Source: Patescibacteria group bacterium (lineage in GTDB: Bacteria; Patescibacteriota; JABMPQ01; JAQVVF01). From it: a stretch of 64,000 nt of DNA. The notes under the pieces were generated by a model. That model saw nothing but the letters and a program-made list of their open reading frames with translations, was not told where the DNA came from and ran no database searches. This document shows, piece after piece, positions 1-64,000 of this stretch (position 1 is its first letter; the number at the start of each line of letters is the position of its first letter). The stretch spans positions 10,464 to 74,463 of the forward strand of contig JBAZSC010000004.1 of the NCBI GenBank assembly GCA_041662665.1. Direction: 5' to 3'. The position numbers and the translations under genes were made by a program.

Positions 1-367
1 ATATTCCAACTAAAAGATAAGTCAAAAAAACAGTCACAATGTAAATTCCGCCAATTTTAAGAATTTCTTTAAACTTTTTGCCATTATCTTTTTCTTCAGG
101 ATGAACAAAAATAATTAAATAGCCTAAAAGCAAAATTATCAATCCAATCGCGCATGGATTTATGCCATCAATCAATCCAGCAACTATCACAATAGGCAAA
201 GTTAATTGTTCGGCATTCAAATGCAACATTTGTCCGACATCACAACCAAAAATAACAATTTTTTGCGCTTTACAAGTCGCTTCCGCAGCCAAAACTTGGT
301 TAGTAACTAGCAAACAGTAACTAGTAATTAGCAAAATAAAAACACTGATTTTTCTAAAATATTTCAT
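1..367 (-). CDS. CcdA/DsbD-family thiol-disulfide / cytochrome c biogenesis-type membrane protein, N-terminal part (gene runs past the window start)
   Basis: Minus-strand ATG at 367. My translation gives MKYFRKISVFILLITSYCLLVTNQVLAAEATCK...GINPCAIGLIILLLGYL, with the INPC motif typical of CcdA/DsbD TM1. The ORF is open to position 1. Confidence 0.4.
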   Translation of the reverse strand, partial: MKYFRKISVFILLITSYCLLVTNQVLAAEATCKAQKIVIFGCDVGQMLHLNAEQLTLPIVIVAGLIDGINPCAIGLIILLLGYLIIFVHPEEKDNGKKFKEILKIGGIYIVTVFLTYLLVGI

Positions 368-568
368 AAACTAAATCTAACACAAAAATTTATTCGGAAC
401 AATATTTCACCCTTCGGGTGACCACCCGCAGGGTGGCAATATTCAATATTCAATTCTAGCATCCAATCTTCGTAACAATATCCAAATTTCCTAATTTCCG
501 AATATCTTAATATCCGAATATATTTCGAAATACTTTATAAACTTTAAGAACTTTATAGACTTTACAAA

Positions 569-2209
569 CTAGAGTATCTCTTCCCGTTTTTCCTTGATAT
601 ACACAATCCAATCTTCAATAATTTCAATCATTAATTGGAATGGCGCTTCAATCAAAAAATCCATAATAAAAATAAAAACATTAACTCTAGAAAAAGTATT
701 AGAGATCCATCTGCCAAATCTCAAAATTGGCAAAGTAAAAATATCAAAAATAAATGTGATTATATTCTCTTTTTCTGTTTGTAAAATCAATTCTCGAACA
801 CTTTGCCGTAAAGAAACGCCAAAGAAACAAACGATACTGAATAACACAATGAAAATACCACCAGAAACAACATTAAAATCAAGTTTATGTAAAGACCAAA
901 TAATAAAACCAAACGTCATTGAAAAAACTAACAGATACAATGCCGAAAAAATAAAATTAAAAATAAATTTTCTTTTTCTCAATAAAACTTTTTCTTTGAC
1001 AAAAATTTTTCTTTTTACATCATCGTAAACAATTTCTTTTATGCCAGAAATAATTTTGTCAGAATTTTTTTCACCTGGTACTCGAACAAGCAATGCTACC
1101 AAAAATATCAAAAATGGCGGAACTAAAATATTCACAATAAATGCTGGATAATTTATCAATGACAAAAAAATCAATTCATACGGCACTTCTATAACTAATG
1201 CCAATAATATTTTTGTTAGCAAAATGTAAATAACTGCTCTAACAGCTTTGCGTCTTAATTTTGTTTTAAATTCTGCATATTTTTCTGAACAAACAGAACG
1301 CAATTTATCTTCCAATGATAAAATATCTGGCGGTGCAAAAGGATCAAATTCCAACGATGGCTCTGGCGGATTGATAAATAATTCCTTAGCATTCTCTGGA
1401 CTCTGTTCAATAAAACTTTTTAAAATCACAAACGGCGCCACATATTTTCGAACTAGCTGGTACAACCGATTCGCCATTTTATGATTCAATTGCCGATCTA
1501 TTCCATCTTTAATTAAATCAATATCATTCGCAATTTTTTCAATTGTTTGATATGAAGGCGTAGCAAACCAATTTGGAAAATGCAATCTAAACAAATGGTA
1601 AGACAAAATATCATCATCTGACTTTATCAATGCTCGATGAATCGCAATATAAACTTGAATATCTTTCTCGCCTTCCTTAATTCCTTGCTGCTCTAAAGAA
1701 ATTTTCTTAGCCAGCATATCGTACATGCAATTTACTAATGCTGTTTCCACTATTTTCGGTTTTAATAAATTATCAATTTCACAAGCTGAAATTGCCAGCA
1801 ACCATTCAATTTTTTTCAATGAACCTGGCAATTGCCTTTTTGCCAATTGATTATTTAAAAAAATATATTTATTCAAAATCGCGCTGATTTCTTCAACTGT
1901 TTCTTCAGTCACGCTCATATTTTTCAAATGCCTTGATCTAATCAATTCTCGAACTAACGAATCAGCAATAATTTTTGCCTTATTTTTATGGACAAATCTT
2001 CTTTTCAGAATTCTCAAAATTGCGCTTTTTCGTAATAAATGCTCTTCGCGATAATCAACTGCTGTTCTAATTTTTTCATAAAAAAAAGACAAAGTGGAAA
2101 TAACTTCATTTACTTTTATTACGGATCCTTTTCTCTTCTTATCCAAAGTCGATGCTTCGAAGAAAGCATCAAACAAATCATTGGCTTTTTTAGATAATCT
2201 TTTTTGCAT
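569..2209 (-). CDS. Hypothetical large membrane-associated protein (soluble N-terminal about 300 aa plus multi-TM C-terminus)
   Basis: 546-aa ORF with AT-rich host-like codon usage. Hydrophobic C-terminal helices; no family recognised. Confidence 0.5.
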   Translation of the reverse strand: MQKRLSKKANDLFDAFFEASTLDKKRKGSVIKVNEVISTLSFFYEKIRTAVDYREEHLLRKSAILRILKRRFVHKNKAKIIADSLVRELIRSRHLKNMSVTEETVEEISAILNKYIFLNNQLAKRQLPGSLKKIEWLLAISACEIDNLLKPKIVETALVNCMYDMLAKKISLEQQGIKEGEKDIQVYIAIHRALIKSDDDILSYHLFRLHFPNWFATPSYQTIEKIANDIDLIKDGIDRQLNHKMANRLYQLVRKYVAPFVILKSFIEQSPENAKELFINPPEPSLEFDPFAPPDILSLEDKLRSVCSEKYAEFKTKLRRKAVRAVIYILLTKILLALVIEVPYELIFLSLINYPAFIVNILVPPFLIFLVALLVRVPGEKNSDKIISGIKEIVYDDVKRKIFVKEKVLLRKRKFIFNFIFSALYLLVFSMTFGFIIWSLHKLDFNVVSGGIFIVLFSIVCFFGVSLRQSVRELILQTEKENIITFIFDIFTLPILRFGRWISNTFSRVNVFIFIMDFLIEAPFQLMIEIIEDWIVYIKEKREEIL

Positions 2210-2357
2210 AACAAGCTATCTTAGCTAAATATGCAATTTTAGTCAACAAAAAACCCAAATAATTTTAGGTTTTTAGATATAAGATATCTGTGTTATCTGT
2301 ATAGAATCTGTGTTATCTGTATAGAATCTGTTTTAAATCTGTGTAAAATCTGTAGCA

Positions 2358-3602
2358 TTAGACTTCAATATATCCTTTTTCCCAATTATCAATAATCATT
2401 TTTTCCATCATTGTTTTACCGCCGACATATTCATAGAAAATCTTATTCCATAATGATTCTTGATGGTGATAAAGATATTTAATCATCTCTTTTCGCTTCG
2501 CCAAACCCATTTCATTATCAATCAAATTAAAACTAATCAGTTCATCATTCAAATCGCCTTTAAAAAAATCTCCGACAAAATTCAAACCTTCCCAAAAAGC
2601 AAATTCTAAACCTTTAAATTTAACATCGAGTTTTGATAATGATTCTTCTGCTTTTGACCAATGAATTGTTTCTGGATTTACATGCGGTTCAAATAACCTG
2701 AAGTCATTTTCATCATCTTTTGCTAAATATCTTTGTACAATTCTAAAAAAACCAAATGGCATTTTTTCACTCAACACATCGCCACGAATTAATGAATCTA
2801 AATTATTTGCAAATTTTCCATCTGTTTTATGTTTTTCAATTAATTTAGAATAAAAAGGAATTTCGTTCAAATAATGCAAAATCAAAGAAAACATTCTCAA
2901 GGTTTCACCTGCAATTCCAGATGAGATTGGAATAATAAAAATTATTCCTAATTCTTTTAAATGGCTTAAATTATGATATTTTTTCTTAATAAATCTTTGG
3001 GCAATTCTTAACCATTTTTCATTTAAAACAATTACTTCGATATCACGATACTCAAAATCTGATGGCTGTAACTTTAGATAAGCTTTACTAAAAACATTAT
3101 TCATCCAATCTCTTGATTCAACAAATCTAAGTGCCGCATATACTTCTCTCCAATCTTCTTTTTCTAACAATAATTCCATACTTTTGTACTTCAAAGCTGA
3201 CAAAATATTCGGCGGCGGATTTTTTAATAAAAATTCTTTTGCCTTGTCTTTTTTTATAAAAAAACCTCGCTTATTATCTGTAATCTCCAATGCTACTTGT
3301 ATTGCTTTAGAACAAGATTCTTTTTTTTCACAAATCGGTTGACCAAGCATTTCAAACAAAGCTCGATCATCTCTTTTTAATTTTAAAATAATTGCTTTAT
3401 GAATAGTCAACGCATGACTATTTTTCGGCAATTTCAAAATTCCAAGCAATTCCTTTATTCGAAAATTATTTTCCGAAACAATTTTATCCAATACTAAAGA
3501 TTTTTTAAACTTTTTTTCCATCAACTCCGCAGTTTTTAAAACAGTAACCTTGTCGGTTCTCAAAATTCTCGCAATTTTTTCCGCTGAAACATAGTTTGCC
3601 AT
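2358..3602 (-). CDS. Hypothetical protein
   Basis: 414-aa ORF with no recognisable motif. Confidence 0.45.
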   Translation of the reverse strand: MANYVSAEKIARILRTDKVTVLKTAELMEKKFKKSLVLDKIVSENNFRIKELLGILKLPKNSHALTIHKAIILKLKRDDRALFEMLGQPICEKKESCSKAIQVALEITDNKRGFFIKKDKAKEFLLKNPPPNILSALKYKSMELLLEKEDWREVYAALRFVESRDWMNNVFSKAYLKLQPSDFEYRDIEVIVLNEKWLRIAQRFIKKKYHNLSHLKELGIIFIIPISSGIAGETLRMFSLILHYLNEIPFYSKLIEKHKTDGKFANNLDSLIRGDVLSEKMPFGFFRIVQRYLAKDDENDFRLFEPHVNPETIHWSKAEESLSKLDVKFKGLEFAFWEGLNFVGDFFKGDLNDELISFNLIDNEMGLAKRKEMIKYLYHHQESLWNKIFYEYVGGKTMMEKMIIDNWEKGYIEV

Positions 3603-3671
3603 AAAATATAAGTTAATAGAAAACAGAAAACAGAAACAACGACGACGTTACTGTTTCCTATTTTCTGTTTT

Positions 3672-4619
3672 CTAGAGCAGATAATTCTCTACTTTCACTT
3701 TATCAAATTTATTTAATCCACTCTTCGTCATTAATCCATTCTTTGCTCCAATTTTTTTCACAACTGATGATGCATTAGCAGTTGCTAATTGAATTGCATA
3801 ATTAACATCATTTTTAAAAAATAGTCCAGAAACAAATCCAGATCCAAAAGCATCTCCAGCACCAGTACTTTCAACAGCCTTACCTCCCATTGCCTTTGCT
3901 TTATAACAAGTTTTTCCGCTACAAGCTTCAACACCTTCCATTCCATTTGTAATTACTACTATTCCATCAGTCAAACTGTCTAATTTTTCAAAAATTTCTT
4001 TTGCATTTTTTAAACCAGTCAATTCTTTTGCTTCATCAAGATTTAAAATCAACACGCCAACTTTTGCTAAAAAAGGTTTTAAAGAAGTCATGCCTAATTT
4101 TATTTCCGAATTTCCAGGATTCCACGCAATTCTTATTTTTTTATCATTTGCACAATCAAAAATAGTTTTCAGAACTTTTACATTACCAGACAAAGAAGTA
4201 ATGTAAAACCATTTTGCATTAATTTTATTACATGGAATATCAGACTCTTTAAAATATTCACTTGTCCCTCGATGCACCAAAGCAACTCTGCCATTTTCAG
4301 TTGAAATAATAATTGAATAAGCTGTATATAGGTCTTTAGTTTCAGTAATAAATTGTGAACTAATCCCAAATTTTTTTAAATCTTCTAACACTGCCATACC
4401 TCCTGGATCATTTCCAATTCTACTAATACAAGCAGTATTCAATCCAAAATTTGAAAAAGTTGCTGCTGCATTAGTTGCTCCTCCGCCAGTAAAAAAGAAA
4501 ATCTCATCAACATCATTTTTTGATCCCAAATCAAAAGATAATTTATCTTTAGTTATAGGAAATTTTCCTTTCAAAAAAACATCGCGAGTCGCTGATCCAA
4601 TTGTAATTACATCAAACAT
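3672..4619 (-). CDS. PfkB-family carbohydrate/nucleoside kinase (ribokinase-like)
   Basis: N-terminal VITIGSATRDVF plus GGGATNAA, and C-terminal GAGDAFGSGF anion-hole motif of the PfkB family. Confidence 0.8.
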   Translation of the reverse strand: MFDVITIGSATRDVFLKGKFPITKDKLSFDLGSKNDVDEIFFFTGGGATNAAATFSNFGLNTACISRIGNDPGGMAVLEDLKKFGISSQFITETKDLYTAYSIIISTENGRVALVHRGTSEYFKESDIPCNKINAKWFYITSLSGNVKVLKTIFDCANDKKIRIAWNPGNSEIKLGMTSLKPFLAKVGVLILNLDEAKELTGLKNAKEIFEKLDSLTDGIVVITNGMEGVEACSGKTCYKAKAMGGKAVESTGAGDAFGSGFVSGLFFKNDVNYAIQLATANASSVVKKIGAKNGLMTKSGLNKFDKVKVENYLL

Positions 4620-4644
4620 AAATAAAAATATTAATAAAAAATAT

Positions 4645-5001
4645 TTAAATTATTCTATTGCCTAATCCTTCTATCATTTTTTTCATCGCCTGTATCATTT
4701 CTTCTTTATCAGATGAGCCTTTGGTCAAAACAGAATTAGCATTAGTTGCTAAGAAAGTATGGACTTCTTTTAATGATGGAGTAACTTCGGATAATTTAAA
4801 AATATTACCAACCTTTTCTATATAAATTCCTTCACCCTTCACATTTCTAAAACCATTTTCATTTTGATGAAAAGTTTTTGATGCCAATTCTTGAATTTCT
4901 TGAAAAGCTCTTTCAAATTGTTCAAAATTAAGTTCCTGAAGATCTAAATTTTCGAAATTCTTAGGTCCCTCAACATCTAAAGCAGGATGTTCTCCTATCA
5001 T
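4645..5001 (-). CDS. Hypothetical small protein
   Basis: 118-aa ORF in an operon-like position between gap and the PfkB kinase. Confidence 0.4.
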   Translation of the reverse strand: MIGEHPALDVEGPKNFENLDLQELNFEQFERAFQEIQELASKTFHQNENGFRNVKGEGIYIEKVGNIFKLSEVTPSLKEVHTFLATNANSVLTKGSSDKEEMIQAMKKMIEGLGNRII

Positions 5002-5031
5002 AATTTTGTTATTTAGTTATTTATAATTTCG

Positions 5032-6048
5032 TTATTTTATTAATGCTCCAGATTTAACAACATGCTCTACTAAAGTAACAGCGTATCCCCATTCATTGTC
5101 ATACCATGCCATAACTTTAACCAAATTTCCGCCAACAACTTTTGTAAATTCTGAATCAACAATACTAGCATGAGAATTCTTAATAATATCATGTGAAACG
5201 ATTGGTTCCGTAGAAAATTCTAATAAATTTTTCCATCGATCTTCTTTGCTCGCATCTTCCAAAATTTTATTTACTTCGGAAACGTTTGTTTCTTTTTTTG
5301 AAATAAATGTCACATCAGCAATAGAGCCACAAACAACCGGAACTCTAACAGCAATGCCATCAAATTTATCTGCCAATTCAGTTATTGCTTCAGTAGTTGC
5401 TTTTGCAGCTCCAGTTGTTGATGGCACCAAATTTTGCCCTGCTGATCTTCCACGTCTCATATCTTTCAAATCAGCTGGACCATCAACCAAGCTTTGAGTT
5501 GCAGTATAAGCATGAGTTGTATTCAACAACGCTTTTTCAATTCCTAATTTTTCATTTAAAATCGCAACAACCGGTGAAATAGCATTTGTTGTACAAGATG
5601 CGTTTGAAGTAATCACATCATCTTTCATTTTTTCTTCATTAACTCCTAATAAAATAGTTGGCACGCCTCCTTTTGCTGGTGCAGAAATTACCACTCTTTT
5701 TGCGCCAACTGTTAAATGCATTTTTGCCTTTTCTTTTTCCGTAAACACGCCAGTACATTCAACACAAACATCAACATTCAATTCTTTCCATGGCAATTTG
5801 CTTGGATCTTTTTCTTGAGAAAAATTAACTTTCTTGCCTTCCACAACTAAATTTCCATCAACAACTTCAACTTTCTTATCATATTTTCCATAGACCGTAT
5901 CATACTTCAAAAGATAAGCTAAATTTTCTAAATCTCCCAAATCATTAATTCCTACAATTTCCATTTCATCTTGCCGATCAAACGCAATTTGAAAAAATTG
6001 TCTGCCGATCCTGCCAAATCCATTGATTGCTACTTTTATTTTGTTCAT
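5032..6048 (-). CDS. gap: Glyceraldehyde-3-phosphate dehydrogenase
   Basis: INGFGRIGR Rossmann motif and the SNASCTTN catalytic Cys signature. Full-length 338 aa. Confidence 0.95.
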   Translation of the reverse strand: MNKIKVAINGFGRIGRQFFQIAFDRQDEMEIVGINDLGDLENLAYLLKYDTVYGKYDKKVEVVDGNLVVEGKKVNFSQEKDPSKLPWKELNVDVCVECTGVFTEKEKAKMHLTVGAKRVVISAPAKGGVPTILLGVNEEKMKDDVITSNASCTTNAISPVVAILNEKLGIEKALLNTTHAYTATQSLVDGPADLKDMRRGRSAGQNLVPSTTGAAKATTEAITELADKFDGIAVRVPVVCGSIADVTFISKKETNVSEVNKILEDASKEDRWKNLLEFSTEPIVSHDIIKNSHASIVDSEFTKVVGGNLVKVMAWYDNEWGYAVTLVEHVVKSGALIK

Positions 6049-6129
6049 AAAAATTCTTTTTTAAATAATAAAAACACCTGCTTCCCCTCCTTATAAAACA
6101 ATTATAACAAATTTTAACAATTCAGCCAA

Positions 6130-6160
6130 ACCAAAAAAGGGCACGTGCCCTTTTCAAAAA
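6130..6160 (-). terminator. Rho-independent terminator for the 6233-8623 gene
   Basis: Hairpin aagggcacgtgccctt flanked by A/T runs. Confidence 0.5.
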
Positions 6161-6232
6161 AGTTATTAGCAAATTATGAGCAAGTTAAAAAAATTGAATA
6201 AATTTTTTTAACAGCAAAAGATTAACGATTCT

Positions 6233-8623
6233 TTATTCAAAAAAGAAATCTTGGCTATCCGATGTTTCTAAATTAGTTGAATTAGATAAGGCATTCTTCT
6301 CAGCAATCACGAATTTAATCTTTTTTAATGTTCTGAAGTAAAATGATGGAGCAAATGGTCTGTTCTTTGTCTTGATATCTAAAGGATTTGGAACAGGATT
6401 TTTAGGTATCTTTACAAGATAATTTCTAATCTTAAATTTCAAAGTATGAGTTGTTTTGTTTTGATAAATTCTGTATGGTCCTCGCCAAATTCCGTCTCTA
6501 TCTTTAATAAATAGTCTTAAATTCTTTTCTTTGATCTTTGTCTTGTTTAATTTAGATTTTGAATATCTAACAGAGACTCTGAAATTAATATGTTTATTAA
6601 CATTTTTCTGATAGGCTCTTTTGACTGTACCAATATTTGATAATAGCTTTAAGTATCCTGGATAGCTGTTTTTCTTTGTAAAACCATTTAGATGTTTCTT
6701 TTTGTTTCTAATTAATTTGATATATAGATCGTTGATTGATTTTTGTTTAGGAAGAAGATAGAAAAGAAGATCTGCATTATCTTGTTGACTTTGATAAGTT
6801 TGGTTTAAAATTACATTTTCTAAATTAAGTTTTTCAATGAAAGGAATAACTGGAGCTTCAGTATTAATAATATATTCTTCAGTTTTTACACTTTCTGAAT
6901 TTCCAACATTATCAACTGAAAAGAATTTTAGAGTTGTTGTTTCAGAAATTTCGATTGGCGAAGAATAGACTAATGATGAAGTAGTTGGTTCTGTGCCATC
7001 AGTTGTGTAATATGTTGTAGCGACGCCAGAATTATCATCAACTGCTGTCAAGGTAACAGATTGAACTGATGTGTAAGTTTCACCAATTGGAGAAGCAGTG
7101 GTTATTGGTGCTACTGTATCAATAACATAAATCTCTGTTTTCACAGCTTCTAAATTACCAATGGCATTTTCTGAAAAGAATTTTAAGGTTGTATTCGTTA
7201 AAATATCAATCGGACTAGAATATGTTGGTGAAGCTTCTGTTGGGTCTGAACCATCTGTTGTATAGTATGTTGTTGCTGTCTTATTTGGAGTCAAAGTAAT
7301 TGATTGAGCGCTATTGTATGTATCACCTACTGGAGAGGCAGTTGTAACTGGAATATCACTATCCAATACATCGACAATTGTTTGGGCAATTTCCGTATAC
7401 CCTGCTACATTTTCGTGTACTCCATCACCAGAATCATATATGGCCTGTATATCCCAGTAATTACCAGCGTCTCCACCAACTCTAAATTGCCCGATATGTG
7501 GTTTGCTGTCAACTACTATGGCGGACGAGTACGAAGTGGCTATCAGATTTACAAGGTGTGTTTCCCAATCACTTCTTATCTGCCAGTTAGCATTCGACCT
7601 TGCAGTGAATGGTGTCGATAGCAGAACTACAGGTATAATATTATTAGTTACACAGGCATCAAGCATTGAAGTCCAATTGGCAAGAAAGATTGCCTCGGCC
7701 CCTTCTGCACTTGTGTCATCATTTGCGCTGGCTTCTATTATTGCCATCCTGGGGTGTAAATTAACCACATCATTCGTAAATCTTGCAGCAATTTGGGTAG
7801 ATGTTTGACTTCCAATACCCATATTCTGATATGTTGCAGAATGCAAAAGAGAGAATTGGTAACTAATAGAACTACTAAGTGAATATGTCGTACTGTTTTC
7901 AATAAACGAATAGTTTGCTGGATGTCCAGCCACAATAGAATCTCCAATATATACTATTTGAGGAGCTTGCATATAAACTTTGACAGGAAGTATTGAAGTG
8001 TATGGAGATTGTGCCGACCAATTATAATTAGTCGCACTAGGAGTCGCATCGTAAGCAAAATAGGCTGAGTTAGCCGCTTGACCAATTAATACATTCCATT
8101 GGTTACTACCTGCTCCACTAATAACTATTCCACATGCGATATAGTCTCCCTCTTGCACTGTCCAGGTAGTAGAGGGTGTAATATTTTTAGTCGCAGGTAA
8201 ACCAGTTAATTGGGCTAATACGTCTTCTTGATAAATTCTATCAAAAGTTGCGCCATTCTTACGCCATATCTGTATATAATAATTAGTTATATTAGTAACA
8301 TTATTTACGTGAATAGACAAATGGTCTATGACTCCATTTTGTCTAATACGCGACCTGTTATTATTAAGTAACCGATATCCGCTTGTATGTAATGACCCAT
8401 CGACACCCGAGTTGCCACCAACAGTTAATATTGCATCATAGCCACCAGCTTCAACAATATTCGAATTTGGAGCCATATCCCATGCATATGTAGAAGTAGG
8501 TACAAGCAAAATAAGTATCGGGATTAACAAGACCGCAAGTAAAATTAAAAAAGAGTTAAAAATTTTTACTTTTCCATTAAGCCCCCCCCCTCGTACTTTT
8601 TTGTTTATATTTAAATTATCCAT
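6233..8623 (-). CDS. Secreted SGNH/GDSL-family hydrolase with two chitobiase/hexosaminidase-C-like (YYTTDG...) beta modules and a lysine-rich C-terminal domain
   Basis: N-terminal TM/signal peptide. SGNH block I VYIGDSIVAG and block V DSGDGVHEN. Two tandem copies of about 85 aa (TTYYTTDGSDPT...LKFFS). Basic C-terminal 200 aa resembling the C-termini of the 22030-33614 paralog family. Confidence 0.65.
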   Translation of the reverse strand: MDNLNINKKVRGGGLNGKVKIFNSFLILLAVLLIPILILLVPTSTYAWDMAPNSNIVEAGGYDAILTVGGNSGVDGSLHTSGYRLLNNNRSRIRQNGVIDHLSIHVNNVTNITNYYIQIWRKNGATFDRIYQEDVLAQLTGLPATKNITPSTTWTVQEGDYIACGIVISGAGSNQWNVLIGQAANSAYFAYDATPSATNYNWSAQSPYTSILPVKVYMQAPQIVYIGDSIVAGHPANYSFIENSTTYSLSSSISYQFSLLHSATYQNMGIGSQTSTQIAARFTNDVVNLHPRMAIIEASANDDTSAEGAEAIFLANWTSMLDACVTNNIIPVVLLSTPFTARSNANWQIRSDWETHLVNLIATSYSSAIVVDSKPHIGQFRVGGDAGNYWDIQAIYDSGDGVHENVAGYTEIAQTIVDVLDSDIPVTTASPVGDTYNSAQSITLTPNKTATTYYTTDGSDPTEASPTYSSPIDILTNTTLKFFSENAIGNLEAVKTEIYVIDTVAPITTASPIGETYTSVQSVTLTAVDDNSGVATTYYTTDGTEPTTSSLVYSSPIEISETTTLKFFSVDNVGNSESVKTEEYIINTEAPVIPFIEKLNLENVILNQTYQSQQDNADLLFYLLPKQKSINDLYIKLIRNKKKHLNGFTKKNSYPGYLKLLSNIGTVKRAYQKNVNKHINFRVSVRYSKSKLNKTKIKEKNLRLFIKDRDGIWRGPYRIYQNKTTHTLKFKIRNYLVKIPKNPVPNPLDIKTKNRPFAPSFYFRTLKKIKFVIAEKNALSNSTNLETSDSQDFFFE

Positions 8624-8725
8624 TTTGTTTTAATTAATTTGTATTTTTAATTCTAAAAAATACAAAACAACTCACAGAGTTTTATCAAAATTATTATAGC
8701 ACAAAATATTATTTTCTAAAAATCA

Positions 8726-9010
8726 TCACACAAAAAACTTATCCACATCTATTTTATTTTTCTTAATTTCAATTCCTTCTTGTCTTAACAATTTTATTTT
8801 CTTTTTTAATCCTTTATTATATCCTCCAACAAAACCATCACTTCTTATCACTCTATGACATGGCACTTCTTTATTAAAATTTTTATTCAAAATATTACCA
8901 ACAGCACGATAAGCTCTAGGTTTATTTATCTTCTTTGCAATTTTTTTATAAGTAATAATTTTACCTTTTGGAATTTGCTTACAAATTTTATAAACTTCTT
9001 CTTTAAACAT
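8726..9010 (-). CDS. MGMT-family (methylated-DNA-protein-cysteine methyltransferase) DNA-binding domain protein, stand-alone C-terminal domain
   Basis: 94 aa with the PCHRVI active-site Cys motif and a helix-turn-helix region. Confidence 0.6.
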   Translation of the reverse strand: MFKEEVYKICKQIPKGKIITYKKIAKKINKPRAYRAVGNILNKNFNKEVPCHRVIRSDGFVGGYNKGLKKKIKLLRQEGIEIKKNKIDVDKFFV

Positions 9011-9083
9011 AAATTTATTATATCAAAAAAGCCTACTAAAATTGAAGTAGACTTTTTTTAAATTTTTAAAAATGATATTTAAA

Positions 9084-9155
9084 TACCGCCTAGGGGAATC
9101 GAACCCCTGTTGTCAGGATGAAAACCTGATGTCCTAGCCACTAGACGAAGGCGGC
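9084..9155 (-). tRNA. tRNA-Glu (anticodon UUC)
   Basis: The reverse complement, GCCGCCTTCGTCTAGTGGCTAGGACATCAGGTTTTCATCCTGACAACAGGGGTTCGATTCCCCTAGGCGGTA, folds as a cloverleaf with a TTC anticodon and a GGTTCGATTCC T-arm. It resembles bacterial tRNA-Glu. Confidence 0.8.
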
Positions 9156-9223
9156 ACAATTATTCTATATACACAGAATAATACTAAAATTACTTAAAGT
9201 CAATACTCAAACAATATATTATT

Positions 9224-9232
9224 TGTTATAAT
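9224..9232 (+). promoter_or_regulatory. Extended -10 promoter element (TGtTATAAT) upstream of the M23 peptidase gene
   Basis: tgttataat sits 24 nt upstream of the ATG at 9256. Confidence 0.35.
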
Positions 9233-9255
9233 AAAATAAATATTACATAAAATTC

Positions 9256-10782
9256 ATGAAAATAAAAACAACAATTTTAATTTTGTTATGTTTTCTTTTT
9301 ACTCCTTTTTTAACATTAGCGGAAGGCTCATCTGCCATATCCTACAGTTTTACTTGGCCATTAGATAAATGGATCTTTGACATGGAAGGTCAAAAATTTG
9401 GCACTATCAGAGGATCTGGGATTTATCATCTTGGCGATGATATTGGAATACAAGCAAACTCACCAGTTTATGCAATTGCCACAGGAGTTGTAAAAAATAT
9501 TGGCGTTTATACTGATTTCGGCACTGTTATTTTAATTGAACACACATTAGCAAATCAAGAAAAAATTGTTTCATTATATGGTCATCTTGGACGAGACACT
9601 CAAGTTGAAAAAGGACAATTTGTTAATAAAAATCAAATTATTGGTTATATCGGTACTACAGATGTTAATGGAGGCTGGCCAGAACATCTTCATTTCGGAA
9701 TCAGAAAAGGCGCCTATGTTACAAATTGGGTCTATTGGGGCTTAGGGTCAAAGGACAAATTAAATGATTGGCATAATCCAACTGATTTTTTATGGTACAA
9801 AATTAATAATCCAGATGTTAATTCTGGAAAAATTGTAACCTCCCCAAATTATCCTGGACGATCACACATTAGAATTTTTGACGAACAAGGTCTTGCCATT
9901 CCAACTTTTGATTTCTTCGCTTACCCTCCAAAGAACAAACAAGGATCTCAAATTTCTCTTGGCGATATCAATAATGATCAAAAACAAGAATTAATAATTA
10001 GCTCAAATAGTTATAAACCACAAATAAAAATTTTTAACAAAAATTCACAAGACTTTATTGCCAAATTCAAACCATTCTCCAAAAAATATAATGGCCAAAT
10101 TAATCTTGCAACGACAGATTTAAATTTAGACGGTCAAGATGAAATTATTGCCACATCTAGTTCAAATCAATATCCAAAAATAAAAATATTTTCTTTATCC
10201 GCCGAAGTCCCGCAGGACGAAGGCGGACTATACAAAACAACAAACACTTTTATAGAATTAACAAAAATTCCAAGTCCATTTAGCCATAAAATAAAATGCG
10301 GAATTAATTTAACAACTATTGATCTAAATAATGATGGCAAGAAAGAGATTCTCGCTACACCAGCCAATAATAAAAAATCAGTTTTAAAATATTGGGACGG
10401 CACAACTTGGCAAATTTTAAAATCCAGGATTTTCAAAAAAACTACCGCAAAATTAACAACTGGCGATATTGATGCAGATGGCAATGAAGAAATAATTGCT
10501 GGCTCACAATCAAATACAAGATCAGTCATCAAAATTATTAATAAAAATGGACACATCAGAAAGAAAAAAATTAAACCATTTGCCAGATATAATCAAGACG
10601 GAATAAATATTTCAACAGTTGATTACAATAATGATGGCATTACTGAAATAATTACTTCAATTGCCAAAAATGGCTCGCCTAGAATTAAAGTTTTTCAATA
10701 TCCTCAAAATATTGCCATTGCCAATTTTTTAGCCTATAATGAAAATTTCACTGGTGGTGTAAATATAGTGGGAATAAAATAA
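9256..10782 (+). CDS. Secreted M23-family metallopeptidase fused to FG-GAP/VCBS-like repeats
   Basis: Signal peptide. M23 motifs HLGDDIG (HxxxD) and EHLHFGI (HxH). At least five DxNxDGxxE repeats (DINNDQKQE, DLNLDGQDE, DLNNDGKKE, DIDADGNEE, DYNNDGITE). Confidence 0.8.
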   Translation: MKIKTTILILLCFLFTPFLTLAEGSSAISYSFTWPLDKWIFDMEGQKFGTIRGSGIYHLGDDIGIQANSPVYAIATGVVKNIGVYTDFGTVILIEHTLANQEKIVSLYGHLGRDTQVEKGQFVNKNQIIGYIGTTDVNGGWPEHLHFGIRKGAYVTNWVYWGLGSKDKLNDWHNPTDFLWYKINNPDVNSGKIVTSPNYPGRSHIRIFDEQGLAIPTFDFFAYPPKNKQGSQISLGDINNDQKQELIISSNSYKPQIKIFNKNSQDFIAKFKPFSKKYNGQINLATTDLNLDGQDEIIATSSSNQYPKIKIFSLSAEVPQDEGGLYKTTNTFIELTKIPSPFSHKIKCGINLTTIDLNNDGKKEILATPANNKKSVLKYWDGTTWQILKSRIFKKTTAKLTTGDIDADGNEEIIAGSQSNTRSVIKIINKNGHIRKKKIKPFARYNQDGINISTVDYNNDGITEIITSIAKNGSPRIKVFQYPQNIAIANFLAYNENFTGGVNIVGIK

Positions 10783-10796
10783 CTGCACTAAAATTA

Positions 10797-10890
10797 CAAA
10801 TCCCAAATTCCAAACAAATTACAAACCACAAATTACAAATCGCTTTTTTGTGATTTGAAATTTGGGATTTGTTTGGAATTTGGAATTTGT
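10797..10890. repeat. Long imperfect inverted repeat of the caaattccaaa / tttggaattg oligo-repeat family
   Basis: The left arm (caaatcccaaattccaaacaaattacaaacc...) is the reverse complement of the right arm (...atttgggatttgtttggaatttggaatttg) around a ttttttg loop. Confidence 0.7.
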
Positions 10891-10904
10891 TATTTAAGAC
10901 ACGT

Positions 10905-11978
10905 ATGTTAATTTTAGGTATCGACACATCCTGCGACGACACATCAGCCGCCATAGTCAAAGACGGCTCTTTTGTTTTATCAAATATTGTTTCTTCTCAA
11001 ACAGAAATCCATAGACAATTCGGCGGAGTTGTTCCAGAAGTTGCAGCAAGATCTCACATTGAATTAATCATTCCTGTTATTAAACAAGCTTTGCAAGAAG
11101 CAAATATAAAAAAAGAAGAATTAGATTTAATTGCCGTCACCAATGGTCCAGGTCTAATTACATCTTTAATGGTCGGCATTGATACTGCCAAGTCATTAGC
11201 CTATTCTTTAAATAAAAAAATCATCGCTATCAATCACATCGAAGGCCATATTTACTCCAACTGGCTCGTTCAAAAAAATAATTTCCGAATTTCCGAATTT
11301 CCCCTGTCCGCCGAAGCCAAACAAAGTGAGGCGAAGGCGGAGAATTTCCAATTTCCAATATTATGTTTAATAGTTAGTGGTGGTCACACTGAATTAATTT
11401 ACATGAAAGATCATCTAAATTACAACGTCATCGGCCAAACCAGAGACGATGCTGCTGGCGAAGCCTTTGATAAAGTCGCTAAATTATTAGATATCGGCTA
11501 TCCAGGCGGACCAATTATTTCCAAATTAGCAGAATCTGGAGATGATCAAGCTTACAATTTTTCTCGGCCAATGATTAATTCTAAAGATTTTGATTTTAGT
11601 TTTTCTGGATTAAAAACAGAAGTCTTAAGATTAACAAAAGAAAATAATATTTTTTCAAAACAACAAATTAACGATATTTGCGCTTCCTTCCAAAAAGCAG
11701 TTGTTGATACTTTAATTTTTAAGACAATAAATGCCGCCAAAAAATATAATGTCAAAACAATTATGTTGGGTGGCGGAGTTTCTGCAAACAAATCTTTACG
11801 AAAAAACCTTGAACAAAAAATCCAACAAGAGATCCCAGACTCTCACTTCTCAATTCTCAATTCCCAATTCTCAAGCGATAATGGAGCGATGATCGCTAGC
11901 ACAGCCTATCAATACGCTAAAAATAACAAGTTTAGCGATTTCTCAAAAATCATTCCAGAAGCAAATCTTTCGCTATAA
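10905..11978 (+). CDS. tsaD: tRNA N6-adenosine threonylcarbamoyltransferase TsaD (Kae1/YgjD family)
   Basis: MLILGIDTSCDDTSAAIV N-terminus and the HIEGH metal-binding motif. The true start is probably the ATG at 10905, since the 12 codons upstream in the ORF track lie inside the inverted repeat. Carries a roughly 25-aa in-frame repeat-derived insert at 11283-11358. Confidence 0.9.
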   Translation: MLILGIDTSCDDTSAAIVKDGSFVLSNIVSSQTEIHRQFGGVVPEVAARSHIELIIPVIKQALQEANIKKEELDLIAVTNGPGLITSLMVGIDTAKSLAYSLNKKIIAINHIEGHIYSNWLVQKNNFRISEFPLSAEAKQSEAKAENFQFPILCLIVSGGHTELIYMKDHLNYNVIGQTRDDAAGEAFDKVAKLLDIGYPGGPIISKLAESGDDQAYNFSRPMINSKDFDFSFSGLKTEVLRLTKENNIFSKQQINDICASFQKAVVDTLIFKTINAAKKYNVKTIMLGGGVSANKSLRKNLEQKIQQEIPDSHFSILNSQFSSDNGAMIASTAYQYAKNNKFSDFSKIIPEANLSL

Positions 11979-12024
11979 ATCTTAAACTGCCAAAATATGA
12001 CAGTTTTTTTACAAAAAAAATCAG

Positions 12025-12501
12025 CTAACATCGTAGCTGAGAATCACAAAGTACATCATCATCAACAACATAATTTTCCAAATCAAATCTCAATTCACCA
12101 GATCTAAAAAGCATCAACACAAAATTAACAATTGCATTATTATGACAATTGTCCGTCAAAAAAATCCGCCGATAACTACCATCAGAATCATAATAGAAAT
12201 AGATATCTGGACTGAAATCACTAATTTCTGCAAGTGTTACTTCCTTTAGATCATCTCTTTGCACATAGCCACCTAGACAATGCTCATCATTAAAAGAATA
12301 TTTTTTCATCTCCACAACAAAATACCTTATTTTTGCAACACTATGATCATATCTTGAAATTGGCTTGATGATCAAAGCTCTTAGACTTTGTTCGATCAAC
12401 ATTGCCGGTTCCTCCTCTTGTAAAAGGGCATCTTTTCTGATAGAATTAATCTCGAAATCGGTAAAACAATTTATTTTAGTACTAAATTCATAAAATGTCA
12501 A
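12025..12501 (-). CDS. Hypothetical protein
   Basis: 158-aa ORF with no recognisable motif. Confidence 0.4.
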   Translation of the reverse strand: MTFYEFSTKINCFTDFEINSIRKDALLQEEEPAMLIEQSLRALIIKPISRYDHSVAKIRYFVVEMKKYSFNDEHCLGGYVQRDDLKEVTLAEISDFSPDIYFYYDSDGSYRRIFLTDNCHNNAIVNFVLMLFRSGELRFDLENYVVDDDVLCDSQLRC

Positions 12502-15044
12502 GTCTTTCCAAAAAATATAATATTTTAGAACAAGAACAAAAATGGCAGAATTTTTGGGATCAAAACAATATTTATAAGTTCAATTCTAGCTCAAAAAAGC
12601 CAATTTTCTCAGTTGACACTCCTCCGCCTTATGCTTCAGCAGCTCATCTTCATGTCGGCCATGCCATGTCTTATACTCAAGCCGAATTTATCATCCGTTT
12701 CAAAAGAATGCAAGGTTTTAATGTTTTTTATCCCATGGGTTTTGATGACAATGGCTTACCAACTGAAAGATATGTTGAACAAAAATACAAAATTGCTGAT
12801 AAATCAAAAATTTCTCGCGAAGAATTTATTCAATTATGTTTAAAAGAAACCAAAGAAGTTGCCAAAACTTATACTTCTCTTTGGAAATCTTTAGGCCTTT
12901 CAATTGACTGGTCTTTATTATACTCAACAATCAGCGAATCATCTCGTCGTATTTCTCAAAAATCATTTTTAGATTTATACAAAAAAGGCTTATTAGAACA
13001 TCGCGAAGAGCCAACAATTTGGTGTCCGCACGACCAAACAGCATTAGCTCAAGCAGATCTTGAAGATGCCGAAGAAAAATCTACACTAAACTATATATCG
13101 TTCGAACTTAAACACTCAAACACTGAAACACCGGAACACTCTGACGATCCGACGCTCCGACGTTCTGACGCTCTCATTATCGCCACTTCCAGACCAGAAT
13201 TATTACCTGCATGTGTAGCTCTCTATGTCAATCCAGACGATGTCCGTTACAAAAACTTAATAAACAAAACTGCCATTGTTCCATTGTTTAATTATGAAAT
13301 CAAAATAAAATCCGACCCCACTGTTGATCCAAAATTTGGGACTGGCTTAATGATGGTTTGTACTTGGGGCGACTCCGAAGATGTTGCCAAATGGAAAAAA
13401 GACAAACTAGACACTAGATTAATTTTTGATAAATCTGGCCATCTTAATGAATGGGCAAAAACTTATCAAGGCTTAGATATAAAAACAGCTCGCACAAAAA
13501 TTTTAGAAGATTTACAAAAACAAAATCTTTTAGTCAAACAAGAAGATATTACTCATGTTTTAAATGTTCATGAACGTTGTAAAACTCCTGTTGAATTTTA
13601 TTTAACTAAACAATGGTTCATTAAAATTTTAGACAATTTAGAGGATTTTAAAAAACAAGGAAACAAAATAAATTGGTTTCCGCTCTTCATGAAAAAGAAA
13701 TATGACACCTGGCTAGATGGCTTAAAATGGGATTGGAATATTTCAAGAGAGCGCTATTATGGCGTCCCATTTCCAGTTTGGTATTGCAAAAAATGTCATG
13801 AAATAATTTTACCTGACGAAAAAGATTTGCCAATTGATCCATTACAAGATCAACCAAAACATCCTTGCCCAAAATGCCAATCGGAAGAATTTGTTCCAGA
13901 AAAAGATGTAATGGACACATGGATGACATCATCATTGACTCCACAAATTAATTCTCATTGGCAAGAACAAGATGAAAACAAAAAACTTTATCCAATGTCT
14001 TTACGGATTCAAGCTTTTGAAATTATCAGAACTTGGCTTTTTTATACAGTTGTAAAATCTTGGTACCATGAAAAAAAATTACCATGGCAGGATGTTATGA
14101 TTTCAGGCCATGGCTTGGATGAACAAGGCCGAAAGATTTCTAAATCATTAGGCAATTATGAACCAGTTGCTAATATAATTAAACGCTATGGTTCTGATGC
14201 TCTGCGTTATTGGTCAGCTGGATCAAATTTAGGAAATAATTTGAGATATAAAGAAGAAGAAGTCAAAGATGGCAAAAAATTAATCACCAAATTATTCAAC
14301 GCTTCAAAATTTAGCTTAATGTTTTTGCAATCCGTCAATCCGTCCGACTTTAAGAACTTTATGAACTTTAAAAACTTTCAACTTCAACCTCTTGATCAAT
14401 GGATATTAAGTAAACTTCAAACAACAATTAAAAACGTTACTGAACATTTTAACACGTACGAGTATTCAAAAGCCAAAAAAGAAGTTTACAACTTTTTCTG
14501 GAAAAATTTTGCTGATAATTATATTGAGCTTGCAAAATCAAGACTTTACAATGATGAAAACAAAGTAGCTAAAACATCAGCTCAAGCAACATTATATATT
14601 TGTTTAATAAATATTTTAAAAATGTTCGCGCCAATCTTGCCTCACATCACTGAAGAGATTTGGCAAGCGTTGCGAGAATTAAACAACGAAACAAAAAAAC
14701 AAGAAAACAGTCCAACTATCGAACAATCAATTCATATTAGTGCTTGGCCAAAAGTTGATAAAAAATTAGTTAACGAAAAGCAAGAAAAACTTGGTGATCA
14801 GATTGTCGAAATTTTAGCCGAAGTCCGAAAAACAAAATCGAATACTAATCTTGCAATGAATAAAGAAATCAAAGAAATAATTATTGATTCTAAAGAAAAA
14901 GATTTAGAAAAATTCTTTCCAGATCTAGCCAATGCCACACATGCCGAACAAATTTCATTTGGCACTGGCGATCTTCACCCTACGAGTGACCACCCGAAGG
15001 GTGGGAAAATTTCTGAAAATCTTAAAATAAAAATTGTTTTGTAG
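12495..15044 (+). CDS. valS: Valyl-tRNA synthetase (class I aaRS; Val assignment from the PPPYAS...HVGHA motif)
   Basis: HIGH region PPPYASAAHLHVGHA and KMSKS region KISKSLGN; 849 aa. Contains in-frame repeat-derived inserts at 13137-13176, 14332-14386 and 14962-15003. Confidence 0.75.
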   Translation: MSSLSKKYNILEQEQKWQNFWDQNNIYKFNSSSKKPIFSVDTPPPYASAAHLHVGHAMSYTQAEFIIRFKRMQGFNVFYPMGFDDNGLPTERYVEQKYKIADKSKISREEFIQLCLKETKEVAKTYTSLWKSLGLSIDWSLLYSTISESSRRISQKSFLDLYKKGLLEHREEPTIWCPHDQTALAQADLEDAEEKSTLNYISFELKHSNTETPEHSDDPTLRRSDALIIATSRPELLPACVALYVNPDDVRYKNLINKTAIVPLFNYEIKIKSDPTVDPKFGTGLMMVCTWGDSEDVAKWKKDKLDTRLIFDKSGHLNEWAKTYQGLDIKTARTKILEDLQKQNLLVKQEDITHVLNVHERCKTPVEFYLTKQWFIKILDNLEDFKKQGNKINWFPLFMKKKYDTWLDGLKWDWNISRERYYGVPFPVWYCKKCHEIILPDEKDLPIDPLQDQPKHPCPKCQSEEFVPEKDVMDTWMTSSLTPQINSHWQEQDENKKLYPMSLRIQAFEIIRTWLFYTVVKSWYHEKKLPWQDVMISGHGLDEQGRKISKSLGNYEPVANIIKRYGSDALRYWSAGSNLGNNLRYKEEEVKDGKKLITKLFNASKFSLMFLQSVNPSDFKNFMNFKNFQLQPLDQWILSKLQTTIKNVTEHFNTYEYSKAKKEVYNFFWKNFADNYIELAKSRLYNDENKVAKTSAQATLYICLINILKMFAPILPHITEEIWQALRELNNETKKQENSPTIEQSIHISAWPKVDKKLVNEKQEKLGDQIVEILAEVRKTKSNTNLAMNKEIKEIIIDSKEKDLEKFFPDLANATHAEQISFGTGDLHPTSDHPKGGKISENLKIKIVL

Positions 15045-15046
15045 AA

Positions 15047-15148
15047 ATTCTACCTGGCTTTAGCCAAGGGTTGTAGGACTTTAGTCCTAGTTCGTCATAA
15101 ATAATACGAGAACTAAAGTTCTCCTAACCCCAGCTAAAGCTGGGTAGA
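15047..15148 (+). other. Closed array of four short hairpins (cTTTAg/cTAAAg palindromes) immediately 3' of valS
   Basis: Outer stem ttctacc/ggtagaa encloses the hairpins ggctttagcc, taggactttagtccta, gagaactaaagttctc and cccagctaaagctggg. Confidence 0.4.
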
Positions 15149-15159
15149 ATCACCAAAAT

Positions 15160-15190
15160 AAAAGACCGTTTTCACGGTCTTTTTAAATTA
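15160..15190. terminator. Bidirectional rho-independent terminator (valS / 15204-15452 ORF)
   Basis: Hairpin agaccgttttcacggtct flanked by A-runs and T-runs. Confidence 0.6.
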
Positions 15191-15203
15191 ACAATTTTTA
15201 TTT

Positions 15204-15452
15204 CTAAAGAAGATCCTTGCCAACATCCTCATTATCTACATTATCGCTTTTTAGACCCTTTTTAGACCACTTTTCTATTACTGCAATAAGATCCCCTTTT
15301 AACTCATTTAGCTCTTCATCACTCATTTTTTCCAAAACATCACTACTCAACGTATCAATGTACTGACAAGCAGTATTCAATTGTGCTTCAATTCTTTCTC
15401 TTTTAGTTTGCATTTCTCCTTCTAACGAACCTTCGACTTGTTCTATTGGCAT
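15204..15452 (-). CDS. Hypothetical small acidic helical protein
   Basis: 82-aa ORF immediately downstream of pilB on the same strand. Confidence 0.35.
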   Translation of the reverse strand: MPIEQVEGSLEGEMQTKRERIEAQLNTACQYIDTLSSDVLEKMSDEELNELKGDLIAVIEKWSKKGLKSDNVDNEDVGKDLL

Positions 15453-15482
15453 ATTATTTTTATATTAATTAATTAATAAAAT

Positions 15483-17135
15483 CTACACTACTCTTCCCAC
15501 TTCCTCAACCGTTGTAATTCCATCAACAGCTTTTAACAAACCATCCTGCTCCATAGTCATCATTCCTTGAGCAATTGCTGCCTTTTGAATTTCGATATTT
15601 GAAACTCGATATCCAATCGCCTCTTCAATTTTATTATCAACTTCAAACATTTCATAAATTCCAGTTCTACCTTTATAACCAATATTATCGCAAACTTTGC
15701 AACCTTTTGCTTTATATAATTTTTTAATTCCTGTTTTTGGATAAAATTTGCCTAATTTTTCTTTCAATTCTTTTTCTTCATCTGCATCTGGATTATATTC
15801 TTGTTTGCATTTATCGCAAATTCTTCTAACTAATCTTTGCGCAATCACTAATCTCAAAGCCGGCGCTAATTCTTCTGGGCGCAACCCCATACTAATTAGA
15901 CGTGGAATTGCACCTGCTGCATCATTAGTATGCAAAGTTGATAATACTAAATGACCAGTCAAAGAAGCTTGAACTGCAATTTCAGCTGTATCTTTATCCC
16001 TAATTTCACCAACCATTACTACATCTGGATCTTGTCGCAGTACTGATTTTAGGGCATTTGAAAAATCCAGTCCTTTTTTTGGATCAATTTCTGTTTGTGA
16101 AATTCCTTTTATTTTATATTCAATTGGATTTTCTAATGTAATAATATTTTTCGCTGGATCATTAACTTCAGTGATGCAAGCATACAAAGTTGTTGATTTT
16201 CCAGAACCAGTTGGACCAGTTGTTAATAGCAAACCAGATGTTTTTTTAATTGCTTTACTAACAAGATCATGTTCTCTTTTTCTCATTCCCAAATCTTCAA
16301 GTTTTAATCCAACAGTACCAGTTCCAAGAAGTCTCATAACTAATGTTTCGCCATAAGCTGTTGGCAATGTTGACACTCTCAAATCAATTTCCTTATTTTC
16401 CATATCAATCGAAAACCTACCATCTTGCGGTTGATCAATCACATTAATTTTTAATTTTGAAACCAGCTTTACTCTCGATAAAATTTTTAATGCCACTTCA
16501 TTTGGCAATTCCATAATATCTTGCAATACTCCGTCAATTCTATATCGTAATTTTGCCTTTTCTTTTTCTGGTTCAATATGAACATCAGAAGCATCAACGC
16601 TCAATGCGCCAGCCAAAATATAGTCAATCATTTCAGTTACTTTAACTTTTTTGATCGTCTCTTTCAAATCAGTTAAATTTTGAATCTGTTCTTTTGCGCT
16701 TAATATTTCTTCTTTGCCAACTTTTATTTCATCCTTTTGCGGAATAACAATTTTAACTTTTTTGTATATTTCTAATGCGCTTTCCAAACCTTCCAAAGAA
16801 ATTACATAAAATTGATATTTATAGCCCATCTTTGATAATTTTTCTATAACTAAATTTAAACTTGGATTATTTTTATCCACAATTCCAATTCTAACTTCAG
16901 AGTCTTTAATCAAAAAACAAACAGCTTGCGCTTTTCTTGCTAAATCTTCAGGAATCAAAGTTATTGCTTCCTTATCAAGAGGAAAAATCCTCAGATCAAT
17001 ATAAGGCAGATTAACTGTCAAAGAATAAGCCATCGCTTTCTTTTCTTTTATCTTTTTTTCGGAAGCTGTTAGTTTCTCTTTTAATTTTCTTTCACGTTCC
17101 TGCTCTAAAATTTTATCAGCATCAGTTTTTGCCAT
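15483..17135 (-). CDS. pilB: Type IV pilus assembly / type II secretion ATPase (PilB/GspE family)
   Basis: Walker A GPTGSGKSTT, the GspE/PilB N-terminal domain, a Walker B/Asp-box region and a C-terminal CxxC zinc motif. Confidence 0.9.
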   Translation of the reverse strand: MAKTDADKILEQERERKLKEKLTASEKKIKEKKAMAYSLTVNLPYIDLRIFPLDKEAITLIPEDLARKAQAVCFLIKDSEVRIGIVDKNNPSLNLVIEKLSKMGYKYQFYVISLEGLESALEIYKKVKIVIPQKDEIKVGKEEILSAKEQIQNLTDLKETIKKVKVTEMIDYILAGALSVDASDVHIEPEKEKAKLRYRIDGVLQDIMELPNEVALKILSRVKLVSKLKINVIDQPQDGRFSIDMENKEIDLRVSTLPTAYGETLVMRLLGTGTVGLKLEDLGMRKREHDLVSKAIKKTSGLLLTTGPTGSGKSTTLYACITEVNDPAKNIITLENPIEYKIKGISQTEIDPKKGLDFSNALKSVLRQDPDVVMVGEIRDKDTAEIAVQASLTGHLVLSTLHTNDAAGAIPRLISMGLRPEELAPALRLVIAQRLVRRICDKCKQEYNPDADEEKELKEKLGKFYPKTGIKKLYKAKGCKVCDNIGYKGRTGIYEMFEVDNKIEEAIGYRVSNIEIQKAAIAQGMMTMEQDGLLKAVDGITTVEEVGRVV

Positions 17136-17244
17136 ATGTTTTAAAAATATAAAAATATAAAAAAAATATTCTCACTTCAAGAATAGCAAATTTTAAATAT
17201 TTATACCAGATTCAAAAGTATTCAAAAAAATATCAATCAAAAAA

Positions 17245-17275
17245 CAAAAAAAGGGCAATTACCCTTTTTTTCAAA
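17245..17275. terminator. Bidirectional terminator downstream of the glutamate dehydrogenase gene
   Basis: Hairpin aaagggcaattacccttt with flanking T/A runs. Confidence 0.5.
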
Positions 17276-17280
17276 AAATA

Positions 17281-18585
17281 TTATTTCTTAATCTTTTTTG
17301 TTATTCTCTCAACTGCCAAAGCATCAGCGCCCATTCTCAAGTCAACTTTATATTTTTCCGCCATTTTCCAAACATCAGCAAAAGATTTTTTAATTATCTT
17401 ATTTAATTTTCCGTTCACTTCGTCTAACTTCCAATACTTTCCATCCATATTTTGCAACCATTCAAAATATGAAACAGTCACACCACCTGCATTTGCCAAG
17501 ATATCTGGAATCACCACTTTTTTCTTTTTAAACAAAATTTTATCAGCATCAGGAGTTGTTGGACCATTTGCCATTTCTAAAATTATATTTGCTTTAATTT
17601 TATCAGCATTATCGGATGTTACTTGATTTTCAATTGCTGCTGGCACTAAAACATCAACATCTAATTCCAATAATTCAGCATTTGTAATCTTTTTTGTATC
17701 AGCCAATCCACTAACACTTCCAGTTTTCTTTTTCTGATTCATTATTTTTTCCAAATCAATTCCTTCTTTTTTAAATACACCGCTTCTAGAATCAGAAACA
17801 GCAACAATTGTAAATCTATTATCAGCAGATAAAATCTTGGCAATATAGTAGCCCACATTTCCCACGCCCTGTACCGCAACAGTCAGTTTTGTTTTAGTGT
17901 TTAAGTGTTTCGGTGTTTTTTTCAACGCTTCACATAGCGTAAAATATCCGCCCAAAGCAGTTGCTTCTGTTCTTCCCAAAGATCCGCCTTTTTTAATTGG
18001 TTTGCCAGTAAAAGTTCCCAACCATTCATTATCTTTAATTTTAAAATTTTTGCGTTTTTGTCCGCTTTTGTGCTTTTGTGGTTGCAGTTTTTTTATTGTC
18101 AATTTCTTAAACTCATCTGACATCCAAGCCATAATTTCCGGAGTTGTATTAACATCAGGTGCTGGAATATCTTTGTTTGGCCCAATACAATCAAAAATTG
18201 CTCGCACATATCCTCTTGATAGATTCTCCAATTCTTTTTTAGATAATTTTTTTGGATCAACAATTACTCCACCTTTTCCACCACCCAAAGGAATATTTGC
18301 AACTGCACATTTCATTGCCATCCAAAAAGACAATGCTTTTACCTCATAATCAGAAACTTCTTGATGGAATCTTATTCCGCCTTTGTACGGCCCTCTTGCA
18401 GAATTATATTGCATTCTAAATCCTTGAAACATTTTAATTTTTCCGTCAGCCATTTTAACTGGAAAATTAACATTAATTTCTCGTTCTGGTTTTGATAAAA
18501 TTTCTAAATAAGTTTTATCTAGTTTTATCAATTCAGCTACTCGTCCAAGCTGAGTTAGAGCATTCTCGAATACATTTTCTGGCAT
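17281..18585 (-). CDS. gdhA: Glutamate dehydrogenase (Glu/Leu/Phe/Val dehydrogenase family)
   Basis: GPYKGGIRFH and LGGGKGG motifs and a C-terminal NAD(P) Rossmann fold. Carries an in-frame low-complexity insert (KKLQPQKHKSGQKRKNFKIK) encoded by cttttgt oligo repeats near 18050-18110. Confidence 0.9.
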   Translation of the reverse strand: MPENVFENALTQLGRVAELIKLDKTYLEILSKPEREINVNFPVKMADGKIKMFQGFRMQYNSARGPYKGGIRFHQEVSDYEVKALSFWMAMKCAVANIPLGGGKGGVIVDPKKLSKKELENLSRGYVRAIFDCIGPNKDIPAPDVNTTPEIMAWMSDEFKKLTIKKLQPQKHKSGQKRKNFKIKDNEWLGTFTGKPIKKGGSLGRTEATALGGYFTLCEALKKTPKHLNTKTKLTVAVQGVGNVGYYIAKILSADNRFTIVAVSDSRSGVFKKEGIDLEKIMNQKKKTGSVSGLADTKKITNAELLELDVDVLVPAAIENQVTSDNADKIKANIILEMANGPTTPDADKILFKKKKVVIPDILANAGGVTVSYFEWLQNMDGKYWKLDEVNGKLNKIIKKSFADVWKMAEKYKVDLRMGADALAVERITKKIKK

Positions 18586-18652
18586 AATTTTATTTTAGTT
18601 TATTAGTTGATTAGTTTATTAGCAATTAGTTAACAATTAACAATGAAACAAT

Positions 18653-18847
18653 TTACTTCTTGTTGATCTCATCGATTATTTCTTTTATTTTTTTATCGTC
18701 TAAACCATGAGCCATACAACCTTGTTCAATTGTTTCACCATGCGCCATCAAGCAACCAACGCAAGGCAAACCATGCTTAACCAAAACATCAACAGTTTCT
18801 GGTTTTTCCTCAACTGCTTTACTAATTAAAGTATCTTTTGTGATCAT
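18653..18847 (-). CDS. Small redox protein, DUF1858-like (CxxC-containing)
   Basis: 64 aa with GLPCVGCLMA...GCMAHG Cys pairs; adjacent to the ferredoxin gene. Confidence 0.45.
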   Translation of the reverse strand: MITKDTLISKAVEEKPETVDVLVKHGLPCVGCLMAHGETIEQGCMAHGLDDKKIKEIIDEINKK

Positions 18848-18855
18848 AAAATAAA

Positions 18856-19056
18856 TTATAATTTTGTAATTTTAATACATTGCACTGGACATGCATCAGC
18901 AGCCTCTTGGTTACAACTAATTTCATCTACTTCTGGATTTTTTGGAAATGATTTATTATTTTCACCCTTTAATTCAAAATTTTCCGGACAAATTGTTGTG
19001 CAAGCACCACAGCTAATACATTTTTCTTGATCAATTTCGATTTTAAATTTCGCCAT
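18856..19056 (-). CDS. 4Fe-4S ferredoxin (single-cluster type)
   Basis: 66 aa with CISCGACTTICP plus CP C-terminal cysteines. Confidence 0.75.
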   Translation of the reverse strand: MAKFKIEIDQEKCISCGACTTICPENFELKGENNKSFPKNPEVDEISCNQEAADACPVQCIKITKL

Positions 19057-19075
19057 ATTTTTTTATTAAATAATA

Positions 19076-19101
19076 TAATACAAATATACAAATTTATGCA
19101 A
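19076..19101 (-). promoter_or_regulatory. Conserved promoter-like block (TTGCATAAATTYGTATATTTGTATTA) upstream of ferredoxin
   Basis: The reverse complement matches the block upstream of hsp20 and ruvB and lies 19 nt from the ATG. Confidence 0.45.
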
Positions 19102-19185
19102 ATGATACAAATTGCGAATACGTCGATTCGTAATTCGCAACATTCGTATTATTCGTATTCGCATTCGTATTATATTTTATGTTTT

Positions 19186-20355
19186 TTAAAAAGACAATTG
19201 CTTTAATTTCTCTAGCACCACTTTTTCCACATCCAACAAACTAATATTATCAAAATCAACTAAAATTAAGCCGTTCACTTTCTTACCCATAAAAATATCT
19301 CTGATTTTTTCTTTTGCTGAATCTTTATTGGTTTTGAAAATTGCTTTAACTCGTCCTTGCTGAAATTCATAAAAAATTATCACAATTTCTGCTAAATTCA
19401 CTGACATTGAAATTTCTTCTTCAACTCCCAAAATATCATTTTCTTCCTTTGATCCAGTCTTTTCAAAATCTTGATAATTAACTAATGTCCAAGCAATCTT
19501 TTTCGCATCATCAAATTTTACTCGAGCCAAAGCTCTGCCCCATAATTTCAAAGTTGATAATGATTTATTCTTAAAAATTGATTTAATAATTTTTTGCTGA
19601 TCTGCACCAAGCGCAATTAATTGCGCTGCAATTGTAAAAGATCTTGGTGTTGTTGTTGATGTTTGAAAACTCTTTGTTGATGACACGATTCCTGTCAACA
19701 AACAATTTGCAATTTCCTCATCAACTATTTTTTCGCCAAAAGATTCTAACAAAGTATACACAACTTCGGAAGTTGAAGAAGCTGTTACATCAACTAAATT
19801 CACTTCTCCATATTGCTCATTTGATGAACTGCTATCAATATTTATAATTGGAGTTTCATAAAATAATTCTGTATTTTCTTCATATATTTTTCCAAGCTTT
19901 TCTAAATCTGGAACATCAATACAAATTATCAAATTATATTTAAAACCAGAAGGTTTTGTTATCACATTGCTTGCATCATAATTTCCTTTTTCTGGAGTAA
20001 TATAAATATTTAATTTATTTCCATCCTCATCAAAATCATAAGAAAATTGAGCGACTTTTGCTTTTGATGTGTCTAATGTAATCACAAAATTCTTAGAGCC
20101 ATCAATTGTTTTTCCTAATTTAGAAATATTAGGCAAAAATGATAATGTCGAAGATATCGGTGCAGAACAAACCATATCAACTTCATGTCCGCCCATTTTT
20201 TCCAAAACTAAACCCAAGGAAAGCAAACTTCCAATCGAATCTTCATCAAAATCGGCCTTTGTTACTAATAAAATATTCTTGCTCTTTTTTATTAATTCAA
20301 AAATCTGTTGCTTAGATGATAATTCCATAAAATTTAAAAAAATTACAATATACAA
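19186..20355 (-). CDS. DHH-family phosphoesterase-like protein (NrnA-like architecture with degenerate catalytic motifs)
   Basis: The NrnA-like N-terminal layout is present but DxD/DHH are replaced (DEDSIG; no DHH), and a DHHA1-like C-terminus follows. The first about 9 codons lie in the inverted repeat at 20344-20452, so the start is probably the downstream ATG near 20328. Confidence 0.45.
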   Translation of the reverse strand: MYIVIFLNFMELSSKQQIFELIKKSKNILLVTKADFDEDSIGSLLSLGLVLEKMGGHEVDMVCSAPISSTLSFLPNISKLGKTIDGSKNFVITLDTSKAKVAQFSYDFDEDGNKLNIYITPEKGNYDASNVITKPSGFKYNLIICIDVPDLEKLGKIYEENTELFYETPIINIDSSSSNEQYGEVNLVDVTASSTSEVVYTLLESFGEKIVDEEIANCLLTGIVSSTKSFQTSTTTPRSFTIAAQLIALGADQQKIIKSIFKNKSLSTLKLWGRALARVKFDDAKKIAWTLVNYQDFEKTGSKEENDILGVEEEISMSVNLAEIVIIFYEFQQGRVKAIFKTNKDSAKEKIRDIFMGKKVNGLILVDFDNISLLDVEKVVLEKLKQLSF

Positions 20356-20452
20356 ATCTCAAATTCCAAACAAATACCAAATCACAATACACAAAGATTT
20401 TTGGAATTTGGAATTTGGAATTTGTTTGGGATTTGGAATTTGGGATTTTAAT
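20344..20452. repeat. Long inverted repeat, caaattccaaa family
   Basis: tacaaatctcaaattccaaacaaatacc... pairs with ...ttggaatttggaatttggaatttgtttgggatttggaatttggg. Confidence 0.7.
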
Positions 20453-20564
20453 AAGTAATTCTATAACTCCAAAAATAATCTGTCAAATGTGGATTATTTT
20501 GTTAATTTTTGTTATCATAAATTTAGTTTAAATTATAATAAATATTAATTAACACAGTTACTGA

Positions 20565-21023
20565 TTGCTAGTTACTAGTTACTTCAAAATGGAAATTATT
20601 TCTAAATCATCGCAACAAACACAAGATATCGCTCACAAACTTGCTCAACAATTAAATGGTGGCGAAATTTTATGTTTCTCTGGTGAATTAGGTGCCGGAA
20701 AGACCACTTTTATTCAAGGCCTAGCCAAAGGATTAGAAATCAAAGAAAATCTAACTAGCCCAACTTTTGTCATCTTCAAAAAATATCCTGCCAAAAACAA
20801 TCTCGAATTTTATCATTTTGATTTATACAGAATTCATGATCCACAAGAAATTTTAGATTTGGGCTATACCGAAATCATTAATAACAAAAAAAATATATCA
20901 GCAATAGAATGGTCAGAAAAAATTAAGGATCAAATTCCACTCAAAAATGTAATTCATATTAACTTAGAATATCTCGACAAAGATCAAAGAAAAATAATAA
21001 TCAACGAGAATAATGAATTATGA
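20565..21023 (+). CDS. tsaE: tRNA threonylcarbamoyladenosine biosynthesis ATPase TsaE
   Basis: GELGAGKTT P-loop and SPTF motif; about 150 aa. An alternative start at 20589 is possible. Confidence 0.8.
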   Translation: MLVTSYFKMEIISKSSQQTQDIAHKLAQQLNGGEILCFSGELGAGKTTFIQGLAKGLEIKENLTSPTFVIFKKYPAKNNLEFYHFDLYRIHDPQEILDLGYTEIINNKKNISAIEWSEKIKDQIPLKNVIHINLEYLDKDQRKIIINENNEL

Positions 21024-21162
21024 ATCAAGAATTATGATTAGAATTATGAATTACTGAATAACGATTTTTTTAATTTTCATAATTCTCAATTCAATATTCA
21101 AATCATCATTCATAATTCATCATTCATAATTCATAATTCATAATTCATAATTCATAATTCAC
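21010..21162. repeat. Imperfect inverted oligo-repeat (gaattatga / tcataattc words)
   Basis: gaattatgaatcaagaattatgattagaattatgaatt lies opposite (cataattcat)n x about 6. Confidence 0.6.
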
Positions 21163-21166
21163 GTCT

Positions 21167-21862
21167 ATGATTTATCTTTGGTACATTTTTGTCGCCTTAT
21201 TGCCAGGTTTATTCTGGCTCTGGTTTTATCGTCGAAAAGACAGACAAAATCCAGAACCATTAAAACAAATTTTCAAAATCTTTGTTTGGGGCATGGCTGC
21301 AACAATTCCTGCTATTGCTTTGGAATTCTCCGCTGATTTTTTTATTCCTTATGCTTCGTCAACAAAATATTTAGCCATGGTTTTAAGCTCATTTTTAATC
21401 GTCGCTCCGATTGAAGAATTTTTTAAATATTTAGTTTTAAAGCACAAAGCAGCAGAAAGCAAAGAATTCAACGAACCAATTGATGGAATTATTTATGGCA
21501 TTGTTGTTGGCTTAGGCTTTGCGACATTAGAAAACTTTTTGGTAACTTTAAGCGATGGCGGAACAGTTATTATTTTACGCTTTGCAACTGCTACTTTAAT
21601 GCATGCGATTTGTTCTGGTATCGTTGGTTATTATCTTGCTCGTCAAAAATTCCATCCTCAAGGCAACAAATCAAGCGTCATGAAAGGACTTTTCCTTGCC
21701 ATTTTTTTGCATGGCTTATACAATTCCGTCGCCTCTTACAATTCATCATATTCAATCATTTTGCTCGCTATTTTAATCATTGTCATGTATCTGATGCTTT
21801 CTCAAGATATTAAAGCCATAAAAAGATTAAAAATTACTGCTCAACAAAATAATCAAGAATAA
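21167..21862 (+). CDS. PrsW-family intramembrane metalloprotease
   Basis: Multi-TM protein with the EEFFKYL (EExxK), FATATLMH and HGLYN motifs of the PrsW family. Confidence 0.65.
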   Translation: MIYLWYIFVALLPGLFWLWFYRRKDRQNPEPLKQIFKIFVWGMAATIPAIALEFSADFFIPYASSTKYLAMVLSSFLIVAPIEEFFKYLVLKHKAAESKEFNEPIDGIIYGIVVGLGFATLENFLVTLSDGGTVIILRFATATLMHAICSGIVGYYLARQKFHPQGNKSSVMKGLFLAIFLHGLYNSVASYNSSYSIILLAILIIVMYLMLSQDIKAIKRLKITAQQNNQE

Positions 21863-21947
21863 TTCATTAGTACACCATTCGCAAACACTTGTCCACCGAA
21901 GTCCCGCAGGACGCAGGTGGATTCGAAAATTAATTAGAGTGTACAAC

Positions 21948-21982
21948 CAAAACTCCAAGAAATTTCCTGGAGTTTTTTTTGC
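21948..21982 (+). terminator. Rho-independent terminator after the prsW-like gene
   Basis: actccaagaaatttcctggagt followed by a T8 run. Confidence 0.6.
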
Positions 21983-22029
21983 CTGCACATTGCCAAGTCT
22001 CTGTATTCAATCTTTTAATCTTGAGTAGA

Positions 22030-24078
22030 TTATCTACCTATGGCATAATATCTTTCTGAAAAATCAAATGGAGAATTCAAATAAATCGTAAAAGTATTTT
22101 CTTTGTTATTTTGTCTGGCGTCTAAATCAGACCATTCTCTTAGTTCAACATCATATAATTTTAAATGCAAGTCGCTTTCTTTTAAGCCAGTCATTTTCTT
22201 TTTTAAAACTTTAAATTCTTTTTTAGTATAATAAAAAATCACTTTAATTTTAAAGCTATCAGACAATTGATTTAAATCAGTTGTTATCAACCAATTTTTT
22301 TTCAACAACATATTTTCTGCATTAACATAAGTTATTGGATATTTTTTAAATCTTTGCACTTGCCAATAATAATTATATTTTTTAAGACTCTTAGAATATT
22401 TCTTAAAAACAAAATCAAAATCATTAGCAAAATAATTATGGTTTTTTCCTTTAATCTTGACTGTTTTATCGTTTGCTTTCTTAGTTACAAATTTAGCTTT
22501 TTTAATTACATACTTTTTACTGACAACAGAAGATTGATTGCCAGCATTATCAATTGCCATAAATTTCAAAGTCATGTCTTTGGAAACAACAATTTTCTTG
22601 CTGTAAACATCGGAAGTTGTTTTTGGCTTCTTGCCATTAGTTGTATAATAAATTTTATCCACGCCAGAAAGAGCATCAGTTGCTGACAAAGCAACTTTTT
22701 TAATATTTTTATAAGTGCCTTTTTTTACTGATGCCAAAACTTCTGGAGCTGTCGCATCATAAACAATGCTGGCTGACACTGCTGCTGTTTCTGCATACCA
22801 AGTATCTCGAAATTTTGCATAAACAGTTTTTGTCCCCTCGCTAGCTGATAAAGTAAAAGACTGCGAAGTTCCATATGTCGTCCATGCTGATCCAAAAGAA
22901 CTGCTGTTTTCTGTTGTTGCCATTTCTAATGTATCGCTTGAAGAAGACAAACCAAGCGTTAAACTTGAAGAATTAGTGTAAGTTGCTCCAGAATTAATTA
23001 TTAATGCTGCTAAAGACGGACCAGGAGTATAGGTATAAACCAAACCAGTAGCAATATCATAATTACACACTTGCGACCGATTATTAGAATCAACATCAAT
23101 AGAAGTATAATAGCCAGAACTAGAAGCACCTATAGTATATGTCGCCCAAGAGCCAGACACATTAGTCGCATATTTCAAACCATTGCCAGAATAAGTAATT
23201 CTAACTTTATCATTAGAATCAATTGCCAAAGAATTATTTGATCCCACAGTGCCAGAACTGTCTAAAATTTGTACTGTCCCCCAAAAGCTGGGCCTACCAG
23301 TAATATACTTCAAATCATAACTTACATTATCAAAATAACAAATATGAACATTATCGCCGGAATCAACGCCAAGATCCATATGCGTAGAAGTATAGTCACC
23401 CATATCAACATCATCCAAAGTTTCTCTCACCCAACTCCCAGAAGAATTTGTTACAAATCGCAGATGATTATTAGTATCATCATAATAACTTATCTGCGGA
23501 TAGTTATTGGAATCTAACTCAATTGCTGTATATTTTCCCATATCAGTACTTGTATCATCAACCACTTCTGTGCTCCAAGAACCATAATGGCCTTTGGCAT
23601 ATTTCAAATCTTGTCCTGTTGAATAATAATAAGAAATATGCGCTTCGCTGTCAGATCCAACCGCAATTGAAGTGTACCTGCCTACAACACCAGTTGCATC
23701 TACCTGTTCCGTCTGCCATGATCCAGAAACATTAGTTGCATATTTCAAAGAAGTATTATCTGTATCATAATAACTGATATGCGCTTTATTATTAGAATCC
23801 AATGCTAATGAAGAATATCTACCAACATCGGGACCGCCAAAACCATCTACTATCTCGCTTGTCCAAGAACCAGTTAAATTATTGACATATACCAAATCTT
23901 CATCACCTATAGCATAATAACAAATATGAATTTTATCATTCGTATCAACTTTTAATTCAGTGTCTGTAATATTTGCTAATATCGTAATTGTACTCGCTGA
24001 CCAGTCAGCCGCTTTTACATTTTGCCCAACAAAAATTACACTAATTAAAATTAAAAATAACCACAAAATTTTTCGCAT
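22030..24078 (-). CDS. Secreted repeat protein, paralog 1 of 6: signal peptide, YATN-type propeller-like repeats, chitobiase-C-like module and lysine-rich C-terminal domain ending YYAIGR
   Basis: Signal peptide MRKILWLFLILISVIFVGQNVKAADW; repeats of about 46 aa (SLALDSNNKAHISYYD.TN..LKYATNVSGSW); a KIYYTTNGKKP...KFMAIDNAGN module; lysine-rich tail. Confidence 0.8.
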   Translation of the reverse strand: MRKILWLFLILISVIFVGQNVKAADWSASTITILANITDTELKVDTNDKIHICYYAIGDEDLVYVNNLTGSWTSEIVDGFGGPDVGRYSSLALDSNNKAHISYYDTDNTSLKYATNVSGSWQTEQVDATGVVGRYTSIAVGSDSEAHISYYYSTGQDLKYAKGHYGSWSTEVVDDTSTDMGKYTAIELDSNNYPQISYYDDTNNHLRFVTNSSGSWVRETLDDVDMGDYTSTHMDLGVDSGDNVHICYFDNVSYDLKYITGRPSFWGTVQILDSSGTVGSNNSLAIDSNDKVRITYSGNGLKYATNVSGSWATYTIGASSSGYYTSIDVDSNNRSQVCNYDIATGLVYTYTPGPSLAALIINSGATYTNSSSLTLGLSSSSDTLEMATTENSSSFGSAWTTYGTSQSFTLSASEGTKTVYAKFRDTWYAETAAVSASIVYDATAPEVLASVKKGTYKNIKKVALSATDALSGVDKIYYTTNGKKPKTTSDVYSKKIVVSKDMTLKFMAIDNAGNQSSVVSKKYVIKKAKFVTKKANDKTVKIKGKNHNYFANDFDFVFKKYSKSLKKYNYYWQVQRFKKYPITYVNAENMLLKKNWLITTDLNQLSDSFKIKVIFYYTKKEFKVLKKKMTGLKESDLHLKLYDVELREWSDLDARQNNKENTFTIYLNSPFDFSERYYAIGR

Positions 24079-24152
24079 ACTTTTTTATTAATTAGTAGTG
24101 ATATTCCTGCCTGATAACAGTCAGGTATAACAAAATTTGCGTAAATTCACAA

Positions 24153-26000
24153 TTATCTTCCGATTGCATAATATCTTTCCGAATAATTAAATGGCGAACT
24201 TAAATAAATCATAAAAGTATTTTTTTTAGTATTCGGCTTGACTTGCAAATCCGCCCATTCTCTTGATTCAGAATTATATAATTTTAGATAAAGATTTTTC
24301 TCTTTCAAACCTTTTACCTTTTTCTTTAAAGCCTTAAATTCTTTATTAGTATAAGAAAATACTAATTTTAATTTTACTGGTTTGCTAGAATTATATTTTT
24401 GATAATCAGTTTTAATTTTCCAATATTTCTTTATCAAATTATGCTTTGCGTCAACAAAAAGTTTCGTATACTTTTTTTGCCTCTCAACCAAAAAATATCT
24501 TTTTGTCTTTTTAAAACTTTTTGGAAATTTTTTGAAAGTCAAATTTAATTCTCTTGCATAATATTTTTTATTTTTTTTCTTGATTTTAACTTCATTCTTT
24601 TTCTTGGATTTTTTTGTTGTAAATTTTGGATTGCCAACATATTTAACAATTTGTGAAACAACATCTGATTCAGCATGCCAAGCATCTCTATATTTTACAT
24701 AAACAGTTTTCTTGCCTTTTTTTGCTGGCATTTTAAATGTCTTATCAGCCAAATAACTTTGCCAAGTTTTGTTTGAAAAATCAGATTTTGTTGACACAAT
24801 CATTTCGACCGGACTTTCAGTCAAAGAAGATGTAATATGAATTTTTCTATAAGCAGAATATTTACGTCCATAATTTATTTCTGTTATTTGATTTGAAGGA
24901 CCAGGAGTATTAGCAAGTTTTAATTTCTCGCTTGTCTGATCATAATATGCGATATAGGCTCTGTTTTTTGAATCCACATCCAAAGATGGATAACCAACAA
25001 CATCGCTGTCATTCAAAGTATTTTTTACAAAAGAATCAGTTACATTGCTCATATAGCCTATCCAATTTCCTCCTCCAACTGTTCCGCCATAATAACTTAA
25101 ACGAACCTTATTATCAGAATCTAAAGCTAAAGAATTATTAAATGCTGTAAAATCAGGCAAGATTTCACTATCCATATCGCTTATCGTCCAATTACTGTCT
25201 GCCGTTGTTTTAGTCGCATATTTAAGCGTCGTATTAGGATTAGCTAAATACAAATAAGCCAAATGTGCTGTATTATTGCTATCAAACTTCAAAGAATTAA
25301 AATAACCAGTTCTATAAGTACTATCAATCGCGCTCAATACCCAACTGCCGGAAACATTAGTCGCATATTTCAAATAATCATTTGTCCCTTCAAAATAAGC
25401 AATATGAACTTTATTATTAGAATCAATAGCCAGAGAATTAAACGTTCCACTATTATCAACCGTATCCAAAGTCTCATAAACCCAATCACCAGTAACATTA
25501 GTCGCATATTTCAAATGATCATTAGTACCATCATAATAAGCAATATGCGCCTTATTATTTGAATCCAAGGCTAAAGACGGATATGAACCAGCTTCAATTG
25601 TCGGATCTAAAATTGTTACTTGCCAAGAACCAGAAGCATTAGTCGCATACCGCAATTGATCTTCAATCATAGCATAATAAGCCAAATAAAAATTATTATT
25701 AGAATCAACTGCCGAAGAAATAAATAATCCTGCATAAAGAGTATCATCAACAGTCTGTTGCTCCCAAGCCCCAGAAGCATTTGTAGCATACTTTATTTTA
25801 TGATCAGTATTATCAAAATAACCAATATAAATCTTATCATTACTGCCAACTTTTAAAGAAACAACAGCCGCACCTTCTGACACCATTGGCACGTTTCCCA
25901 TATCAGCCACATCGCTAAAAACCCAATCAGCAGCCTTAACATTTTGGCCAAAAATAAACAAAGTAAAAACAACAATCAAAATTAACAATCCTTTTTTCAT
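24153..26000 (-). CDS. Secreted repeat protein, paralog 2 of 6
   Basis: Same architecture: signal peptide, 7 repeats, beta module after the TPGPS linker, and a lysine-rich C-terminal domain ending RYYAIGR. Confidence 0.8.
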   Translation of the reverse strand: MKKGLLILIVVFTLFIFGQNVKAADWVFSDVADMGNVPMVSEGAAVVSLKVGSNDKIYIGYFDNTDHKIKYATNASGAWEQQTVDDTLYAGLFISSAVDSNNNFYLAYYAMIEDQLRYATNASGSWQVTILDPTIEAGSYPSLALDSNNKAHIAYYDGTNDHLKYATNVTGDWVYETLDTVDNSGTFNSLAIDSNNKVHIAYFEGTNDYLKYATNVSGSWVLSAIDSTYRTGYFNSLKFDSNNTAHLAYLYLANPNTTLKYATKTTADSNWTISDMDSEILPDFTAFNNSLALDSDNKVRLSYYGGTVGGGNWIGYMSNVTDSFVKNTLNDSDVVGYPSLDVDSKNRAYIAYYDQTSEKLKLANTPGPSNQITEINYGRKYSAYRKIHITSSLTESPVEMIVSTKSDFSNKTWQSYLADKTFKMPAKKGKKTVYVKYRDAWHAESDVVSQIVKYVGNPKFTTKKSKKKNEVKIKKKNKKYYARELNLTFKKFPKSFKKTKRYFLVERQKKYTKLFVDAKHNLIKKYWKIKTDYQKYNSSKPVKLKLVFSYTNKEFKALKKKVKGLKEKNLYLKLYNSESREWADLQVKPNTKKNTFMIYLSSPFNYSERYYAIGR

Positions 26001-26050
26001 TATTTTATTTTAATTAACTTTTAACTTTAGATTTTAGACTTTTAACTCAC

Positions 26051-27895
26051 CTATCTGCCGATAGCATAATATCTTTCCGAATAATTAAATGGCGAATTTA
26101 GATAAATAATAAAAGTATGATTAGTTGTATCAGGTTTAACTTGTAAATCAGCCCAACTATCAGATTCAGAAACATAATATTTCAGATGCAAATTCTTTTC
26201 TTTTAATCCTTTAACTTTCTTTTTCAAAACTTTGAATTCATCGCTAGTATACTGAAATACTAATTTTAATCTAACTTGCTTGCTTCCTGTATATTTATTA
26301 AAGTCAGTATTTACTTTCCAATATTTTTTTAACAAATTGTGCTTTGCATCTGCAAAAAGTTTTGTGTATTTTAATTGTCTTTCAATTAGAAAATATCGCT
26401 TTGTATTTTTGAATTTAGTTGGATATTTTTTGAATTTAAGCTTTAGATCTCTTGCGTAATAAGTTTTATTCTTTTCTTTAACTTTCACTTCATTAGATTT
26501 CCTTGCTTTTTTTGTTACAAACTTTATTGGATTGCCAGTATATTTTACTTCTTGAGAAACAACATTAGATTCAGCATGCCAAATATCTCTGAATTTCATA
26601 TAAACAGTATTTTCACCTTTTTCTGATGGCATTCTAAATGTTGTATCAGCTGAATATGTTTTCCAAGTTTTATCTGAAAAATCAGATTTTGTTGAAACGA
26701 TCATTTCTGTTGGAGTTCCTGCAACTGTTGATTTTATATTAATATTTCTTGTTGCTGAATAATTTCTACCATTATTTATTTCAGAAGAAGTGATACTTGG
26801 ACCAGGAGTGAAAGCATAATTCAAATCATTATCAGTAGTATTATAATATGAAATATGAATACGATTATTTGAATCTACGTCAAGTGAAATTTGATTATAG
26901 TATCCAAATAATACCACTATGTATGATCCAACATTATCAATCACATTATATGTCCATGACCCTGAAGTATTAGTTGCATACTTTAATTGTTGCTCAGTAA
27001 CATCATAATAACCAATATGTACACCATTATTGTTATCAACAGCTATCGAAGTATTATATCCTGCTTGATTTGCCGTATCCAAATTCGTTGCAACCCAAAC
27101 ACCAGTAGAATTAGTAATGTATTTCAAATCTAAATTTGTAGCATCTAAATAACTAATATGGATGCTATTGTTAGTCCCAATCGCCAAAGAAGAATACCAT
27201 CCAGCCTCAACTGAATTATCTAAAGTACTTGTTGACCAAACACCAGACAAACTATTCGTCGCATATTTTAGAGTACTATTAGTTTCATCACGATAACTAA
27301 TATGCGCAAACCCATTTGAATCAATACCAAGCGAATTAAAAATGCCCACATCACCAACTGAATCAACTGTTGTCAACACCCAAGAACCGGTTGCATTAGT
27401 TGCATATTTTAAATCACTATTAGTTGAATCATAATAGCTAATTTGAACCGCATTATTTGCATTCAATACTATTGATGTATTATTTATATCAAAAATACCT
27501 ACTGTAATAGTACCTGAATTATCAACAGTTGTAGCAACCCAAGAACCAGAAGCATTTGTGGCATATTTCAAATTACTATTAGTATCATCAATATAACTAA
27601 TATGAGATTTGTTATTACTATCAATTGCTATTGAAACACCTTCGCCTACGTTTCCTGCACTATCTACAGTTGTAATAGCCCACGAACCTGACTCATTTGT
27701 TATATATTTCAAATCATTAGTACCAACTTCAAAATAAGCAATATGCACAAAGCCATTATGATCAACAGCAATCGCATTATCAGCGCCAGTATTTACAGCA
27801 TCGATTGAAGATTTCTGCCAATCCGCAGCCTTCACATTTTGGCCAAAGATAAACAAACCAACAATGGCCAGACAAATTAATAAATACTTCCGCAT
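26051..27895 (-). CDS. Secreted repeat protein, paralog 3 of 6
   Basis: Same architecture; ends RYYAIGR. Confidence 0.8.
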   Translation of the reverse strand: MRKYLLICLAIVGLFIFGQNVKAADWQKSSIDAVNTGADNAIAVDHNGFVHIAYFEVGTNDLKYITNESGSWAITTVDSAGNVGEGVSIAIDSNNKSHISYIDDTNSNLKYATNASGSWVATTVDNSGTITVGIFDINNTSIVLNANNAVQISYYDSTNSDLKYATNATGSWVLTTVDSVGDVGIFNSLGIDSNGFAHISYRDETNSTLKYATNSLSGVWSTSTLDNSVEAGWYSSLAIGTNNSIHISYLDATNLDLKYITNSTGVWVATNLDTANQAGYNTSIAVDNNNGVHIGYYDVTEQQLKYATNTSGSWTYNVIDNVGSYIVVLFGYYNQISLDVDSNNRIHISYYNTTDNDLNYAFTPGPSITSSEINNGRNYSATRNINIKSTVAGTPTEMIVSTKSDFSDKTWKTYSADTTFRMPSEKGENTVYMKFRDIWHAESNVVSQEVKYTGNPIKFVTKKARKSNEVKVKEKNKTYYARDLKLKFKKYPTKFKNTKRYFLIERQLKYTKLFADAKHNLLKKYWKVNTDFNKYTGSKQVRLKLVFQYTSDEFKVLKKKVKGLKEKNLHLKYYVSESDSWADLQVKPDTTNHTFIIYLNSPFNYSERYYAIGR

Positions 27896-27951
27896 AATTT
27901 TTTTGTTTTAAATTTTTAAATTTCTGAAACTAAATTTATATAAATTATATA

Positions 27952-29802
27952 TTATTTACCAATTGCATAATATCTTTGCGAAAAATTAAACGGAGATTTC
28001 AAATAAACCGTAAAAGTATTTTTCTTTGTATTGCGTTTAGCTGACAAATTAGTCCACTTTTTTGATTTCAAATTATATGCTTTTAGATATAAATTCTTTT
28101 CTTTCAACCCTTTTACTTTTTTCTTTAATTTTTTAAATTCTTTTTTAGAATATGAAAATACTAATTTTAATTTAACATTCTTACTTAATTTATATTTTGA
28201 AAAATCAGTATTAATTTTCCAATATTTTTTTAACAAATTATGCTTTGCATCCACAAAAAGTTTTGTAAATTTCTTTTTTCTCACAACCAAAAAATATCTT
28301 TTTGTTTTTTTAAAAGCTTTTGGATATTTTTTGAAAGTCAAATTTAATTCTCTAGCATAATATTTTTTATTTTTCTTTTTAATCCTTACTTCATTTTTTT
28401 TCTTCGCTTTTTTTGTAACAAACTTTGGATTACCGACATATTTGACATTAAAAGATACAACAGCAGATTCAGCACTATAGACATCTCTAAATTTAACGTA
28501 AATTGTTTTTATGCCTTTTTTTGAAGGCATTTTAAAAATCGTATTAGCCAAATAACTGCTCCAAATCTTATTAGAAAAATCAGACTTTGTCGAAACAATC
28601 ATTTCAGTAGGACTGCCAGAAACTGAAGATGCAATATTAATTTTTCTATAAGCTGAATAATCCCTTCCATTATTTATTGTTATTGTTTGAACTGAAGGTC
28701 CAGGAGTATAAGTATAATTCAAACTAGTATTAACTAAACCAGCACTAGTTTTAAAATAAATAACATGTGTTCGATTCATTGAATCTATTCCTAACGATAT
28801 TGGACGATAATATGCATTAAAAGTTTCAAAAGAAAACAAAAGACTGTACGATCCAGTATCCTGTTGATTATAAATTGACCATTGTCCAGAAACATTTGTC
28901 GCGTATTTTAATCTGCCATTTAAAATATCATGATAAGCAACATGCAATTTATTATTATCATCAATTTTTAATGAAGGATAATAGCCCACTTGACCTGCAC
29001 TGTCATTATCAATAACACTTGCAACCCATGCTCCTGAAATATTAGTAATATATTTTAAATCAGAGTTAGTATAATCCAAATAAGCAATATGAATTTTATT
29101 ATTTGAATCAATCGCTATGGAAGACTGAAGACCTACCGATCCATTAGAATCTAAAACTACAGATAGCCAAGAACCACTATCATTAGTAATATATTTTAAA
29201 TCGGAATTAGTAGTATCACGATAAGAAATATGCACCTTATTATTTGAATCCAATGCCAAAGAAGAACTACCTCCAACATCAGTACTAGAATCTATTGTTT
29301 CATTTGCCCATGAACCAGACACGTTTGTCGCATATTTCAAATTGCTATTATCTGAATCATAATAGCTTACATATATTTTTTTATTTCCATCCAAAGCCAT
29401 TGATACTTGTCCCAAGCCAATAGTTCCACTATTATCAATTATCTCGAAAACCCATGTTCCATTAACATTATTCGCATATTTTAACCAATCATTCGTTCTA
29501 TCTTCATAAACAATATATACTTTTCCATTAACATCTATTCCCAAAGAAGAATTACCAACATTAACAGAGTTATCAACAATTTCTGCCATCCAAGTACCAG
29601 AAGAATTAGTCGCATATTTCAAATCAGAATTAGTATTATCAAAATAACTAATATGAACTTTGTTATTTTGATCAATTGCTAATGCATTAACACTTCCAGC
29701 AGATGCCTCCAATTCCTGCGACTGCCAATCAGCAGCCAAAACATTTTGGCCAAACAGAAACAGACCAACAATGGCCAGACAAATTAATAAATACCTCCGC
29801 AT
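27952..29802 (-). CDS. Secreted repeat protein, paralog 4 of 6
   Basis: Same architecture; the 7 repeats are counted explicitly; ends RYYAIGK. Confidence 0.8.
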   Translation of the reverse strand: MRRYLLICLAIVGLFLFGQNVLAADWQSQELEASAGSVNALAIDQNNKVHISYFDNTNSDLKYATNSSGTWMAEIVDNSVNVGNSSLGIDVNGKVYIVYEDRTNDWLKYANNVNGTWVFEIIDNSGTIGLGQVSMALDGNKKIYVSYYDSDNSNLKYATNVSGSWANETIDSSTDVGGSSSLALDSNNKVHISYRDTTNSDLKYITNDSGSWLSVVLDSNGSVGLQSSIAIDSNNKIHIAYLDYTNSDLKYITNISGAWVASVIDNDSAGQVGYYPSLKIDDNNKLHVAYHDILNGRLKYATNVSGQWSIYNQQDTGSYSLLFSFETFNAYYRPISLGIDSMNRTHVIYFKTSAGLVNTSLNYTYTPGPSVQTITINNGRDYSAYRKINIASSVSGSPTEMIVSTKSDFSNKIWSSYLANTIFKMPSKKGIKTIYVKFRDVYSAESAVVSFNVKYVGNPKFVTKKAKKKNEVRIKKKNKKYYARELNLTFKKYPKAFKKTKRYFLVVRKKKFTKLFVDAKHNLLKKYWKINTDFSKYKLSKNVKLKLVFSYSKKEFKKLKKKVKGLKEKNLYLKAYNLKSKKWTNLSAKRNTKKNTFTVYLKSPFNFSQRYYAIGK

Positions 29803-29874
29803 AATTTTTTTGTTTTTATTCCACCAAAGTTCCGCAGAACGTAGGTGGATTAATTTTTAAAAACTTAAAATAAA

Positions 29875-31686
29875 CTATTTTATTCCAATCCCAAAAGTCC
29901 TTTTGCTAAAAGAAATTGGAGAATCAATTATTAAAGTAAAAGTTCTCTTTTTTAAATTTAAAGTTGCAAATGAATTTTTCCACTTTTTCTTTAATTTATT
30001 GTAATATAATAATTTCAAATCACTTTGTTTTAATGTCTTATTATTCTTTTTTAATTTTTTGAATTCTTTTTTAGAATAATTAAAAGTCACTTTTAATCTG
30101 AAATTATTCTTGGCTTTTTTATAAGTATATTTATTTAAATCATCTGTCACTAGCCAATATTTTTTTAATAGCTTATTTTTGTCTATTTTCTTAAAATAGT
30201 TACTGAATAATTTTGATTGAACAAAATATTTTTCTTTTTTTAAATTTTTTGGATATTTTGTCATTACAAAATTCAAATCTCTCGCAGAATAAACCTTGCC
30301 TTGCTTTTTCAACAAAACTTCATTAACTTTTCTAGCCTTTTTTGTTACAAATTTTGGATTTTTAATGTATCTAATTGTCTTTGTTAAAGCACCTGATTCA
30401 GCAAACCATTGATCTCTGAAATTGACATAAACTGTTTTTGTTCCATCAACTTTTGATAAAGTAAAAATCTTTGATGTATCATAAGCTTCCCAATTTGCAT
30501 TTGCAAAATCAGCATTTTCAGAAATTATCATTTCAGTTGGACTGCCTGCTGAAGATAAAGACAATGCTACTGTTCTTAAGGCAGTATATGCTTTATTAGA
30601 ATTAATCTTTAAACTTGTATTTGTTGGTCCCATAGAAGCAGCGTATTTTAAATCGCCATTTGTATGATCCTGATAAGCAATATGAATTCTATTTAGATCA
30701 TCAACCTTAATTGAAGTTTGAAAACCTAAAATTAAAGTATCGCTTCCTTGATCAACAATATATTTCTGAAAGGTTCCTGAAATATTTGTCGCATATTTCA
30801 AAGAATAATTTGGATAACCATCATGATAACTAATATGAGCATAATTATTTTTATCCAAGCTCAAACTAGAAAACATTCCAGTCAATCCTCCTGCTAAAAC
30901 TGCAGTATCAATTGTTGTTTTCTGCCAACTTCCAGATAAATTTGTAATATATTTCAAAGCTTGCACTCCGCCATCATAATAGCTAACATGCACTTTATTA
31001 TTTGTATCAACAGCAATTGAAGAATATTGTCCAACTCCTCCATTATCAATTGCTGAGCTTAAAAAAGATCCTGATTCATTTGTTGCGTATTTTAACCATT
31101 GATTACTGCTATCATAATAGCTAATATGAGCTTTGCCATTTGAATCAACTGCAATTGATGTATTGCTTGTAGAAGATAATGTTTCTACATCGTAGAAAAA
31201 CCAAGTTCCAGATGACTTGATTGCATATCTAACTTTTGATCCATTATAATAGCTAATATTCAATCGATCACTTGAATCAATCGCCATATCCACAAAAGTC
31301 CCGCCCAAAGCATCTAAAACAGAATTTCCCCAATTTCCTCCAGCATTTGTGGCATATTTCAAATCATCATTTACAGCATCATAATAAGCAATATGAATTT
31401 TGTTCGCTGAATCAACCACTAAAGAAGGATAAAGCCCAACCATTACTGAACTCTCGTCAATTATCGTAATTTGAAAACTGCCAGAACTATTAGTCGCATA
31501 TTTTAATTTACCATCACCAAGATATGCAATATGAACATATCCTAACGAATCAACACTAATTGATGTTCCATCTCCAGCAAAACCAGTTGCATCAACTGTT
31601 GTTTTTTGCCAATCTGCTGCCAACACAGTATGACCAAACAACATCAGGCAAAACATTGCCACCAAAATTAATAATTTCTTTTTCAT
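29875..31686 (-). CDS. Secreted repeat protein, paralog 5 of 6 (more divergent)
   Basis: Signal peptide, LKYATN repeats, beta module and a lysine-rich tail ending FGIGIK. Confidence 0.75.
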   Translation of the reverse strand: MKKKLLILVAMFCLMLFGHTVLAADWQKTTVDATGFAGDGTSISVDSLGYVHIAYLGDGKLKYATNSSGSFQITIIDESSVMVGLYPSLVVDSANKIHIAYYDAVNDDLKYATNAGGNWGNSVLDALGGTFVDMAIDSSDRLNISYYNGSKVRYAIKSSGTWFFYDVETLSSTSNTSIAVDSNGKAHISYYDSSNQWLKYATNESGSFLSSAIDNGGVGQYSSIAVDTNNKVHVSYYDGGVQALKYITNLSGSWQKTTIDTAVLAGGLTGMFSSLSLDKNNYAHISYHDGYPNYSLKYATNISGTFQKYIVDQGSDTLILGFQTSIKVDDLNRIHIAYQDHTNGDLKYAASMGPTNTSLKINSNKAYTALRTVALSLSSAGSPTEMIISENADFANANWEAYDTSKIFTLSKVDGTKTVYVNFRDQWFAESGALTKTIRYIKNPKFVTKKARKVNEVLLKKQGKVYSARDLNFVMTKYPKNLKKEKYFVQSKLFSNYFKKIDKNKLLKKYWLVTDDLNKYTYKKAKNNFRLKVTFNYSKKEFKKLKKNNKTLKQSDLKLLYYNKLKKKWKNSFATLNLKKRTFTLIIDSPISFSKRTFGIGIK

Positions 31687-31763
31687 GATTTTCCCTCGTC
31701 CGCCATGCTTCTTCGCTTAAGCGAAGAGCGAAGGCGGATATTAAATAGTAATTATTTTAAAAT

Positions 31764-33614
31764 TTATTTTTTTCCTATTGCATAATAAATTTCATTCCAA
31801 GATATCGGCGAAATCAAAGTGATAGCAAATGTCCTATTTTTCACAGAATGTACGGCATTTAAATTATGCCATTTCTTTTCTTTAACATTATAATATTTTA
31901 AAACCAAACTACTTTCTGACAAACCTTTATTTCTATTTTTTAAAGTCTTGAATTGCTTTTTTGTATATTTAAAAACAAATTTAGTTTTAAAATTATCAGC
32001 TAATTTATATTTATTAAAATTACCTTTTATTTTCCAATATTCTTTAATCAAATTTTTCTTGGCTGCAATATAAGTTTTTGAATATTTTCTATATCTTTTT
32101 ACTTGCCAAGAATATTTTGCTTTTTTCAAACCTTTTGGCAATTTCAAAAATTTTAAATAAAATTTTTGAGCAGTATATTTTTTATTTTTCTTTTTTATTA
32201 AAATTTCTTTGCTTTTTGCATTTTTTGTTACAAAAGTTGGATTTGGCAAATATTTAATTGAATCAGAAACAGTTGCTGATTCCGCATACCATTGATCTCG
32301 AAATTTTACATAAATAGTCTTTTTGCCAACCCTAGAAGACATTTCAAAAACTTTATTCACATTATATGTTTCCCATTCTGCTCCAGCAAAAGTAGAATAT
32401 TCAGACAACATCATTTCTGTTGGATTGCTAGTTGCAGATAAAACCAAATCAACATCTTTAAAATTTGTATATTTTTTACCTGCTTCTATTACAACTTCTG
32501 GACTTATTGGACCAAGTACATCAGCAAATTTTACTTCACCATCCCAAGGAGAATAAGTATGCAGATAAAATAGACCAACGTAAAGTCTGTTTGAAGAATC
32601 CATAGCCAAAGAAATTGGCTGTTCAGCTGTATGAATTGCATCTCCAATATCACTAACAGCTACAGTTGAAAAACTTGTCCCAACATTATTTGCCAGCTTA
32701 AAATCAAAGTTATCCACATCATAATATCCAATTCTTACTCTTGAATTGCTATCAACTACTAGAGAAGAATATATTCCAACATCTCCAGCAGTATCAACTG
32801 TCGAATTTGACCAATAGCCCAACATATTATTTGCGTATTTCAAATCTCGATTCCCGCGATCATAATAACTAATATGAACGAAATCACTATCGTCAATTTT
32901 TATTGAACTAAACTCACCAACATTACCGCTATCAACGGTTTGAGCCACAAAATTTCCAGAAGAATTTGTAATATATTTTAAAGATAGATTTGCCGAATCA
33001 TAATAACTGATATGGACTTTATTGTAATCATCAACAGTTAATGAAGAAAATAGTCCGACAAAAGTACTACTGCTATCTATTGTTGATAATGTAAAACCAG
33101 TTCCATTAGAATTTGTTGCGTATTTTAAATCGTCATTTGTTAAATCATAATAACTAATATGCACATAACCTAATGAATCAACACCAATCGAATCATACAT
33201 ACCAACTTCGCCTGTTGTATCAATTGATGATGCTGCCCACACTCCAGAAGCATTAGTCGCATATTTCAAATCAGAATTAGCATAATCATAATAACTAACA
33301 TGCGCCTTATCATTATAATCTATTGCAATTGATGGATACTGTCCCAAACCAGAACCAAGATCAATTGTTTCACTCACAAAACTGCCAGATGCGTTTGTTG
33401 CATATTTTAGATAATAAGTTGCACCAGTTGTCTCTAAATAAACCAGATGCGCTTTGCTATTTGAATCCAAAGCAATTGCCACAATAGGACCAACACCTAC
33501 TCCTCTCGACAATGACTCAAATTGCCAATCCGATGCCTTTGCTTGACCAAAAAAACAAAAGACACAAGACAACGTTGCAAAAACCACTCCTAAAATTAGA
33601 GATTTTTTTCTCAT
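31764..33614 (-). CDS. Secreted repeat protein, paralog 6 of 6 (more divergent)
   Basis: Signal peptide, LKYATN repeats and a lysine-rich tail ending YYAIGKK. Confidence 0.75.
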   Translation of the reverse strand: MRKKSLILGVVFATLSCVFCFFGQAKASDWQFESLSRGVGVGPIVAIALDSNSKAHLVYLETTGATYYLKYATNASGSFVSETIDLGSGLGQYPSIAIDYNDKAHVSYYDYANSDLKYATNASGVWAASSIDTTGEVGMYDSIGVDSLGYVHISYYDLTNDDLKYATNSNGTGFTLSTIDSSSTFVGLFSSLTVDDYNKVHISYYDSANLSLKYITNSSGNFVAQTVDSGNVGEFSSIKIDDSDFVHISYYDRGNRDLKYANNMLGYWSNSTVDTAGDVGIYSSLVVDSNSRVRIGYYDVDNFDFKLANNVGTSFSTVAVSDIGDAIHTAEQPISLAMDSSNRLYVGLFYLHTYSPWDGEVKFADVLGPISPEVVIEAGKKYTNFKDVDLVLSATSNPTEMMLSEYSTFAGAEWETYNVNKVFEMSSRVGKKTIYVKFRDQWYAESATVSDSIKYLPNPTFVTKNAKSKEILIKKKNKKYTAQKFYLKFLKLPKGLKKAKYSWQVKRYRKYSKTYIAAKKNLIKEYWKIKGNFNKYKLADNFKTKFVFKYTKKQFKTLKNRNKGLSESSLVLKYYNVKEKKWHNLNAVHSVKNRTFAITLISPISWNEIYYAIGKK

Positions 33615-33796
33615 TATTTTTGTTTTTTATTTTAATAAATTTTAATTACTGATATCTTAACATTTTTTTACCTATTTAACAAAAAAGCTATCCACTGCCA
33701 AAATTTACATTATGCCAATAATAATGTATAATAAAATTAATCAAATATCATTTTTAAAAACAGAATTAAAATTAGAAAAAGTATTTGCATTATTTG

Positions 33797-33836
33797 CATA
33801 TTCGCAATATTTGCATAAATTCGTATATTTGTATTA
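33797..33836 (+). promoter_or_regulatory. Conserved about 40-nt promoter-like block ending at the hsp20 start codon (candidate leaderless promoter: TTCGCA-17-TATATT)
   Basis: catattcgcaatatttgcataaattcgtatatttgtatta is near-identical (1 mismatch) to the block upstream of ruvB and is related to the block upstream of ferredoxin. Confidence 0.5.
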
Positions 33837-34393
33837 TGCCTAAACAATCTTTTTTCGCAAGATTTTTACAATCAAAACAAGTTGCTGACAATCCTACGCC
33901 GCCAAAACCACCAGTTGGACATCTGCCAACTCCAAAGACTTCTCAGCCAGATCCAGCTCCAATCCAAGTTCAACAGCAACAACAACCACAACCTCAACAA
34001 AATTCTTCTCAATCTTCACAAGATAGTCAAGAAAATTACGAAGGCCAGCTTGCTATTGATGTTTATCAAACTCCTCAAGAAATAGTTATTAAATCAACAA
34101 TTGCTGGTGTTAATCCAGAAAACATTGACATCAATATCGATAATGACATGGTTACAATCAAAGGCGAAAGAAAAAATATCACTGAAGCAAAAGAAAATGA
34201 TTATTATTATCAAGAATGTTATTGGGGCTCTTTTTCAAGATCAATTATCTTGCCAGAAGAAGTCGTTGCTGATAATGCTGTTGCTGAATTAAAAAATGGA
34301 ATTCTGACAGTCAGATTACCAAAAGCAAATGCCGTTAAAACCAAAAAAATAGAAGTCAAAATGGCGAGCGATACAGTGACTAGTAATCAATAA
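33836..34393 (+). CDS. Hsp20/alpha-crystallin family small heat-shock protein with a Q/P-rich N-terminal extension
   Basis: Alpha-crystallin domain (LAIDVYQT...VTIKGER...AELKNGILTVRLPK). The start is assigned to the ATG at 33836 (MPKQSFF). Confidence 0.85.
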   Translation: MPKQSFFARFLQSKQVADNPTPPKPPVGHLPTPKTSQPDPAPIQVQQQQQPQPQQNSSQSSQDSQENYEGQLAIDVYQTPQEIVIKSTIAGVNPENIDINIDNDMVTIKGERKNITEAKENDYYYQECYWGSFSRSIILPEEVVADNAVAELKNGILTVRLPKANAVKTKKIEVKMASDTVTSNQ

Positions 34394-34466
34394 CTAGCAA
34401 CAAGAAATCCAATTGCCAATTACTAATTTTTCTAGTTACTTGTTACTTGTTAATACATTATATTTA

Positions 34467-34500
34467 CCCGAGCTACAGCTCGGGATTATTATTGTTTTTT
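34467..34500 (+). terminator. Rho-independent terminator after hsp20
   Basis: cccgagctacagctcggg followed by a T-rich tract. Confidence 0.65.
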
Positions 34501-34558
34501 ATTCTTTACAAATTAAAAAATAGCTGTTATATTATTTCATTAAGATTTCAATATTTTT

Positions 34559-34846
34559 TTGTTTATAATGCAAACGATAAAAGTAATTTTAGATCGATTT
34601 TTCGATGATTCCGTAATATTAATTACCGAATCTGGCAAACAAATTTTATGGCCAAAAGACAAGCTTCCAGAAGAAGCAGAACTTGGTCAAACTTTGAATT
34701 TGACTTTAAATATAAATTCGCCTGCAATAAATTTTGTTAAAAAAAATAAAGATAATGCAATTCAAATACCGCAAGATCATACCAAAATCGCCAAAGCAAT
34801 TTTAGAAGAAATCTTAAATAGCAACGAACAAGAAATCTTAAAATAG
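34559..34846 (+). CDS. Hypothetical small protein
   Basis: 95-aa ORF. Confidence 0.4.
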   Translation: MFIMQTIKVILDRFFDDSVILITESGKQILWPKDKLPEEAELGQTLNLTLNINSPAINFVKKNKDNAIQIPQDHTKIAKAILEEILNSNEQEILK

Positions 34847-34871
34847 TACCCTAAACAAAAGGAGAACCGAA

Positions 34872-35246
34872 GTGGAACAATCAGAAGGATACGCGATCTT
34901 TGATTTTAATTTAGATCCTTCAAAAAGAAGTAAATGGTCAACTGGTTCTTTTCTTGAACCAAATTCTCCATTCTTTTCAAAACATGTAGAAATCGGAATT
35001 AGCCAACGCAATTCACAATCGCGACCAGACTCTCAACATTTTCACCGCGAAACCAAAGAATTTTATTTGGTTATTTCTGGACAACTTGTTCTGCAAATCA
35101 ACAATAAAACAATTATCCTAAAACCTCTTGAAATGGTTGTTGTTTTACCTAATTCAATTCATGCAGTAATAAAAGCAGTTGATGACACAAAATTCATTGT
35201 CATCAAATCACCTTCGGGACTTAATGACAAAGTAATCGTTCCCTAA
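34872..35246 (+). CDS. Cupin-fold protein (GTG start, SD-bearing)
   Basis: G(X)5HXH-like HRETKEFYLVISGQLVL and PNSIHAV cupin motifs. aaggag sits 8 nt upstream of the GTG start. Confidence 0.5.
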   Translation: MEQSEGYAIFDFNLDPSKRSKWSTGSFLEPNSPFFSKHVEIGISQRNSQSRPDSQHFHRETKEFYLVISGQLVLQINNKTIILKPLEMVVVLPNSIHAVIKAVDDTKFIVIKSPSGLNDKVIVP

Positions 35247-35248
35247 AC

Positions 35249-35272
35249 ACCTACTCTCGTAGGTTTTTTTAT
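35249..35272 (+). terminator. Terminator after the cupin gene
   Basis: cctactctcgtagg followed by a T7 run. Confidence 0.55.
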
Positions 35273-35333
35273 TTCAATATTCAAATCATAATTCTTTATT
35301 CTTTATTCATAATTCTCATGCTAGAATAATTTA

Positions 35334-37073
35334 ATGCCTAAAAAAATATTTAAAACTTTTTTTATAATTTCAATCATTTTCTTAACCACGTTAAGCCTTT
35401 CTTTAATTGTCTTAAATTTTTATTACAAAGATAAATTTTATCCAGGTACAACAATTGCTAATTTTAATGTTTCTGGAAAAACAAAACAACAAGCAACTGA
35501 TTTTTTAAATAATAAATTAGAAGAATTTAATCAAGGAATTAGTTTTGTTAATAAAGATTATAACCAAAAAATAAAACCAGAACTTTTTGGCGTTGAAATT
35601 GATTTAGAAAAAACAATCAATCAAGCTTTTGATAAAACAAATTCTGGAAGCAAACATAATCGAAGTTTCAATATCATTAAAACTTTAATTTTAAAAGATC
35701 ATAATAATTTAATTTATTCGATCCAATCAAATAAATTAGAAAATTTTTACAATCAAGAATTATCCAAATTAGACCAGCAAAAAAAAGAGACCAACATCTC
35801 TTTTCAAAAAAATAATTTAAAAATAATTTCTGGAAATTCGGGCTTTTCTTTAAACAAGCAATTTTTAACAAGCTTAATAAATTCCAGAATTAAAAATTTA
35901 TCAGCTGACGAAATAAATGTTCCATTTCAAAAAATCAATCCTGAAAATAATAAAAAAATAATTTTTAAAACAAGTCTTGAAGCCAAAAATATTGTTTCAC
36001 AAAAAATTATTTTGCAATACGAAAAAGATAAGTGGATAATTGACCAAGATACGTTAAAATCCTGGGCTAATTTTGCTGTTCAAAAAACACCAATTACTAG
36101 TTATCCAAGTCTAAATAAAAATTATCCAGTACAAAATCTAATTTATAATTCTTTATCAACTAAACAAAAAAATAATTTTCAAGATCAACTAGTTGCCTAT
36201 TTTGACCGACAAAAAATCGGCGATTATTTATCAAAAGAAATTGCGCCAAAAATCAATCAAGCTCCTCAAAATATCCGCTTGCAAATGCAAAATAATGAAT
36301 TAACAATTTTTCAGCCTGCCAAAAAAGGCAAAGAATTATTAATCGAAGGCAATCTAAAAAATATTATTGATAATATCAAAAATCAAAATACCAAAATTAA
36401 ATTATTAACCAAATCTTTAGGCGCTGAAATTAACAAAAAAAATATCAAAGAACTTGGCATCAAAGAATTATTAGGCAAAGGCGAATCAAATTTTTCTGGA
36501 AGTCCTACCAATCGCATTCAAAATATTACTGTTGCCGCCCAAAAACTGAATGGTATTTTAGTAAAACCAAATGAAGAATATTCTTTAGTTAATAATTTAG
36601 GCGAGGTCAATGCTGAAGCAGGATACCTGCCAGAATTAGTTATTAAAGAAGACAAAACCATCCCAGAATATGGAGGAGGTTTATGCCAAATCGCCACCAC
36701 TAATTTTCGTGCTGCGCTAAATTCAGCCTTACCAATCACCGAACGCCAATCGCATTCTTATGCAGTCCAATATTATGATCCGCAAGGAACAGATGCTGCA
36801 ATTTACATTCCTCATCCAGATCTAAAATTTTATAACAATACTAAAAATTATATTTTAATTCAGACATCAATCTTTAATGATATTTTAACTTTTGAATTTT
36901 ATGGAACTAATGATGGCAGATCTGTCAGATTTGAGGGTCCAGAATATTGGGACCAAAAACCTGACAAATCATTCAAGGCAAAATATTCCCAAATTATTAC
37001 CTATCCCGACAAAACCGAAAAAAAATCAACCTTCTTTAGCTATTACGATAATCCTGATAAATACAAACACTAG
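35334..37073 (+). CDS. VanW-family protein with N-terminal TM anchor
   Basis: C-terminal VanW-like region (GGGLCQIATTNFRAALNS...YIPHPDLKF) and an N-terminal signal anchor. Confidence 0.6.
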   Translation: MPKKIFKTFFIISIIFLTTLSLSLIVLNFYYKDKFYPGTTIANFNVSGKTKQQATDFLNNKLEEFNQGISFVNKDYNQKIKPELFGVEIDLEKTINQAFDKTNSGSKHNRSFNIIKTLILKDHNNLIYSIQSNKLENFYNQELSKLDQQKKETNISFQKNNLKIISGNSGFSLNKQFLTSLINSRIKNLSADEINVPFQKINPENNKKIIFKTSLEAKNIVSQKIILQYEKDKWIIDQDTLKSWANFAVQKTPITSYPSLNKNYPVQNLIYNSLSTKQKNNFQDQLVAYFDRQKIGDYLSKEIAPKINQAPQNIRLQMQNNELTIFQPAKKGKELLIEGNLKNIIDNIKNQNTKIKLLTKSLGAEINKKNIKELGIKELLGKGESNFSGSPTNRIQNITVAAQKLNGILVKPNEEYSLVNNLGEVNAEAGYLPELVIKEDKTIPEYGGGLCQIATTNFRAALNSALPITERQSHSYAVQYYDPQGTDAAIYIPHPDLKFYNNTKNYILIQTSIFNDILTFEFYGTNDGRSVRFEGPEYWDQKPDKSFKAKYSQIITYPDKTEKKSTFFSYYDNPDKYKH

Positions 37074-37189
37074 ACAAGAATACAAATCTACAAATAACGC
37101 TAATCTACGAATATACGAATCGTCGTATTCGCATATTCGCTATATTGGCATTATTCGTATATTCGTATTTTACCCAACAAAAAACTGTA

Positions 37190-37330
37190 GGCTAATGTCC
37201 CGTGCTACCTTATGTGAACGCATATTTCACAGAAAATAGCGCGGGACGAAGTAACAATCCCAAGTGATTCAGTAGTAAAACACCGCCGAATCCTTTCTGA
37301 TTGTTCCTTATAAAATAGCTGCCTACAGAT
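37190..37330 (+). ncRNA. Candidate structured ncRNA (GC-rich nested-stem element in an AT-rich 436-nt intergenic region); strand uncertain
   Basis: Outer stem ctgtaggc (37194-37201) pairs with gcctacag (37319-37326). Inner stems include gtcccgtgc/gcgcgggac and tgtgaa/ttcaca. No match to the tRNA, tmRNA, SRP or RNase P signatures that I can recall. Confidence 0.25.
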
Positions 37331-37465
37331 TTTTGGCCACGAAAAACATTACTTTTTTTTCATGACTAAACAGCTTAGCATATTATATTTCGCCTGTCAA
37401 TACTTTTTGCTATAATATAATACGAATATGCAAATCTATGCAAATAATACGAATATACAAATTCG

Positions 37466-37505
37466 TATATTCGCAACATTTGCATAAATTCGTATATTTG
37501 TATTA
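37466..37505 (+). promoter_or_regulatory. Conserved about 40-nt promoter-like block upstream of ruvB
   Basis: gtatattcgcaacatttgcataaattcgtatatttgtatta ends 5 nt before the ATG at 37511. Confidence 0.5.
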
Positions 37506-37510
37506 CATAA

Positions 37511-38533
37511 ATGATAAAAAACACAACACCAAAAATCATCGCACCAGAAGAAAAATTAGAAGACAAAGCTCTTGATTTTACCTTAAGACCAAAAAAATTA
37601 GATGAATTTATTGGCCAAAACAAGCTAAAAGAAAACCTCAAGATCTTAATTCAAGCTGCAAACATGAGAAAAGAACAAATTGATCATTTGTTACTTTATG
37701 GCCCTCCTGGTACTGGAAAAACAACACTTGCCAACATTATTTCTTGTGAAACAAACGTCAATATCAGAGTCACTTCAGGACCAGCCTTAGAAAAAGCCGG
37801 AGATCTAGCTGCCATTTTAACAAACCTAAAAGATAATGATATTTTGTTTATTGATGAAATACACAGAATGAACAAAAACATTGAAGAAGTCCTTTATCCT
37901 GCCATGGAAGACTATTCTTTAGACATCGTTCTAGGCAAAGGTCCTTCTGCCAAAACAGTCAGATTAGATTTGCCAAAATTTACTCTTATCGGCGCAACTA
38001 CCAGAATTGGTTTATTATCATCACCTCTTCGCGATCGTTTTGGTGCAATTTATCATTTAGATTTTTATGAAGATCACGAATTAGAAAAAATTGTCACTAG
38101 ATCAGCCAATATTCTAAATATAAAAATTGAAGCTTCGGGTTCATCAGAAATCGCTAAAAGATCTAGAAAAACTCCTCGAATTGCCAACAGATTATTAAAA
38201 CGAGTTCGCGATTTTTCTCAAGTAAAATCAGATGGTACAATTACTCAAGCAACTGCTAAAAAAGCTTTAGATTTATTAGAGATTGATAGCTTAGGATTAG
38301 ATGCCGTTGACCGCAAAATTTTAATGACTATTATCCAAAAATTTAATGGCGGACCAGTAGGTATTAAAACAATTTCTCAATCAACTGCCGAAGAACAAGA
38401 TACATTAGAAGAAGTTGTTGAACCATTTTTATTGCAACTCGGTTTTATCAATCGTACAGCCAAAGGCCGAGAAACAACCAGTCTTGCTTATCAACATTTA
38501 GGCATTACTAACATCAAAGAATGGAAAAAATAG
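37511..38533 (+). CDS. ruvB: Holliday junction branch-migration helicase RuvB
   Basis: [11 protein letters not shown] Walker A, DEIHRMN Walker B and the RuvB C-terminal winged helix. Confidence 0.95.
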
Positions 38534-38573
38534 TTTTTTTACTTTTTAATTTTTCCTTTTTACTTTTTTTAAC

Positions 38574-38798
38574 ATGCCAATTTACATCATCTATATAATT
38601 TTTTATGCCCTTCTCGCAATCTACATCATTGCCAGTTTTTTAGTCATTAATTATATTTATAAATATAAACATTTAGGTCCAGCTGTAAAATATCTTATTC
38701 CGCTTTATATTGCCGTATCATTAATCATTATAATTATTGCTAATTTTTATATATTAAAGACCGGCTTTTCCGAAATTATCACTTTAAATATTTTTTAA
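38574..38798 (+). CDS. Hypothetical small membrane protein
   Basis: 74 aa with two hydrophobic helices. Confidence 0.35.
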   Translation: MPIYIIYIIFYALLAIYIIASFLVINYIYKYKHLGPAVKYLIPLYIAVSLIIIIIANFYILKTGFSEIITLNIF

Positions 38799-38830
38799 TT
38801 TTATTTACTTATTACTAGTTACTTTCGCTC

Positions 38831-39346
38831 ATGCTAAATTACACTCTTAATCCAGACGAAAAATTAATAATGCTTATTAGAAAACATAAGATCTACTATC
38901 TAAAACATGCTTTAGTAATATTATTTTTATCAATTTTACCAATTTTATTATATCTATTTTTAGCCTTAAATTTTGAAGATCTATTCAATCCAATAATTGA
39001 TACTTTATTTATAATCATAAGTTCTATCTATTATTTAGCTATTCTTTTTTTCTCACTTATCAGCTGGATGAATTATTATCTTGATGTTTGGTTGGTTACT
39101 AATGAAAGAATAATTGAATACGAACAGAAAAGCCCATTTCGTCGCGAAACTGGTGAATTAATGCTTGAATCAATTGAAGATGTCTCAGTTAAAGTTGAAG
39201 GCATTATTCCATCAATTATAAAATCTGGCAACATTTATGTTCAAACTGCAGGCCAAGCCGAAAGATTTATTTTTACAGATGCGCCAAGACCTGAAGAAAT
39301 TAAAGAAACAATTGTTAAACTAACACATCAATCACTGCATCAATAA
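38831..39346 (+). CDS. Hypothetical membrane protein (two TM helices plus a C-terminal bPH/YdbS-like region?)
   Basis: 171 aa; TM hairpin followed by a soluble domain. Confidence 0.4.
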   Translation: MLNYTLNPDEKLIMLIRKHKIYYLKHALVILFLSILPILLYLFLALNFEDLFNPIIDTLFIIISSIYYLAILFFSLISWMNYYLDVWLVTNERIIEYEQKSPFRRETGELMLESIEDVSVKVEGIIPSIIKSGNIYVQTAGQAERFIFTDAPRPEEIKETIVKLTHQSLHQ

Positions 39347-39361
39347 AATTATAAAAATAAA

Positions 39362-39392
39362 TTAAGCCTTGATAATCTTCAAGGCTTTTGTT
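39362..39392 (+). terminator. Rho-independent terminator
   Basis: aagccttgataatcttcaaggctttt followed by gttat. Confidence 0.6.
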
Positions 39393-39395
39393 ATA

Positions 39396-39518
39396 TTTGG
39401 CAGAAGAATCTTGAATCTAGAATTTGGAATCTAGAATGAATAATGAATTTAGAATACAGAATTCTCGATTCTAAATTCCAAATTCTATTCCAGATTCTAG
39501 ATTCCAGATTCTATATTC
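39396..39518. repeat. Inverted oligo-repeat element (gaatctagaat words)
   Basis: ttgaatctagaatttggaatctagaatg is paired with cagattctagattccagattctat. Confidence 0.6.
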
Positions 39519-39526
39519 TAATTTTT

Positions 39527-40570
39527 ATGTCCACAAAACTTTCAGACTACGACTACAATCTTCCACAAAAACTAATTGCCCAAACACCAGCTTCTCCAAG
39601 AGACAAAGCACGTCTTTTAGTTTTGAATCGAAAAAATGACAAGATTTTTCATCACAAATTTTTCGAAATTGACAAATTTTTGAAAAAGGGCGATGTCATA
39701 GTTTTAAATAATACCAAAGTCATTCCAGCCAGATTATATGGCAAAAAAGAAACCGGCGGTAAGGTCGAAATTTTATTATTAAATCCTGTAGCGACAGGGC
39801 ACTGCCCTGTCGCGGTCTGGTCGTGTCTCACCAAGCCAGGCTTAAAACCAAATACTAAAATAATTTTTAATAACAAAATTTCTGCCAAAATAATTTCTCG
39901 TGAAAATGAAAAAGCAACTATAGAATTTGATTTAAACAAAAAACAATTTAACCAATTTTTAAAAAAATCTGGCAATGTCCCATTACCTCCATACATCTCA
40001 CCAAAACAAAAAAACAATAAAACAAAAAAACAATACCAAACCGTTTTCGCAAAATTTGATGGTTCTGTCGCCGCTCCAACTGCTGGTCTTCATTTCACGA
40101 ACAGATTAATCAAAAAATTAAAAAATAAAGGTATTAAATTTGAATATATAACTTTACATGTCGGTTTAGGCACTTTTCAGCCAGTCAAAGAAAATGATAT
40201 TACTAAACACAAAATCCATTCAGAATACGCTGAAATTTCTGCACAAACCGCTAAAAACTTGAACAATGCAAAGAAAAAAGGCCATCGCATTATCGCTTGT
40301 GGAACAACAGTAGTTCGAACACTCGAAGCCGCAGCAATTAACAATTTAGCAATTAAACAATTTAGCAATAATACATCAATTTTTATCACGCCAGGCTATA
40401 AATTCAAATTCGTTGACGCGATGATCACGAATTTCCATTTACCAAAATCAACACTATTAATGTTAATTTCTGCTTTTTCTAATTTAAAACAAATTAAAAA
40501 AACTTATAAAGTCGCCATAAAAAACAAATACAAATTTTATTCTTTCGGTGACGCAATGTTAATATTGTAA
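39527..40570 (+). CDS. queA: S-adenosylmethionine:tRNA ribosyltransferase-isomerase QueA
   Basis: MSTKLSDYDYNLPQKLIAQTP N-terminus typical of QueA. The start is assigned to the ATG at 39527. Carries an in-frame GC-rich palindrome at 39786-39833. Confidence 0.85.
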   Translation: MSTKLSDYDYNLPQKLIAQTPASPRDKARLLVLNRKNDKIFHHKFFEIDKFLKKGDVIVLNNTKVIPARLYGKKETGGKVEILLLNPVATGHCPVAVWSCLTKPGLKPNTKIIFNNKISAKIISRENEKATIEFDLNKKQFNQFLKKSGNVPLPPYISPKQKNNKTKKQYQTVFAKFDGSVAAPTAGLHFTNRLIKKLKNKGIKFEYITLHVGLGTFQPVKENDITKHKIHSEYAEISAQTAKNLNNAKKKGHRIIACGTTVVRTLEAAAINNLAIKQFSNNTSIFITPGYKFKFVDAMITNFHLPKSTLLMLISAFSNLKQIKKTYKVAIKNKYKFYSFGDAMLIL

Positions 40571-40582
40571 AACAAATTTTAA

Positions 40583-40618
40583 ACTAATTTTCCGACGCTC
40601 TGACGTTCTGACGCTCTG
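40583..40618. repeat. 8-nt tandem microsatellite, about 4 units of CTCCGACG/GACGCTCT
   Basis: tccgacgctctgacgttctgacgctctg. Confidence 0.7.
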
Positions 40619-40620
40619 AT

Positions 40621-40648
40621 TTTCCGAAATAAAAAAGAGCCCATTAGG
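40621..40648 (-). terminator. Terminator of island gene A
   Basis: The minus-strand RNA forms agaguccuaaugggcucu followed by U6. The identical sequence recurs at 41431-41458. Confidence 0.65.
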
Positions 40649-40666
40649 ACTCTATAAAAAAGAGCT

Positions 40667-41203
40667 TCAGTTCATCTTCATCCTGTAAGCTTCACAAACC
40701 TTGAAAGTCAGACTTCCCCGAAAATCATAATAGTTGGTAGCACGCTTGCCATTTCCATTCACTGGCAAGTTTTCATAATCGTAAAAAGTTGAATCGTCAA
40801 TGTGACTCAACGAAATCTTTCGAGCCATTTTGCGATTCACATTGATTGCAGTCATCATTCGACCCTTGTATCGCTTCGGCCGATGTCCACCGATCAACCG
40901 CTCAGCGCGACGATTGTCTTCACCAACCTTCACGCCAACAGTCAACAGATGACGCCGCCTCAAGTTCGAATAAGGAGTGCCATTCCCACGTTCACCATGA
41001 TGTTTTCCAGTCCCGGCAACAGGCTTGCCCCGAACCGGATCTCTCATCCATTCCATCACATTCTTCTTCTCTTCACGCTTCCTTTCCACTTGCTTTCGCA
41101 CTTCTTCGTCATACGACATCCTGTTCTCAATTTCTCTTCTCTGATAGTCTCTGTCAGCAGTATTCTTGTTTGCAACACAAGCAGTATCTCGATGAATGCC
41201 CAT
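40667..41203 (-). CDS. Island protein A, hypothetical (AGTGKHHG-motif family)
   Basis: Start reassigned to the ATG at 41203, preceded by ggagggaaagag (SD). The ORF-track N-terminal extension (TTG start at 41311) contains the sigma70 promoter. The product is charged and R/K/E-rich. Confidence 0.6.
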   Translation of the reverse strand: MGIHRDTACVANKNTADRDYQRREIENRMSYDEEVRKQVERKREEKKNVMEWMRDPVRGKPVAGTGKHHGERGNGTPYSNLRRRHLLTVGVKVGEDNRRAERLIGGHRPKRYKGRMMTAINVNRKMARKISLSHIDDSTFYDYENLPVNGNGKRATNYYDFRGSLTFKVCEAYRMKMN

Positions 41204-41273
41204 CTCTTTCCCTCCACGCGCCTGTTTTTCCAGGCTGTTCGTCCCTCCACGACACCAGAAAACAGAATAAAAC

Positions 41274-41301
41274 ATTATATCACAACCATATAATTTGTCA
41301 A
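41274..41301 (-). promoter_or_regulatory. Canonical sigma70-type promoter of island gene A (TTGACA-N16/17-TATAAT)
   Basis: The minus strand reads ttgacaaattatatggttgtgatataat. Confidence 0.65.
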
Positions 41302-41378
41302 GATTTTTCAATATTTAAGCTTATTTAAAACAAAAAAACTACAAACATTTCCGAAAATCTGACAATCAGAAGCTCAGA

Positions 41379-41428
41379 AGTCTGACGCTCCGACGCTCCA
41401 ACGCTCCGACGTTCCCACGTTCCCAAAT
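41379..41428. repeat. 8-nt tandem microsatellite (CTCCGACG)n, about 6 units
   Basis: gtctgacgctccgacgctccaacgctccgacgttcccacgttccc. Confidence 0.7.
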
Positions 41429-41430
41429 AA

Positions 41431-41458
41431 AAAAGAGCCCATTAGGACTCTACAAAAA
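41431..41458 (-). terminator. Terminator of island gene B (identical to that at 40621-40648)
   Basis: aaataaaaaagagcccattaggactct. Confidence 0.65.
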
Positions 41459-41477
41459 GGTACAAATTACAAATAGT

Positions 41478-42248
41478 TCAATCGAATACAACTGGTACGA
41501 ACCCACCCTGATTGTGCCAAGGCATATGCTCTCCCATCGCAAATCCGAAAGGATCTTCAAACCGACGATCTTCCAGATCCTCAATCTTTGGAACCTTCCA
41601 ATTCGAACTCCGATCTGTAACAACTCGATTCAGCTTAGGATCGAACATTCTGAATTGAAGCCCATCTTGACTGAAAAGATCCGCATTGAAATGGATTCCT
41701 CCATTCCTATCTTCTGCATCTTCATCTTCATCATGTTCATCAAACTGCTCAAAACTCTTCCCATCAGAAGAATTGTCATCATCTTCACAATCGTCTTCAT
41801 CCTTATCATTCACATCATCAGCACAAATGTAAGCAACAGCCGGTTCAGGCACATCGTTGATAGTCTTTTTCTTTGAAATGGCCACAAGTTCCTCAATCGT
41901 AACCTGATGCTCTTCCCTGAATTGCCGATCGATCTCAGCTTCCCATTCCTGAATGGTCGAATCATCAGCTTCACTCAAAGTCATCTTCCTCAAAACCAGA
42001 TCACGATGTTCACTTTCCATATCATGCACACCCTTCGGCTGTTTCGTTCCAATCAACCTTGTTCCACACTTCAAACGAATTGTACAAGTTGATTCACCTT
42101 GTCCAGAATCACCATGATGCTTTCCAGTTCCAGCAATTGGAAAACCCCTTTCCGGAGCAATGTAAGTTCGCTTCTCCCCTTTCTCTGCAAGTTCGTTCAG
42201 CCTCATCGTATGATAAACACGCTTCTGATCCTTGGACAACCGAGCCAT
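41478..42248 (-). CDS. Island protein B, hypothetical paralog of A (AGTGKHHG motif) with a long poly-acidic tract
   Basis: Start reassigned to the ATG at 42248, preceded by gcggagggaaagagaa (SD). Shares RGFPIAGTGKHHGDSGQG and RLIG with protein A. Contains the acidic stretch DDVNDKDEDDCEDDDNSSD...DEHDEDEDAED. Confidence 0.6.
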   Translation of the reverse strand: MARLSKDQKRVYHTMRLNELAEKGEKRTYIAPERGFPIAGTGKHHGDSGQGESTCTIRLKCGTRLIGTKQPKGVHDMESEHRDLVLRKMTLSEADDSTIQEWEAEIDRQFREEHQVTIEELVAISKKKTINDVPEPAVAYICADDVNDKDEDDCEDDDNSSDGKSFEQFDEHDEDEDAEDRNGGIHFNADLFSQDGLQFRMFDPKLNRVVTDRSSNWKVPKIEDLEDRRFEDPFGFAMGEHMPWHNQGGFVPVVFD

Positions 42249-42372
42249 TTCTCTTTCCCTCCGCGCCACCAAAACTTCTTGTTTGGTGGTCGTTTTCCCG
42301 CTTTTTTCTCTTGCGGGTCCCATCGATCTCGTACCCAAAATAACATAGAACTAACCAGAAATATAGCATTTT

Positions 42373-42401
42373 ATTCTATCATTAAAAAATAAAAATGTCA
42401 A
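42373..42401 (-). promoter_or_regulatory. Sigma70-type promoter of island gene B (TTGACA-N17-TAGAAT)
   Basis: The minus strand reads ttgacatttttattttttaatgatagaat. Confidence 0.6.
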
Positions 42402-42467
42402 TAGAAATCAAAAATACCAACTTTTTGGCTTTAAAAAGACAAGAAAAATATCATAAATTTGAGTGGT

Positions 42468-42546
42468 GGCGTTCTGACGATCCAAAGCTCCCACGCTCCG
42501 ACGCTCCGAAAGTCCCACGCTCCGACGCTCCCACGTCCCACGTTCC
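42468..42546. repeat. 8-nt tandem microsatellite, about 9 units (CTCCGACG/CTCCCACG)
   Basis: gttctgacgatccaaagctcccacgctccgacgctccgaaagtcccacgctccgacgctcccacgtcccacgttccc. Confidence 0.7.
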
Positions 42547-42548
42547 CA

Positions 42549-42580
42549 AATAAAAAAATGGCATCAAAGCCATTAAATAA
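42549..42580 (-). terminator. Terminator of island gene C
   Basis: The minus strand forms aatggctttgatgccatt followed by T7. Confidence 0.6.
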
Positions 42581-42587
42581 AGAACAA

Positions 42588-42941
42588 CTACAACTTTTTT
42601 GCTTCTACTCTTCTTTCAATTTCTCGCCTTACAGCCGACAACACACCTTGAGGCATCAGCTTCGAATCAAAATTCGTCCAACGAAAAATTTCAAAACCTA
42701 CTTTGATTTCACCCAAAGCAATCACTTCTCTCGCAATTTCCAACCTTTTCTGCAAATAATCCAAATCTTCCTTTCTGCACCATCCTCTCCTTTCAAATCC
42801 AAATTCATCAAAACCCCAGTCTGCCAAAACATCATCTGGATGATCAAAAAAATCTGTTTTGTGATCACCCTCGAAAGGATAAAAAACAGTACCACGCCTA
42901 ACAAAAATATCATTCAATGCATACTTCCGACCCTTATCCAT
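42588..42941 (-). CDS. Island protein C, hypothetical 117 aa
   Basis: Strong SD aaaggagagg 5 nt from the ATG; a 7-bp GC hairpin in the leader. No recognisable domain. Confidence 0.55.
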   Translation of the reverse strand: MDKGRKYALNDIFVRRGTVFYPFEGDHKTDFFDHPDDVLADWGFDEFGFERRGWCRKEDLDYLQKRLEIAREVIALGEIKVGFEIFRWTNFDSKLMPQGVLSAVRREIERRVEAKKL

Positions 42942-42994
42942 TTCCTCTCCTTTGCCTGTCTCCCCCTTTTGACAGGCTTTTTTTGCACCTTAAA

Positions 42995-43022
42995 AGTATA
43001 TCAAAATTTTTCATAAAGTCAA
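42995..43022 (-). promoter_or_regulatory. Sigma70-type promoter of island gene C (TTGACT-N16-TATACT)
   Basis: The minus strand reads ttgactttatgaaaaattttgatatact. Confidence 0.55.
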
Positions 43023-43052
43023 TATTATATTATAATCATAATATCAAAACCC

Positions 43053-43081
43053 TTGACTTTAAATAAAAAAGATATTATAAT
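43053..43081 (+). promoter_or_regulatory. Sigma70-type promoter of island gene D (TTGACT-N17-TATAAT), divergent from the gene C promoter
   Basis: ttgactttaaataaaaaagatattataat, followed by the SD aagggggg 5 nt before the ATG at 43118. Confidence 0.6.
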
Positions 43082-43117
43082 CAACCGTTCGTTCTCTTGA
43101 CAACAAGGGGGGAAAAA

Positions 43118-43918
43118 ATGCCTCCATTCAGCCAAACAAGATTAAATATCAACAAAATGCTTTTTGAACGAAAATGGTTTCAAAATACTGATGCTAATAT
43201 CGTTCAAAAACTCTTCAATTTGCCTGAAGCTTGTAATGGTTTTTTGGAAGATCTAGCAATTCGTCCTGAACAAATTGGCAAATGGACACTTTCCAAAATC
43301 TCTGAAATCTTCATTCCATTCAATGAACGTGCCTGGAACATTTACATCGTTTTTGAAATCAAAAATCAGAATGATGAAATCAGTCATTTCCAATACCATT
43401 CTTGGCAAAAAGGACCTTCGTCTGGAGTCAAAGGCATTGTTTTGATCAAAGATAAGACTTCTGGAAAAATCTCACACTTTGTTTTATTACAAGGCTATAA
43501 ATTTGGAGCAGGAGTACTAACTTTCGATTGTATTGGTGGCTTTGCTGAAGATGGTGAAGAAAATGAAGCCGGAATGACACAACGATTCCGCACTGAAATG
43601 AAAGAGGAGCTGGGACTTCCAACCTTGCCTCCTCATCAAATTGTTTCTCTTGGCAGATTTAATCCAGATGCTGGGATTTCCAATAACAGACCTTTCTTGA
43701 TGGTTGCAATTGTTTCTTCTGAACATTTGCCATACATCGAAACATCAAATCTCCCTAATCCAAGCACATTTGAAAACGTTGCAAAAATCATTGTTCCAGT
43801 TTCCGAACTTGCAAGATTTGTTGACAATTGCGAAGACTCGTTCTTTCATGTCTGCATTACCAGACTTTTAGCCAAAGGCATTACTCTTTCCACCAGCCCC
43901 ATCTCAACTCACCCTTAA
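43118..43918 (+). CDS. Island protein D, hypothetical with a degenerate Nudix-like box in its C-terminal half
   Basis: GGFAEDGEENEAGMTQRFRTEMKEELGL approximates the Nudix box GX5EX7REUXEEXGU with a one-residue shift. Start at the ATG after the G-rich SD. Confidence 0.45.
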   Translation: MPPFSQTRLNINKMLFERKWFQNTDANIVQKLFNLPEACNGFLEDLAIRPEQIGKWTLSKISEIFIPFNERAWNIYIVFEIKNQNDEISHFQYHSWQKGPSSGVKGIVLIKDKTSGKISHFVLLQGYKFGAGVLTFDCIGGFAEDGEENEAGMTQRFRTEMKEELGLPTLPPHQIVSLGRFNPDAGISNNRPFLMVAIVSSEHLPYIETSNLPNPSTFENVAKIIVPVSELARFVDNCEDSFFHVCITRLLAKGITLSTSPISTHP

Positions 43919-43934
43919 GTGAGTTTTTTTATTC
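43903..43934 (+). terminator. Terminator of island gene D
   Basis: actcacccttaagtgagt followed by T7. Confidence 0.6.
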
Positions 43935-44101
43935 CTTGTCAACCGTAATGCCTTCAAAATTTAGTTTCAAAAATTAAGGGATTTAGAAAATAAGAAAATT
44001 AAAATAAATTCATATCATATTTTTAAGGCATGAAGGTTGAACAAAAAAATCGCAATAGCGATTTAATTTAGAGTTATTTAAATAAATAAAAGTTTATTTT
44101 T

Positions 44102-45469
44102 TCAATTTTCTTTTTCCGTTTTCAATTTTGTAATAATCATCAAAGCAATAATCAACCAAAATAAAATTGACAAATCATTTTTAAAATACGGCACATCAAC
44201 AATACCATGCATAATTATACAAACCATCGCACCCATCAAAGCAATTTCCAATTTCCAATTTCCAATTTCCAATTCTCCCATCCCAGTTTGTAATTTGTTG
44301 TTTGTAATTTGTTTGTTTTTTTGTTCTTTTGTTTTTTTGTTTTTTTCAAAACCTTGCCAAAAGAATAAAACTAAAATCCAAACAAAAGAAATTAATCCGA
44401 GCACCCCCGTCTCCACCCAAAAATTCAAAATAATATTATGCGGATAAACTAAAATTTCAGTATGCTTATTTAATTTATAATTTGGATAAGCTTTTTGAAA
44501 TCCAGCTAAACCAGCTCCAAAAATTGGATTTGCTTTTATTAAATTCCATGTTCCTTCCCAAAGAACAAGTCTCACATCGCCTGAAGTTTCTTGAAAAGTA
44601 ATAATTGGCACCACTTTTTTTGAAGTTACTGGAACTATCAAAATAGAAATTATCGAAACAATCGCCAGTCCAACCACCCACCATCTGAATTTCGTAAACA
44701 TCAGCATAAAAAACAATCCGATCAAAATTCCAAAAATCGCACCCTTAGACACAGCCAAGACAACTGCTATTACTCCTGCTAAAACAACCAAACAATAAAA
44801 CAATAAAACAAAAATCGACACAATTTGTTTTCTTGTTTTATTGTTTTCTTGTTTCATGCCGACAATCAACCCACTAAACAATACAACTATTGGTGCGACA
44901 TATAAACCGATCGCATTTGGATAATCAAACACGCTCGTTGCTCGTTTTAAATTTGGCAAATTATAATCTACTGGAATATTAATATTAAAAATGTATTGAA
45001 TAATCGCATAAACAGAAATAACTAATGATGACAAACCTAATGCCCACAAAATTAAATTTAATTGCTTTTTAGATCTTAAGACATCAAGCAAAATTAAAAA
45101 AACTAAAATTGGTTCTACAAAATATGCTCTAAATCTTCCCAAAGCATGTTTAAAATCAGCCGAAACAAAAACTGAAATTATCGCAGCCAGCAAAAATAAC
45201 AAAATTGGCAACCACCATTTTTTCAACAGTTCTCGCCAATTCGCAACAGTCTGCTTTATCTCTTTATTTAAAATCTTCTTAACAACAAAAATTAGAGTTA
45301 AAACTAATACCATCAATTCCAAAAATGTTGACGGCAATGGCCCAAGATTAAATCTCAACAAATACAATGGCATGGCAAAGACAACTAGACTTAATCCAAT
45401 ATCAACTCTTCGCCAACAAATAATGGCGTAAATAATCAATAGTGAAAATACAATAATTATGTTTAACAT
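44102..45469 (-). CDS. O-antigen ligase / Wzy-like polytopic membrane protein with an in-frame repeat insert
   Basis: 10-12 TM helices in Wzy_C-like topology. The repeat at 44243-44310 is translated in frame as KQITNNKLQTGMGELEIGNWKLEI. Confidence 0.55.
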   Translation of the reverse strand: MLNIIIVFSLLIIYAIICWRRVDIGLSLVVFAMPLYLLRFNLGPLPSTFLELMVLVLTLIFVVKKILNKEIKQTVANWRELLKKWWLPILLFLLAAIISVFVSADFKHALGRFRAYFVEPILVFLILLDVLRSKKQLNLILWALGLSSLVISVYAIIQYIFNINIPVDYNLPNLKRATSVFDYPNAIGLYVAPIVVLFSGLIVGMKQENNKTRKQIVSIFVLLFYCLVVLAGVIAVVLAVSKGAIFGILIGLFFMLMFTKFRWWVVGLAIVSIISILIVPVTSKKVVPIITFQETSGDVRLVLWEGTWNLIKANPIFGAGLAGFQKAYPNYKLNKHTEILVYPHNIILNFWVETGVLGLISFVWILVLFFWQGFEKNKKTKEQKNKQITNNKLQTGMGELEIGNWKLEIALMGAMVCIIMHGIVDVPYFKNDLSILFWLIIALMIITKLKTEKEN

Positions 45470-45518
45470 AAACTCAAAGCACTAATTTCGTTAAAAGCTT
45501 CTAAGGTCGCTTTTAACT

Positions 45519-45626
45519 CCTAAACAAATTCAAAACTCAAATTTCAAATTCCAAAACATTGACGACGAGTTTTGAAAATTTTGATTTTGAGCATTTAGAT
45601 TTGTTTAGAATTTAGGATTTAGGATT
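45519..45626. repeat. Long inverted repeat (caaattcaaaa / tttggaattt-type words)
   Basis: Left arm cctaaacaaattcaaaactcaaatttcaaattccaaaac pairs with right arm gagttttgaaaattttgattttgagcatttagatttgtttagaatttaggatttagg. Confidence 0.65.
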
Positions 45627-45634
45627 TTCTAAAA

Positions 45635-47515
45635 TTATTTTTCAGGTATATTATAAACCAAAATTGATCCGCCAATTATTGTTACTGGCTTATATTTTTC
45701 AAGCCAAGAATAATCTTTTTCTCCGTTAACTCTCGCATAATATTTTGAATTCTGATAATAAGTTGCTGAAACTGCCAGCCAACCAGTTGTTTCGCCAAAA
45801 CTCGATCGCCATAATTCTTGTTTATCACCCATATAATAAGATGGTACTGATCCGCCAAAATAATCAACTTTTATTTTTTCAATTTTATTATCATCAACAA
45901 ATTTTGCCAATCTCTTCAAATCCTGACCCCAATCAGTATTAGAATCAACTGAATATTTATAGCCATTTTTGTACCCACCAACTAACTCATTATAATACGC
46001 TAAATAATGAGGCCAAATTTCAAATTGAACAACAATATACCACAAAATTAACAAAGTACCAAAAATAATTCTCGGAATTTTAAATTTCATTGTCTTGTTC
46101 ACTTGATCTGTTCCTAGCTCCCGCATTCGAGACTCATTCGAAAAATCGATTCGAGTGAGCTTCGCAAAGCCCCATCCGCACAGCATTATCATAAATGGCC
46201 ACAAACCTAGAATATGCCTTAAACCAATATTTAAATTTCCTAATATACCAACCATCATAAACATTGTTATGCAAGTAATTGCAATAAAGAAAAATAAATA
46301 ATCATTCATTATTTTCACAAACTCATTCCAAAATCGATTCCATTTTCCATGAATATCAAGCTGTTCTTGATCTTTTTTTACTCGTTTATAAATACAATAG
46401 CCTAATACAATTAATGAAAATCCCAACAACATCTGCAAAACTAAAGTAGTTTTAATTAAAAATGACACTGGATAAAAATACCACCAAGATTGATTAGATG
46501 TCTGACCTAAAAAATAAGTCGTATTTCCACCAGCTACTCTAGCAAAAACCATTCTAAGTCCCAAACCATAATATGCGTATGGACGTAAAACTCGATTATC
46601 CGACATTTTATTCAGAACATTTTTAATCTGAATTGACAGATTATCAGTTTGCTCTAAAGAACCATTTATTGTTTGATGAATTTTGTCTACAGGCATTCTA
46701 CAAGTAAACAATGCATAAGTTGCTCCAACTATTGAAAATCCGATCGCACAAATTAAAATAAAAGAAATTGAGAACATCCATAATCTTCCAAACCATGCTC
46801 GTTTAAATTTATTATATCCCAAAAAAGTAGTCGGGCTAGTTGGTCTCCAAACAAACACTAAAACAAAAATTAATAAAATCATGTAGACAACTAACAGAAT
46901 ATTTGAAAATTTTGCTAATTGCGCGATTCCAAAAAATATTCCGCTTGCCCACAAATACCAGCCTTGCGGTTTTTTTATAAATTTATAAAAATAATAAATT
47001 GCAAAAAAGAAAGTTGCTGTCGCGCCCAAATCAGTTGTTACCAATCTAGAATGAGCCAAAATATTCGGCGATAAACAATAAAAAAATAAACAAACAAGTC
47101 CAACTTTCCAACCCCACAATTCTCGTGCAAAACGATAAATAAATAATCCAAAGATTAAGGCTAAAATCAAAACTGGAATTCTAGTCAGCAATAAAATTTG
47201 ATCTGCATTGTTACCCATTCTATAAATAAATTCCCAACCGCATTCCCATTGTCCATTTGTATCAGTTGTCCAACAAATTTTATCAACTGGAAATTTCAAA
47301 TTCTTAACAAATAATAATGGCAATGCATCCCAAACTTTAATCAATGGCGGATGTTCTGGATTTAACCTATAATCTAAATATTTTATATAAGAATAACCAG
47401 CTGGAATATGTGCCACTTCATCCGTTGTACCAGAATCGCCTTTCAAAGAATAAAGACCCAAAACAAACATGGTCCCTAGCATTAATAAAACAAATAGCCA
47501 TTGAAATTTTTTCAT
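45635..47515 (-). CDS. GT39/GT83-type (PMT/ArnT-like) membrane glycosyltransferase
   Basis: N-terminal TM, then DEVAHIPAGYSYIKYLDYRLNPEHPPL, which fits the dolichyl/undecaprenyl-phosphate-sugar-dependent family. Multi-TM, 626 aa. Confidence 0.65.
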   Translation of the reverse strand: MKKFQWLFVLLMLGTMFVLGLYSLKGDSGTTDEVAHIPAGYSYIKYLDYRLNPEHPPLIKVWDALPLLFVKNLKFPVDKICWTTDTNGQWECGWEFIYRMGNNADQILLLTRIPVLILALIFGLFIYRFARELWGWKVGLVCLFFYCLSPNILAHSRLVTTDLGATATFFFAIYYFYKFIKKPQGWYLWASGIFFGIAQLAKFSNILLVVYMILLIFVLVFVWRPTSPTTFLGYNKFKRAWFGRLWMFSISFILICAIGFSIVGATYALFTCRMPVDKIHQTINGSLEQTDNLSIQIKNVLNKMSDNRVLRPYAYYGLGLRMVFARVAGGNTTYFLGQTSNQSWWYFYPVSFLIKTTLVLQMLLGFSLIVLGYCIYKRVKKDQEQLDIHGKWNRFWNEFVKIMNDYLFFFIAITCITMFMMVGILGNLNIGLRHILGLWPFMIMLCGWGFAKLTRIDFSNESRMRELGTDQVNKTMKFKIPRIIFGTLLILWYIVVQFEIWPHYLAYYNELVGGYKNGYKYSVDSNTDWGQDLKRLAKFVDDNKIEKIKVDYFGGSVPSYYMGDKQELWRSSFGETTGWLAVSATYYQNSKYYARVNGEKDYSWLEKYKPVTIIGGSILVYNIPEK

Positions 47516-47533
47516 TTTTGTTTTTTTGATTAT

Positions 47534-48139
47534 TTATTTTGTTTCTTCTTCAACAACCTTGAATAATTGCTTCTTCAAATACATTACAATAAAAATTACA
47601 ATAACACCTACAACAACAATCAAGGTCACAAACAAAATACTATTTTGCACATATTGCCTTAAAACTTGCCAAGATTCTCCGAAAAAATAGCCTAAGAATG
47701 TCATAACAGTTGCCCAAACAAAACTGCCAACCGCATTCAACAATAAAAATTTTCCGAAATTAATTCTTAATGCTCCAGCCAAAATCAAAACCATTGCTCT
47801 GACTCCATAAACAAATCTTACCAACAAAATTGTTTTGCTAGCATGTTTTTTCAACAGTTGATCAAGACCAACAGCTTTTTCTTTTTTTCCAATTAATACT
47901 TTTTGTAATCTGTTTACCAAGGCCTTCTCTCCAAATCTTCCAATTACGTACCAAACAATATCAACTAATAATACTGCAATTGTTGCGAAAAAAATCACCC
48001 AAACAACATTAAAATAACCTTGGGCTGCCAAAAATCCAGCTGCTAAAAGTAAAATTTCTCCACCAACAATAACACCGGCAAAAATTCCAATGTAACCATA
48101 TTGTATTAAAATTGCCGAAAGCGCGGAAATTTCTAACAT
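47534..48139 (-). CDS. DedA/TVP38-family membrane protein
   Basis: YGYIGIFAGVIVGGE...G motif region and four TM helices. Confidence 0.75.
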   Translation of the reverse strand: MLEISALSAILIQYGYIGIFAGVIVGGEILLLAAGFLAAQGYFNVVWVIFFATIAVLLVDIVWYVIGRFGEKALVNRLQKVLIGKKEKAVGLDQLLKKHASKTILLVRFVYGVRAMVLILAGALRINFGKFLLLNAVGSFVWATVMTFLGYFFGESWQVLRQYVQNSILFVTLIVVVGVIVIFIVMYLKKQLFKVVEEETK

Positions 48140-48146
48140 AGTAATT

Positions 48147-48258
48147 AAATCTCAAATTACAAACAAATCTCAAATCACAAAGATACAAACTTTAAATCCT
48201 ATTTTGTAATTTGTCTTTTGTAATTTGTTTGGAATTTGGAATTTGGAATTTTCGTAAC
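48147..48258. repeat. Long inverted repeat, caaattccaaa family, overlapping the 3' end of the 48192-49766 gene
   Basis: Left arm ctcaaattacaaacaaatctcaaatcacaaag; right arm gtaatttgtcttttgtaatttgtttggaatttggaatttggaatt. Confidence 0.7.
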
Positions 48259-49766
48259 GCTAAATTCTGTCCAGCAATAATCAATCCAATCAAAAACCAA
48301 ATATGAATAATATATAAAGAAGAAAAAGTCATGTATTGAATTAAAATTCCAGCAAATGCAACTGTCAGTCCGACAACCAAAGTTTTATCCATAAAATCAT
48401 CGCTCTTAAACCAAACTTTCAGCGTTCTAAAAAAGATAAAAAATATCATTGCCAAAAAAATCAGCAATCCAAAAATTCCAGTCTCTGCCCAAATTTCTAA
48501 AAATTCATTATTTACAATTGCCCAACCATTCTTTGGAATGGAAATTGGACCTTGCGCTACCTCTGGTCCAAAACCTCCAATCCCAACTCCCAAAATCGGA
48601 TTCCTCTGAATCAAAAACCATGCCTGTTTATAAGTTGAATATCTTTCTTCAATTGATGCACCTTCTTCAAATTCTGTTGCTTGAGCTGTAAAATTTTTAA
48701 TATTTACATCTTTCCTTGTAAATTTTAATAAATATATTGTCGATACAATTGCAATTATCGCAATCGCCGCAATTATAATAATTCTTTTCGGCGAAAAAAA
48801 AGATTTAAAATAAAATAATGCAAACAAAACCAACATTCCAGCAAATCCCAAATAAGCACCGCGCGAGACCGTCAAAACCAAATTCAAAACCATCAAACCA
48901 AGTATTACAAATAACACAATTGGCGCACTCAAATTTAGAAGCCGGTTTGTTTTATTGTTTTTTTGTTTTTTTGTTTCTTGCCCTAAAATCAAACCATTGT
49001 CAATTTCATCTTGTTTGCCTCGTTTTCTACTCAATATCATCGCCAAACATATTCCCAAAGGAATTAACAAAAAGTTACCAAAATATAATGGCTCAGAAGA
49101 TGTCCCTTGAATTCTTGGAAAACCGAATACTTGTGATGTATATATATCTCTCAAACCTGTTATTTCTTTTGGAATACCAATCATATCTCCGACAAATTGA
49201 AAAAGTCCATAAATAGACACTACTAATCCAGACAGCAATATCACCCAAACAATTTTTTTAAATAATTCTTTTGAATTAATCAAGCTTGGAATAACTAATG
49301 CCACCAGCATTACAAAAAAATTAAAACCTAAAATTGTCAAACTTCTTGAAATATTTTGAGCATTAGCTAAAGATAAAACAGAAACGCCAGTAAACAAAAA
49401 AACAAAAATTATTAATGGATTTTTAACATAATTATTTTTTTTCTTTGCCAAACTAACCAAAAAAAATGCAATCAAAGTTATCAACGCAAAAACTTGTGAA
49501 ATTCTCACTGTCATACTTCCCATTTCAAACGATCCTAATCTTTCAAAAGGCAGAAAAAAAGCGACTAAAAATAAACCAAAATAAGGTTTTTTAAAAATTG
49601 CCAAAGAAAGCCCAATAAAAATCATCGCACCAACCAAAAACAGAAAAACAGATTTATACTGATCATTTACTAAAACTCCAGTAATAGCGCAAACAACTAA
49701 AACAACCAAAGTCTTAATTAAGTTTTCTTTGCTAAAAATATTCAGTTTTTCAATTGCTTCAGCCAT
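48192..49766 (-). CDS. O-antigen ligase / polymerase (Wzy)-like polytopic membrane protein; C-terminal tail encoded by a repeat element
   Basis: At least 10 TM helices. The last about 20 aa (KFQIPNSKQITKDKLQNRI) are encoded by the inverted repeat. Confidence 0.55.
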   Translation of the reverse strand: MAEAIEKLNIFSKENLIKTLVVLVVCAITGVLVNDQYKSVFLFLVGAMIFIGLSLAIFKKPYFGLFLVAFFLPFERLGSFEMGSMTVRISQVFALITLIAFFLVSLAKKKNNYVKNPLIIFVFLFTGVSVLSLANAQNISRSLTILGFNFFVMLVALVIPSLINSKELFKKIVWVILLSGLVVSIYGLFQFVGDMIGIPKEITGLRDIYTSQVFGFPRIQGTSSEPLYFGNFLLIPLGICLAMILSRKRGKQDEIDNGLILGQETKKQKNNKTNRLLNLSAPIVLFVILGLMVLNLVLTVSRGAYLGFAGMLVLFALFYFKSFFSPKRIIIIAAIAIIAIVSTIYLLKFTRKDVNIKNFTAQATEFEEGASIEERYSTYKQAWFLIQRNPILGVGIGGFGPEVAQGPISIPKNGWAIVNNEFLEIWAETGIFGLLIFLAMIFFIFFRTLKVWFKSDDFMDKTLVVGLTVAFAGILIQYMTFSSLYIIHIWFLIGLIIAGQNLALRKFQIPNSKQITKDKLQNRI

Positions 49767-49892
49767 ATATAAACTTATCCATATTTTATCCCATTTTTAA
49801 CATTTTAGCAATTCGAAAAAACATTCGCTTTATTCGCAAATTCATTCGAGTGAGCAACAAAAAAAGAGCACAAAATGCTCAAAAAAGTTCTA

Positions 49893-50261
49893 TCACTTTC
49901 TCATCGTAAGTTTCAAAACAATAACTCCTCTTTCTTCATCATTTTTCAGACCAAAATGATCATCCTCACAAAATGTAAACCCATCCTTTCTATAACTTTC
50001 AATTACGGGAAAAAGCAACAACAATGTTTCAATGGTTATGCATATTCCTGATTTTAAATCGTCTTTGTCTTCATGAGTTTTAGGCAAAAAACCAATTTTC
50101 ACAAATGGCACTTCTAGATCTACTGATGTCACTTCAGGTTTGCATTCTAAATGAACAGTTCTAACGATACCGCCACCCAAAGTATCCTTTTCCATAAGAC
50201 ATATTAATCCAGATTTTTCTTTCGATTTATCATCTGAACGAACAACTACTATTTCTCCCAT
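49893..50261 (-). CDS. Hypothetical protein (SD-bearing, GC-richer)
   Basis: Start assigned to the ATG at 50261, preceded by aaaaggaggagaaa. The ORF-track start at 50333 lacks an RBS. Confidence 0.4.
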   Translation of the reverse strand: MGEIVVVRSDDKSKEKSGLICLMEKDTLGGGIVRTVHLECKPEVTSVDLEVPFVKIGFLPKTHEDKDDLKSGICITIETLLLLFPVIESYRKDGFTFCEDDHFGLKNDEERGVIVLKLTMRK

Positions 50262-50378
50262 TTTCTCCTCCTTTTCGCCTAGGACATAAAAAAGTACAAT
50301 AAAATATTTTACTAAATTAAAATACAAAGTCAATATTTAATTTCGTAATTTTCAATTTCGATAATTTAATCTATCTAA

Positions 50379-51467
50379 CTAATCTATTATTTTTAACTCG
50401 TTATAAACTTCTAATGTTTCTTCAGCACATTTTTTCCAAGAAAATTTATCAGCTTGCTTTAATCCATCTGCTTTCATCATGATCTGTTTTTCAGGACTTT
50501 TCAAAACTTCTATAATATTTTTCACCCATACTTCTTTATTTTTTGGATCAATTAAAATTCCTGCATCACCGACAACTTCTGGCAACGATGAAGAATTTGA
50601 AGAAATAACTGGCACTCCACATTTCATTGCTTCTAATATCGGCAAACCAAAACCTTCATAAATTGACGGAAATGCAAACAGTTTCGCACCATTATATAAA
50701 TACGGCAAATCACCTTCTTCAACATAATCCGTAAAAATAACTTTATCTTGAAGATTTAGTTCTTTAATCAGTAAAAATATATTTTCATACCTCCACCCTT
50801 TTTTACCCGCAATAACAAGCTTCAAATCTCCAATATCCGAATATCTTAATTTCCGAATATCATTAAATACGTTTACCAAAAATTCTAAATTTTTTCTTGG
50901 CTCAAGTGTCCCAACATTCAAAATATAATTTCCACTAATTCCATATTTTTTCTTAACCTCTTCAATTCTATTCAAATCAGTTATCACTCTAAATTCTGAG
51001 CCCGCTGCCTCATAAATCACTTTTATTTTATTTTCATCTAATCCAAGTTTTTCCACTAAATCTTTTTTCGCACTTTCTGAAATTGTAATAATATAATCTG
51101 CAAACTTATACGACCAAGGCATTAATTTTGTAAAATAAAACCTTGAACTCATTGAAAAATTTTCTGGATAAAGAATTGGAATAATATCATGAATTGTCAC
51201 CACTTTTTTAAAATTTCCAAATTTCGGCACAGAAAAACAAGTTTTGTGAACAACATCTGGTTTTATTAATTTTACTTTTTTTACAAATTTTACCTGATCC
51301 CACCAAATTCTTTCATAAGTTCTCAAATCTTTATTTTTTCCTGAATCAATTAAAAAATACTCATTTTGAGTATCAATTTTTTTTAGATTTTCAACTAAAT
51401 TTTTAACATAAAAACCAAACCCGCTCTTCTTTCCCAACATTGTCTGTGTATCGATGACTATCCTCAT
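50379..51467 (-). CDS. GT4-family (GT-B, glycosyl transferase group 1) glycosyltransferase
   Basis: C-terminal EGFGLPILEAMKCGVPVISSNSSSLPEV signature. Confidence 0.85.
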   Translation of the reverse strand: MRIVIDTQTMLGKKSGFGFYVKNLVENLKKIDTQNEYFLIDSGKNKDLRTYERIWWDQVKFVKKVKLIKPDVVHKTCFSVPKFGNFKKVVTIHDIIPILYPENFSMSSRFYFTKLMPWSYKFADYIITISESAKKDLVEKLGLDENKIKVIYEAAGSEFRVITDLNRIEEVKKKYGISGNYILNVGTLEPRKNLEFLVNVFNDIRKLRYSDIGDLKLVIAGKKGWRYENIFLLIKELNLQDKVIFTDYVEEGDLPYLYNGAKLFAFPSIYEGFGLPILEAMKCGVPVISSNSSSLPEVVGDAGILIDPKNKEVWVKNIIEVLKSPEKQIMMKADGLKQADKFSWKKCAEETLEVYNELKIID

Positions 51468-51477
51468 TTATAAGCAC

Positions 51478-51700
51478 TGTCATCCTGAACCGCAGTGAAG
51501 GATCCCGTTGCTAAATAAATAATCACGGGATTCTTCGGCTTCGGCCTCAGAATGACAATATCTAAAAATATATTTTTCTAAAAAAATAAAAACAGATATT
51601 GGCAAAAATTATTTTTTTCTGAAGGCGAGGATTGTCTGAGCCCCGAACCGCAGTGAAGGGGCGAGTTCCGCAGCCTGAAGAAAAAAATAATTTTTGACAA
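51478..51700. other. Two GC-rich structured elements sharing gaaccgcagtgaagg, separated by an AT-rich spacer
   Basis: tgtcatcctgaaccgcagtgaaggatcccgt...acgggattcttcggcttcggcctcagaatgaca and ctgagccccgaaccgcagtgaaggggcgagttccgcagcctgaag. Confidence 0.4.
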
Positions 51701-51725
51701 TCAACACAAAACATCTTTTTCAACA

Positions 51726-53180
51726 TTATTTAACCTTAATGCCTTCTTTAACCAATTCCTCTTTTCTCAAAGAAATAATTTCTTTAACCTCGCCTATCAA
51801 AATTGCTTTAATTAAAAATGCAATCCCAAAATAAACAGCAACAGCAATCAATCCTCTGATCGCAAAATTCCAAGATTCAGGCATTATAAATAATGCTATT
51901 GCCATAAAAATTCCAGCGATCAAAGATTTGCCAGCAATTTTATAATTCAATCCAACTTTTTCCAGTTTCCAAATTATTAATGCTGTCAGAACTGCAACTG
52001 CAACTTCAGAAACAACTGTTGAAATTGCTGCACCATAATATGAATATTTTGGAATCAACCACAAACATAATACAACTGCCAAAATTGCCGTAAAAATATA
52101 AACCCACATTGTTTTATGCTGTTTATTTGCTGCAACTGCAGCATTTCCAAAAAGATGAGAGAAAAAGATCGCGCCAGTTGCGATAATCAATAATTTCAAA
52201 ACATTTCCAGAATCAGAAAAATCACTACCTCCAAAAAATGCCATTATTGGTTCTGCAAGAAACAACGTTCCTATAATTAACGGAATTACAAAAATAATCA
52301 AAATATCAAATCCTTTTTTATAAATTTCTTCAAACTTCTTTCTATCTTCTTCAAAAAACTTCGACATTACAGGCAACAATAATCCAGCAAAAATCGCTGC
52401 AAAAGTAATTAAGACTTCCAAAACTTTGTATGCCGCGCCGTATACACCGACATCGCTTTCTGATTTCATAATTGATAAAAACAAAGTATCAACTTTAAAA
52501 TAAATTAAATTAAAAACTACTGAAAAAGCCAAAGGCGCAGTCATGATCAAAATCTTTTTCCACAATGCAAAATCAAAAGCTAATTTAACTTTTACATATT
52601 TTCTGGAATAAAGGAACAGCACCAAAAAATTTACAAAATTGGACAACGCAATTCCAAAAATCATATACAAAATTGAAGCGTTTGCATTAATAACAAGTAT
52701 AACAGCAACCAACCAAACAATTCTGCCAGCAACTTCAGCAACTGCCACTTTATACATTGAAAAATATTTTTGAAAAACACCGATTAAAGTTTGATTTAAT
52801 AAAATAAATAAATAAGAAGCAGCTCCAACCACAACGCCCCATTTTACAATTGGATCATAAGGAAAAAGCCAAATTACCAAAGAACCAATCGTCAGAATTA
52901 ACAATCCTGACAATCCTTTTATTGTCATTGCATTACTGACAAATTTATCTTGATCAATATTTTTCTTTGATATTTCACGAGTTACAACCAAATACAAACC
53001 CAAATCAGCCATAATTGAAAAAACAGATAGATAAGCCATAATTGTCGTATATTGTCCAAATCCAGACTGGCCTAAATATCGAAGCATTAATGATACTGTC
53101 ACCAATGCCAAAACCATTCCAATTCCTTTGCCGACAAATTGTATCAGCGTATTATGCGCAACTTTTCTAGCTAAAGACAT
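51726..53180 (-). CDS. Polysaccharide/oligosaccharide flippase, Wzx (MOP superfamily)
   Basis: 14 TM helices with a PST-family N-terminus (LIQFVGKGIGMVLALVTVSLMLRYLG). Confidence 0.75.
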   Translation of the reverse strand: MSLARKVAHNTLIQFVGKGIGMVLALVTVSLMLRYLGQSGFGQYTTIMAYLSVFSIMADLGLYLVVTREISKKNIDQDKFVSNAMTIKGLSGLLILTIGSLVIWLFPYDPIVKWGVVVGAASYLFILLNQTLIGVFQKYFSMYKVAVAEVAGRIVWLVAVILVINANASILYMIFGIALSNFVNFLVLFLYSRKYVKVKLAFDFALWKKILIMTAPLAFSVVFNLIYFKVDTLFLSIMKSESDVGVYGAAYKVLEVLITFAAIFAGLLLPVMSKFFEEDRKKFEEIYKKGFDILIIFVIPLIIGTLFLAEPIMAFFGGSDFSDSGNVLKLLIIATGAIFFSHLFGNAAVAANKQHKTMWVYIFTAILAVVLCLWLIPKYSYYGAAISTVVSEVAVAVLTALIIWKLEKVGLNYKIAGKSLIAGIFMAIALFIMPESWNFAIRGLIAVAVYFGIAFLIKAILIGEVKEIISLRKEELVKEGIKVK

Positions 53181-53318
53181 TCGTTTAAAAAACTAAAAAT
53201 ATAAAAATCACTAACTCATATTATCATTTTTTCTATGCAACAGCAAACAAAAAAGAGCAGAATGCTCTTAATTTCTAATTTCCGAATTTTTATATTTTTA
53301 ATTTTTTATATCCGTACG

Positions 53319-53882
53319 CTATTCCGTATCTTTCATTACAACATCAGAAATCATCTCTTTTTGCTCAAGCTTTGCAGAAACAGGCTTACGTTGTTCTTCA
53401 CGTACTAAATCATCCTTCACAACAATAGCTTTTTTACTAATCGAAACAATTTTATCAAAAGAAATAATTAATTGGCCTTTAAACAATTTTCTTAAAAAAC
53501 CTGTTTTTACATACATTTTTTCAAGTCTATAAGAAATATCATCCATTTCAAAATCAACAACTTTGCCTAATTCTTCTCCACTCTCTGTTACAACATTATT
53601 ATCTTTGATTTTAATTTCTTTTTTCAAAAGTTCTTCAAACAAACCAAAATTATTTAATGGCTTTACTGACATCTCACTATCAACAAAAACATTTCCATCT
53701 CTAATTTCTTTTACATCTTCAATTCGTAAAATTCGCTGTTCTTTCAATAAACCTTCAGACAACTGAAAACCTAATAATTTTCCAGTTTCAAAATTAATTA
53801 TGAATTCATTTATTTTGCCAATTTCTTTATTGCTAGAAACAACCAAAATAGTCGCACCAATTGTCTCGTTGTAATCAATCAT
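53319..53882 (-). CDS. Hypothetical protein, possibly tandem PRC-barrel-like domains
   Basis: Two related halves of about 85 aa; weak PRC-barrel resemblance. Confidence 0.35.
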   Translation of the reverse strand: MIDYNETIGATILVVSSNKEIGKINEFIINFETGKLLGFQLSEGLLKEQRILRIEDVKEIRDGNVFVDSEMSVKPLNNFGLFEELLKKEIKIKDNNVVTESGEELGKVVDFEMDDISYRLEKMYVKTGFLRKLFKGQLIISFDKIVSISKKAIVVKDDLVREEQRKPVSAKLEQKEMISDVVMKDTE

Positions 53883-53884
53883 AA

Positions 53885-53962
53885 ACGTGAATTAAGAATC
53901 ATGAATTAAGAATTATGAATTTTATCATAATTCTTGATTCTTTATTCATGATTCTCGTGGCT
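53885..53962. repeat. Inverted oligo-repeat (gaattaagaatcatgaatt / aattcttgattctttattcatgattc)
   Basis: Related to the words at 21010-21162 and 35270-35330. Confidence 0.55.
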
Positions 53963-54446
53963 TAATTACTATTTTTCTATTCGGATCTTCGCCAATACTT
54001 TCTGTACAAACTAGCTCATTATTTGCCAAACACATATGAACAACTCTCCGCTCATAAGCAGTCATTGGTCTTAATACGATTTCTTTGTTAATTCGAACTA
54101 CTTTTTCCGCAGTATCCAAAGCTATCTTTTTTAAATATTCTTCTTTTTCTTGGCGATAATTATTCACATCAATGTAGAATGGAATTTCAGAAACGCTATT
54201 TTTTCTTTTTAAAAATACTTTTGCTAAATGTTGAATTGCAAATAAATTGCAGCCTCGCTGTCCAATCAAATAATTTGCATCATCAGCCTCAATATTCAAA
54301 CAAACAATTTCCTTTCCTTCTTTTTCGTCAATTCGAGCATTTGTCTTTCCATTGATTCCCATTTTCAGAATTAAATCTTCAACTACTCCTTTTACCTCCT
54401 CGATACTTGTTGCATTGATTTCATTCATATGTTTTAAAATAATCAA
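53946..54446 (-). CDS. jag: Jag/KhpB-type R3H RNA-binding protein
   Basis: KH-like domain plus R3H (LIGQRGCNL...; YERRVVH). Located downstream of yidC. Confidence 0.75.
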   Translation of the reverse strand: MIILKHMNEINATSIEEVKGVVEDLILKMGINGKTNARIDEKEGKEIVCLNIEADDANYLIGQRGCNLFAIQHLAKVFLKRKNSVSEIPFYIDVNNYRQEKEEYLKKIALDTAEKVVRINKEIVLRPMTAYERRVVHMCLANNELVCTESIGEDPNRKIVIKPRES

Positions 54447-54585
54447 TAATCAATTACCAATAATCAATAAATAATCAATTTCCAATAACTAAATAATCAA
54501 TAAAATCGTCGCAATTTTGATTATTAAATTATTGGTTATTGGTTTTTTACTGATTATTGAAATTTGATTATTGGTTATTTAAGCC
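54440..54585. repeat. Inverted oligo-repeat (aataatcaat / attgattatt words)
   Basis: aataatcaataatcaattaccaataatcaataaataatcaatttcc... lies opposite ...ttgattattaaattattggttattgg. Confidence 0.6.
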
Positions 54586-55286
54586 GCTGTTACTCCCGAA
54601 ACTCCAGTTTTCTTAGTCATTATATATTGTTGCGCAATTGCAAATAAAGTTGTTGTAATCCAATAAATTGCTAAACCTGCTGGCAAACTCATCGCAATAA
54701 AAACTGTCATTACTGGCATAAAATATGTCATTTGTTTTCCTAACATTCCTGCCATTTTATCGCTTGTTTTCTTTTGTTTTGAAAATACCATCCATGATTG
54801 CACAAATTGTAAAAGCCCAGCAATAATTGCCAAAATCAAATTTGGAGTTGTCATACTAACTAATCCAAACAACATTGGATTAATGCTTTCTGGTTTTGAA
54901 ACAAAAGAATATAGCAAATCCATGCTAGAATTTTGTAAACCTTTTTGAAATACTCCATACAAAGCAAAAATAATTGGCAATTGAACTAATAAAGGTAAAC
55001 AAGAAGACATTGGATTAATTTTGTTTTCTTTATAAAATTTCATCAATTCTTCGCTTTGTTTTTGCTTGTCGTCTTTAAATTTATTTTTAATCTCATCCAT
55101 TTTTGGTTGCAATCCTTGCAAAGATTGTTGCGATTTCATTGACTTTAATGACAAAGGCAACAAAACAAAACGAATCAAAATCGTTACAATAATAATTGCA
55201 ACACCAATATCACCAATCATGTTATACAGCCAAACTAATAAATTTAATAATGGCTGAAATAAAATTATATTATATAGTTGAATCAT
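54579..55286 (-). CDS. yidC: Membrane protein insertase YidC (short form)
   Basis: GVAIIIVTILIRFVLLPLSLKS and NPMSSCLPLLVQLPIIFALY motifs of the YidC/Oxa1 family. Confidence 0.85.
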   Translation of the reverse strand: MIQLYNIILFQPLLNLLVWLYNMIGDIGVAIIIVTILIRFVLLPLSLKSMKSQQSLQGLQPKMDEIKNKFKDDKQKQSEELMKFYKENKINPMSSCLPLLVQLPIIFALYGVFQKGLQNSSMDLLYSFVSKPESINPMLFGLVSMTTPNLILAIIAGLLQFVQSWMVFSKQKKTSDKMAGMLGKQMTYFMPVMTVFIAMSLPAGLAIYWITTTLFAIAQQYIMTKKTGVSGVTAA

Positions 55287-55302
55287 AGTTTTAAAAATTT
55301 AT

Positions 55303-55416
55303 AAATTACAAATCCCAAAATCCAAACAAATCCCAAATAACAAATTACAAAATATCTTTTGTGGTTTGTAATTTGGAATTTGTAATTTGTTTGGTATTTG
55401 AAATTTGGAATTTCAC
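55303..55416. repeat. Long inverted repeat, caaattccaaa family, overlapping the 3' end of yidD
   Basis: Left arm aaattacaaatcccaaaatccaaacaaatcccaaataacaaattacaaa; right arm tggtttgtaatttggaatttgtaatttgtttggtatttgaaatttggaatttc. Confidence 0.7.
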
Positions 55417-55671
55417 AGGTACGTTATCCACTCCGCCATGACTCCACGGATTACATCTTAACACACGCCAGCCAGCCAACAAAGAGCCTTTAAAAATTCC
55501 ATGTTTTTCAATTGCTTGATATCCATATTCTGAACAAGTCGGATGATATTTGCAAACACCATAAGGAAGATAATTAGATATTAAGCCATGATCAGGAGAA
55601 ATGGTTTTCTGATAAACTTTAATCAAAAGCAATAATGGCAATCTAAATATATACATAAATACAATTATCAA
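55345..55671 (-). CDS. yidD: Membrane protein insertion efficiency factor YidD, with a repeat-encoded C-terminal tail
   Basis: ISPDHGLI...[17 protein letters not shown]...RCNPWSHGG core. The C-terminal 23 aa ([23 protein letters not shown]) lie within the inverted repeat. Confidence 0.75.
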
Positions 55672-55790
55672 TTCACAATTACCAATTTACAATCAATTAA
55701 TCAATGATCAATAATCAATTTTCGACGAAGTTTTGTAAATTGTAAATTAGTAAATTTATTGAAAATTGATAATTGGTAATTGAAAATTAA
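55655..55790. repeat. Inverted oligo-repeat (caattatcaat / attgataattg words)
   Basis: caattatcaattcacaattaccaatttacaatcaattaatcaatgatcaataatcaatt lies opposite aaattgataattggtaattgaaaatt. Confidence 0.55.
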
Positions 55791-56131
55791 ACTATTCCCG
55801 CCATACTCAAAACTCTATCCAAAGCCTGATTAACTTCGGTATAGCTTTTTCCAATAATTTCCGGCCTCACCAGTACAATTATATCAAATCCTTTTTTCAA
55901 TTTACAATTTTTTATTTTTAATCTAAATACTTCTCTTAGAATTCTTTTAATTTTGTTCCGAATTACAGCCTTTTTTGAGATTTTTAATCCAACTAAAAAA
56001 CCAACGCGCGTTACATCTAATCCGTTTGGTAAAAATCTTATTGCTAGAAACTCGTCGCCACAGAATCTGCCTCTTTTATGAATTCTGCCAAAATCATCTT
56101 TCTTTGTCAGCCTGTTTTCTTTTTGAAGCAT
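55787..56131 (-). CDS. rnpA: RNase P protein component
   Basis: Conserved RNR-like basic motif (KAVIRNKIKRILRE); 114 aa; between rpmH and yidD. Confidence 0.85.
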   Translation of the reverse strand: MLQKENRLTKKDDFGRIHKRGRFCGDEFLAIRFLPNGLDVTRVGFLVGLKISKKAVIRNKIKRILREVFRLKIKNCKLKKGFDIIVLVRPEIIGKSYTEVNQALDRVLSMAGIV

Positions 56132-56225
56132 TATCTTAGTTCTAAAAGTTATAAAGTTATAAAGTTCGTAAAGTCCGTAACTTTATAAACTTTATAACTT
56201 TATGAACAGCACGAACTAACGCAAA

Positions 56226-56366
56226 CTAAACAGTCAGTTTTTTTCGGCCTTTTGCTCTTCTTCTTTTCAGCACATTTCTTCCGCCTTTTGTGCTCATTTT
56301 CTGCAAAAAACCATGAGTTCTAGCTCTTTTTCTCTTTTTCGGTTGATATGTTCTTTTTGTTGCCAT
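56226..56366 (-). CDS. rpmH: 50S ribosomal protein L34
   Basis: [46 protein letters not shown]. The ORF-track N-terminal extension is discarded. Confidence 0.9.
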
Positions 56367-56499
56367 ATGTCTCAATTTACCAGAAAAAAACTGATTAGTC
56401 AATCCAATTACGATATTGAGAAAACAATAAAATCTTGTTAATATAAAAATATACTGAGGCAAAAAATAATATTTTTGGCTCTAATTTACCTAAAAAAGT

Positions 56500-57582
56500 A
56501 TGCCAGAACAAAAAACAAATACGCAAAAAATTCAACCAGTAAAAAAATATCAAAAAAATAAAAAAATAATCGTTGCCTGTTGTTCAATTTTTGCTGGATT
56601 TTTTATTATTTTATTTTTTACATTTATCGCAATTTGGTTTTTTGTTTTGCCAAAAAGTTCTAATCCTCCAAAAAATCTCCCCAACATTTCCCAAAATATT
56701 GCTTTAAATTCACCAGCAGAATCTAACTCCCAAAATTATTTAATTTCCGAAAATATCATCCTACAAAATATTGGCCTGCAAGATTCTTATATGCAAACTG
56801 TCTATATTGCTAAATTCCATGATCTTGCTCCTTATCAAGATGTTTTAGAAGAAACAATCTCACCAACAAATTATGAAATTATTAAAGATGAAAATAATAA
56901 TGAATATCTAAAATATACTTTTTATAACTTGTCTGCAAATGAATCAAGAAATTTTAATCTTCAATACAAAATAAAAATAAATGCAGTTAATTATGATTTA
57001 AAAAATTGCCAAGGAAATTCTACGAATCAATTTTTATTGCCAGAAAAATCAGTTGAATCAGACAATCCAGAAATAATTGATTTAGCAAAAAGTATCACCA
57101 AAAATTCTCAAAATCAATGCCAGGCTTCGAAAGACATTTACAATTGGATTGGTGACAATATTAGCTATCCAGGCTATATTCCAGATGCCAAAGGCGCATT
57201 ATGGGCATTAGAAAATAAACAAGGAGATTGCACAGAATTTGCTGACCTAAATATTGCTTTAAATCGCGCTGATAATATTCCTGCTCGTTTTGTTGAAGGT
57301 TTAGTTTATCAATCCGATCAAGAAACAGATCCATCACAAATGAAACATGATTGGTCGCAAGTTTATTTGCCAAGCACAGGATGGGTGCCAGTTGATCCAA
57401 CTTTTGGCAGACTATCAACAAATCGCAAAGATTATTTTGCCGAAATTCCAGATAATCATGCCATTTTAACAATTGGGCAGAATTTAGAAATATTGCATGG
57501 CTTTTATTTTTATTATTATGAATATAATGGATCAACCATAGAAACAACTCAAGAAAATTGGCGAATGCAAAAGACAAATTAA
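56500..57582 (+). CDS. Transglutaminase-like (Cys-His-Asp papain-fold) domain protein with an N-terminal TM anchor
   Basis: KQGDCTEFADL (Cys), HDWSQVYLP (His) and WVPVDPT (Asp). Confidence 0.75.
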   Translation: MPEQKTNTQKIQPVKKYQKNKKIIVACCSIFAGFFIILFFTFIAIWFFVLPKSSNPPKNLPNISQNIALNSPAESNSQNYLISENIILQNIGLQDSYMQTVYIAKFHDLAPYQDVLEETISPTNYEIIKDENNNEYLKYTFYNLSANESRNFNLQYKIKINAVNYDLKNCQGNSTNQFLLPEKSVESDNPEIIDLAKSITKNSQNQCQASKDIYNWIGDNISYPGYIPDAKGALWALENKQGDCTEFADLNIALNRADNIPARFVEGLVYQSDQETDPSQMKHDWSQVYLPSTGWVPVDPTFGRLSTNRKDYFAEIPDNHAILTIGQNLEILHGFYFYYYEYNGSTIETTQENWRMQKTN

Positions 57583-57589
57583 AAATTTT

Positions 57590-57660
57590 TCAAAATACCT
57601 TATCTTAAAGGTATTTTTTTGACACAAAAAAAGCTAGATAAATCTAGCTAACAAGGTACT
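57590..57660. terminator. Bidirectional terminators (aataccttatcttaaaggtatt-T7 for the + strand; agctagatttatctagct-T7 for the minus-strand operon)
   Basis: Two hairpins, each followed by a T-run on the appropriate strand. Confidence 0.55.
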
Positions 57661-57671
57661 ATTCACAACTC

Positions 57672-57941
57672 TTATGCCGACAAAGCTTGATCAATCAAGA
57701 CTCGCAAACCTTGATCAGTAATCCTATACAATCTTCTTCGAGGTCTTCTCAAACTAACATGTTCCTCTCTGCGACTTGCAATATCATTTCTATCTTCCAA
57801 TTGATCCAGCCAAACATATACAGTTCCACGCTTCAATTTTCCTGAAGATCTTTCGATAATATCCAATCCATACATCTCATTTCCATTTTCTTGCAAAATT
57901 TCCAAAATCAATATTTCCAATCCAGAATAATCATTCATCAC
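57672..57941 (-). CDS. Winged-helix transcriptional regulator, PadR-like
   Basis: LEILILEILQENGNEMYGLDII...GTVYVWLDQLEDRNDI resembles the PadR wHTH. The SD aggaagaggagg precedes the ATG. Confidence 0.45.
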   Translation of the reverse strand: MMNDYSGLEILILEILQENGNEMYGLDIIERSSGKLKRGTVYVWLDQLEDRNDIASRREEHVSLRRPRRRLYRITDQGLRVLIDQALSA

Positions 57942-57960
57942 AGCCTCCTCTTCCTAAAAT

Positions 57961-58452
57961 TCAGGAAATCGCCGAACTGATTGTGTTAGCAAGATAACTA
58001 AAACGCATAGGCAACAAATAACTTCCTCTCGGATTTTTCGCAAGATGCTCTTTCGCCTCCATAATATGTAGAGTCCACACTGCAACACTCGGAACATTCA
58101 AGGGCTTTATCCATTCAATTAGCTCCTCAACGGAAATTGCATACTTCTTCCTCTCGCAAAAATAATTCGATAAATTAGGCAAAAATCGCCTATGACTATT
58201 ATGATTATCACGATCACTTGCGACAGCAAAATAAATGTTTCTCGAAGATTGCACATTTCTCACAATACCAAAACCGATCAATCCACAAGGTGACTTCACT
58301 GCATTTGTCCACTCAATAACCAGAATAGTTCCAGAACTAACAATTTCATTAACCGTATCATCAGTCAATAATCTTTCTAAAAATCCACGAACCGGCATTT
58401 CTTCTAAATGCAACATTACTTGTTCTGTTCCACCTTTAAACATCGTCACCAT
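57961..58452 (-). CDS. Hypothetical protein, paralog A2 (tandem paralog of 58490-58954)
   Basis: Start at the MVTMFKGG ATG at 58452, preceded by aaaaaggaggaagaca. Shares about 45% identity by eye with the upstream paralog. Confidence 0.55.
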   Translation of the reverse strand: MVTMFKGGTEQVMLHLEEMPVRGFLERLLTDDTVNEIVSSGTILVIEWTNAVKSPCGLIGFGIVRNVQSSRNIYFAVASDRDNHNSHRRFLPNLSNYFCERKKYAISVEELIEWIKPLNVPSVAVWTLHIMEAKEHLAKNPRGSYLLPMRFSYLANTISSAIS

Positions 58453-58489
58453 TGTCTTCCTCCTTTTTCCTATGAAAAGCAATCAAGAA

Positions 58490-58954
58490 TTATAATGCCG
58501 AATTAATTGGATAAATACAAAAACGCAATGGAAGAAAGCTATCACTACGACCAGAAGAAGATTGTTCTTTTGCTTCCATAATATGATACGCCCATATATC
58601 AGCTGCAGGAATATTCAATGGCTTTATCCAATCCATTAATTCATCAACAGAAATTCCGGTCATTTTCCTATCGCAACAAACTTTATTAATTGCAAAAAAC
58701 TTACCTTCTCCTTGATCCTTTGCACCAGCAAAAAATACATTTTTTGAAGTTTCCATATCTCGTAAAATTCCAAACCCAATCATTCGACAAGGCCTTTTTA
58801 CTGCACTCGTCCATTCCAAAACCAAGATAGTTCCATCACTAACAATTTGATCAACTACGTCATCTCTCAATAATTTCTCCAAAAATTCACGAACTGGCAT
58901 CTCTTCAAAACGTCTTTCCAATTCTTCTTCAGTCCCTTCAAACATTGTTACCAT
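58490..58954 (-). CDS. Hypothetical protein, paralog A1
   Basis: Start at the MVTMFEG ATG at 58954, preceded by aaaaggaggagaaaagaca. Conserved blocks EEMPVR.FLE.LL.DD, GTILV.EWT.AVK.PC..IGFGI and HIMEAKE. Confidence 0.55.
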   Translation of the reverse strand: MVTMFEGTEEELERRFEEMPVREFLEKLLRDDVVDQIVSDGTILVLEWTSAVKRPCRMIGFGILRDMETSKNVFFAGAKDQGEGKFFAINKVCCDRKMTGISVDELMDWIKPLNIPAADIWAYHIMEAKEQSSSGRSDSFLPLRFCIYPINSAL

Positions 58955-59110
58955 TGTCTTTTCTCCTCCTTTTCTGCGAACGATAATTTTTAAAGAGCAT
59001 TTTTCAATATATAATAAACTGAACAAAAAAACAAGACTAAAACCTTGTCTTTGTGTAACTACAAATTTTAGATTGCCAAAAGGCTTAAGTAAGATTAAAA
59101 TAACAATATT

Positions 59111-59198
59111 GGAGAGGTGCCAGAGAGGCCGAATGGGCTGGTCTCGAAAACCGGTATGCCCGAAAGGGCATCGTGGGTTCGACTCCCACCCTCTCCGC
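59111..59198 (+). tRNA. tRNA-Ser (anticodon CGA)
   Basis: GGAGAGG acceptor stem; anticodon loop CTCGAAA; long variable arm GTATGCCCGAAAGGGCATC; T-arm GTGGGTTCGACTCCCAC; discriminator G. Confidence 0.85.
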
Positions 59199-59310
59199 CT
59201 TCGCCCGCCGAAGCTTTAGCAAAAGCGAAGGCGGGATAGTCAAATACACGAATCAATGTTTCTGTTTTTTCTAATTCACGGGCGGGCTTCGGCGGACAAA
59301 GTCCGTTAAG
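59196..59310. repeat. GC-rich palindromic elements (CCGCC-GAAG...GAAG-GGCGG family) abutting the tRNA-Ser 3' end
   Basis: cccgccgaagctttagcaaaagcgaaggcggg and cgggcgggcttcggcggacaaagtccg. Confidence 0.6.
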
Positions 59311-59385
59311 AAATATTAATTTTAACTTAAATAAAAAATTATCCATACAAATCCGCGTGTAATCCGCATTAATCCGCGCGTAAAA

Positions 59386-60837
59386 CTAGAGTTTTCCTAA
59401 ATCCAATTCTTCATCAAATCTTATTTGTTTTACAAAATCAGGCATGTGACTGACCATGATCATCGCTCCTTCGTAGTCATTAATTGCTTTAGCAATAATT
59501 GGCAAATGACGAAAATTAATATGATTAGTTGGTTCATCCAAAATTAATAAACCTGGCTTCATTAAAGTTAATCTTGCAAAATTCAATAATCCTTTTTGCC
59601 CTTCTGACAAATCTCCAACTTTATGGCTCATCATGCTGCCATCAATCAAAAAACCAGATGCAACTGAACGCATGTTATGTTCATCTAGTCCTTCAGCTAA
59701 AATGCTTGAAAGAGAATCATAAACAGTTTGATCAAAATCTAAATTAGAAAAATCTTGGCTATAATATCCAACTTTAACATCTTCTAAAATTTTAGCATTT
59801 TCATCTTTATTGTTTACTAGAGTTCGAAGCAATGTACTCTTGCCTATTCCATTTGGTCCAACAACTAAAAGATGCATTCTTTTTCGAATCACTTTTTCAG
59901 TTTCTTTCAAAACTGGCTCGTGATTTTTAATCACTTTAACTGCTTTAATTTTTACAATTTCTCCAGAAATATCTTGAACTGGAATTTCAAATTCTCTAAT
60001 CGTCTTATCTTCTTTTCTAACATCAACCATATTTTCTTCCATTTCTTGAGCTTCCAATTTTAATTTTCTTGCCAATTGACGCATCTTTCCGCCTTTGTTT
60101 GCAAAAAAATTAACTTTTTCTTTGCGATCAATAATTGATTTTTTTAACTGAGCATTTTTTCTTTGCTCTCTAAGAACTCTACTTTTTATTTCCTCTACTA
60201 CTGAAAAATAATCGCCGACATAAGTTTCAATCTTATGTGTAAAAACATCAAGATAAATAACGCCTTCAGTAAAACAATTCAAAAAATCAGCATCGTGCGA
60301 AATCACAATTACTGTCTTATCATACATCACTAAAAATTCAATCAAGTGTTCAATGCCGGCTTGATCAAGATTATTAGTCGGCTCATCCAATAACAAAATA
60401 TCTGAATTTTGAATCAACGCATTTGCCAACAATAATCTTGCTTGTTGTCCGCCAGATAAATCTCCGACTTTTCGATCAGTTGGCACATCTAAATTTACTG
60501 CTTGTAAAACCTTGAATATTTTACTTGCCATATCAGGCTGTTCTACTTCAAAAGCTTTCTCAAAATACTCGCTAACCTTCAAAGAAAAATCTTCTCGCTT
60601 CATCACTTGGCGAGCAGTTGCAATTGTTGCTCCATTTGAAATATGAATTTGACCAGATGTTGGCTGTAATTCTCCCATAATTAAAGCAAATAACGAACTT
60701 TTTCCAGCGCCATTTTGACCCATCAATGTTATTTTAGCTCCTTTTCGAACACTAAAACTGACCTCGTCCAAAACAGGCTTATCATGATCATATTCAAAAT
60801 TTACTTCATCAAATCTTAAAATTACTTCTTCAGCCAT
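59386..60837 (-). CDS. ABC-F family ATPase (tandem ABC domains, no TMD; EttA/Uup-like translation factor)
   Basis: Two Walker A motifs (GQNGAGKSS; GPNGIGKST), two signatures (LSGGQQ; LSEGQK) and two Walker B motifs (LLLDEPTN; LILDEPTN). Confidence 0.9.
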   Translation of the reverse strand: MAEEVILRFDEVNFEYDHDKPVLDEVSFSVRKGAKITLMGQNGAGKSSLFALIMGELQPTSGQIHISNGATIATARQVMKREDFSLKVSEYFEKAFEVEQPDMASKIFKVLQAVNLDVPTDRKVGDLSGGQQARLLLANALIQNSDILLLDEPTNNLDQAGIEHLIEFLVMYDKTVIVISHDADFLNCFTEGVIYLDVFTHKIETYVGDYFSVVEEIKSRVLREQRKNAQLKKSIIDRKEKVNFFANKGGKMRQLARKLKLEAQEMEENMVDVRKEDKTIREFEIPVQDISGEIVKIKAVKVIKNHEPVLKETEKVIRKRMHLLVVGPNGIGKSTLLRTLVNNKDENAKILEDVKVGYYSQDFSNLDFDQTVYDSLSSILAEGLDEHNMRSVASGFLIDGSMMSHKVGDLSEGQKGLLNFARLTLMKPGLLILDEPTNHINFRHLPIIAKAINDYEGAMIMVSHMPDFVKQIRFDEELDLGKL

Positions 60838-60948
60838 AAAAATAAAATAAAAATGCGCCTTTCACGCAAGTGGAATTAATATAACATATTATCCAAAAAT
60901 GTACAGACTATTTGATTTAAAAAAATAAATAAAAAATAACACAAAAAT

Positions 60949-61626
60949 ATGTTCGAAAATCTCACCTTTACTATTATTATTTCTATTGCCAGTTTAGCTA
61001 TCCTTGACAGCATCAATCCGCTTGAACTATTAGCTGCCTTATTCATTTTTTCTATTAAAAAACCGATCAGCCGTTTTCTACCTTATGTTATTGGTATCTT
61101 TTTCTTTCACTTTTTAGTAGGATTCATTCTTTATTACACTCTTCATTTTATCCTAAATCTTAACATCTTTAATTCGCCTATCTTTGACCGCTCTCTTGAA
61201 ATCATTGCAGGCATTCTTTTAATCATTGTTGGACTAAAAATGAAAAAACATAATAAATCAACAATTAAAACAATTCTTAATCCAAAACCGCTCTATACTT
61301 TTCTGCTAGGTCTAGGCATTACAGCTTCTGCTCTCCCAAGCTCTGCCGTCTATTTTTCTGCTTTAGGAATTATTGCTAATGATGATCTAAAATTTGCAAG
61401 TCTTGCCCTGCTTTTGCTTATCTATAATATTATCTTTGTTTTACCGCTCTTTATTTTGCTGGCGATTTATTTATTATTTCAAAAACGTTCAGAAAAAGTA
61501 TTTTCCAAAATCAGAAATTTTATTCAGCATCGTTTAAATTCAATTTTAAAAGTAATTATAATACTAGTCGGATCATTTTTAATTTTAGACTTTATTCTTT
61601 ATCTTTTTCACACGCCAATTCTCTAA
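60949..61626 (+). CDS. Hypothetical polytopic membrane protein (DsbD_2/LysE-like topology, no Cys pair)
   Basis: Six TM helices with an N-terminal LAILDSINPLELL motif. Confidence 0.4.
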   Translation: MFENLTFTIIISIASLAILDSINPLELLAALFIFSIKKPISRFLPYVIGIFFFHFLVGFILYYTLHFILNLNIFNSPIFDRSLEIIAGILLIIVGLKMKKHNKSTIKTILNPKPLYTFLLGLGITASALPSSAVYFSALGIIANDDLKFASLALLLLIYNIIFVLPLFILLAIYLLFQKRSEKVFSKIRNFIQHRLNSILKVIIILVGSFLILDFILYLFHTPIL

Positions 61627-61660
61627 AAAAATAAAAAAGACCAAATCAATTGGTCAAAAC
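61627..61660. terminator. Bidirectional terminator
   Basis: gaccaaatcaattggtc flanked by A-runs and T-runs. Confidence 0.5.
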
Positions 61661-62349
61661 GCACTATGGGTGCATTCACAAGGATCTTTATGACAATTAT
61701 GACAGCCATTGCCATAATATTTCAAAACAACTGCCTCCAAATCAATATTCAATAAATTTGCAATTGCAATCGTCCAAGCTAATGTATCAGCTAATTCCAA
61801 TGCAAATTCTTTTTCCATCTCATCTAAAGTTAAACTTCTTTCAGGAATTCTCATCAACAGTTGCAACAACTCGCTAATCTCTTTAAACAAACGATTCAAA
61901 CAGTTTTCTAAACCTTTCTGCTCATTCCTTTTTCCATAAATCTCTTTCATTGAAGCACACCATTCTTTTAAAGTCCATTCCATCTGAACCACAAAATCTA
62001 TAACAGCATCAGGATCGTAAGACAATTTTGGATCCAATCTCCTTTCCGAACATTTGCATGATTTTTGCAAACAATAACTGCAAACACCTCTTGGATATTT
62101 TCTTGCCATATATTCCACCAACGGCAATTTCCAAAAATGGTTAGCAACGCAGAAAATCCTTGCTACTACACTTGCCAATTCTTTTTCAACATCACCATTT
62201 TTTCGAATTGCATCCTGCAAATTTCCGATTCCAACATTCAAAAAATTAATTCGCGCAGACAAACTTGGCAAAAATATTCTGTTGCGCCTTTCATAAAGTC
62301 CCCAAAAATGAATCATCAAATCCTGCAAACTTCTCTCTTCTTTTTCCAT
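61654..62349 (-). CDS. MazG-like nucleotide pyrophosphohydrolase with Cys-rich (CxxC) insertions (SD-bearing)
   Basis: Two MazG-like EExxE/D helices (EFALELADTLAWTIAIANLLNIDLE) plus CSYCLQKSCKC and CHNCHKDPCEC. The SD gaaaaggaggagaaaggg precedes the ATG. Confidence 0.45.
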   Translation of the reverse strand: MEKEERSLQDLMIHFWGLYERRNRIFLPSLSARINFLNVGIGNLQDAIRKNGDVEKELASVVARIFCVANHFWKLPLVEYMARKYPRGVCSYCLQKSCKCSERRLDPKLSYDPDAVIDFVVQMEWTLKEWCASMKEIYGKRNEQKGLENCLNRLFKEISELLQLLMRIPERSLTLDEMEKEFALELADTLAWTIAIANLLNIDLEAVVLKYYGNGCHNCHKDPCECTHSAF

Positions 62350-62441
62350 CCCTTTCTCCTCCTTTTCGAAGTTCTAAATATTTTGTTGTAACAAAGAACG
62401 AATTATTATAAGATAATATGAATATTAATTAAAGTCAAATC

Positions 62442-63170
62442 ATGACCATCTTAAAACAAATAGACCGAGAATTAAAACAACATATTGATCAAGGATACAA
62501 AGCAGGATCAATTAGATATTTCAAAGAAAAAATAAAAGTAATTGGCGTAAGAAGTAAGATTGTCAACAAGATTTCCCAAAAATATTGGAAAAATTTATCC
62601 ACCGAAGTCTCGCAAGACGGAGGTGGATCAAAATTAGAAATCTTTAATCTTTGCGAACAACTATTAAAAACTGGTTATAGTGAAAAAATCAGCATTGCCT
62701 TAGATTGGACATTTAGACTTAAAAAAGATTTTGAAAAATCAGATTTTAAAATTTTTACGTCTTGGCTTTCAAAGTATATTAGCAATTGGGCATCTGATGA
62801 CGATTTATGCACTCACCCATTAGGCTATCTTATTTATAAATTTCCAGAATTTTTACCGCAATTGCAAAAATTAACCAAATCAAAAAATAGATGGGAACGA
62901 CGTGCTTCAGCAGTCACATTTATTTATCCAATCCGCTATGATAAAAAATTTCTGCCACATGTTTTTAAAACTGCCAAAATCTTATTGCAAGATCAAGATG
63001 ATCTAGTCCAAAAAGGTTATGGCTGGATGTTAAAAGTTGCCAGCCAAAAATTTCCAGCAGATGTTTTAAAATTTATCAATCAACACAAATCCAAAATGCC
63101 ACGCACAGCTTTAAGATATGCCATTGAAAAATATCCACAAAGGATAAGAAGAGAAATCTTGAAAAATTAG
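62442..63170 (+). CDS. DNA alkylation repair protein, AlkD/AlkC-like HEAT-repeat family
   Basis: Helical repeat protein of matching size (242 aa) with a conserved Trp/Tyr layout. Carries an in-frame GC-rich hairpin insert at 62597-62630. Confidence 0.45.
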   Translation: MTILKQIDRELKQHIDQGYKAGSIRYFKEKIKVIGVRSKIVNKISQKYWKNLSTEVSQDGGGSKLEIFNLCEQLLKTGYSEKISIALDWTFRLKKDFEKSDFKIFTSWLSKYISNWASDDDLCTHPLGYLIYKFPEFLPQLQKLTKSKNRWERRASAVTFIYPIRYDKKFLPHVFKTAKILLQDQDDLVQKGYGWMLKVASQKFPADVLKFINQHKSKMPRTALRYAIEKYPQRIRREILKN

Positions 63171-63296
63171 CTTCTACCCTGCCCACGGCAGGAGTTAATC
63201 AACGCACAAAATAAAGACTTTTTCGCAAAACACGAACCCTTGCCACGCCTGCCCACCGTAGCATGTGCGAAGGTGGGGGCAAGGTAGAAAACTAAA
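63171..63296. other. GC-rich multi-hairpin structured element (candidate small RNA or REP cluster)
   Basis: Outer pairing ttctaccctgcc/ggcaaggtagaa; inner hairpins cctgcccacggcagg and cccaccgtagcatgtgcgaaggtggg. Confidence 0.4.
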
Positions 63297-63367
63297 AAAA
63301 TATCCGCAAAAAATCAAAAAACAAATTCTAGCAAAGACTTTATAAACTTTATAACTTTACAAACTTT

Positions 63368-64000
63368 ATGAACTTGTCTAACCGCGCATCAAACACGCCC
63401 GCTTCTCCTATTCGAAAATTGTTCCCCAAAGCATCAGAAGCCGAAAAAAAAGGCATCAAAATTTACAAATTGAATATCGGCCAGCCAGATTTAAAAACTC
63501 CTAACTGCATTAAAAAACGTTGCCAAAATTATCCAAAAGATTTAGTCTATGAACCTTCACCTGGAATTCCTGAATTAATTTCAACTTGGGCAAAATATTT
63601 TGCCAAAGATAATTTGCCAGTCACAGATAAAGACTTAATTATTACAACTGGCGGCAGCGAAGCTATTGTTTTTTCACTTCTTGCCACTTGCGATCCAAAT
63701 GATGAAGTTATTGTTTTCGAACCTTTTTATGCCAATTACAAATCTTACGCTATTCAAACTAGCGTCAAATTAGTTCCAGTTACTTTAAAAATTGAAGATA
63801 ATTTTCATCTTCCAAATGCTGAAGAAATTGAAAAAAAGATAACTTCAAAAACCAAAGCAATTTTAATCAATAATCCAAGCAATCCAACTGGAGCAGTTTA
63901 CAAAAAAAATGAATTGCAGATGATTACTGATTTAGCTATCAAGCACAATTTATTTATCATTTCTGATGAAGTCTATAATGAATTTGTTTTAGACAAAAAA
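63368..64000 (+). CDS. Class I/II pyridoxal-phosphate aminotransferase (aspartate aminotransferase-like), 5' part; gene runs past the window end
   Basis: ATG at 63368. My translation is MNLSNRASNTPASPIRKLF...IYKLNIGQPDLKTP...ITTGGSEAI...FEPFYANY...LINNPSNPTGAVY, typical of AspC-family enzymes. Open to position 64000. Confidence 0.8.
   Translation, partial: MNLSNRASNTPASPIRKLFPKASEAEKKGIKIYKLNIGQPDLKTPNCIKKRCQNYPKDLVYEPSPGIPELISTWAKYFAKDNLPVTDKDLIITTGGSEAIVFSLLATCDPNDEVIVFEPFYANYKSYAIQTSVKLVPVTLKIEDNFHLPNAEEIEKKITSKTKAILINNPSNPTGAVYKKNELQMITDLAIKHNLFIISDEVYNEFVLDKK

Follow-up and report, generated by a model that had tools for sequence, protein, structure and literature searches.

Intergenic DNA of the 64-kb window (the whole 64,000-nt stretch analysed, part of a larger Patescibacteria genome) carries arrays of 7- and 8-nt words, and these arrays are a real, extreme case of the intergenic heptamer arrays known from cyanobacteria, Xanthomonas, and Beggiatoaceae. 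We put at about 0.5 the probability of our main reading, namely that they are STRR-like heptamer and octamer arrays that have grown by slippage and inverted templated copying, and that are tolerated or used at start codons lacking a Shine-Dalgarno (SD) sequence. It is about an even bet that in this Patescibacteria lineage such arrays fill most stop-to-start spacers.

Periodicity and folding of intergenic DNA exceed chance

Self-similarity of intergenic DNA across the window is maximal at lags 7 and 8 (0.376 and 0.361, vs about 0.31), whereas coding DNA of the window shows period 3 only, with no peak at either lag. Tandem arrays make up 25.7% of the 5,916 intergenic nucleotides, compared with 2.1% in dinucleotide shuffles and 3.0% of coding nucleotides, a strong intergenic enrichment, and 19 intergenic arrays have period 7 or 8 where the shuffles predict 0.3. 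In palindrome statistics, a check that the preliminary description of this DNA had proposed alongside k-mer periodicity, z is below -2 for the folds of 35 of the 42 gaps and below -4 for 26 of them. The lag-7/8 excess is absent from other Patescibacteria loci at 22–33% G+C, and among the Patescibacteria compared the periodicity is confined to this clade. Chance in AT-rich DNA is ruled out by the shuffles together with the other AT-rich Patescibacteria, which show no excess. An assembly artefact is also ruled out, because three other assemblies (JGI 3300014208, SRR18595301, and ERZ27249449) are identical to the window wherever they overlap it.

Hairpin between tsaE and prsW

The gap between tsaE and prsW holds one hairpin, with relatives of the same word family at two other loci (here and below, a strand is given where one is assigned):

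21004–21059: 5′ arm, A/G-rich, (GAATTAT) in about 7.6 copies; tsaE (20565–21023) ends inside the arm, which takes in its final 20 nt and its stop codon
21060–21075: hairpin centre, ctgaataaCGatttttttaatt
21076–21164: 3′ arm, T/C-rich, (TTCATAA) in 12.6 copies; the prsW ATG (21167) lies 2 nt beyond the arm end
53885–53958: hairpin of the same word family (TGAATTA/AGAATCA) between jag and a PRC-barrel gene
35270–35320, plus strand: one-armed T-rich array of the same family, with a canonical terminator (35250–35270) on its 5′ side and a vanW-like ATG (35334) on its 3′ side

Specifically, TRF reports (GAATTAT)x7.6 at 21008–21059 and (TTCATAA)x12.6 at 21076–21161. The arms are complementary at 72–74% of positions over 43–46 nt, and at 87–92% in sub-arms of 24–30 nt. 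The segment 21004–21166 folds as a single hairpin, with a predicted energy of -29.1 kcal/mol as DNA (z -5.9; equalled by 0 of 200 shuffles) and -41.5 kcal/mol as RNA (z -6.7), verifying the earlier claim that gaps are built from repeated words arranged as inverted repeats. The 3′ arm also contains in-phase promoter-like TTCATA-17-CATAAT matches. The hairpin at 53885–53958 has the jag stop codon within its 5′ arm and an ATG 2 nt past its 3′ arm, and is 91% identical over 45 nt to 21128–21172, while TTCAATATTCAAATCAT is common to the array at 35270–35320 and to 21090–21107.

Word hairpins across the window

About 16 word hairpins occur in the 64 kb. The other hairpins, and one further one-armed copy, are as follows:

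3617–3674: AGAAAAC/CTGTTTT hairpin, centre CGACGACG
10791–10895: CAAATTCC-family hairpin; the true tsaD ATG (10905) lies 9 nt past its end
19072–19176: ATTCGTAT/ATACGAAT family hairpin, centre aCGTCGa, 5′ of a ferredoxin-like ORF
20353–20442: CAAATTCC-family hairpin in the 5′ UTR of a DHH gene, downstream of a conserved promoter (20486–20458, minus strand)
33782–33836, plus strand: one-armed right-arm copy of the ATTCGTAT family, adjoining the Hsp20 gene start
37079–37169: ATTCGTAT family hairpin, centre CGTCG
37418–37505: ATTCGTAT family hairpin; the ruvB ATG lies 5 nt past its end
39405–39512: AGAATCT/GATTCTA hairpin, 3′ of a canonical terminator (39365–39392); the true queA ATG (39527) lies 14 nt past its end
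44782–44854, minus strand: TAAAACAA/TTGTTTTC hairpin, in frame in an O-antigen-ligase-like ORF (44102–45469)
45520–45608: CAAATTCC/TTTAGGA-family hairpin, centre CGACGA
48143–48250: CAAATTCC-family hairpin; the upstream ORF has its stop codon at the loop, and the next ATG lies 3 nt past the 3′ arm
54437–54580: AATAATCAA/TTGATTATT hairpin of 58 bp, centre CGTCGC, in the yidC/jag gap
55303–55413: CAAATTCC-family hairpin; the yidD ORF runs through the 5′ arm and loop, which gives it a longer C-terminus; the relative L010 has an orthologous hairpin
55670–55788: CAATTAC/AATCAAT hairpin, centre CGACGA, in the rnpA/yidD gap
56139–56207: ATAAAGTT/AACTTTAT hairpin in the rpmH/rnpA gap

The elements are 58–160 nt long, AT-rich, and variable, with stems of 14–60 predicted pairs, a figure not to be relied on where folds branch. 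These properties differ from the 20–40-nt, G+C-rich, conserved consensus of REP/BIME elements, which we therefore rejected. The units are contiguous and 7–8 nt long, unlike the 24–48-nt repeats and unique spacers of a CRISPR array. At least ten word families occur within the 64 kb, rather than one or a few words per genome, so the arrays represent a variant of heptameric SSR/STRR arrays. All loci checked contain the words assigned to them in the preliminary description; most are imperfect palindromes, as it had stated for each, but 35270–35330 and 33780–33840 are one-armed arrays.

Arrays also affect reading frames. In the hairpin at 44782–44854, translation of the A-rich arm gives a loop of K, Q, N, and E residues, and that of the T-rich arm a hydrophobic segment; the same ORF has a second translated array at 44242–44346, and its loops vary among orthologues. 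These two in-frame arrays and the 3′ extension of yidD resemble Rickettsia palindromic elements, whereas a whole-element consensus of the Rickettsia kind was not found in the CAAATTCC family. False long ORF starts are created by arrays at tsaD, queA, jag, and yidD.

Arrays have a constant position relative to stop and start codons

Stop codon, A-rich arm, a centre that is often CG(A/T)CG, T-rich arm, and start codon follow one another in a constant order. All 16 hairpins have an A-rich 5′ arm and 14 of the 16 a T-rich 3′ arm, and in 13 of 15 intergenic hairpins the 3′ end lies 0–20 nt (median about 9) upstream of the start codon. One-armed arrays show the same polarity, being mostly T-rich beside starts (14 vs 5) and A-rich beside stops (13 vs 8). 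Where a gap also has a canonical terminator, the order is stop, terminator, array, start. An SD-like motif precedes none of 16 array-preceded genes and at most 15 of 42 other genes, a comparison of small numbers that uses heuristic start codons. Like TAACTGA-type arrays, the arrays of the window thus end a few nucleotides from a start codon without an SD sequence.

Word families and turnover point to more than local slippage

Members of a word family at different loci share 29–49 nt at 88–97% identity, including non-periodic landmarks, and each family has 2–5 copies in the 64 kb, the identity being limited to those 29–49 nt. For example, the right arm of the hairpin at 37418–37505 matches 33798–33836 over 39 nt at 97% identity. 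In the CAAATTCC family, the conserved part consists only of cores of about 22 nt per arm. The landmark of this family is also present in L010 and in Dehalococcoidia phage contigs of 53–58% G+C, and the hairpin at 48143–48250 is 95% identical over 41 nt to one phage contig (L095). (TTCATAA)3 occurs in 94 viral stretches. The words are thus not private to their loci, contrary to the preliminary description. A 26-nt signature of the ATTCGTAT right arm has three exact copies in 241 million metagenome records, two of them at new loci before other genes; because there are only three, the copy number of this arm is low, and we rejected its genome-wide dispersal.

Orthologous gaps in the relative L009 (93% YidC identity) are 2–9 nt long or hold an 11-bp hairpin of a related word, compared with hairpins of 63–132 nt in the window. 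In particular, the rnpA-yidD gap is 9 nt in L009, where the window has the hairpin 55670–55788, and the 11-bp hairpin of L009 lies in the yidC-jag gap, where the window has 58 bp. In L010, orthologous gaps have hairpins with words that differ from those of the window. Upstream of prsW, five relatives have different 7-nt words, with the array position kept (L003–L006). Comparison of the window with L009, L010, and L003–L006 thus shows that arrays at orthologous gaps have been gained, lost, and expanded in place; as in heptameric SSR/STRR arrays, both length and sequence vary at the same gap between relatives. Two phages (L147 and L146) provide a filled and an empty site. At filled/empty comparisons, we found neither target-site duplications nor fixed termini, which speaks against a MITE with defined terminal inverted repeats and a target-site duplication. 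Rapid turnover between strains, for which the preliminary description had proposed a comparison, did not show up: wherever assemblies from other samples cover these regions, they match the window exactly, with no ongoing slippage or copy-number polymorphism, their contigs being clonal and so uninformative on rates.

The preliminary description attributed the hairpins to local generation in a repair-poor reduced genome rather than to transposition of one MITE. Copies of a single MITE are not seen, in agreement with it, and local generation is supported by the gains, losses, and expansions in place but contradicted in part by the sharing of words between loci. Poor repair in a reduced genome need not be invoked, because large Xanthomonas, Nostoc, and Beggiatoaceae genomes have arrays of this kind (PMC4692102, PMC4679880) and other reduced, AT-rich Patescibacteria are without them. 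A purely local origin, in which each gap would have made its own microsatellite hairpin by slippage in a reduced genome lacking repair, with no copying between loci and no function, accounts for the different words and lengths in orthologous gaps of close relatives, for arms of one hairpin that differ in copy number, and for the yidC-jag gap, in which all three relatives have AATAATCAA-like words in stems of 11 to 58 bp. We nevertheless regard it as quite unlikely, since different loci are linked by the long matches, whose landmarks argue against family members resembling each other only as independently drawn words would; extra ATTCGTAT right-arm copies precede other genes outside the window; the landmark recurs in G+C-rich phage contigs; other reduced, AT-rich Patescibacteria show no excess; and large genomes have the same kind of array (PMC4692102). 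Furthermore, random slippage predicts neither the constant A-to-T polarity nor the CG(A/T)CG centres.

Several of these observations would fit mobile non-autonomous elements, that is, hairpin cassettes of a MITE-, RPE-, or SPRITE-like kind, inserted between genes or in frame within them and moving horizontally, including via phages. The families are multi-copy, orthologous sites differ by presence and absence, AT-rich elements with a landmark of the window's families reside in G+C-rich Dehalococcoidia phage genomes, copies lie in frame in an ORF or extend ORFs at the 3′ end, as for RPE and other small repeats (PMC3184786), and short-read assemblies break at the elements. We consider this reading unlikely in view of the missing target-site duplications and fixed termini, a variation in word number and word sequence far beyond that among MITE copies, the frequency of half elements, the low copy number of the 26-nt signature, and the failure to identify a transposase within the 64-kb window.

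Arrays are distinct from terminators and known RNA families

Ordinary terminators were rejected as an identity of the hairpins: canonical terminators with a G+C stem and a T run are separate elements, often in the same gap, and this, together with the array content of 25.7% vs 2.1%, disposes of the objection that the arrays might be rho-independent terminators in no excess over random AT-rich sequence. A terminator pattern scan of 53000–56600 and 18500–22100, which took in 6 of the 16 word hairpins (the other 10 lie outside these segments), flagged one of the six (53903–53940, antisense strand). At the gathering threshold of Rfam 15, no hairpin gave a match and the window gave only two tRNAs; at E<=1, hairpins match only miRNA-precursor models, far below threshold, and a known RNA family was rejected. 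Sense and antisense strands show no bias in G-U pairs (30 vs 34) or in energy (-511 vs -533 kcal/mol), and on this lack of asymmetry we rejected RNA-level selection on the sense strand. CsrA (GGA) binding is compatible with the GGAA/AGGA words only.

These results bear on the view that the elements act in RNA, either as stem-loops for the termination, stabilisation, or processing of transcripts or as arrays that bind S1, Csp, or CsrA at SD-less starts. The ribosome-binding position is kept across relatives, SD sequences are absent before array-preceded genes, the hairpin at 20353–20442 begins a few nucleotides past a conserved promoter, a bidirectional terminator would need the A-to-U polarity that is seen, and relatives in the phage group have G+C-rich hairpins at the same place, before the SD sequence of the capsid gene. 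Precedents are the stabilisation of nifH transcripts by stem-loops (PMC4284476) and the translational role proposed for TAACTGA arrays (PMC4679880). This view is rather improbable in the face of the strand symmetry of G-U pairs and energy, the single antisense hit among six scanned hairpins, the absence of an Rfam match, and a hairpin within a coding region. In addition, the arms at 53181–53318 cannot pair in one RNA, because a terminator and a promoter lie between them, and the hairpins are dispensable, because L009 is without them in the conserved rpmH-rnpA-yidD-yidC-jag operon.

For the tsaE-prsW locus only, (TTCATAA)n could be read as stacked, self-phased sigma-70 promoters, with TTCATA-17-CATAAT recurring every 7 nt and the last copy leaving the prsW mRNA with almost no leader. 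The segment 21109–21171 holds four in-phase 9/12 matches, the phase being an arithmetic property of the TTCATAA word, and viral (AATTCAT)n arrays often have about 4 units (29 nt), the length of a promoter. This is highly improbable, as only one of about 20 words tested has the property, about 5% of random AT-rich heptamers behave likewise, the match is weak (4/6 in the -35 box), and the words of relatives 5′ of prsW do not have the property. As a general idea, promoter arrays were rejected, since TTCATAA alone of the roughly 20 words tested has the right phase.

Proposed mechanism

In our main reading, slippage and inverted templated copying, the first step is a T-rich array at the ribosome-binding position of an SD-less gene, as is shown by relatives that keep this position while changing the word. 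Array length would change by polymerase slippage in one-word steps, as the unequal arm copy numbers and the length differences between relatives suggest. An inverted copy may then arise through intramolecular template switching (fold-back), with the upstream side the only one tolerated, which would produce the constant order of stop, A-rich arm, centre, T-rich arm, and start. Slippage and arm-to-arm templated correction would homogenise the words of a locus, giving each locus its own 'dialect' and keeping its arms complementary; compensatory CG<->UA changes are few (3 of 31 pairs). The shared landmarks show that whole or half elements are also copied between loci, and perhaps between genomes. 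None of the mutational steps was seen directly.

The palindromy looks like a DNA-level property, and any effect on expression looks secondary. With both arms on one transcript, the stop codon of the first gene and the start codon of the second would flank a single stem base. The hairpin would bury the SD-less leader, and ribosomes translating the first gene could then expose the second start (translational coupling).

Slippage and templated copying leave the CG(A/T)CG centres without explanation, and likewise the period of 7–8 nt. Drift accounts for the landmark in G+C-rich phages less well than horizontal spread or a function tied to its sequence. A more speculative proposal, which we hold to be very unlikely, is that the word palindromes are an intercistronic module, a sequence-flexible cassette common to Patescibacteria and to phages of other phyla that replaces SD-based initiation. 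As such a module, a stop codon and an SD-less start at the stem base could permit termination-reinitiation, or the unmasking of a factor-binding U-rich heptamer array, and the CG(A/T)CG centre would be the recognition or nucleation site of a process that makes or copies cassettes.

Relation to known repeat systems

Intergenic heptamer arrays have been noted in bacteria since 1990, with origin and function unexplained. The window offers a compact extreme case, with about a quarter of its intergenic bases in arrays, a regular layout, many 'dialects', and gains and losses among relatives, in which slippage versus mobility and junk versus translational signal both become directly testable. In practical terms, the elements break short-read assemblies of Patescibacteria and add low-complexity segments to proteins. 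The landmark shared with Dehalococcoidia phage contigs, if not due to convergence, would mark a route of DNA exchange across phyla. A search of a limited literature collection for repeats in Patescibacteria/CPR found no account.

STRR sequences of cyanobacteria were reportedly described by Mazel et al. in 1990. Like the arrays of the window, they are tandem heptanucleotides with several words per genome, can lie inside genes, and give close relatives intergenic regions that vary yet keep a structure; they were described in the large genomes of heterocystous cyanobacteria, unlike the small genome of the window. We know of no earlier description, for STRR, of the layout of stop, A-rich arm, T-rich arm, and start or of CG(A/T)CG centres.

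Other hairpin-forming intergenic repeats of about 100 nt are RPE, SPRITE, Correia, and REP (PMC3184786). RPE in particular share with the window a reduced genome, in-frame copies in protein genes, and ORF 3′ extensions (PMC3184786), but RPE and MITE copies have a fixed consensus without internal 7–8-nt periodicity, whereas copies in the window vary in word and unit number, with no target-site duplication or transposase found. Borg tandem repeats (PMC9879509) are likewise pervasive, fast-evolving, locally arising, and a source of low-complexity protein segments; unlike the arrays of the window, they are direct repeats of many unit lengths in archaeal extrachromosomal elements, neither palindromic nor heptameric (PMC9879509).

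TAACTGA repeats of Beggiatoaceae, cyanobacteria, and Bacteroidetes (MacGregor 2015, PMC4679880) lie, like the arrays of the window, a few nucleotides 5′ of starts where SD sequences are rare, with some inside ORFs, and overlap the ribosome-binding site of SD-less genes. Their patchy phylogenetic spread suggests horizontal transfer, with no known mechanism (PMC4679880). They consist of a single word in 2–6 copies, almost always direct (one indirect repeat is reported, PMC4679880), whereas the window has diverse words, mostly in long palindromes.

Heptameric SSRs are over-represented between genes, frequently form inverted pairs, and are of unequal length in close relatives; a published hypothesis explains them by slippage related to the polymerase footprint (PMC4692102). 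Specifically, (GGGAATC)n of Xanthomonas and (GGGGAYT)n of Nostoc (Rehm et al. 2015, PMC4692102) share with the window the period of 7 and the intergenic enrichment, and their unit resembles the GGAATTT/GGGATTT words found here. Xanthomonas has 70–75 convergent pairs able to form stem-loops. Close relatives differ in the length and sequence of their arrays but mostly keep the type, whether single or an inverted pair (PMC4692102). Each of those genomes uses one G-rich word, studied as a G-quadruplex former (PMC4692102), whereas the window has many AT-rich words, octamers among them, without G-quadruplex potential, arms that are much longer and reach 12 units, and a near-complete filling of stop-to-start spacers.

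Word hairpins in the intergenic DNA

The window is gene-dense, has a G+C content of ~30%, and comes from a Patescibacteria (CPR) metagenome-assembled genome. The hairpin under study fills the gap between tsaE and prsW and is composed of two tandem arrays:

20565-21023 (+), tsaE, left flank
21008-21059, (GAATTAT)x7.6, detected by TRF
21076-21161, (TTCATAA)x12.6, detected by TRF
21167-21862 (+), prsW, right flank

The two arrays are inverted complements of each other, and 21004-21166 folds into a single long hairpin both as DNA (-29.1 kcal/mol, z -5.9) and as RNA (-41.5, z -6.7), with 0/200 shuffles equalling its stability in either case. The preliminary description had listed this and other gaps as imperfect palindromes built from repeated words; the words are present at all listed loci, but 35270-35330 and 33780-33840 are single arrays with no partner arm. 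Across the window, intergenic self-similarity has maxima at lags 7 and 8, whereas coding DNA has period 3 only. Tandem arrays occupy 25.7% of 5,916 intergenic nt, compared with 2.1% in dinucleotide shuffles; 19 arrays of period 7 or 8 are observed versus 0.3 expected, and folding z-scores fall below -2 in 35 of 42 gaps. About 16 word hairpins are present, and the feature first described by eye is genuine, striking and correctly seen. The lag-7/8 signal is lineage-specific: the window, its near relatives (L003-L010) and the locus L020 show it, whereas Actinomycetota controls and other Patescibacteria loci with 22-33% G+C do not.

The sequence is identical in three other assemblies across the parts of the window that they cover, and short-read contigs stop within a CAAATTCC-family hairpin; the word hairpins are therefore real DNA, repetitive enough to break assemblies. 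One short-read contig from ERZ27249449 (L091, 990-1039) matches the window up to a CAAATTCC-family arm and continues into unrelated sequence, probably a mis-join via another repeat copy.

Anatomy and layout of the hairpins

Arm boundaries, compositions and pair counts were obtained with a stem-walking script that is unreliable on branched folds. At 19072-19176 it took a side hairpin (loop atacaa, 14 pairs) for the centre, the actual fold centre being aCGTCGa, and its loops at 21004-21164 and 55670-55788 also disagree with the centres seen in folds. Subject to the partly wrong boundaries that result, the 5' arm is A-rich in 16/16 hairpins (summed A 363 versus T 176), the 3' arm is T-rich in 14/16, and stems span 14-60 pairs. 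Since a palindrome is identical on both strands, A-rich sequence follows stops and T-rich sequence precedes starts whatever the gene orientation.

By hand derivation, and after correction of false starts, the next start codon lies 0-20 nt beyond the hairpin 3' end in 13 of 15 intergenic cases (median about 9 nt), and in 7 of 11 intercistronic cases the stop codon of the preceding gene falls within the hairpin or at its base. One-armed arrays obey the same rule (T>A in 14 versus 5 near starts; A>=T in 13 versus 8 near stops). None of 16 array-preceded genes has a Shine-Dalgarno (SD)-like motif, compared with at most 15 of 42 others under a lenient test. By that test SD-like motifs are rare across the whole window; strong AAGGAGG sites do precede some genes, e.g. 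at 62349, 58954 and 50261.

The motif CG(A/T)CG is enriched at hairpin centres, with 6-7 of its 10 intergenic occurrences <=10 nt from a centre (six computed, the seventh, at 19121, added by eye from the fold). Pairing has no strand bias, either in G-U pairs (30 sense versus 34 antisense) or in energy (-511 versus -533 kcal/mol), so the palindromy appears to reside at the level of DNA.

Word hairpins are distinct from terminators

Canonical terminators, with a short G+C-rich stem and a T run, occur near 6140, 15160, 17250, 39365, 49860, 53253 and 57600. They are distinct from word hairpins, although the same gap at times holds both, in which case the array invariably follows the terminator, giving stop, terminator, array, start (35247-35333; 39347-39526). 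A terminator pattern scan of 53000-56600 and 18500-22100, which hold 6/16 hairpins, flagged a single word hairpin, on the antisense strand. Because of these two results, the possibility that the palindromes are ordinary rho-independent terminators, raised in the preliminary description, is ruled out.

Evidence that arrays change in place and are copied between loci

The rpmH-rnpA-yidD-yidC-jag-PRC cluster is conserved in relatives, and its gaps differ. In a close relative (L009, YidC 93% identical) they measure 2-9 nt or hold a short hairpin, versus hairpins of 63-132 nt in the window; in another relative (L010) two gaps carry hairpins with other words. The yidC-jag gap has AATAATCAA-like words in 3/3 genomes, with stems from 11 bp (L009) to 58 bp (window). 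The 7-nt word immediately preceding the prsW ATG differs from one relative to the next. The promoter of a DHH-family gene (TTGACA-17-TAGAAT, 20458-20486, -) includes a 'tctgtcaa' block conserved in relatives (L003/L006); between this promoter and the start codon, L003 carries just a T-rich leader of 32 nt, and a complete 90-nt hairpin has been gained at that position in the window.

Word families have several members in the 64 kb, with 29-49 nt in common at 88-97% identity, non-periodic landmarks included. The family of the tsaE-prsW hairpin (21004-21164, 35270-35320, 53885-53958) has TTCAATATTCAAATCAT and AATTCACGTYTATGAT in common, and the ATTCGTAT family a 39-nt right arm (97% identity). 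A metagenome scan found two more copies of this arm beyond the window, both directly 5' of an ATG, one of them that of smpB. In the CAAATTCC family (5 copies), CCAAACAAAT/ATTTGTTTGG recurs in the orthologous L010 hairpin, and a few compensatory changes are seen. Local generation, as initially proposed, thus holds for the change in place among relatives but not for words private to each locus, and these comparisons indicate that the arrays originate by both local change and copying.

Arrays inside genes and false starts

Within an O-antigen-ligase-like ORF (44102-45469, -), a word hairpin of 73 nt is read in frame, its A-rich arm as a K/Q/N/E-rich loop and its T-rich arm as a hydrophobic segment; a second array in this ORF is translated too. 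Orthologues in the L009 and L010 genomes differ in length and peptide at exactly both array loops, whose peptides include KFQIPNSK, a translated (AAATTCC)n, and ELEIGNWKLEI (proteins P0241-P0246); more distant homologues have short loops at both positions. The loops, hypervariable among close relatives, show a repeat-driven origin of new protein segments. In-frame insertion into genes is described for RPE and other small palindromic repeats (PMC3184786). Hairpin arms also lengthen the 3' ends of yidD and other ORFs, and false longest-ORF starts, often TTG, reach into them:

tsaD, false start 10869, true start 10905
hsp20, false start 33785, true start about 33838
queA, false start 39443, true start 39527
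jag, false start 54446, true start about 54428
yidD, false start 55671, true start about 55656

Under automatic annotation, N-termini in such genomes will tend toward over-extension.

Arrays in phages and other lineages

The CAAATTCC landmark recurs in L095, an IMG/VR contig of 53% G+C that encodes an HK97 capsid, and in its relatives L116 and L118-L120; the closest named proteins are from Dehalococcoidia MAGs. Tandem repeats in this phage/prophage group (L095, L098-L151, L171; IMG/VR and ENA contigs; 53-60% G+C) most often have a period of 7 (45 arrays, many words). AT-rich word hairpins lie between a stop codon and the capsid-gene SD in some members and are missing in others; G+C-rich hairpins precede this SD in some members. 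Many of the word hairpins terminate with a mini-hairpin, CTCC-nnn-GGAG, that covers the SD. A clean filled versus empty site (L147 versus L146) has no target duplication.

Another phage contig (L096) contains (TTTGGAA)12, and 94 viral stretches with 20-60% G+C (L175-L268, IMG/VR) hold (TTCATAA)3. Among these are a perfect hairpin, (AATTATG)3-T7-(CATAATT)3, in L259 and, in L226, a contig with 50% G+C, an array separated by 3 nt from the ATG that follows. Several of these contigs carry 3-6 arrays each, typically of ~4 units, on both strands and at gene boundaries. The phenomenon is therefore independent of a reduced or repair-poor genome, to which it had initially been tentatively linked.

Other features of the window

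The following features accompany the word hairpins:

22030-24078, 682-aa protein with CHB_HEX_C/Fn3_assoc domains, adjoining the tandem paralogues
24153-33614 (-), five paralogous ORFs in tandem (603-616 aa each), separated by short spacers whose word content varies as well; one ORF was compared with Pfam and gave no match
37186-37340 (+), ~155 nt with closing stem ctgtaggc...gcctacag, then a T run, with a ATTCGTAT hairpin on either side; lacks an ORF and any Rfam match at E<=1; a possible undescribed small RNA
40570-44100, G+C-richer segment (38-39%), four ORFs without Pfam match; may be acquired DNA
40594-40619, 41384-41423 and 42476-42548, octamer GACGCTCC arrays in that segment
40622-40660 and 41420-41458, 39-nt terminator-shaped repeat, 95% identical
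401-440, 15045-15150, 21880-21915, 29820-29855, 31690-31735, 51468-51725 and 63171-63290, a second repeat class, G+C-rich palindromic elements unrelated to word hairpins, e.g. 'tccaccgaagtcccgcaggacgcaggtgga' and a 'tgtcatcctgaaccgcagtgaaggat...' element present twice

Gaps in the Dehalococcoidia prophage L171 are filled by analogous 'gtcattgcgag...ctcgcaatgac' elements.

Proposed origin and relation to known arrays

From the anatomy, excess, layout, families, turnover and missing strand bias observed here, we infer, with a probability of about 0.5, slippage and fold-back copying of T-rich arrays at SD-less starts, with occasional copying elsewhere. The primary unit would be a T-rich 7-8-nt array at an SD-less start site, conserved in position and variable in word, which slippage would lengthen and shorten. 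Fold-back template switching would add an inverted copy of the array upstream of it, and this would explain the A-to-T polarity. Slippage and arm-to-arm correction would homogenise words within a locus, and whole or half elements may occasionally be copied to other loci, possibly across genomes. Expression might plausibly be affected: stop and start would be juxtaposed at the stem base, the leader might stay masked pending translation of the upstream ORF, and stem-loops could form in 5' UTRs.

MITE/RPE-like mobility would fit the shared families and the landmark in phage contigs, and is unlikely given copies that differ in word and unit number and the filled site lacking a duplication. Somewhat less likely still are purely local slippage, which suits the turnover and leaves the shared non-periodic landmarks to be explained, and selected RNA elements, which suit the position at starts and sit poorly with unbiased pairing and with the missing hairpins in the L009 cluster. 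A self-phased promoter stack, TTCATA-17-CATAAT, could be read at 21004-21164 only, is lacking in the relatives' words upstream of prsW, and is improbable.

The tandem heptamer arrays of cyanobacteria (STRRs) render intergenic regions 'highly variable but structured', and an RNA gene can also harbour them. We found no report of such arrays in Patescibacteria in the literature searched. In Xanthomonas (GGGAATC) and Nostoc, intergenic DNA is enriched in heptameric SSRs; those of Xanthomonas include 70-75 convergent pairs capable of forming stem-loops, and length differs among close species while pair type is kept (Rehm et al., PMC4692102). TAACTGA arrays lie immediately 5' of start codons, overlapping the ribosome-binding site, where SD is rare; they are patchy across phyla, with S1, Csp or CsrA as proposed candidate binders (MacGregor, PMC4679880). 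Unlike these, the window has many AT-rich words, 8-mers among them, near-saturated stop-to-start spacers, a polarity rule and CG(A/T)CG centres. The word hairpins belong to a known class; what is new is the phylum and the unusually organised form.

Follow-up and report, generated by a model that had tools for sequence, protein, structure and literature searches.

Co-oriented, tagged GC-rich hairpins in a Patescibacteria genome are probably a mobile palindromic DNA element

A 64-kb stretch of a Patescibacteria contig, analyzed here at its full length and called the window, contains short GC-rich hairpins that recur with paired base changes in their stems. What are these hairpins: structures that serve a transcript, signals that serve the chromosome, or elements that spread by themselves? 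A preliminary description of the sequence had listed six members, taken the paired changes as evidence that the hairpin itself was under selection "in RNA or DNA", and likened the family to REP/BIME-type repeats with a distinct consensus. Our data suggest that the hairpins are probably a mobile, selfish, miniature non-autonomous palindromic DNA element, REP- or RPE-like in kind, spreading in Patescibacteria genomes.

In the window, the 28-nt pattern CCRCCRAAGTYYCGCARRACGNAGGYGG matched exactly at 10199-10226, 21893-21920, 29821-29848, and 62599-62626, each time on the + strand; 100 dinucleotide shuffles gave no match. The second of these sites had previously been placed 2 nt off, at 21895-21922. 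A covariance model (R1) found eight members in the window, eight of eight on the + strand (Table 1), which established the repeated GC-rich family as real. Three regions formerly called related (11296-11345, 31697-31738, and 59196-59310) were recovered by the model, as was a further member at 63247-63280, while the two looser variants that had been counted alongside the four exact copies did not match R1 and form a separate 30-nt family. Copies are dispersed, with 0.6-27 kb between them and a density of about 1 per 8 kb. The elements are 28-40 nt long and 42-71% GC, in a window of 31% GC, and are not the 35% GC islands first reported.

The conserved block spans about 38 nt, closing pair (T-A/C-G) and unpaired 5' tag (YYTGY/TTTAT) included, with the consensus YYTGY-CCRCC-GAA-stem-CGCA-stem-GNA-GGYGG-R. 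Next to the unpaired YYTGY tag stands a basal stem of 5-6 bp (CCRCC/GGYGG); a conserved 3x3 internal loop of purines (GAA/GNA) separates it from the apical stem-loop, which is variable and usually has 4 bp plus CGCA. The flanks are YYTGY on the 5' side (complement RCARR) and R on the 3' side; GNAG is present only as internal loop. Folding of the + strand as RNA gave z-scores of -3.4 to -5.8, and with its GAA/GNA loop the + strand form is about 2 kcal/mol stabler as RNA.

Table 1. Hairpin copies in the 64-kb window, with covariance-model (R1) scores.
Feature	Coordinates	Strand	Bits	E value	Context
Core hairpin	10193..10230	+	55.7	6.8e-14	inside M23 peptidase/FG-GAP ORF 9256-10782
Family member	11302..11344	+	37	1.8e-8	inside tsaD ORF 10869-11978
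Core hairpin (flagged copy)	21887..21924	+	55.8	6.2e-14	intergenic
Core hairpin	29815..29852	+	48	1.1e-11	intergenic
Divergent member	31694..31741	+	18.4	0.0047	intergenic, between minus-strand paralogues
Family member	59199..59238	+	36.4	2.7e-8	abuts tRNA-Ser(CGA) 3' end (59111-59199)
Core hairpin	62593..62630	+	49.9	3.2e-12	inside AlkD-like gene 62442-63170
Short member (apical GCATGTGC)	63247..63280	+	24.6	7.1e-5	
Second family	408..436	+			CACCCT-T-CGGGT-GACC-ACCCG-C-AGGGTG; fold -19.4 kcal/mol; no R1 match
Second family	14976..15005	+			exact 30-nt in-frame insert (HPTSDHPKGG) in class-I aminoacyl-tRNA synthetase 12495-15044

The intergenic copies differ in their surroundings. The 21887 copy starts 25 nt past the stop codon of a PrsW-like gene (21167-21862, +; Pfam PrsW), with a canonical terminator-like hairpin and its T-run downstream at about 21945-21980. 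The 29815 copy is antisense to the flanking transcription, between minus-strand paralogues at 27952-29802 and 29875-31686. At 31694, the family basal stem and 3' GAA are combined with a long apical palindrome (RNA fold -23.4 kcal/mol, z = -5.3). A truncated 5' half-copy in opposite orientation (59280-59301) lies near the 59199 copy. The 63247 copy is wrapped by an extra outer stem (63237-63284) and belongs to an intergenic insertion, specific to the window, that follows the AlkD-like gene and measures about 185 nt. Between alkD and the aminotransferase gene, the relatives L098 and L100 have 13 nt, versus about 190 nt, with the hairpin, here.

The second family is a 30-nt two-tier hairpin, CACCCT-N-CGRGT-GACC-ACCCG-N-AGGGTG, distinct from the R1 family. 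Its copy at 408 is intergenic, downstream of a minus-strand gene (569-2209). The other, formerly given as 14962-15003, proved to be an exact insert near the C-terminus of the synthetase, where two orthologues read GTGDL-KIS.. without it. Three unrelated GC-rich repeat types in the window have a common strand polarity; 8-nt tandem (octamer) arrays are co-oriented with the hairpins.

Paired changes had been described in the outer stem (CCGCC/GGCGG versus CCACC/GGTGG) and in the inner stem (GTCC/GGAC, GTTC/GAAC, and GTCT/AGAC), and both sets were as described. For quantification, hits were picked by their flank signature only, blind to pairing. Free pair positions in these hits were Watson-Crick or GU in 111 of 120 cases, versus 99 of 200 for the remaining hits (Fisher p = 1e-16), and each free position showed 3-4 pair types. 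Within the alignment, 98% of cells were paired and double changes occurred in 5 of 10 pairs; G-U-type wobbles were 6 to 2 in favor of the GAAG strand. A copy in nrdG, orthologous in two genomes, kept its pairing via a T-A to G-C double change. With covarying stems on the one hand and a fixed GAA/GNA internal loop and CGCA loop on the other, it is the hairpin itself, and not its primary sequence, that is maintained, as proposed. Intrastrand repair or gene conversion can also produce apparent compensation in DNA palindromes, without selection.

Conserved genes host three of the eight core-family copies (M23/FG-GAP peptidase, TsaD, and AlkD-like) and one copy of the second family (class-I aminoacyl-tRNA synthetase). 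Compared to orthologues with 66-83% amino acid identity, the inserts amount to +36 nt in the peptidase, +39 nt in TsaD, and +30 nt in the synthetase; the AlkD-like gene gained a 30-nt copy and lost 9 nt (3 aa) of the target. All intragenic inserts have lengths that are multiples of 3, lack stops, and occupy orthologue-variable positions. The three core in-gene copies of the window and one further copy (L011) use one reading frame, giving the peptides S[AT]E[VA][PS]Q[DS][EG]GG. That some copies lie in frame within ORFs and that all share one strand had both been missed in the preliminary description.

In the peptidase, identified by Pfam, the insert (10195-10230) encodes ..L-SAEVPQDEGG-L.. in frame. 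Three orthologues miss an 11-aa segment at this point, and the blast alignment of the gene to L077 and L078 is interrupted at 10195/10232. The tsaD copy has the basal stem of the core family, a GAA/GAA loop, and a different apical part; its in-frame insert (11303-11341) encodes LSAEAKQSEAKAE. The Pfam TsaD match falls into two stretches, and P0004, the closest orthologue (81% identical where aligned), reads ..ISEFP-NFQFP.. without the insert. The AF2 model of TsaD, with pLDDT <50 across residues 124-146, places the insert in a predicted, low-confidence surface loop. In the AlkD-like DNA alkylation repair gene, the copy encodes STEVSQDGGG in frame. Its W-to-SK segment has 6 residues (EIKMQ-type) in ten orthologues versus 13 here (KNLSTEVSQDGGG), a net gain of 7 aa, and the gene with its insert is also present in independent JGI and Logan assemblies.

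Relatives were without the copy at all six of the six testable orthologous sites. Syntenic DNA from three or four relatives (about 114 kb) had 0 copies, versus eight in the 64-kb window, and the CAZNOH MAG, copy-free in synteny, bears copies at other loci; hairpin density is thus sharply unequal among related genomes. At the three cleanest filled/empty sites, codon/DNA comparison revealed exact insertions and no target duplication, and no fixed 4-5-nt target sequence 5' of the insertions was established. The GAATTTCC flanking the tsaD copy was rejected as a target duplication, since the empty site in L077 has equal AATTTCC units, and other short flanking repeats in the window clade were at the chance level for AT-rich DNA. 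Target signatures were inconsistent overall: the window clade lacks duplications and at times has small deletions or replacement (in nrdG, a linker was replaced at the insertion site), and Peribacteria copies have flanking direct repeats of variable length (10-32+ nt).

The + strand has a GC skew of about -0.22 across the whole window, + strand genes included. With GC skew as a proxy for replication direction, and in a sample of about 17 copies from about seven loci of one clade, the GAAG form of the hairpins lay on the C-rich (lagging) strand: all eight copies in the window (binomial p = 0.008), all three at L102, and, apart from one copy in a 1.9-kb contig, those at L065, L085, L086, and L087. 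No origin/terminus flip of orientation was seen within the loci covered. In-gene copies are sense in lagging-strand genes and antisense in the leading-strand gene nrdG, where the in-frame copy is read as an unrelated peptide, DPPSSCGTSED. When strand bias was compared with transcription, orientation tracked the C-rich strand and not gene direction. Empty orthologous sites and an orientation that ignores transcription speak more for an element that moves as DNA than for a role in RNA. Of the two options left side by side in the initial proposal, RNA or DNA, these results favor DNA, with maintenance of the hairpin itself upheld.

Beyond the window, the consensus with its tag was also found in Peribacteria, Uhrbacteria, Staskawiczbacteria, a Saccharibacteria-labelled MAG, and a few non-CPR MAGs. 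Some other CPR lineages have inverted pairs (L050, L058, and L091), and in one non-CPR MAG the hairpin is carried within a 320-nt MITE with 50-nt terminal inverted repeats. A pattern scan of IMG/VR gave 0 matches, so a phage origin is unsupported. In the open-access literature searched, we found neither a description of such elements in Patescibacteria nor a link of Patescibacteria to REPs or Y1 transposases.

Searches for a mobilizing enzyme were negative. Pfam detected no transposase, integrase, or reverse transcriptase among 30 window ORFs, Y1/IS200 and RAYT motif regexes had 0 matches in the window and in 771 kb of fetched loci, and comparison of orphan window ORFs to NCBIfam and PHROGs found nothing. 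An island at 40.6-43 kb (39% GC), checked as the source of a trans-acting factor, held orphan ORFs only and gave no support. At gathering thresholds, Rfam (window and 16 loci) reported only tRNA, tmRNA, and, elsewhere, Acido-Lenti-1, leaving the hairpin unmatched; at E <= 10 the element returned noise only. We rejected an intrinsic terminator, as the 3' flanks (ATTCGAAAA, ACTATACAA, and ATCAAAATT) are without a T-run, copies lie within ORFs and antisense to operons, and the 21887 copy is followed by a separate canonical terminator. A CRISPR repeat or integron attC was discarded because copies are dispersed and no cas or intI domain was present in the ORFs examined. Dif/Xer-like (11+6+11) and attC-like geometries were dropped for multicopy, dispersed elements with no recombinase found in the window or the fetched loci.

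Could the hairpin instead act in transcripts, as a 3'-end stabilizer, processing site, or protein-binding motif? Covarying stems, internal- and terminal-loop bases that are constant across phyla, the greater stability of the + strand form as RNA, and the wobble asymmetry toward the GAAG strand all fit this reading, as do the copies directly 3' of + genes or a tRNA (21887, 59199, and 63247). The nrdG copy, which two genomes share at one site, its pairing preserved by a compensatory change, could likewise signal function. However, four copies (29815, 31694, 408 of the second family, and nrdG) run against the transcription of their surroundings or host gene, three lie within ORFs of unrelated conserved proteins, and the six testable sites are empty in relatives. 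A U-tract and any Rfam match are absent, and orientation follows skew, not gene direction, which together make an RNA function improbable. A polar DNA motif selected on one replication strand for chromosome maintenance, in the manner of Chi, KOPS, Ter, or a priming signal, would account for the strict co-orientation with replication-associated skew at several loci and for the density in the window. Yet a maintenance signal should be indispensable in sister species, so the copy-free synteny of relatives counts against it; moreover, copies disrupt conserved coding sequence, the apical part varies freely, and other CPR lineages have inverted pairs. We regard such a motif as very unlikely.

Another possibility dispenses with a dedicated transposase: a repair or replication side-reaction (e.g. 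template switching, or capture of a stable hairpin oligonucleotide where the lagging strand has gaps or breaks) would write both the hairpins and the co-oriented octamer arrays. It agrees with the failure to find a transposase, the small target deletions or replacement (AlkD -3 aa, nrdG linker), the variable duplications in Peribacteria, and the single polarity of three unrelated repeat types. In opposition, the tag, basal stem, and loop are common across phyla, implying sequence-specific recognition or copying from existing copies; the source molecule is only hypothetical; and the three cleanest comparisons revealed exact insertions. We consider this explanation doubtful, to about the same degree as an RNA function. 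The shared frame and similar peptides of the in-gene copies would also be expected if a flexible acidic linker cassette were spreading under protein-level selection, with the palindrome incidental. This idea is already contradicted by the intergenic (5 of 8) and antisense copies, including the nrdG copy and its unrelated peptide, and substitutions preserve base pairs, not residues; we give it almost no credence.

In the mobile-element explanation that we prefer, an element of about 35-40 nt would spread within Patescibacteria genomes and land in intergenic and coding DNA alike. By analogy with IS200/IS605 TnpA and REP-associated RAYTs, a structure-specific enzyme acting in trans may recognize the folded single strand at the replication fork. 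Reading of the basal stem, internal loop, and tag by such an enzyme would account for the polarity and also for the conservation of bases that do not pair. As no transposase, RAYT, or recombinase was detected in the window or the 771 kb of loci, we purely infer this mobilizing activity. Purifying selection would presumably purge all in-gene insertions unless they are in frame and encode a short loop that is flexible and hydrophilic (SAEVPQDEGG-type). If the host now draws any function from the element (e.g. mRNA 3' stabilization), this would be secondary. A bolder proposal, which we consider unlikely although less so than the alternatives above, is a hitherto undescribed, replication-strand-specific system that writes small pieces of GC-rich structured DNA into the CPR lagging strand, coding regions included. 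Its products would be the tagged two-tier hairpin, the second 30-nt hairpin family, and the 8-nt tandem arrays, and it would work either through a side-reaction of replication or repair or through an enzyme with no relation to the known Y1/RAYT transposases. If true, this system would repeatedly supply essential proteins of reduced genomes with new surface loops.

REP-type repeats are the nearest known kind, as first suggested. The hairpins share with REP, BIME, and REPIN sequences a length of 20-40 nt, a GC-rich and imperfectly palindromic make-up, a stem interrupted by a mismatch or bubble, and a tag left unpaired at one end; like REPs, they are multicopy, unequally abundant between related genomes, and at times intragenic in frame (PMC3733652). 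A further likeness is the inverted dimers of some CPR lineages (L050, L058, and L091). REP superfamilies are defined by an unpaired terminal tetranucleotide tag, GTAG or CGTC (PMC3733652), neither of which occurs at either end or on either strand of our hairpins, whose tag is YYTGY. In contrast to BIMEs and REPINs, all eight window copies are singletons in one orientation without head-to-head dimers, and an unusually high share (3 of 8) is intragenic, unlike the mainly extragenic REPs. The earlier likeness therefore fails in its extragenic aspect, with these copies and one of the second family in frame in genes and inverted pairs absent from the window. REPs are associated with RAYTs; neither RAYT nor Y1 was found in the window or the 771 kb of loci.

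The manner of entry into conserved genes, in frame and tolerated as extra surface segments, resembles that of Rickettsia palindromic elements (RPEs). In 2000, Ogata et al. reportedly described RPEs as selfish palindromic repeats lying in frame in conserved Rickettsia protein genes. RPEs are about 100-150 nt long, adding 30-50 aa, in a genome that is small, AT-rich, and reduced; we know of no report of strand polarity for them. Our inserts differ in size (30-39 nt, +10-13 aa), consensus, and host, and an RPE ends in CGTC (PMC3733652). IS200/IS605 elements are recognized through an imperfect hairpin plus short adjacent bases, cause no target duplication, and have an orientation bias tied to the lagging-strand template (PMC5027513, PMC6006769). 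The hairpins share such a bias, by the GC-skew proxy, and the lack of duplication at three sites, but have no tnpA or tnpB in the window or the loci covered, a single hairpin instead of left- and right-end hairpins around a gene, and no fixed target. MITEs such as Coxiella QMITEs and enterobacterial RU/ERIC are small non-autonomous repeats located between and inside genes (PMC5896051, PMC2759123). The hairpins have the same dual placement as in-frame MITEs, but are 3-10 times shorter, with no terminal inverted repeats beyond the hairpin and no consistent target duplication.

CPR/Patescibacteria genomes, at about 1 Mb, are usually called streamlined. For such genomes, proliferation of a palindromic element at the density seen in the window is unusual, as are its colonization of essential conserved genes (tsaD, aminoacyl-tRNA synthetase, and nrdG) and its replication-strand polarity. 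The Rickettsia RPEs have a parallel here in another reduced lineage that is unrelated to Rickettsia. Several CPR classes share the conserved unpaired tag and loops, yet the window and the 771 kb of loci yielded no RAYT; this combination offers a handle, through phyletic profiling, toward a new hairpin-recognizing enzyme. On a practical level, the inserts mislead gene callers and inflate apparent protein divergence; in one MAG annotation, nrdG is truncated and has lost its radical-SAM cysteine motif. The same inserts are usable as strain- or lineage-level markers.

We evaluated the family of GC-rich, two-tier hairpins reported in the preliminary description, and its existence was confirmed. The 28-nt pattern CCRCCRAAGTYYCGCARRACGNAGGYGG matched four times in the 64-kb window, always on the + strand, and never in 100 dinucleotide-preserving shuffles of it. 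One copy, the second, was a real hairpin that had been placed 2 nt from its actual position (21893-21920). Alignment of copies with 60-nt flanks defined a shared block of ~30-38 nt. A covariance model (R1) was built from 24 distinct copies from the window and other genomes (alignment A5), and an unfiltered search of the window returned eight members, all on the + strand; the top reverse-strand score was 10.8 bits. Hairpins initially listed as related were true relatives, as they matched R1 and had the tag, basal stem, and GAA/GNA internal loop in common with the core members, with a different apical stem-loop. In contrast, two supposed looser variants (408-436 and 14976-15005) did not match R1 and constitute a second family. 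The original observation was essentially right, with membership and coordinates corrected.

Features of the hairpin families, octamer arrays, and Peribacteria flanking repeats
Feature	Sequence	Coordinates	Strand	CCRCCRAAGTYYCGCARRACGNAGGYGG match	Host gene	Encoded peptide
Family member (R1)	window	10193-10230	+	10199-10226	M23-peptidase/FG-GAP, 508 aa	..SAEVPQDEGG..
Family member (R1)	window	11302-11344	+		tsaD	..LSAEAKQSEAKAE..
Family member (R1)	window	21887-21924	+	21893-21920
Family member (R1)	window	29815-29852	+	29821-29848
Family member (R1)	window	31694-31741	+
Family member (R1)	window	59199-59238	+
Family member (R1)	window	62593-62630	+	62599-62626	AlkD-like repair gene	..STEVSQDGGG..
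Family member (R1)	window	63247-63280	+
Second family	window	408-436	+
Second family	window	14976-15005	+		class-I aminoacyl-tRNA synthetase, near C-terminus	..HPTSDHPKGG..
Octamer array	window	13139-13173	+
Octamer array	window	40594-40619	+
Octamer array	window	41384-41423	+
Octamer array	window	42476-42548	+
Flanking repeat	L002	~610-770
Flanking repeat	L059	68-220
Flanking repeat	L091	1-160
Flanking repeat	L045	2100-2300
Flanking repeat	L058	1-175

The 5' part of the element consists of an unpaired YYTGY (or TTTAT), a T/C pairing with the 3' A/G, CCRCC, and GAA. These are followed by a 4-bp stem, CGCA, the stem complement, GNA, GGYGG, and the terminal A/G. The same two-tier hairpin was predicted for both strands (-12 to -23 kcal/mol as RNA, z = -2.1 to -5.8; -4.7 to -14.7 kcal/mol as DNA), with the purine-loop strand ~2 kcal/mol more stable than the other as RNA.

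In A5, 98% of cells were paired and double changes occurred in 5 of 10 pairs, giving a covariation score of 0.454; shuffles scored 0.18 and slid registers 0.02-0.12. As this seed had been picked for pairing, the test was repeated on a pairing-independent sample, using a pattern with four free pair positions and a group picked by flanks only. Watson-Crick or G-T pairing held for 111 of 120 free pairs in this group, with 3-4 pair types at each free position, and for 99 of 200 in the other matches, which were chance-type and high in GC (Fisher p = 1e-16). The excess of compensatory changes predicted by the preliminary description is therefore present, and the substitution pattern indicates that the hairpin is under constraint.

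Four window copies lie inside genes (three main family, one second family), all in frame. Protein and codon-level alignments with syntenic loci of relatives (L077, L078, and L081) revealed an exact 39-nt insert in tsaD (orthologues at 77-78% identity in a database search), a 36-nt insert in the M23 peptidase, and an exact 30-nt second-family insert in the synthetase, missing from two orthologues. Target duplication was found at none of these three sites in the codon-level alignments. The AlkD-like protein has 13 residues between W and SK versus a 6-residue segment in ten orthologues, a 10-aa insert with 3-aa loss. In an AlphaFold2 model, the TsaD insert region (residues 124-146) had pLDDT below 50, in keeping with a tolerated surface loop. 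The three core in-gene window copies have a reading frame in common with one in a Staskawiczbacteria gene (L011), and all three fall within + strand genes, which make up only ~1/3 of coding DNA. From this common frame and restriction we infer a filter on the encoded peptide. The tsaD insertion site is a AATTTCCG array inside the gene. Tandem arrays of 7-8 nt (AATATCCG, AATTTCC(G), TTTGGAA, TTCATAA x12.6, and AGAATCT) are unusually abundant in this genome and mostly intergenic (e.g. 477-521, 10791-10891, 11280-11359, 20400-20448, 21008-21161, 39405-39521, and 48200-48251).

In loci of relatives syntenic with the window (L077, L078, L081, L098, L099, and L100; ~114 kb in total), R1 detected no copy; one of these relatives, CAZNOH01, has copies elsewhere (L064, L065, and L102). 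The AlkD-aminotransferase gap measures 13 nt in relatives versus ~190 nt in the window, where it holds copy 63247. Inserts recurred in independent JGI and Logan assemblies of the window organism, ruling out an assembly artefact. A further small hairpin at 63177-63192 (CCCTGCC-CAC-GGCAGG) lies in the ~185-nt window-specific intergenic insertion 3' of the AlkD-like gene (63171-63360), where the family member is enclosed by an additional outer stem, CCCTTGCC/GGCAAGG. For tRNA-Ser(CGA) and its abutting hairpin (59111-59301), nothing was alignable at the syntenic position in L098 and L100, upstream of an ABC-ATPase gene; a truncated 5' half-copy in opposite orientation lies nearby (59280-59301). 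Hairpin copies also occupy 2 of 5 spacers among six tandem minus-strand paralogues (22030-33614; ~600-680 aa), most lacking Pfam domains and one bearing CHB_HEX_C/Fn3_assoc.

GC skew of the window's + strand was negative in 31 of 32 two-kb bins, under + strand genes too, and this strand carries all eight copies, both second-family copies, and the four arrays of an octamer that is unrelated to them. In related AT-rich loci, the GAAG form likewise sat on the C-rich strand: in L102 (3/3), where + strand skew is +0.2 to +0.3, and in L065 (2/2), L085, L086, and L087. A single exception came from a 1.9-kb contig. Binomial probabilities were 0.008 for the window alone and ~3e-4 for 16 of 17 copies, with same-locus copies not fully independent. 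A copy in nrdG (L064/L102 and L086), encoding a radical-SAM activase with a CNFRCPFCHNPE motif, is in frame yet antisense to the gene. Orientation therefore tracks the strand associated with replication rather than the direction of transcription.

The nrdG copy occupies an identical site in two genomes with flanks ~80% identical, and is missing from the next relatives (P0243-P0245). Four positions distinguish its two versions, and at two of them a basal-stem pair has switched from T-A to G-C, a compensatory change. This comparison favours in situ maintenance of the stem, while conversion by a different copy or intrastrand repair could also have produced the change. At this site (L064 ~4338-4380 and its L086 orthologue), P0249, a third relative, carries a different insert again, and the site looks like a hypervariable insertion hotspot. 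Public annotation of the CAZNOH01 gene (L102 10001-10612; P0241, 203 aa) starts at an internal Met past the hairpin and lacks the N-terminal CxxxCxxC radical-SAM motif, which is intact in a longer ORF overlapping the nrdD end.

We scanned one genome per species with the exact pattern, counting as true members matches with the tag present and free positions paired. These occurred in Peribacteria (at least 8 MAGs), Uhrbacteria, Staskawiczbacteria, an unclassified Patescibacteria MAG, and a Saccharibacteria-labelled MAG. Outside CPR, they occurred in an Armatimonadota MAG, a Planctomycetota MAG, and a 65%-GC 'uncultured bacterium' bin (CAIYQO01; e.g. L001, L009, L019, L032, and L042). In this bin, the hairpin holds a fixed position within a ~320-nt MITE-like repeat with ~50-nt terminal inverted repeats and at least 15 copies; its amplification there was apparently a secondary event driven by another mobile element. 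Inner stems were AT-richer in the AT-rich clade (GTCC, GTTC, and GTCT) versus GCTC or GCGC elsewhere. IMG/VR yielded no match, and metagenome matches came mainly from the source sample.

Neither an intrinsic terminator (no T-run; a separate canonical terminator follows copy 21887) nor a CRISPR or attC array accounts for the element, and no Rfam family matched it. It resembles REPs in size, GC-rich imperfect palindromy, unpaired end tag, multicopy nature, and occasional intragenic location, but lacks their defining GTAG/CGTC tag (PMC3733652) and, in the window genome, dimer organisation. While it works like REPs and RPEs, it does not pass as a REP in the membership tests that could be run, and it is far smaller than RPEs. 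Within the literature that could be searched, we came across no account of such elements from Patescibacteria. The earlier interpretation as a constrained, REP-like structure holds, but it missed the coding insertions and strand polarity, which are the element's most informative features.

A non-autonomous palindromic insertion element is the best-supported reading, and it is probably selfish DNA. Insertion polymorphism, copy-number differences among relatives, stem constraint, replication-strand polarity, and in-frame survivorship in genes were all observed. A structure-specific enzyme may mobilise the element at the fork by acting on it as folded single-stranded DNA, and would read the tag, basal stem, and purine bubble. 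This model follows IS200/IS605 TnpA and RAYTs, for which strand bias is documented (PMC5027513, PMC6006769); such a specific HUH-like mechanism is a tentative analogy, possible rather than probable. No Y1/RAYT gene was detected in the window or 771 kb of other loci, a weak negative from partial genomes.

Clean cut-and-paste is a poor fit to insertions with small target deletions or replacement, and to Peribacteria, where the hairpin is followed at offset 0-1 by a 10-32+ nt direct repeat of sequence 13-125 nt upstream. These repeats double the lepA start codon region in L002 (MEIRNFCIIAHIDH twice) and tRNA segments in L057, L059, and L091, including tRNA 5' ends and one tRNA interior; L045 reads TCAATT-E1-TCAATT-E2-TCAATT. 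Due to these misfits we retained a rival in which a transposase-free repair or replication side-reaction inserts hairpins, although we consider it unlikely.

The second family (CACCCT-N-CGRGT-GACC-ACCCG-N-AGGGTG; 30 nt, GC-rich) is predicted to form a single two-tier hairpin whose loop is GACC. For the octamer GACGCTCC and its variants GACGTTCT and CACGCTCC, the window contained 13 matches versus 0.2 expected. One array lies in frame inside the synthetase (SDDPTLRRSDA), in common with orthologue L081 and missing from L078. The remaining three each come after a terminator-like hairpin that lies 3' of a minus-strand ORF. Three orphan ORFs on the minus strand (214, 286, and 117 aa), with no match in Pfam, NCBIfam, PHROG, or Rfam, lie in a 38-39% GC island (40560-43020) of this 31% GC genome; the first two have an AGTGKHHG motif in common. 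The layout of the island, with ORF, terminator-like hairpin, and octamer array repeated three times, is cassette-like.

Follow-up and report, generated by a model that had tools for sequence, protein, structure and literature searches.

A block shared by the leaders of hsp20, ruvB and a ferredoxin gene in a patescibacterium is probably one arm of a young dispersed repeat

Why should a near-identical block of 40 nt precede hsp20, ruvB and, in variant form, a ferredoxin gene in one and the same bacterial genome? A sequence-only reading of the window, i.e. the whole 64-kb stretch of DNA analysed here, had regarded the block at positions 33797-33836 as a promoter giving rise to leaderless transcripts, accompanied by octamers that could act as an operator, and had proposed a small stress regulon. 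If this were true, such a regulon would give one of the few insights into how genes are controlled in an uncultured bacterium of the candidate phyla radiation. The comparison with related genomes points elsewhere: the block is probably the arm next to the gene in a young dispersed repeat that is specific to this species, and not evidence for a stress regulon. According to its RuvB protein the window belongs to Patescibacteria, and about 84 kb of this organism were covered in all.

Anatomy of the shared block

The identities of the genes adjoining the block are upheld by Pfam, and the relevant reading frames of the window are the following:

33836..34393, + strand: hsp20 coding sequence, 185 aa (Pfam HSP20, E = 9.8e-21)
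37511..38533, + strand: ruvB coding sequence, 340 aa (Pfam RuvB_N, E = 4.4e-79; RuvB_C also matched)
18856..19056, - strand: ferredoxin (fdx) coding sequence, 66 aa (Pfam Fer4_13)
18653-18847: DUF1858 gene, next after ferredoxin (Pfam DUF1858)

The similarity of the upstream regions is a genuine repeat and not a product of chance, since a 36-nt core, TTCGCAAYATTTGCATAAATTCGTATATTTGTATTA, occurs exactly at 33801-33836 (+) and 37470-37505 (+) but in none of 100 dinucleotide-preserving shuffles, the chance expectation being nil. A 28-nt core, ATTTGCATAAATTYGTATATTTGTATTA, is also present at 19076-19103 (-) and, with three mismatches, at 37418-37445 (-). The distances reported earlier between block and start codon are likewise confirmed on the sequence: at hsp20 the block runs into the start codon, whose A at 33836 is its last base; at ruvB 5 nt separate the block from the ATG at 37511, and at ferredoxin 19 nt separate it from the ATG at 19056. 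Clusters of the underlying octamer, ATTYGYAT, are confined to four places in the window, namely 19078-19170, 33783-33834, 37080-37168 and 37420-37503.

What had been overlooked is that the blocks of ruvB and fdx each constitute one arm of a palindrome of about 90-105 bp, and that a further palindrome of the same family is located at 37072-37173. The members of the family in the window are:

33783..33835, + strand: solo arm with six octamer units that extends up to the hsp20 ATG and has the block 33797-33836 as its 3' portion
33801-33806 and 33824-33829, + strand: hexamers TTCGCA and TATATT of the hsp20 arm, separated by N17
37415..37507: inverted doublet occupying the ruvB leader, with 37415-37470 (-) as left and 37453-37507 (+) as right arm
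37470-37475 and 37493-37498, + strand: hexamers TTCGCA and TATATT of the ruvB right arm, separated by N17
19073..19175: inverted doublet occupying the ferredoxin leader; its arm nearer the gene is 19073-19128 (-), its distal arm 19117-19175 (+)
37072..37173: third inverted doublet, left arm 37072-37120 (-), right arm 37118-37173 (+)

The palindrome in the ruvB leader is centred on 37461/37462, its right arm being the block. The third doublet is not situated at a gene start; it lies between the stop codon of the VanW gene (37073) and the 3' end of a non-coding RNA (ncRNA) encoded on the minus strand.

Alignment of ten arms from seven loci identifies the block as the gene-proximal arm of a dispersed repeat, with arms of about 45-55 nt that comprise five ATTYGYAT octamers in fixed order according to the plan ATTCGCAT, ATTCGCAA, C, ATTTGCAT, AA, ATTYGTAT, ATTTGTAT, TATA. 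The ten arms can be aligned across all five units and the linkers, with the 3' part being best conserved, and the variants of the units are mostly C-to-T transitions apart. Arms come either as head-to-head inverted doublets (three) or as solo arms (four). The doublets are near-perfect palindromes of 90-105 bp devoid of a unique core, and a whole doublet is an inverted repeat with the ends TATAATACRAAT ... ATTYGTATTATA, thus showing the terminal inverted repeats by which a MITE is recognized. Five copies have 28-40 nt exactly in common. Moreover, in four of five near-identical copies the arm faces a start codon and ends 0-19 nt from it, a placement more orderly than random insertion, which hints at selection for a function. 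A profile built from the ten arms retrieved nothing further in the window and gave weak hits only in the relatives.

Copies on other contigs, empty sites and older promoters

An exact 23-mer of the block has no match in the GTDB genomes scanned and none in the viral contigs scanned, and a scan of metagenomes returned three contigs (L004, L005 and L006), all of which originate from one JGI sample. Around ruvB, the sequences of L006 and the window are 100% identical. L005 has a solo arm that abuts the ATG of smpB, as at hsp20, and a partial arm about 49 nt upstream of rpmI. On L004 an arm (1654-1710) resides inside an ORF (1106-2827) for a 573-aa glycosyltransferase of the DUF2142/PMT_2 type and runs antisense to it; in the sole open frame it encodes NTNIRIYANDTNMRIGELR within a variable loop, which homologues have in a form shorter by 7-15 residues. 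Since glycosyltransferase orthologues of more distant relatives contain diverged ATTCG-type units in the same loop, this intragenic insertion is considered old. The common sample, the common block and a recurring GC-rich REP lead us to infer a single genome for L004, L005 and the window, and the presence of this GTAG-type REP on both L004 and the window supports a common lineage. Presence/absence variation at the strain level was not found, as contigs from three to four metagenomes with identical RuvB, Hsp20 and Fdx all carry identical copies. Samples in which the organism occurs are JGI 3300014208, ENA ERZ27249449, SRR6484324 and SRR18595301. The assemblies L094 and L097 end inside the block, as is to be expected because a multi-copy repeat tangles assemblies.

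A different picture emerges from comparison with other genomes. The GTDB genomes L007 and L008 encode RuvB proteins that are 93-94% identical and are syntenic with the window at about 77% DNA identity, while the ferredoxin locus is covered by contigs of relatives whose DHH phosphoesterase, the gene neighbouring fdx, is 79-94% identical. Empty sites are found in the nearest relatives, with proteins 80-94% identical, at all three of the window loci, which is the presence/absence pattern of a MITE between genomes, and an older promoter can be recognized upstream of each repeat:

33704..33732, + strand: canonical hsp20 promoter TTTACA-N17-TATAAT, 11/12 match, conserved in L008
37408..37416, + strand: extended -10 promoter of ruvB, TGCTATAAT, conserved; the palindrome starts right after it
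19169..19197, - strand: fdx promoter TTGTCT-N17-TATAAT, read from the sequence; the palindrome begins at TATAAT

At hsp20, L008 aligns on either side of a clean gap of about 54 nt (roughly 33781-33834), and L090 likewise lacks the block and features TTTACA-N17-TAAAAT at the equivalent site; hence, judged by this conservation, TTTACA-N17-TATAAT at 33704-33732 is probably the ancestral hsp20 promoter. The palindrome 37415-37507 upstream of ruvB is absent from L007, L008 and L009, all of which retain the extended -10 element TG(C/T)TATAAT (TGCTATAAT in L007, TGTTATAAT in L008 and L009), followed by an unrelated leader of 44-50 nt without any repeat. The third palindrome, 37072-37173, is not present in these three genomes either. 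In L087 and L088 (DHH phosphoesterase 94% identical), L090 and L091, the spacers between the DHH gene and fdx measure 42-145 nt and contain no ATTYGYAT unit, and L090 shows TATAAT at the position equivalent to the fdx -10 hexamer. As far as can be judged from these alignments, the three window loci are lineage-specific insertions or replacements between an older predicted promoter and the start codon.

The region next to the third doublet contains a conserved candidate small RNA gene (37173-37365, -), which is divergent from ruvB; the predicted structure has a closing stem of 15 bp and a pair of hairpins, and compensatory changes occur in one hairpin in L008. Its promoter at 37372-37400 (-), TTGACA-N17-TAAG(C/T)T, is conserved in L007 and L008, and the homologue of L009 is shorter and has TTGACA-N17-TAAATT together with a U7 terminator. 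Rfam gives no match for this RNA. Searches of Rfam with the window and with 36950-37560 yielded tRNAs and miRNA-precursor matches only, the latter being artefacts because of the long palindromes. The right arm 37118-37173 was considered as the promoter of the ncRNA and rejected, because the RNA is encoded on the minus strand and has its own conserved TTGACA-N17-TAAGYT on the opposite side.

Origin and possible functions of the arm

On the explanation favoured here, that of a young dispersed repeat, the arms have entered or replaced the 5' leaders of three window genes, hsp20, ruvB and fdx, and those of smpB and rpmI on other contigs of the population, and in all these places they lie downstream of older canonical sigma-70 promoters, which in the sister genomes would serve alone. 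The near-identity of the copies is then due to a recent shared ancestor, from which a selfish or near-neutral repeat spread by copying or by gene conversion, and not to a common operator; transcription starting at the conserved upstream promoters would run through the copies as leader sequence. Replacement of the whole leader up to the ATG, by recombination or gene conversion between leaders, could give the same picture equally well. Neither a target-site duplication nor a link to a transposase was found, the junctions being unreadable in AT-rich and palindromic flanks with relatives that are about 77% identical in DNA; the element is thus a candidate MITE. Independent slippage in place, with each array born from local AT-rich octamers and no copying between loci, would be in keeping with the pervasiveness and quick turnover between relatives of tandem arrays with a 7-8-nt period, with variants that differ mainly by C-to-T changes and with the diverged ATTCG-type units in the loop of the glycosyltransferase orthologues. 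However, ten arms have the same order of five units, the same linkers and, in five copies, exact stretches of 28-40 nt, so that slippage is refuted as the sole explanation and must be deemed very improbable.

The dispersed-repeat explanation leaves room for a contribution of the arm to transcription. The sequence-only reading had proposed TTCGCA-N17-TATATT as a -35/-10 pair that sets the transcription start at or next to the start codon. Several elements of this proposal stand, i.e. the hexamers, their N17 spacing and the 6 nt between TATATT and the ATG at hsp20, and the leaderless geometry is strengthened because the copy at smpB is fused to its ATG in the same manner, again with TATATT 6 nt before the ATG. 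Other observations count against it: the match to consensus in the promoter scan, 9/12 at both plus-strand sites, is at chance level for this AT-rich DNA (30 sites of such quality in the window versus 23.1 +/- 4.2 in shuffles), and the block is not conserved as a promoter before the orthologues in L007, L008, L009, L087, L088, L090 or L091, where other canonical promoters are conserved. Transcripts initiated from the -10 hexamer of the arm would have a leader of 5-6 nt at ruvB and of about 19 nt at fdx. The earlier remark on the scarcity of SD sequences is borne out, with SD-like motifs at 3 of the 42 gene starts of the window. Moreover, in 7 of the 42 genes a hexamer resembling a -10 box (TAnnWT) has its end 6 nt from the ATG, the commonest spacing against a background of about two per offset, and the VanW gene (start 35334) exhibits TGCTAGAAT-N6-ATG, which is conserved in relatives. 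Leaderless initiation may be widespread in the lineage. The arm end, with TTCGCA-N17-TATATT and an ATG 6 nt further on at hsp20 and smpB, may thus give a weak secondary promoter reminiscent of Correia elements; that the arm adds such a promoter and yields leaderless or very short-leader mRNA is put forward as a tentative suggestion that is less likely than not. A promoter of the Bacteroidetes type (TAnnTTTG) was dropped from consideration, every promoter conserved among the relatives being of the standard sigma-70 type.

It would go further to assume that the arm is primarily a portable sigma-70 cassette recruited before several genes, with the copies elsewhere as by-products, and this appears rather unlikely; the same doubt attaches to its corollary that the transcripts of hsp20 and smpB are leaderless and those of ruvB and fdx short-leadered. 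In addition to hexamers and spacing at both hsp20 and ruvB, the commonest -10-to-ATG distance of 6 nt with its conserved instance at VanW would fit such a cassette, as would the exact junction of arm and ATG in two independent genes (hsp20 and smpB) and the orientation of all three solo intergenic arms towards the downstream gene. On the contrary, the hexamer at the -35 position varies between arms (TTCGCA, TTTGTA, TTCGTA), a TG extension is missing, 9/12 matches occur at chance frequency and stronger conserved promoters are already present for each gene. Furthermore, an arm with the identical ...GTATTATG end occurs on L004 inside the ORF, antisense, where it is then followed by just a 15-codon frame. 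A still broader proposal holds the arm to be a portable promoter and leaderless-start cassette within a rapidly turning-over, lineage-specific system that rewrites leaders, and we consider it improbable. It is equally improbable in its extended form, in which mobilization or recombination would be aimed at promoter-proximal DNA, the host would retune expression, and other families of short-unit palindromes would be included.

With respect to the proposed stress regulon, the octamer array would be the operator of a dedicated regulator that jointly controls hsp20, ruvB and ferredoxin. Tandem units of 8-10 bp constitute the operators of ribbon-helix-helix repressors, e.g. the metboxes of MetJ and the heptads of omega, which the octamers in both orientations near promoters resemble, and hsp20, ruvB and smpB may all count as stress-related. 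Yet the block is missing before the orthologues of hsp20, ruvB and fdx in all relatives examined, including the closest ones, which share the canonical promoters. The claim of an octamer operator is equally contradicted by arms in non-promoter contexts (the 3'-3' junction at 37072-37173 and the glycosyltransferase ORF) and at rpmI, and the genes with arms (hsp20, ruvB, fdx, smpB, rpmI and the glycosyltransferase loop) form an incoherent set. CIRCE, HAIR, CtsR and LexA boxes, searched for with up to two mismatches in the three upstream regions, are absent. In addition, at least eight other unit types occupy equivalent positions before other genes, and one regulator per unit type is implausible in a small genome. 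Taken together, these observations render the regulon highly unlikely. As the sequence-only reading itself had put it, copies unrelated to gene starts would reduce the block to just another repeat; this applies in part, namely to the copies at the 3'-3' junction and within the ORF.

The repeat could also be taken to work in mRNA, where it would stabilize the 5' end as a hairpin, serve RNase III as a site or act as the RNA thermometer of hsp20. The doublets fold into long hairpins of -28 to -42 kcal/mol (z = -3.5 to -9.8), with -35.1 kcal/mol on the plus and -41.7 on the minus strand at ruvB, and -27.8 (+) and -39.5 (-) kcal/mol for 37072-37173. As the doublets of ruvB and fdx begin about 1-3 nt past the -10 hexamer, the transcript would open with a hairpin of -33 to -35 kcal/mol; mRNAs of bacteria are stabilized by 5'-terminal hairpins, and the hairpins of Correia elements are RNase III substrates (PMC2649163). 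The sense strand is, however, not consistently favoured, the ruvB hairpin being more stable antisense and the fdx hairpin more stable sense. A thermometer would be expected at hsp20, yet precisely this copy is a structureless solo arm: the leader 33740-33850 folds at -11.8 kcal/mol with z = -0.17, which speaks against an RNA thermometer or any other structure sequestering the hsp20 start. A primary role in mRNA is hence assigned a low probability.

Relation to known elements and to other repeats of the genome

The ATTYGYAT repeat appears closest to Correia elements in its behaviour and closest to REPINs in its doublet/singlet form. Like the Correia elements of Neisseria (CREE/NEMIS), which are small non-coding palindromes of about 100-150 bp beside genes, it is present or absent between relatives, and the outward end of its arm bears -35/-10-like hexamers beside a start codon, where promoter activity is putative. 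In Correia elements, 26-bp terminal inverted repeats enclose a unique core that carries an IHF site, and TA is duplicated at the target, whereas the ATTYGYAT element comprises two octamer arms without a core or a visible target duplication, and solo arms are common. For CREE, PMC2649163 states that a promoter can be created at either end and that hairpins form in co-transcribed mRNA.

REPINs, as portrayed in PMC3337134 and PMC3116915, consist of two inverted repeats that give a long hairpin, occur as singlets too and are non-autonomous and extragenic, and the three hairpin-forming inverted doublets plus four solo arms described here are alike in this regard. The REP unit itself is depicted in PMC3733652 as a palindrome of 20-40 bp with a GTAG or CGTC head. 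In contrast, the ATTYGYAT arm is a direct array without self-structure (z = -0.17), with CGTCG/CGACG at the inner end of some arms only, and the repeat falls outside REP by the tests that define membership. A RAYT-like gene is nevertheless present on L004 (2873-3526; 217 aa), with matches to NCBIfam REP_Tyr_transpos at E = 3.3e-11, which is below the curated cutoff, and to Pfam Y1_Tnp at E = 0.009. It is flanked not by ATTYGYAT arms but by GC-rich GTAG-type CCCTGCCGTGGGCAGGGTAG repeats (L004:2845-2867 and 3515-3537), so its partner is likely the GC-rich REP and not the ATTYGYAT family; by this arrangement, the GC-rich REPs and the RAYT-like gene of L004 look like a REP-RAYT unit in a patescibacterium. 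The GC-rich GTAG-type REP (AACCCCTGCCGTGGGCAGGGTAGAA) also occurs in the window at 63172-63196 (-) and 63236-63288, and a RAYT gene was not found beside the copy at 63172, the neighbouring ORFs being without a match. As a further observation, a GC-rich palindrome at about 1480-1545 of L004 lies in frame in the glycosyltransferase ORF and accounts for 20 aa that are missing from all homologues, and similar GC-rich hairpins precede the window genes 29875-31686, 27952-29802 and 50379-51467.

Two further families deserve comparison. Rickettsia palindromic elements (RPE) are short palindromes that reside in frame inside coding genes without destroying them, which is matched by the one arm encoding NTNIRIYANDTNMRIGELR in frame in the loop of the DUF2142/PMT_2 protein; unlike RPE, a single intragenic copy was seen here, which is old, and most copies reside in leaders. 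ERIC/IRU sequences are imperfect palindromes of about 100-130 bp in transcribed intergenic regions and able to alter the fate of mRNA, and the ATTYGYAT doublets are likewise imperfect palindromes on the 100-bp scale in transcribed intergenic DNA. ERIC is unrelated, being a defined unique sequence found across genera, whereas the ATTYGYAT family consists of octamer arrays in one species-level lineage.

The family is embedded in intergenic DNA that is rich in repeats of other kinds. Many intergenic regions contain arrays of other 7-11-nt units, which are often palindromic, and arrays with a period of 6-12 nt make up 24% of the intergenic as against 2.2% of the coding DNA of the window. Such short-unit arrays turn over among three syntenic genomes, and patescibacterial loci have more of them than do those of other phyla. 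AT-rich arrays with a 6-12-nt period occur in four of seven divergent but in none of five convergent spacers, one of which has a GC-containing array of another kind; since the arrays are present in divergent and mostly missing from convergent spacers, they are not simply intrinsic terminators. The ATTYGYAT family is not alone in its pattern of insertion: in the leader of the DHH phosphoesterase (window 20356-20470), an inserted CCAAATT palindrome of about 95 nt is confined to the window, being absent in L087, L090 and L091, and the DHH promoter upstream of it, TTGACA-N17-TA(G/A)AAT (TAGAAT in the window), is conserved in four genomes. Recurring AT-rich array families are CCAAATT/AAATTAC, TTCATAA, TTGATTA, TATAAAGT and TTTTTAC, with examples at 10791-10890, 20359-20448, 21008-21161, 48147-48251, 53877-53955, 54437-54579, 55661-55788 and 56138-56203.

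Several other features of the window were recorded alongside. A TTTTTAC array at 38536-38568 precedes the gene after ruvB (38575-39346, +), the ATG of which is placed at 38575 by conservation in L007 and L008, as opposed to 38831 in the mechanical ORF list. Between 40600 and 44100 the G+C content rises to 38-39% versus about 30%, 8-nt arrays of GACGCTCC and GCTCCCAC are present, the ORFs on its two strands are all short and overlapping, and this region aligns weakly to L007 and L008. On the minus strand, 22030-33614 encompasses six tandem ORFs of about 600-680 aa, which look like an array of paralogous surface proteins; the first has a chitobiase C-terminal domain and Fn3-associated domains, and another one tested, 31764-33614, gave no Pfam match. 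Despite genes on both strands, 31 of the 32 bins of 2 kb show a negative GC skew (as low as -0.34), the exception being +0.04 at 6001-8000, and as the skew does not switch, the window contains neither an origin nor a terminus of replication.

Because young dispersed repeats can yield shared upstream sequence, motif-based prediction of regulons in such genomes needs a check for empty sites in sister genomes. The occurrence of several repeat families in 5' leaders beyond conserved promoters, together with the high proportion of intergenic DNA occupied by arrays, bears on the question of how very small genomes packed with genes cope with repeats and perhaps exploit them, and the loci described here provide sites for testing leaderless initiation in Patescibacteria.

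Follow-up and report, generated by a model that had tools for sequence, protein, structure and literature searches.

The gene of a VanW/PG_binding_4 protein (35334-37073) and ruvB (37511-38533) border a gap of 437 nt (37074-37510) in the 64,000-nt stretch of Patescibacteria DNA that was analysed here as a whole, hereafter the window. The first-pass annotation had described this gap as free of any credible coding sequence, and no conserved ORF was found, the longest measuring 0-39 aa with no conservation of sequence, length or frame. Within the gap, the segment 37190-37330 has a GC content of 42.6-43.1%, compared with 31.4% for the whole window and 27.6% for the remainder of the gap, and an equal or higher GC content is reached in merely 3.3% of all 144-nt windows; the GC enrichment reported in that annotation therefore stands (42.6% vs 31.4%), the figure given there being about 45%. 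The stems that had been quoted are all present where they had been placed: the outer stem is formed by CTGTAGGC at 37185-37192 and GCCTACAG at 37321-37328, and the inner stems by GTCCCGTGC at 37197 with GCGCGGGAC at 37239 and by TGTGAA at 37213 with TTCACA at 37226, ACAGAAAAT being located at 37229. The 8-bp outer stem is extended by an A-run and a T-run (an A-run and a U-run in RNA; I17, 15-nt arms), and the predicted shape is a three-way junction in which a closing helix surrounds two hairpins. Minimum free energies (MFE) are -55.7 kcal/mol on the plus strand (z = -8.9) and -62.3 kcal/mol on the minus strand (z = -9.7), and on neither strand was any of 200 dinucleotide shuffles as stable. 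The element is single-copy in the 64-kb window searched.

Relatives of the locus, numbered here with the prefix L, were collected along two routes. The VanW-like protein as query retrieved 11 genome loci, all from metagenome-assembled genomes (MAGs) of Patescibacteria/CPR, and in the three closest of these (85, 77, and 59% identity) the VanW-element-ruvB synteny is kept and the element is present in 3/3. Further loci were obtained by taking RuvB relatives from the protein database and then looking up their contigs; orthologues were carried by L092, L093, L094/L095, and L096/L097 (RuvB 75-86% identical), by L099/L100, L102, and L103 (RuvB ~68% identical), by L104-L106 (RuvB 67% identical), and by L107 and L108. 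The total comes to 13 distinct orthologue sequences. On every contig that includes both flanking genes, the orthologue lies between ruvB and the VanW-like gene, and every fetched locus with both VanW and ruvB has the RNA. One locus, L012 (contig Ga0172379_10091825), is identical to the window. No member was detected by nhmmer and two covariance models in 79 (~80) metagenome loci with RuvB at <=67% identity, where the gene context of ruvB is different and often ruvA-ruvB, nor by nhmmer and the covariance models R1 and R2 in 8 distant VanW loci. Across ~0.5 Mb of loci, the covariance-model searches gave matches at the syntenic site alone. A weak match in L085 was rejected as falling inside a ruvA-like coding region, and pattern scans of viral contigs yielded two matches, both in a 1286-aa ORF and with nothing similar in the interval, which were put down to chance. 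As far as seen, the family would thus be restricted to one Patescibacteria (CPR) clade. In L092, ruvB is separated from the promoter region by an inserted PDDEXK_3 gene and the RNA gene is intact, an arrangement suggesting that the RNA gene is not tied to ruvB.

That PDDEXK_3-family gene (L092 1140-1565 plus flanks) is bordered by ATTCG-rich palindromic repeats, which suggests a small mobile cassette. Similar AT-rich palindromic repeats of ~80-95 nt, with the core ATTCG[CT]ATATTCGCAAYATTTGCATWA-ATTCGTATATTYGTATTA, form a dispersed family in the window, where copies lie at 19035-19180, 33770-33850, 37075-37175, and 37410-37512, 4/4 of them intergenic. The contexts of these copies are an HSP20 gene start, the ruvB leader, the stretch just past the small RNA proposed below, and the region downstream of a DHH-family gene (19186-20355, minus strand); the exact motif TACGAATAT is confined to the VanW-like–ruvB gap. 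As the repeats are missing at these places in L001 and L002, they resemble MITE/REP-like insertions. Elsewhere in the window, six tandem paralogous ORFs of 603-682 aa with mutual identities of 34-57% occupy 22030-33614 on the minus strand, and Pfam, applied to three of them, gave CHB_HEX_C_1 plus Fn3_assoc for one, a sub-threshold aRib for another, and no match for the third. This array probably encodes diversifying surface proteins.

The data allow the construction of a gene model that makes the GC-rich segment the folded core of a small-RNA (sRNA) gene in its own right, divergent from ruvB and convergent with the VanW-like gene; taken as a whole, and as a prediction from sequence, this explanation is in our judgement a likely one. 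The putative promoter lies on the minus strand and consists of a -35 hexamer TTGACA (37395-37400), preceded by the A-rich stretch GCAAAAAGTA, and an extended -10, TGC + TAAGCT (37372-37380). The hexamer is invariant in 13/13 distinct orthologues and always 17 nt from the -10, the TGn-TAnnnT pattern recurs in 13/13, and the composite TTGACA-N14-TGn-TAnnnT, with a 17-nt spacer ending in TGn, is accordingly kept in all 13, with free variation in the remaining spacer bases and variation at positions 3-5 of the -10. The -10 versions (TAAGCT, TAAGTT, TAAGAT, TACACT, TAGTAT, TAAACT, and TATTAT) agree with TATAAT at just 3-4/6 positions, and a simple consensus promoter scan did not list the sRNA promoter because TAAGCT agrees at only 3/6. 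By a rough estimate from base frequencies in AT-rich sequence, the chance of the promoter motif per 150-nt stretch is ~0.002 per locus.

With the start set 7 nt past the -10 and the end placed at the U-tract after the closing helix, the whole transcript is predicted to span ~188 nt (37178-37365, minus strand; MFE -72.0 kcal/mol). We infer from these motifs that the RNA is made and where exactly its two ends fall. Predicted lengths among the orthologues range from 129 to 234 nt. The extent of 37190-37330 given in the first-pass annotation was thus too short, since the gene adds the promoter (37372-37400), a 5' hairpin (37338-37364), and a U-tract reaching down to 37178. All parts are read on the minus strand. 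The 5'-terminal hairpin, CAUGAAAAA...UUUUUCGUG, begins at about +2 and is found at the same position, with differing sequences, in 7/7 orthologues of the window type; it holds U·G pairs whose plus-strand equivalent, read from the alignment, would be C·A. The 5' strand of the closing helix follows (CAAAAAU + CUGUAGGC, 37321-37335), and then an unpaired, U-rich junction strand, AGCUAUUUUAU (37310-37320), which is conserved at 11 nt in the window type and measures 3-4 nt in the short types. Hairpin A, AAGGAACAAUC...GGGAUUGUUACUU (37249-37309), forms a conserved arm whose 3' strand is almost invariant and whose 5' strand shifts from A-U to G·U and from C-G to U-A. Hairpin B (37197-37247), containing the gtcccgtgc/gcgcgggac and tgtgaa/ttcaca stems, is the variable arm. 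The 3' strand of the closing helix, GCCUACAG, then leads into UUUUUU(G) (37178-37192), the probable 3' end. The U6 directly past the closing helix is seen in the window type, L104, and L108, and is invariant in 7/7 window-type sequences. In L099, L102, and L103, a separate canonical hairpin+U6 terminator stands on the minus strand 15-25 nt further on, with stems unrelated to one another (GCGAGC/GUUCGC, AAUGAGC/GCUCAUU, and ACAGGAC/GUCCUGU). The predicted gene therefore presents what characterizes a stand-alone bacterial sRNA gene, namely a conserved promoter and terminator of its own, a covarying structure, and a defined strand.

Back-to-back with the sRNA promoter region, and overlapping it, lies a divergent ruvB promoter on the plus strand with the extended -10 TGCTATAAT (37408-37416), and TGnTATAAT is present at the same place in L001, L002, L003, L092, and L094. 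The ruvB -35 would fall at ~37388-37393, the sRNA -35 being at 37395-37400. As the two promoters overlap (37388-37421), occupancy of either could limit the other, and they might compete for RNA polymerase, a suggestion drawn from their positions only. In the L099-type relatives, the plus-strand side has its own TTGACA instead.

Whereas the first-pass annotation had read the element as plus-strand, the evidence favours an RNA encoded on the minus strand. Read in that direction, the helix cells of an unfitted alignment contain 41 G·U against 5 A·C pairs, an excess that means that many pairs would break on the plus strand, and changes from A-U to G·U keep pairing only on the minus strand, as where ACAAUC/GAUUGU becomes GCGAUU/GAUUGU in L003. 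The comparison of folding on both strands covered four sequences, and the minus strand was the more stable in 4/4: -65.7 vs -59.3 kcal/mol in the window, -68.0 vs -57.5 in L001, -80.7 vs -64.9 in L002, and -37.0 vs -15.9 in L003. The covariance models discriminate likewise, R1 scoring the window at 181 bits on the minus strand vs 22 bits on the plus strand and R2 scoring L103 at 95 vs 43 bits. Strand was thus one respect in which the proposal of a candidate ncRNA had to be amended, along with its extent and its RNase P trace; its core, a structured, conserved, and covarying element, was borne out, and the comparative alignment of the homologous intergenic region that it had called for found both conservation and covariation in relatives.

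Three alignments bear on the covariation, all of few and closely related sequences. In A2 (MAFFT, 7 window-type sequences; structure from the MFE fold of the window), 93.9% of cells are paired vs 38-53% with partners slid; 4 pairs are changed on both sides, a number reached by 234/500 shuffles, many changes being one-sided G·U. In A4 (9 sequences), which is fitted to a covariance model and leans towards it, 96.7% are paired, with 15 double-sided pairs vs 1-9 in slid controls and 0/500 shuffles reaching this. In A5 (unfitted MAFFT, 6 short-type sequences; structure from an MFE-derived rod), 89.5% are paired vs 43-58% slid, and 15 double-sided pairs stand against 3-7 in slid controls, with 0/500 shuffles reaching 15; both sides are changed in 6/12 pairs of the closing-helix extension and in 3/8 pairs of the inner closing helix. 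Because the tested structures come from one member per alignment, they are favoured over the slid controls. Pairing in helices 2 and 3 amounts to 96-97% in A4 and 90-97% in A2. The 8-bp part of the outer stem does not vary in the window and L099 types and contains G·U in L108, and CUGUAGGC/GCCUACAG is wholly replaced by CUCAAGACAA/UUGUCUUGAG in L104 and L107. In the types other than that of the window, the 5' region lengthens the closing helix to ~25 bp rather than forming a hairpin, with compensatory changes such as UCCUACC/GGGCGGGA in L104 vs UUCUGCC/GGGCAGAA in L107.

The architecture itself varies among the subtypes. The window type is a three-way junction and the L099, L104, L107, and L108 types are rods, the homology between the two forms being only partly resolved. 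Hairpin B has an unrelated stem sequence in L002, L092, and L093, where it is still fully paired, and is shrunk to 4-5 bp in L094 and L003; an extra hairpin is present in L104, and L107 is without it. Every subtype has one strand rich in purines (AAGGAAC, AAGGAAG, or GAGAAGG) and one rich in pyrimidines (GUUACUU or CUUUCUU). In L099, L102, and L103 (for example L099 2806-2897, minus strand), CUUUCUU can pair either with the 5' AAGGAAG or with the inner AAGAC.AGC in mutually exclusive folds, and in L104 AUCC/GGAU can form either a local hairpin or a part of the rod. These alternatives may reflect a second conformation or mere ambiguity of the alignment.

Searches for known families gave little. 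At the gathering thresholds of Rfam 15, two tRNAs and nothing else were found in the whole window. At E<=10, the region 36900-37700 gave just spurious miRNA/snoRNA-type matches, nearly all on the flanking AT-rich palindromes, which cause the spurious miRNA matches; at E<=5, eight orthologous loci gave nothing relevant, again with miRNA/snoRNA-type matches on palindromes and on the element's hairpins. The Rfam scan that the first-pass annotation had proposed as a check thus matched no family, and its opinion that the element is not RNase P RNA, tmRNA, SRP RNA, or 6S RNA is upheld at these relaxed thresholds. RNase P RNA and tmRNA exceed 300 nt and are marked by a P4 helix or a tag ORF; both were rejected on the negative Rfam scans and a predicted RNA of 129-234 nt. 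The motif ACAGAAAAU, which had been singled out as an RNase-P-like trace, has no bearing on the question, as it sits in the variable hairpin B and is replaced or missing in relatives, and is therefore meaningless. 5S rRNA, considered on account of the three-way junction, was set aside because the length of one arm ranges from 12 to 60 nt and no Rfam 5S match was obtained. Retron msr/msd, omega/tracr-type guide RNAs, and Y RNA were likewise discarded, since none of the loci has a neighbouring gene for an RT, a nuclease, or Rsr. A riboswitch or cis leader was dismissed because no gene lies downstream on the minus strand, the VanW-like gene being convergent and turning only its 3' end towards the element. 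A full-text search of the literature found no description of ncRNAs specific to CPR/Patescibacteria. The RNA family is accordingly one without an Rfam entry or a description found in the literature; its kind, the orphan bacterial sRNA, is already known.

These observations permit a tentative model of how the gene may operate. The RNA would start at ~37365 from a strong sigma-70-type promoter composed of TTGACA, preceded by A-rich sequence, and TAnnnT, the 17 nt between the two hexamers ending in TGn. The RNA would begin with a protective 5' hairpin, and a long closing helix would join the 5' and 3' parts of its body; within this helix would lie a conserved arm, bearing the AAGGAA / CUU(U)CUU helix of every subtype, and one or more dispensable hairpins. 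Its end would be the U-tract at ~37178, certain relatives having a distinct intrinsic terminator instead. The promoter, which is close to consensus, TG-extended, and preceded by A-rich sequence, the ends buried in a hairpin and a terminal helix, and the compact covarying fold fit a strongly expressed, stable RNA; with no downstream gene in the orientation of the sRNA it should act in trans, and since the conserved nucleotides lie in helices, with no single-stranded seed common to all subtypes, protein binding is favoured over mRNA pairing. It is therefore conceivable, though we put it at somewhat below even chances, that the RNA is strongly expressed and stable and serves in trans as a protein-binding scaffold or sponge, the protein-binding role being a guess from anatomy. 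A more ambitious version, in which the RNA is a subunit or regulator of an undescribed lineage-specific ribonucleoprotein, or an unrecognisably diverged stand-in for a universal RNA such as 6S, appears doubtful; if true, it would account for the retention, at a constant location in so small a genome, of an RNA gene with a strong promoter and a constrained structure.

Other explanations share the gene model and differ in function. A trans-acting base-pairing sRNA would pair with mRNAs through CUUUCUU, which is anti-Shine-Dalgarno-like, or through the U-rich junction; the evidence for the gene fits it equally, CUUUCUU/GUUACUU is the one short motif retained in all subtypes, and a stand-alone gene with a terminator is typical of many bacterial sRNAs. 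However, the shared motif is paired in every predicted fold, and no single-stranded stretch is conserved throughout, the junction measuring 11 nt in the window type vs 3-4 nt in the others, so that we regard base pairing as unlikely. Considerably less probable is a housekeeping RNA that has diverged strongly, the most plausible candidate being an RNA-polymerase-binding RNA of the 6S kind; the closing helix would then stand for the closing stem of 6S, the junction for its central loop, and hairpin A for its terminal stem. The length of 129-234 nt, the long closing helix, the rod-like shape, and the very strong promoter would suit such an RNA, as would the 11-nt unpaired 5' strand opposite a dispensable hairpin in the window type, but there is no Rfam 15 6S match at E<=10 (locus) or E<=5 (eight orthologous loci), the MFE folds of the short types are without a large internal loop (the biggest is ~4 nt), and the fetched data place the family in a single clade.

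Further readings would do away with the minus-strand RNA. As a plus-strand cis element, the segment could belong to the VanW-like gene as its 3' UTR or terminator, or to ruvB as a leader or riboswitch; the succession of A-run, stem, and T-run does resemble a bidirectional terminator after the VanW-like gene, and the plus strand folds well too (z = -8.9). We consider this very improbable in view of the G·U to A·C ratio given above, of plus-strand MFEs that are much weaker in diverged orthologues, of the L099 type, which has no T-run after the stem on the plus strand, and of L092, in which another gene lies between the element and ruvB. The ruvB leader fails in addition because the conserved ruvB promoter (37408-37416) lies between the element and ruvB, leaving the element outside the ruvB mRNA, and a plain terminator is at odds with a 128-nt conserved interior, with the promoter that the element possesses, and with the additional terminator that some relatives carry. 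The least credible reading, to which we attach almost no weight, denies any RNA function and takes the element for a DNA palindrome (MITE/REP-like, or a protein-binding inverted repeat) or a transcriptional insulator. Long inverted repeats in the element, and the dispersed AT-rich palindromic family that flanks it on both sides within the gap, would speak in its favour. However, the element is single-copy in the 64-kb window, lies at the same syntenic position in all loci, and is equipped with a conserved promoter; the AT-rich repeats on either side form a sequence family of their own and are lacking in L001 and L002, its closest relatives. Moreover, compensatory changes together with G·U pairs indicate selection on a single strand. 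A MITE was rejected on the same single-copy, syntenic occurrence and strand-specific pairing, and a DNA cruciform linked to RuvB was rejected for the G·U bias. The minus-strand sRNA gene thus remains the preferred explanation.

The genomes of Patescibacteria (CPR) are very small, and most members of the group have yet to be cultured. The proposed sRNA offers a concrete, testable candidate for lineage-specific RNA biology in CPR, and its family yields a covariance model for annotating CPR MAGs as well as a clade marker. As one more orphan sRNA family of narrow range, it will be useful to the specialist without being surprising.

Several known systems invite comparison. 6S RNA (ssrS; RF00013 and related families) is characterized by a large single-stranded bubble that mimics an open promoter, binds sigma-70 holoenzyme, and templates product RNAs, and some 6S RNAs have a hairpin on the 3' side of the bubble. 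The family shares with it a stand-alone gene, a length of ~130-230 nt, a largely double-stranded form with the 5' and 3' ends in a closing stem, a terminal stem, and a strong promoter, and the window type also has an unpaired stretch between the stems. As to a central bubble, the window type has the 11-nt 5' junction strand opposite the variable hairpin, the predicted rod MFE folds of L107 and L108 have internal loops of <=4 nt, and the L099-type pairing is ambiguous. The family differs from 6S RNA in giving no covariance-model match (E<=10 in the window region; E<=5 in eight orthologous loci), in the extra 5' hairpin that the window type carries outside the closing stem, and in being known from one clade. 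Bacterial SRP RNA (4.5S; RF00169) is a rod of ~100-130 nt with a conserved apical region, as are the L099, L107, and L108 types. The signature of SRP domain IV is a GNAR tetraloop flanked by conserved symmetric and asymmetric loops with AGCA; the family differs in that Rfam gives no match and the apical sequences vary among subtypes, with no common GNAR tetraloop and AGCA by eye. An intrinsic bidirectional terminator would have in common a GC-containing stem, A-run and U-run flanks, and a position between convergent transcription units, but the "loop" is here 128 nt of conserved covarying structure, with its own promoter and, in relatives, a separate terminator. The family resembles in kind the orphan structured sRNA motifs recovered by comparative genomics (e.g., PMC5737381): although none of those deposited in Rfam matches, they share with the present family an intergenic location, GC enrichment, covariation, promoter and terminator signals, and a narrow phylogenetic range.
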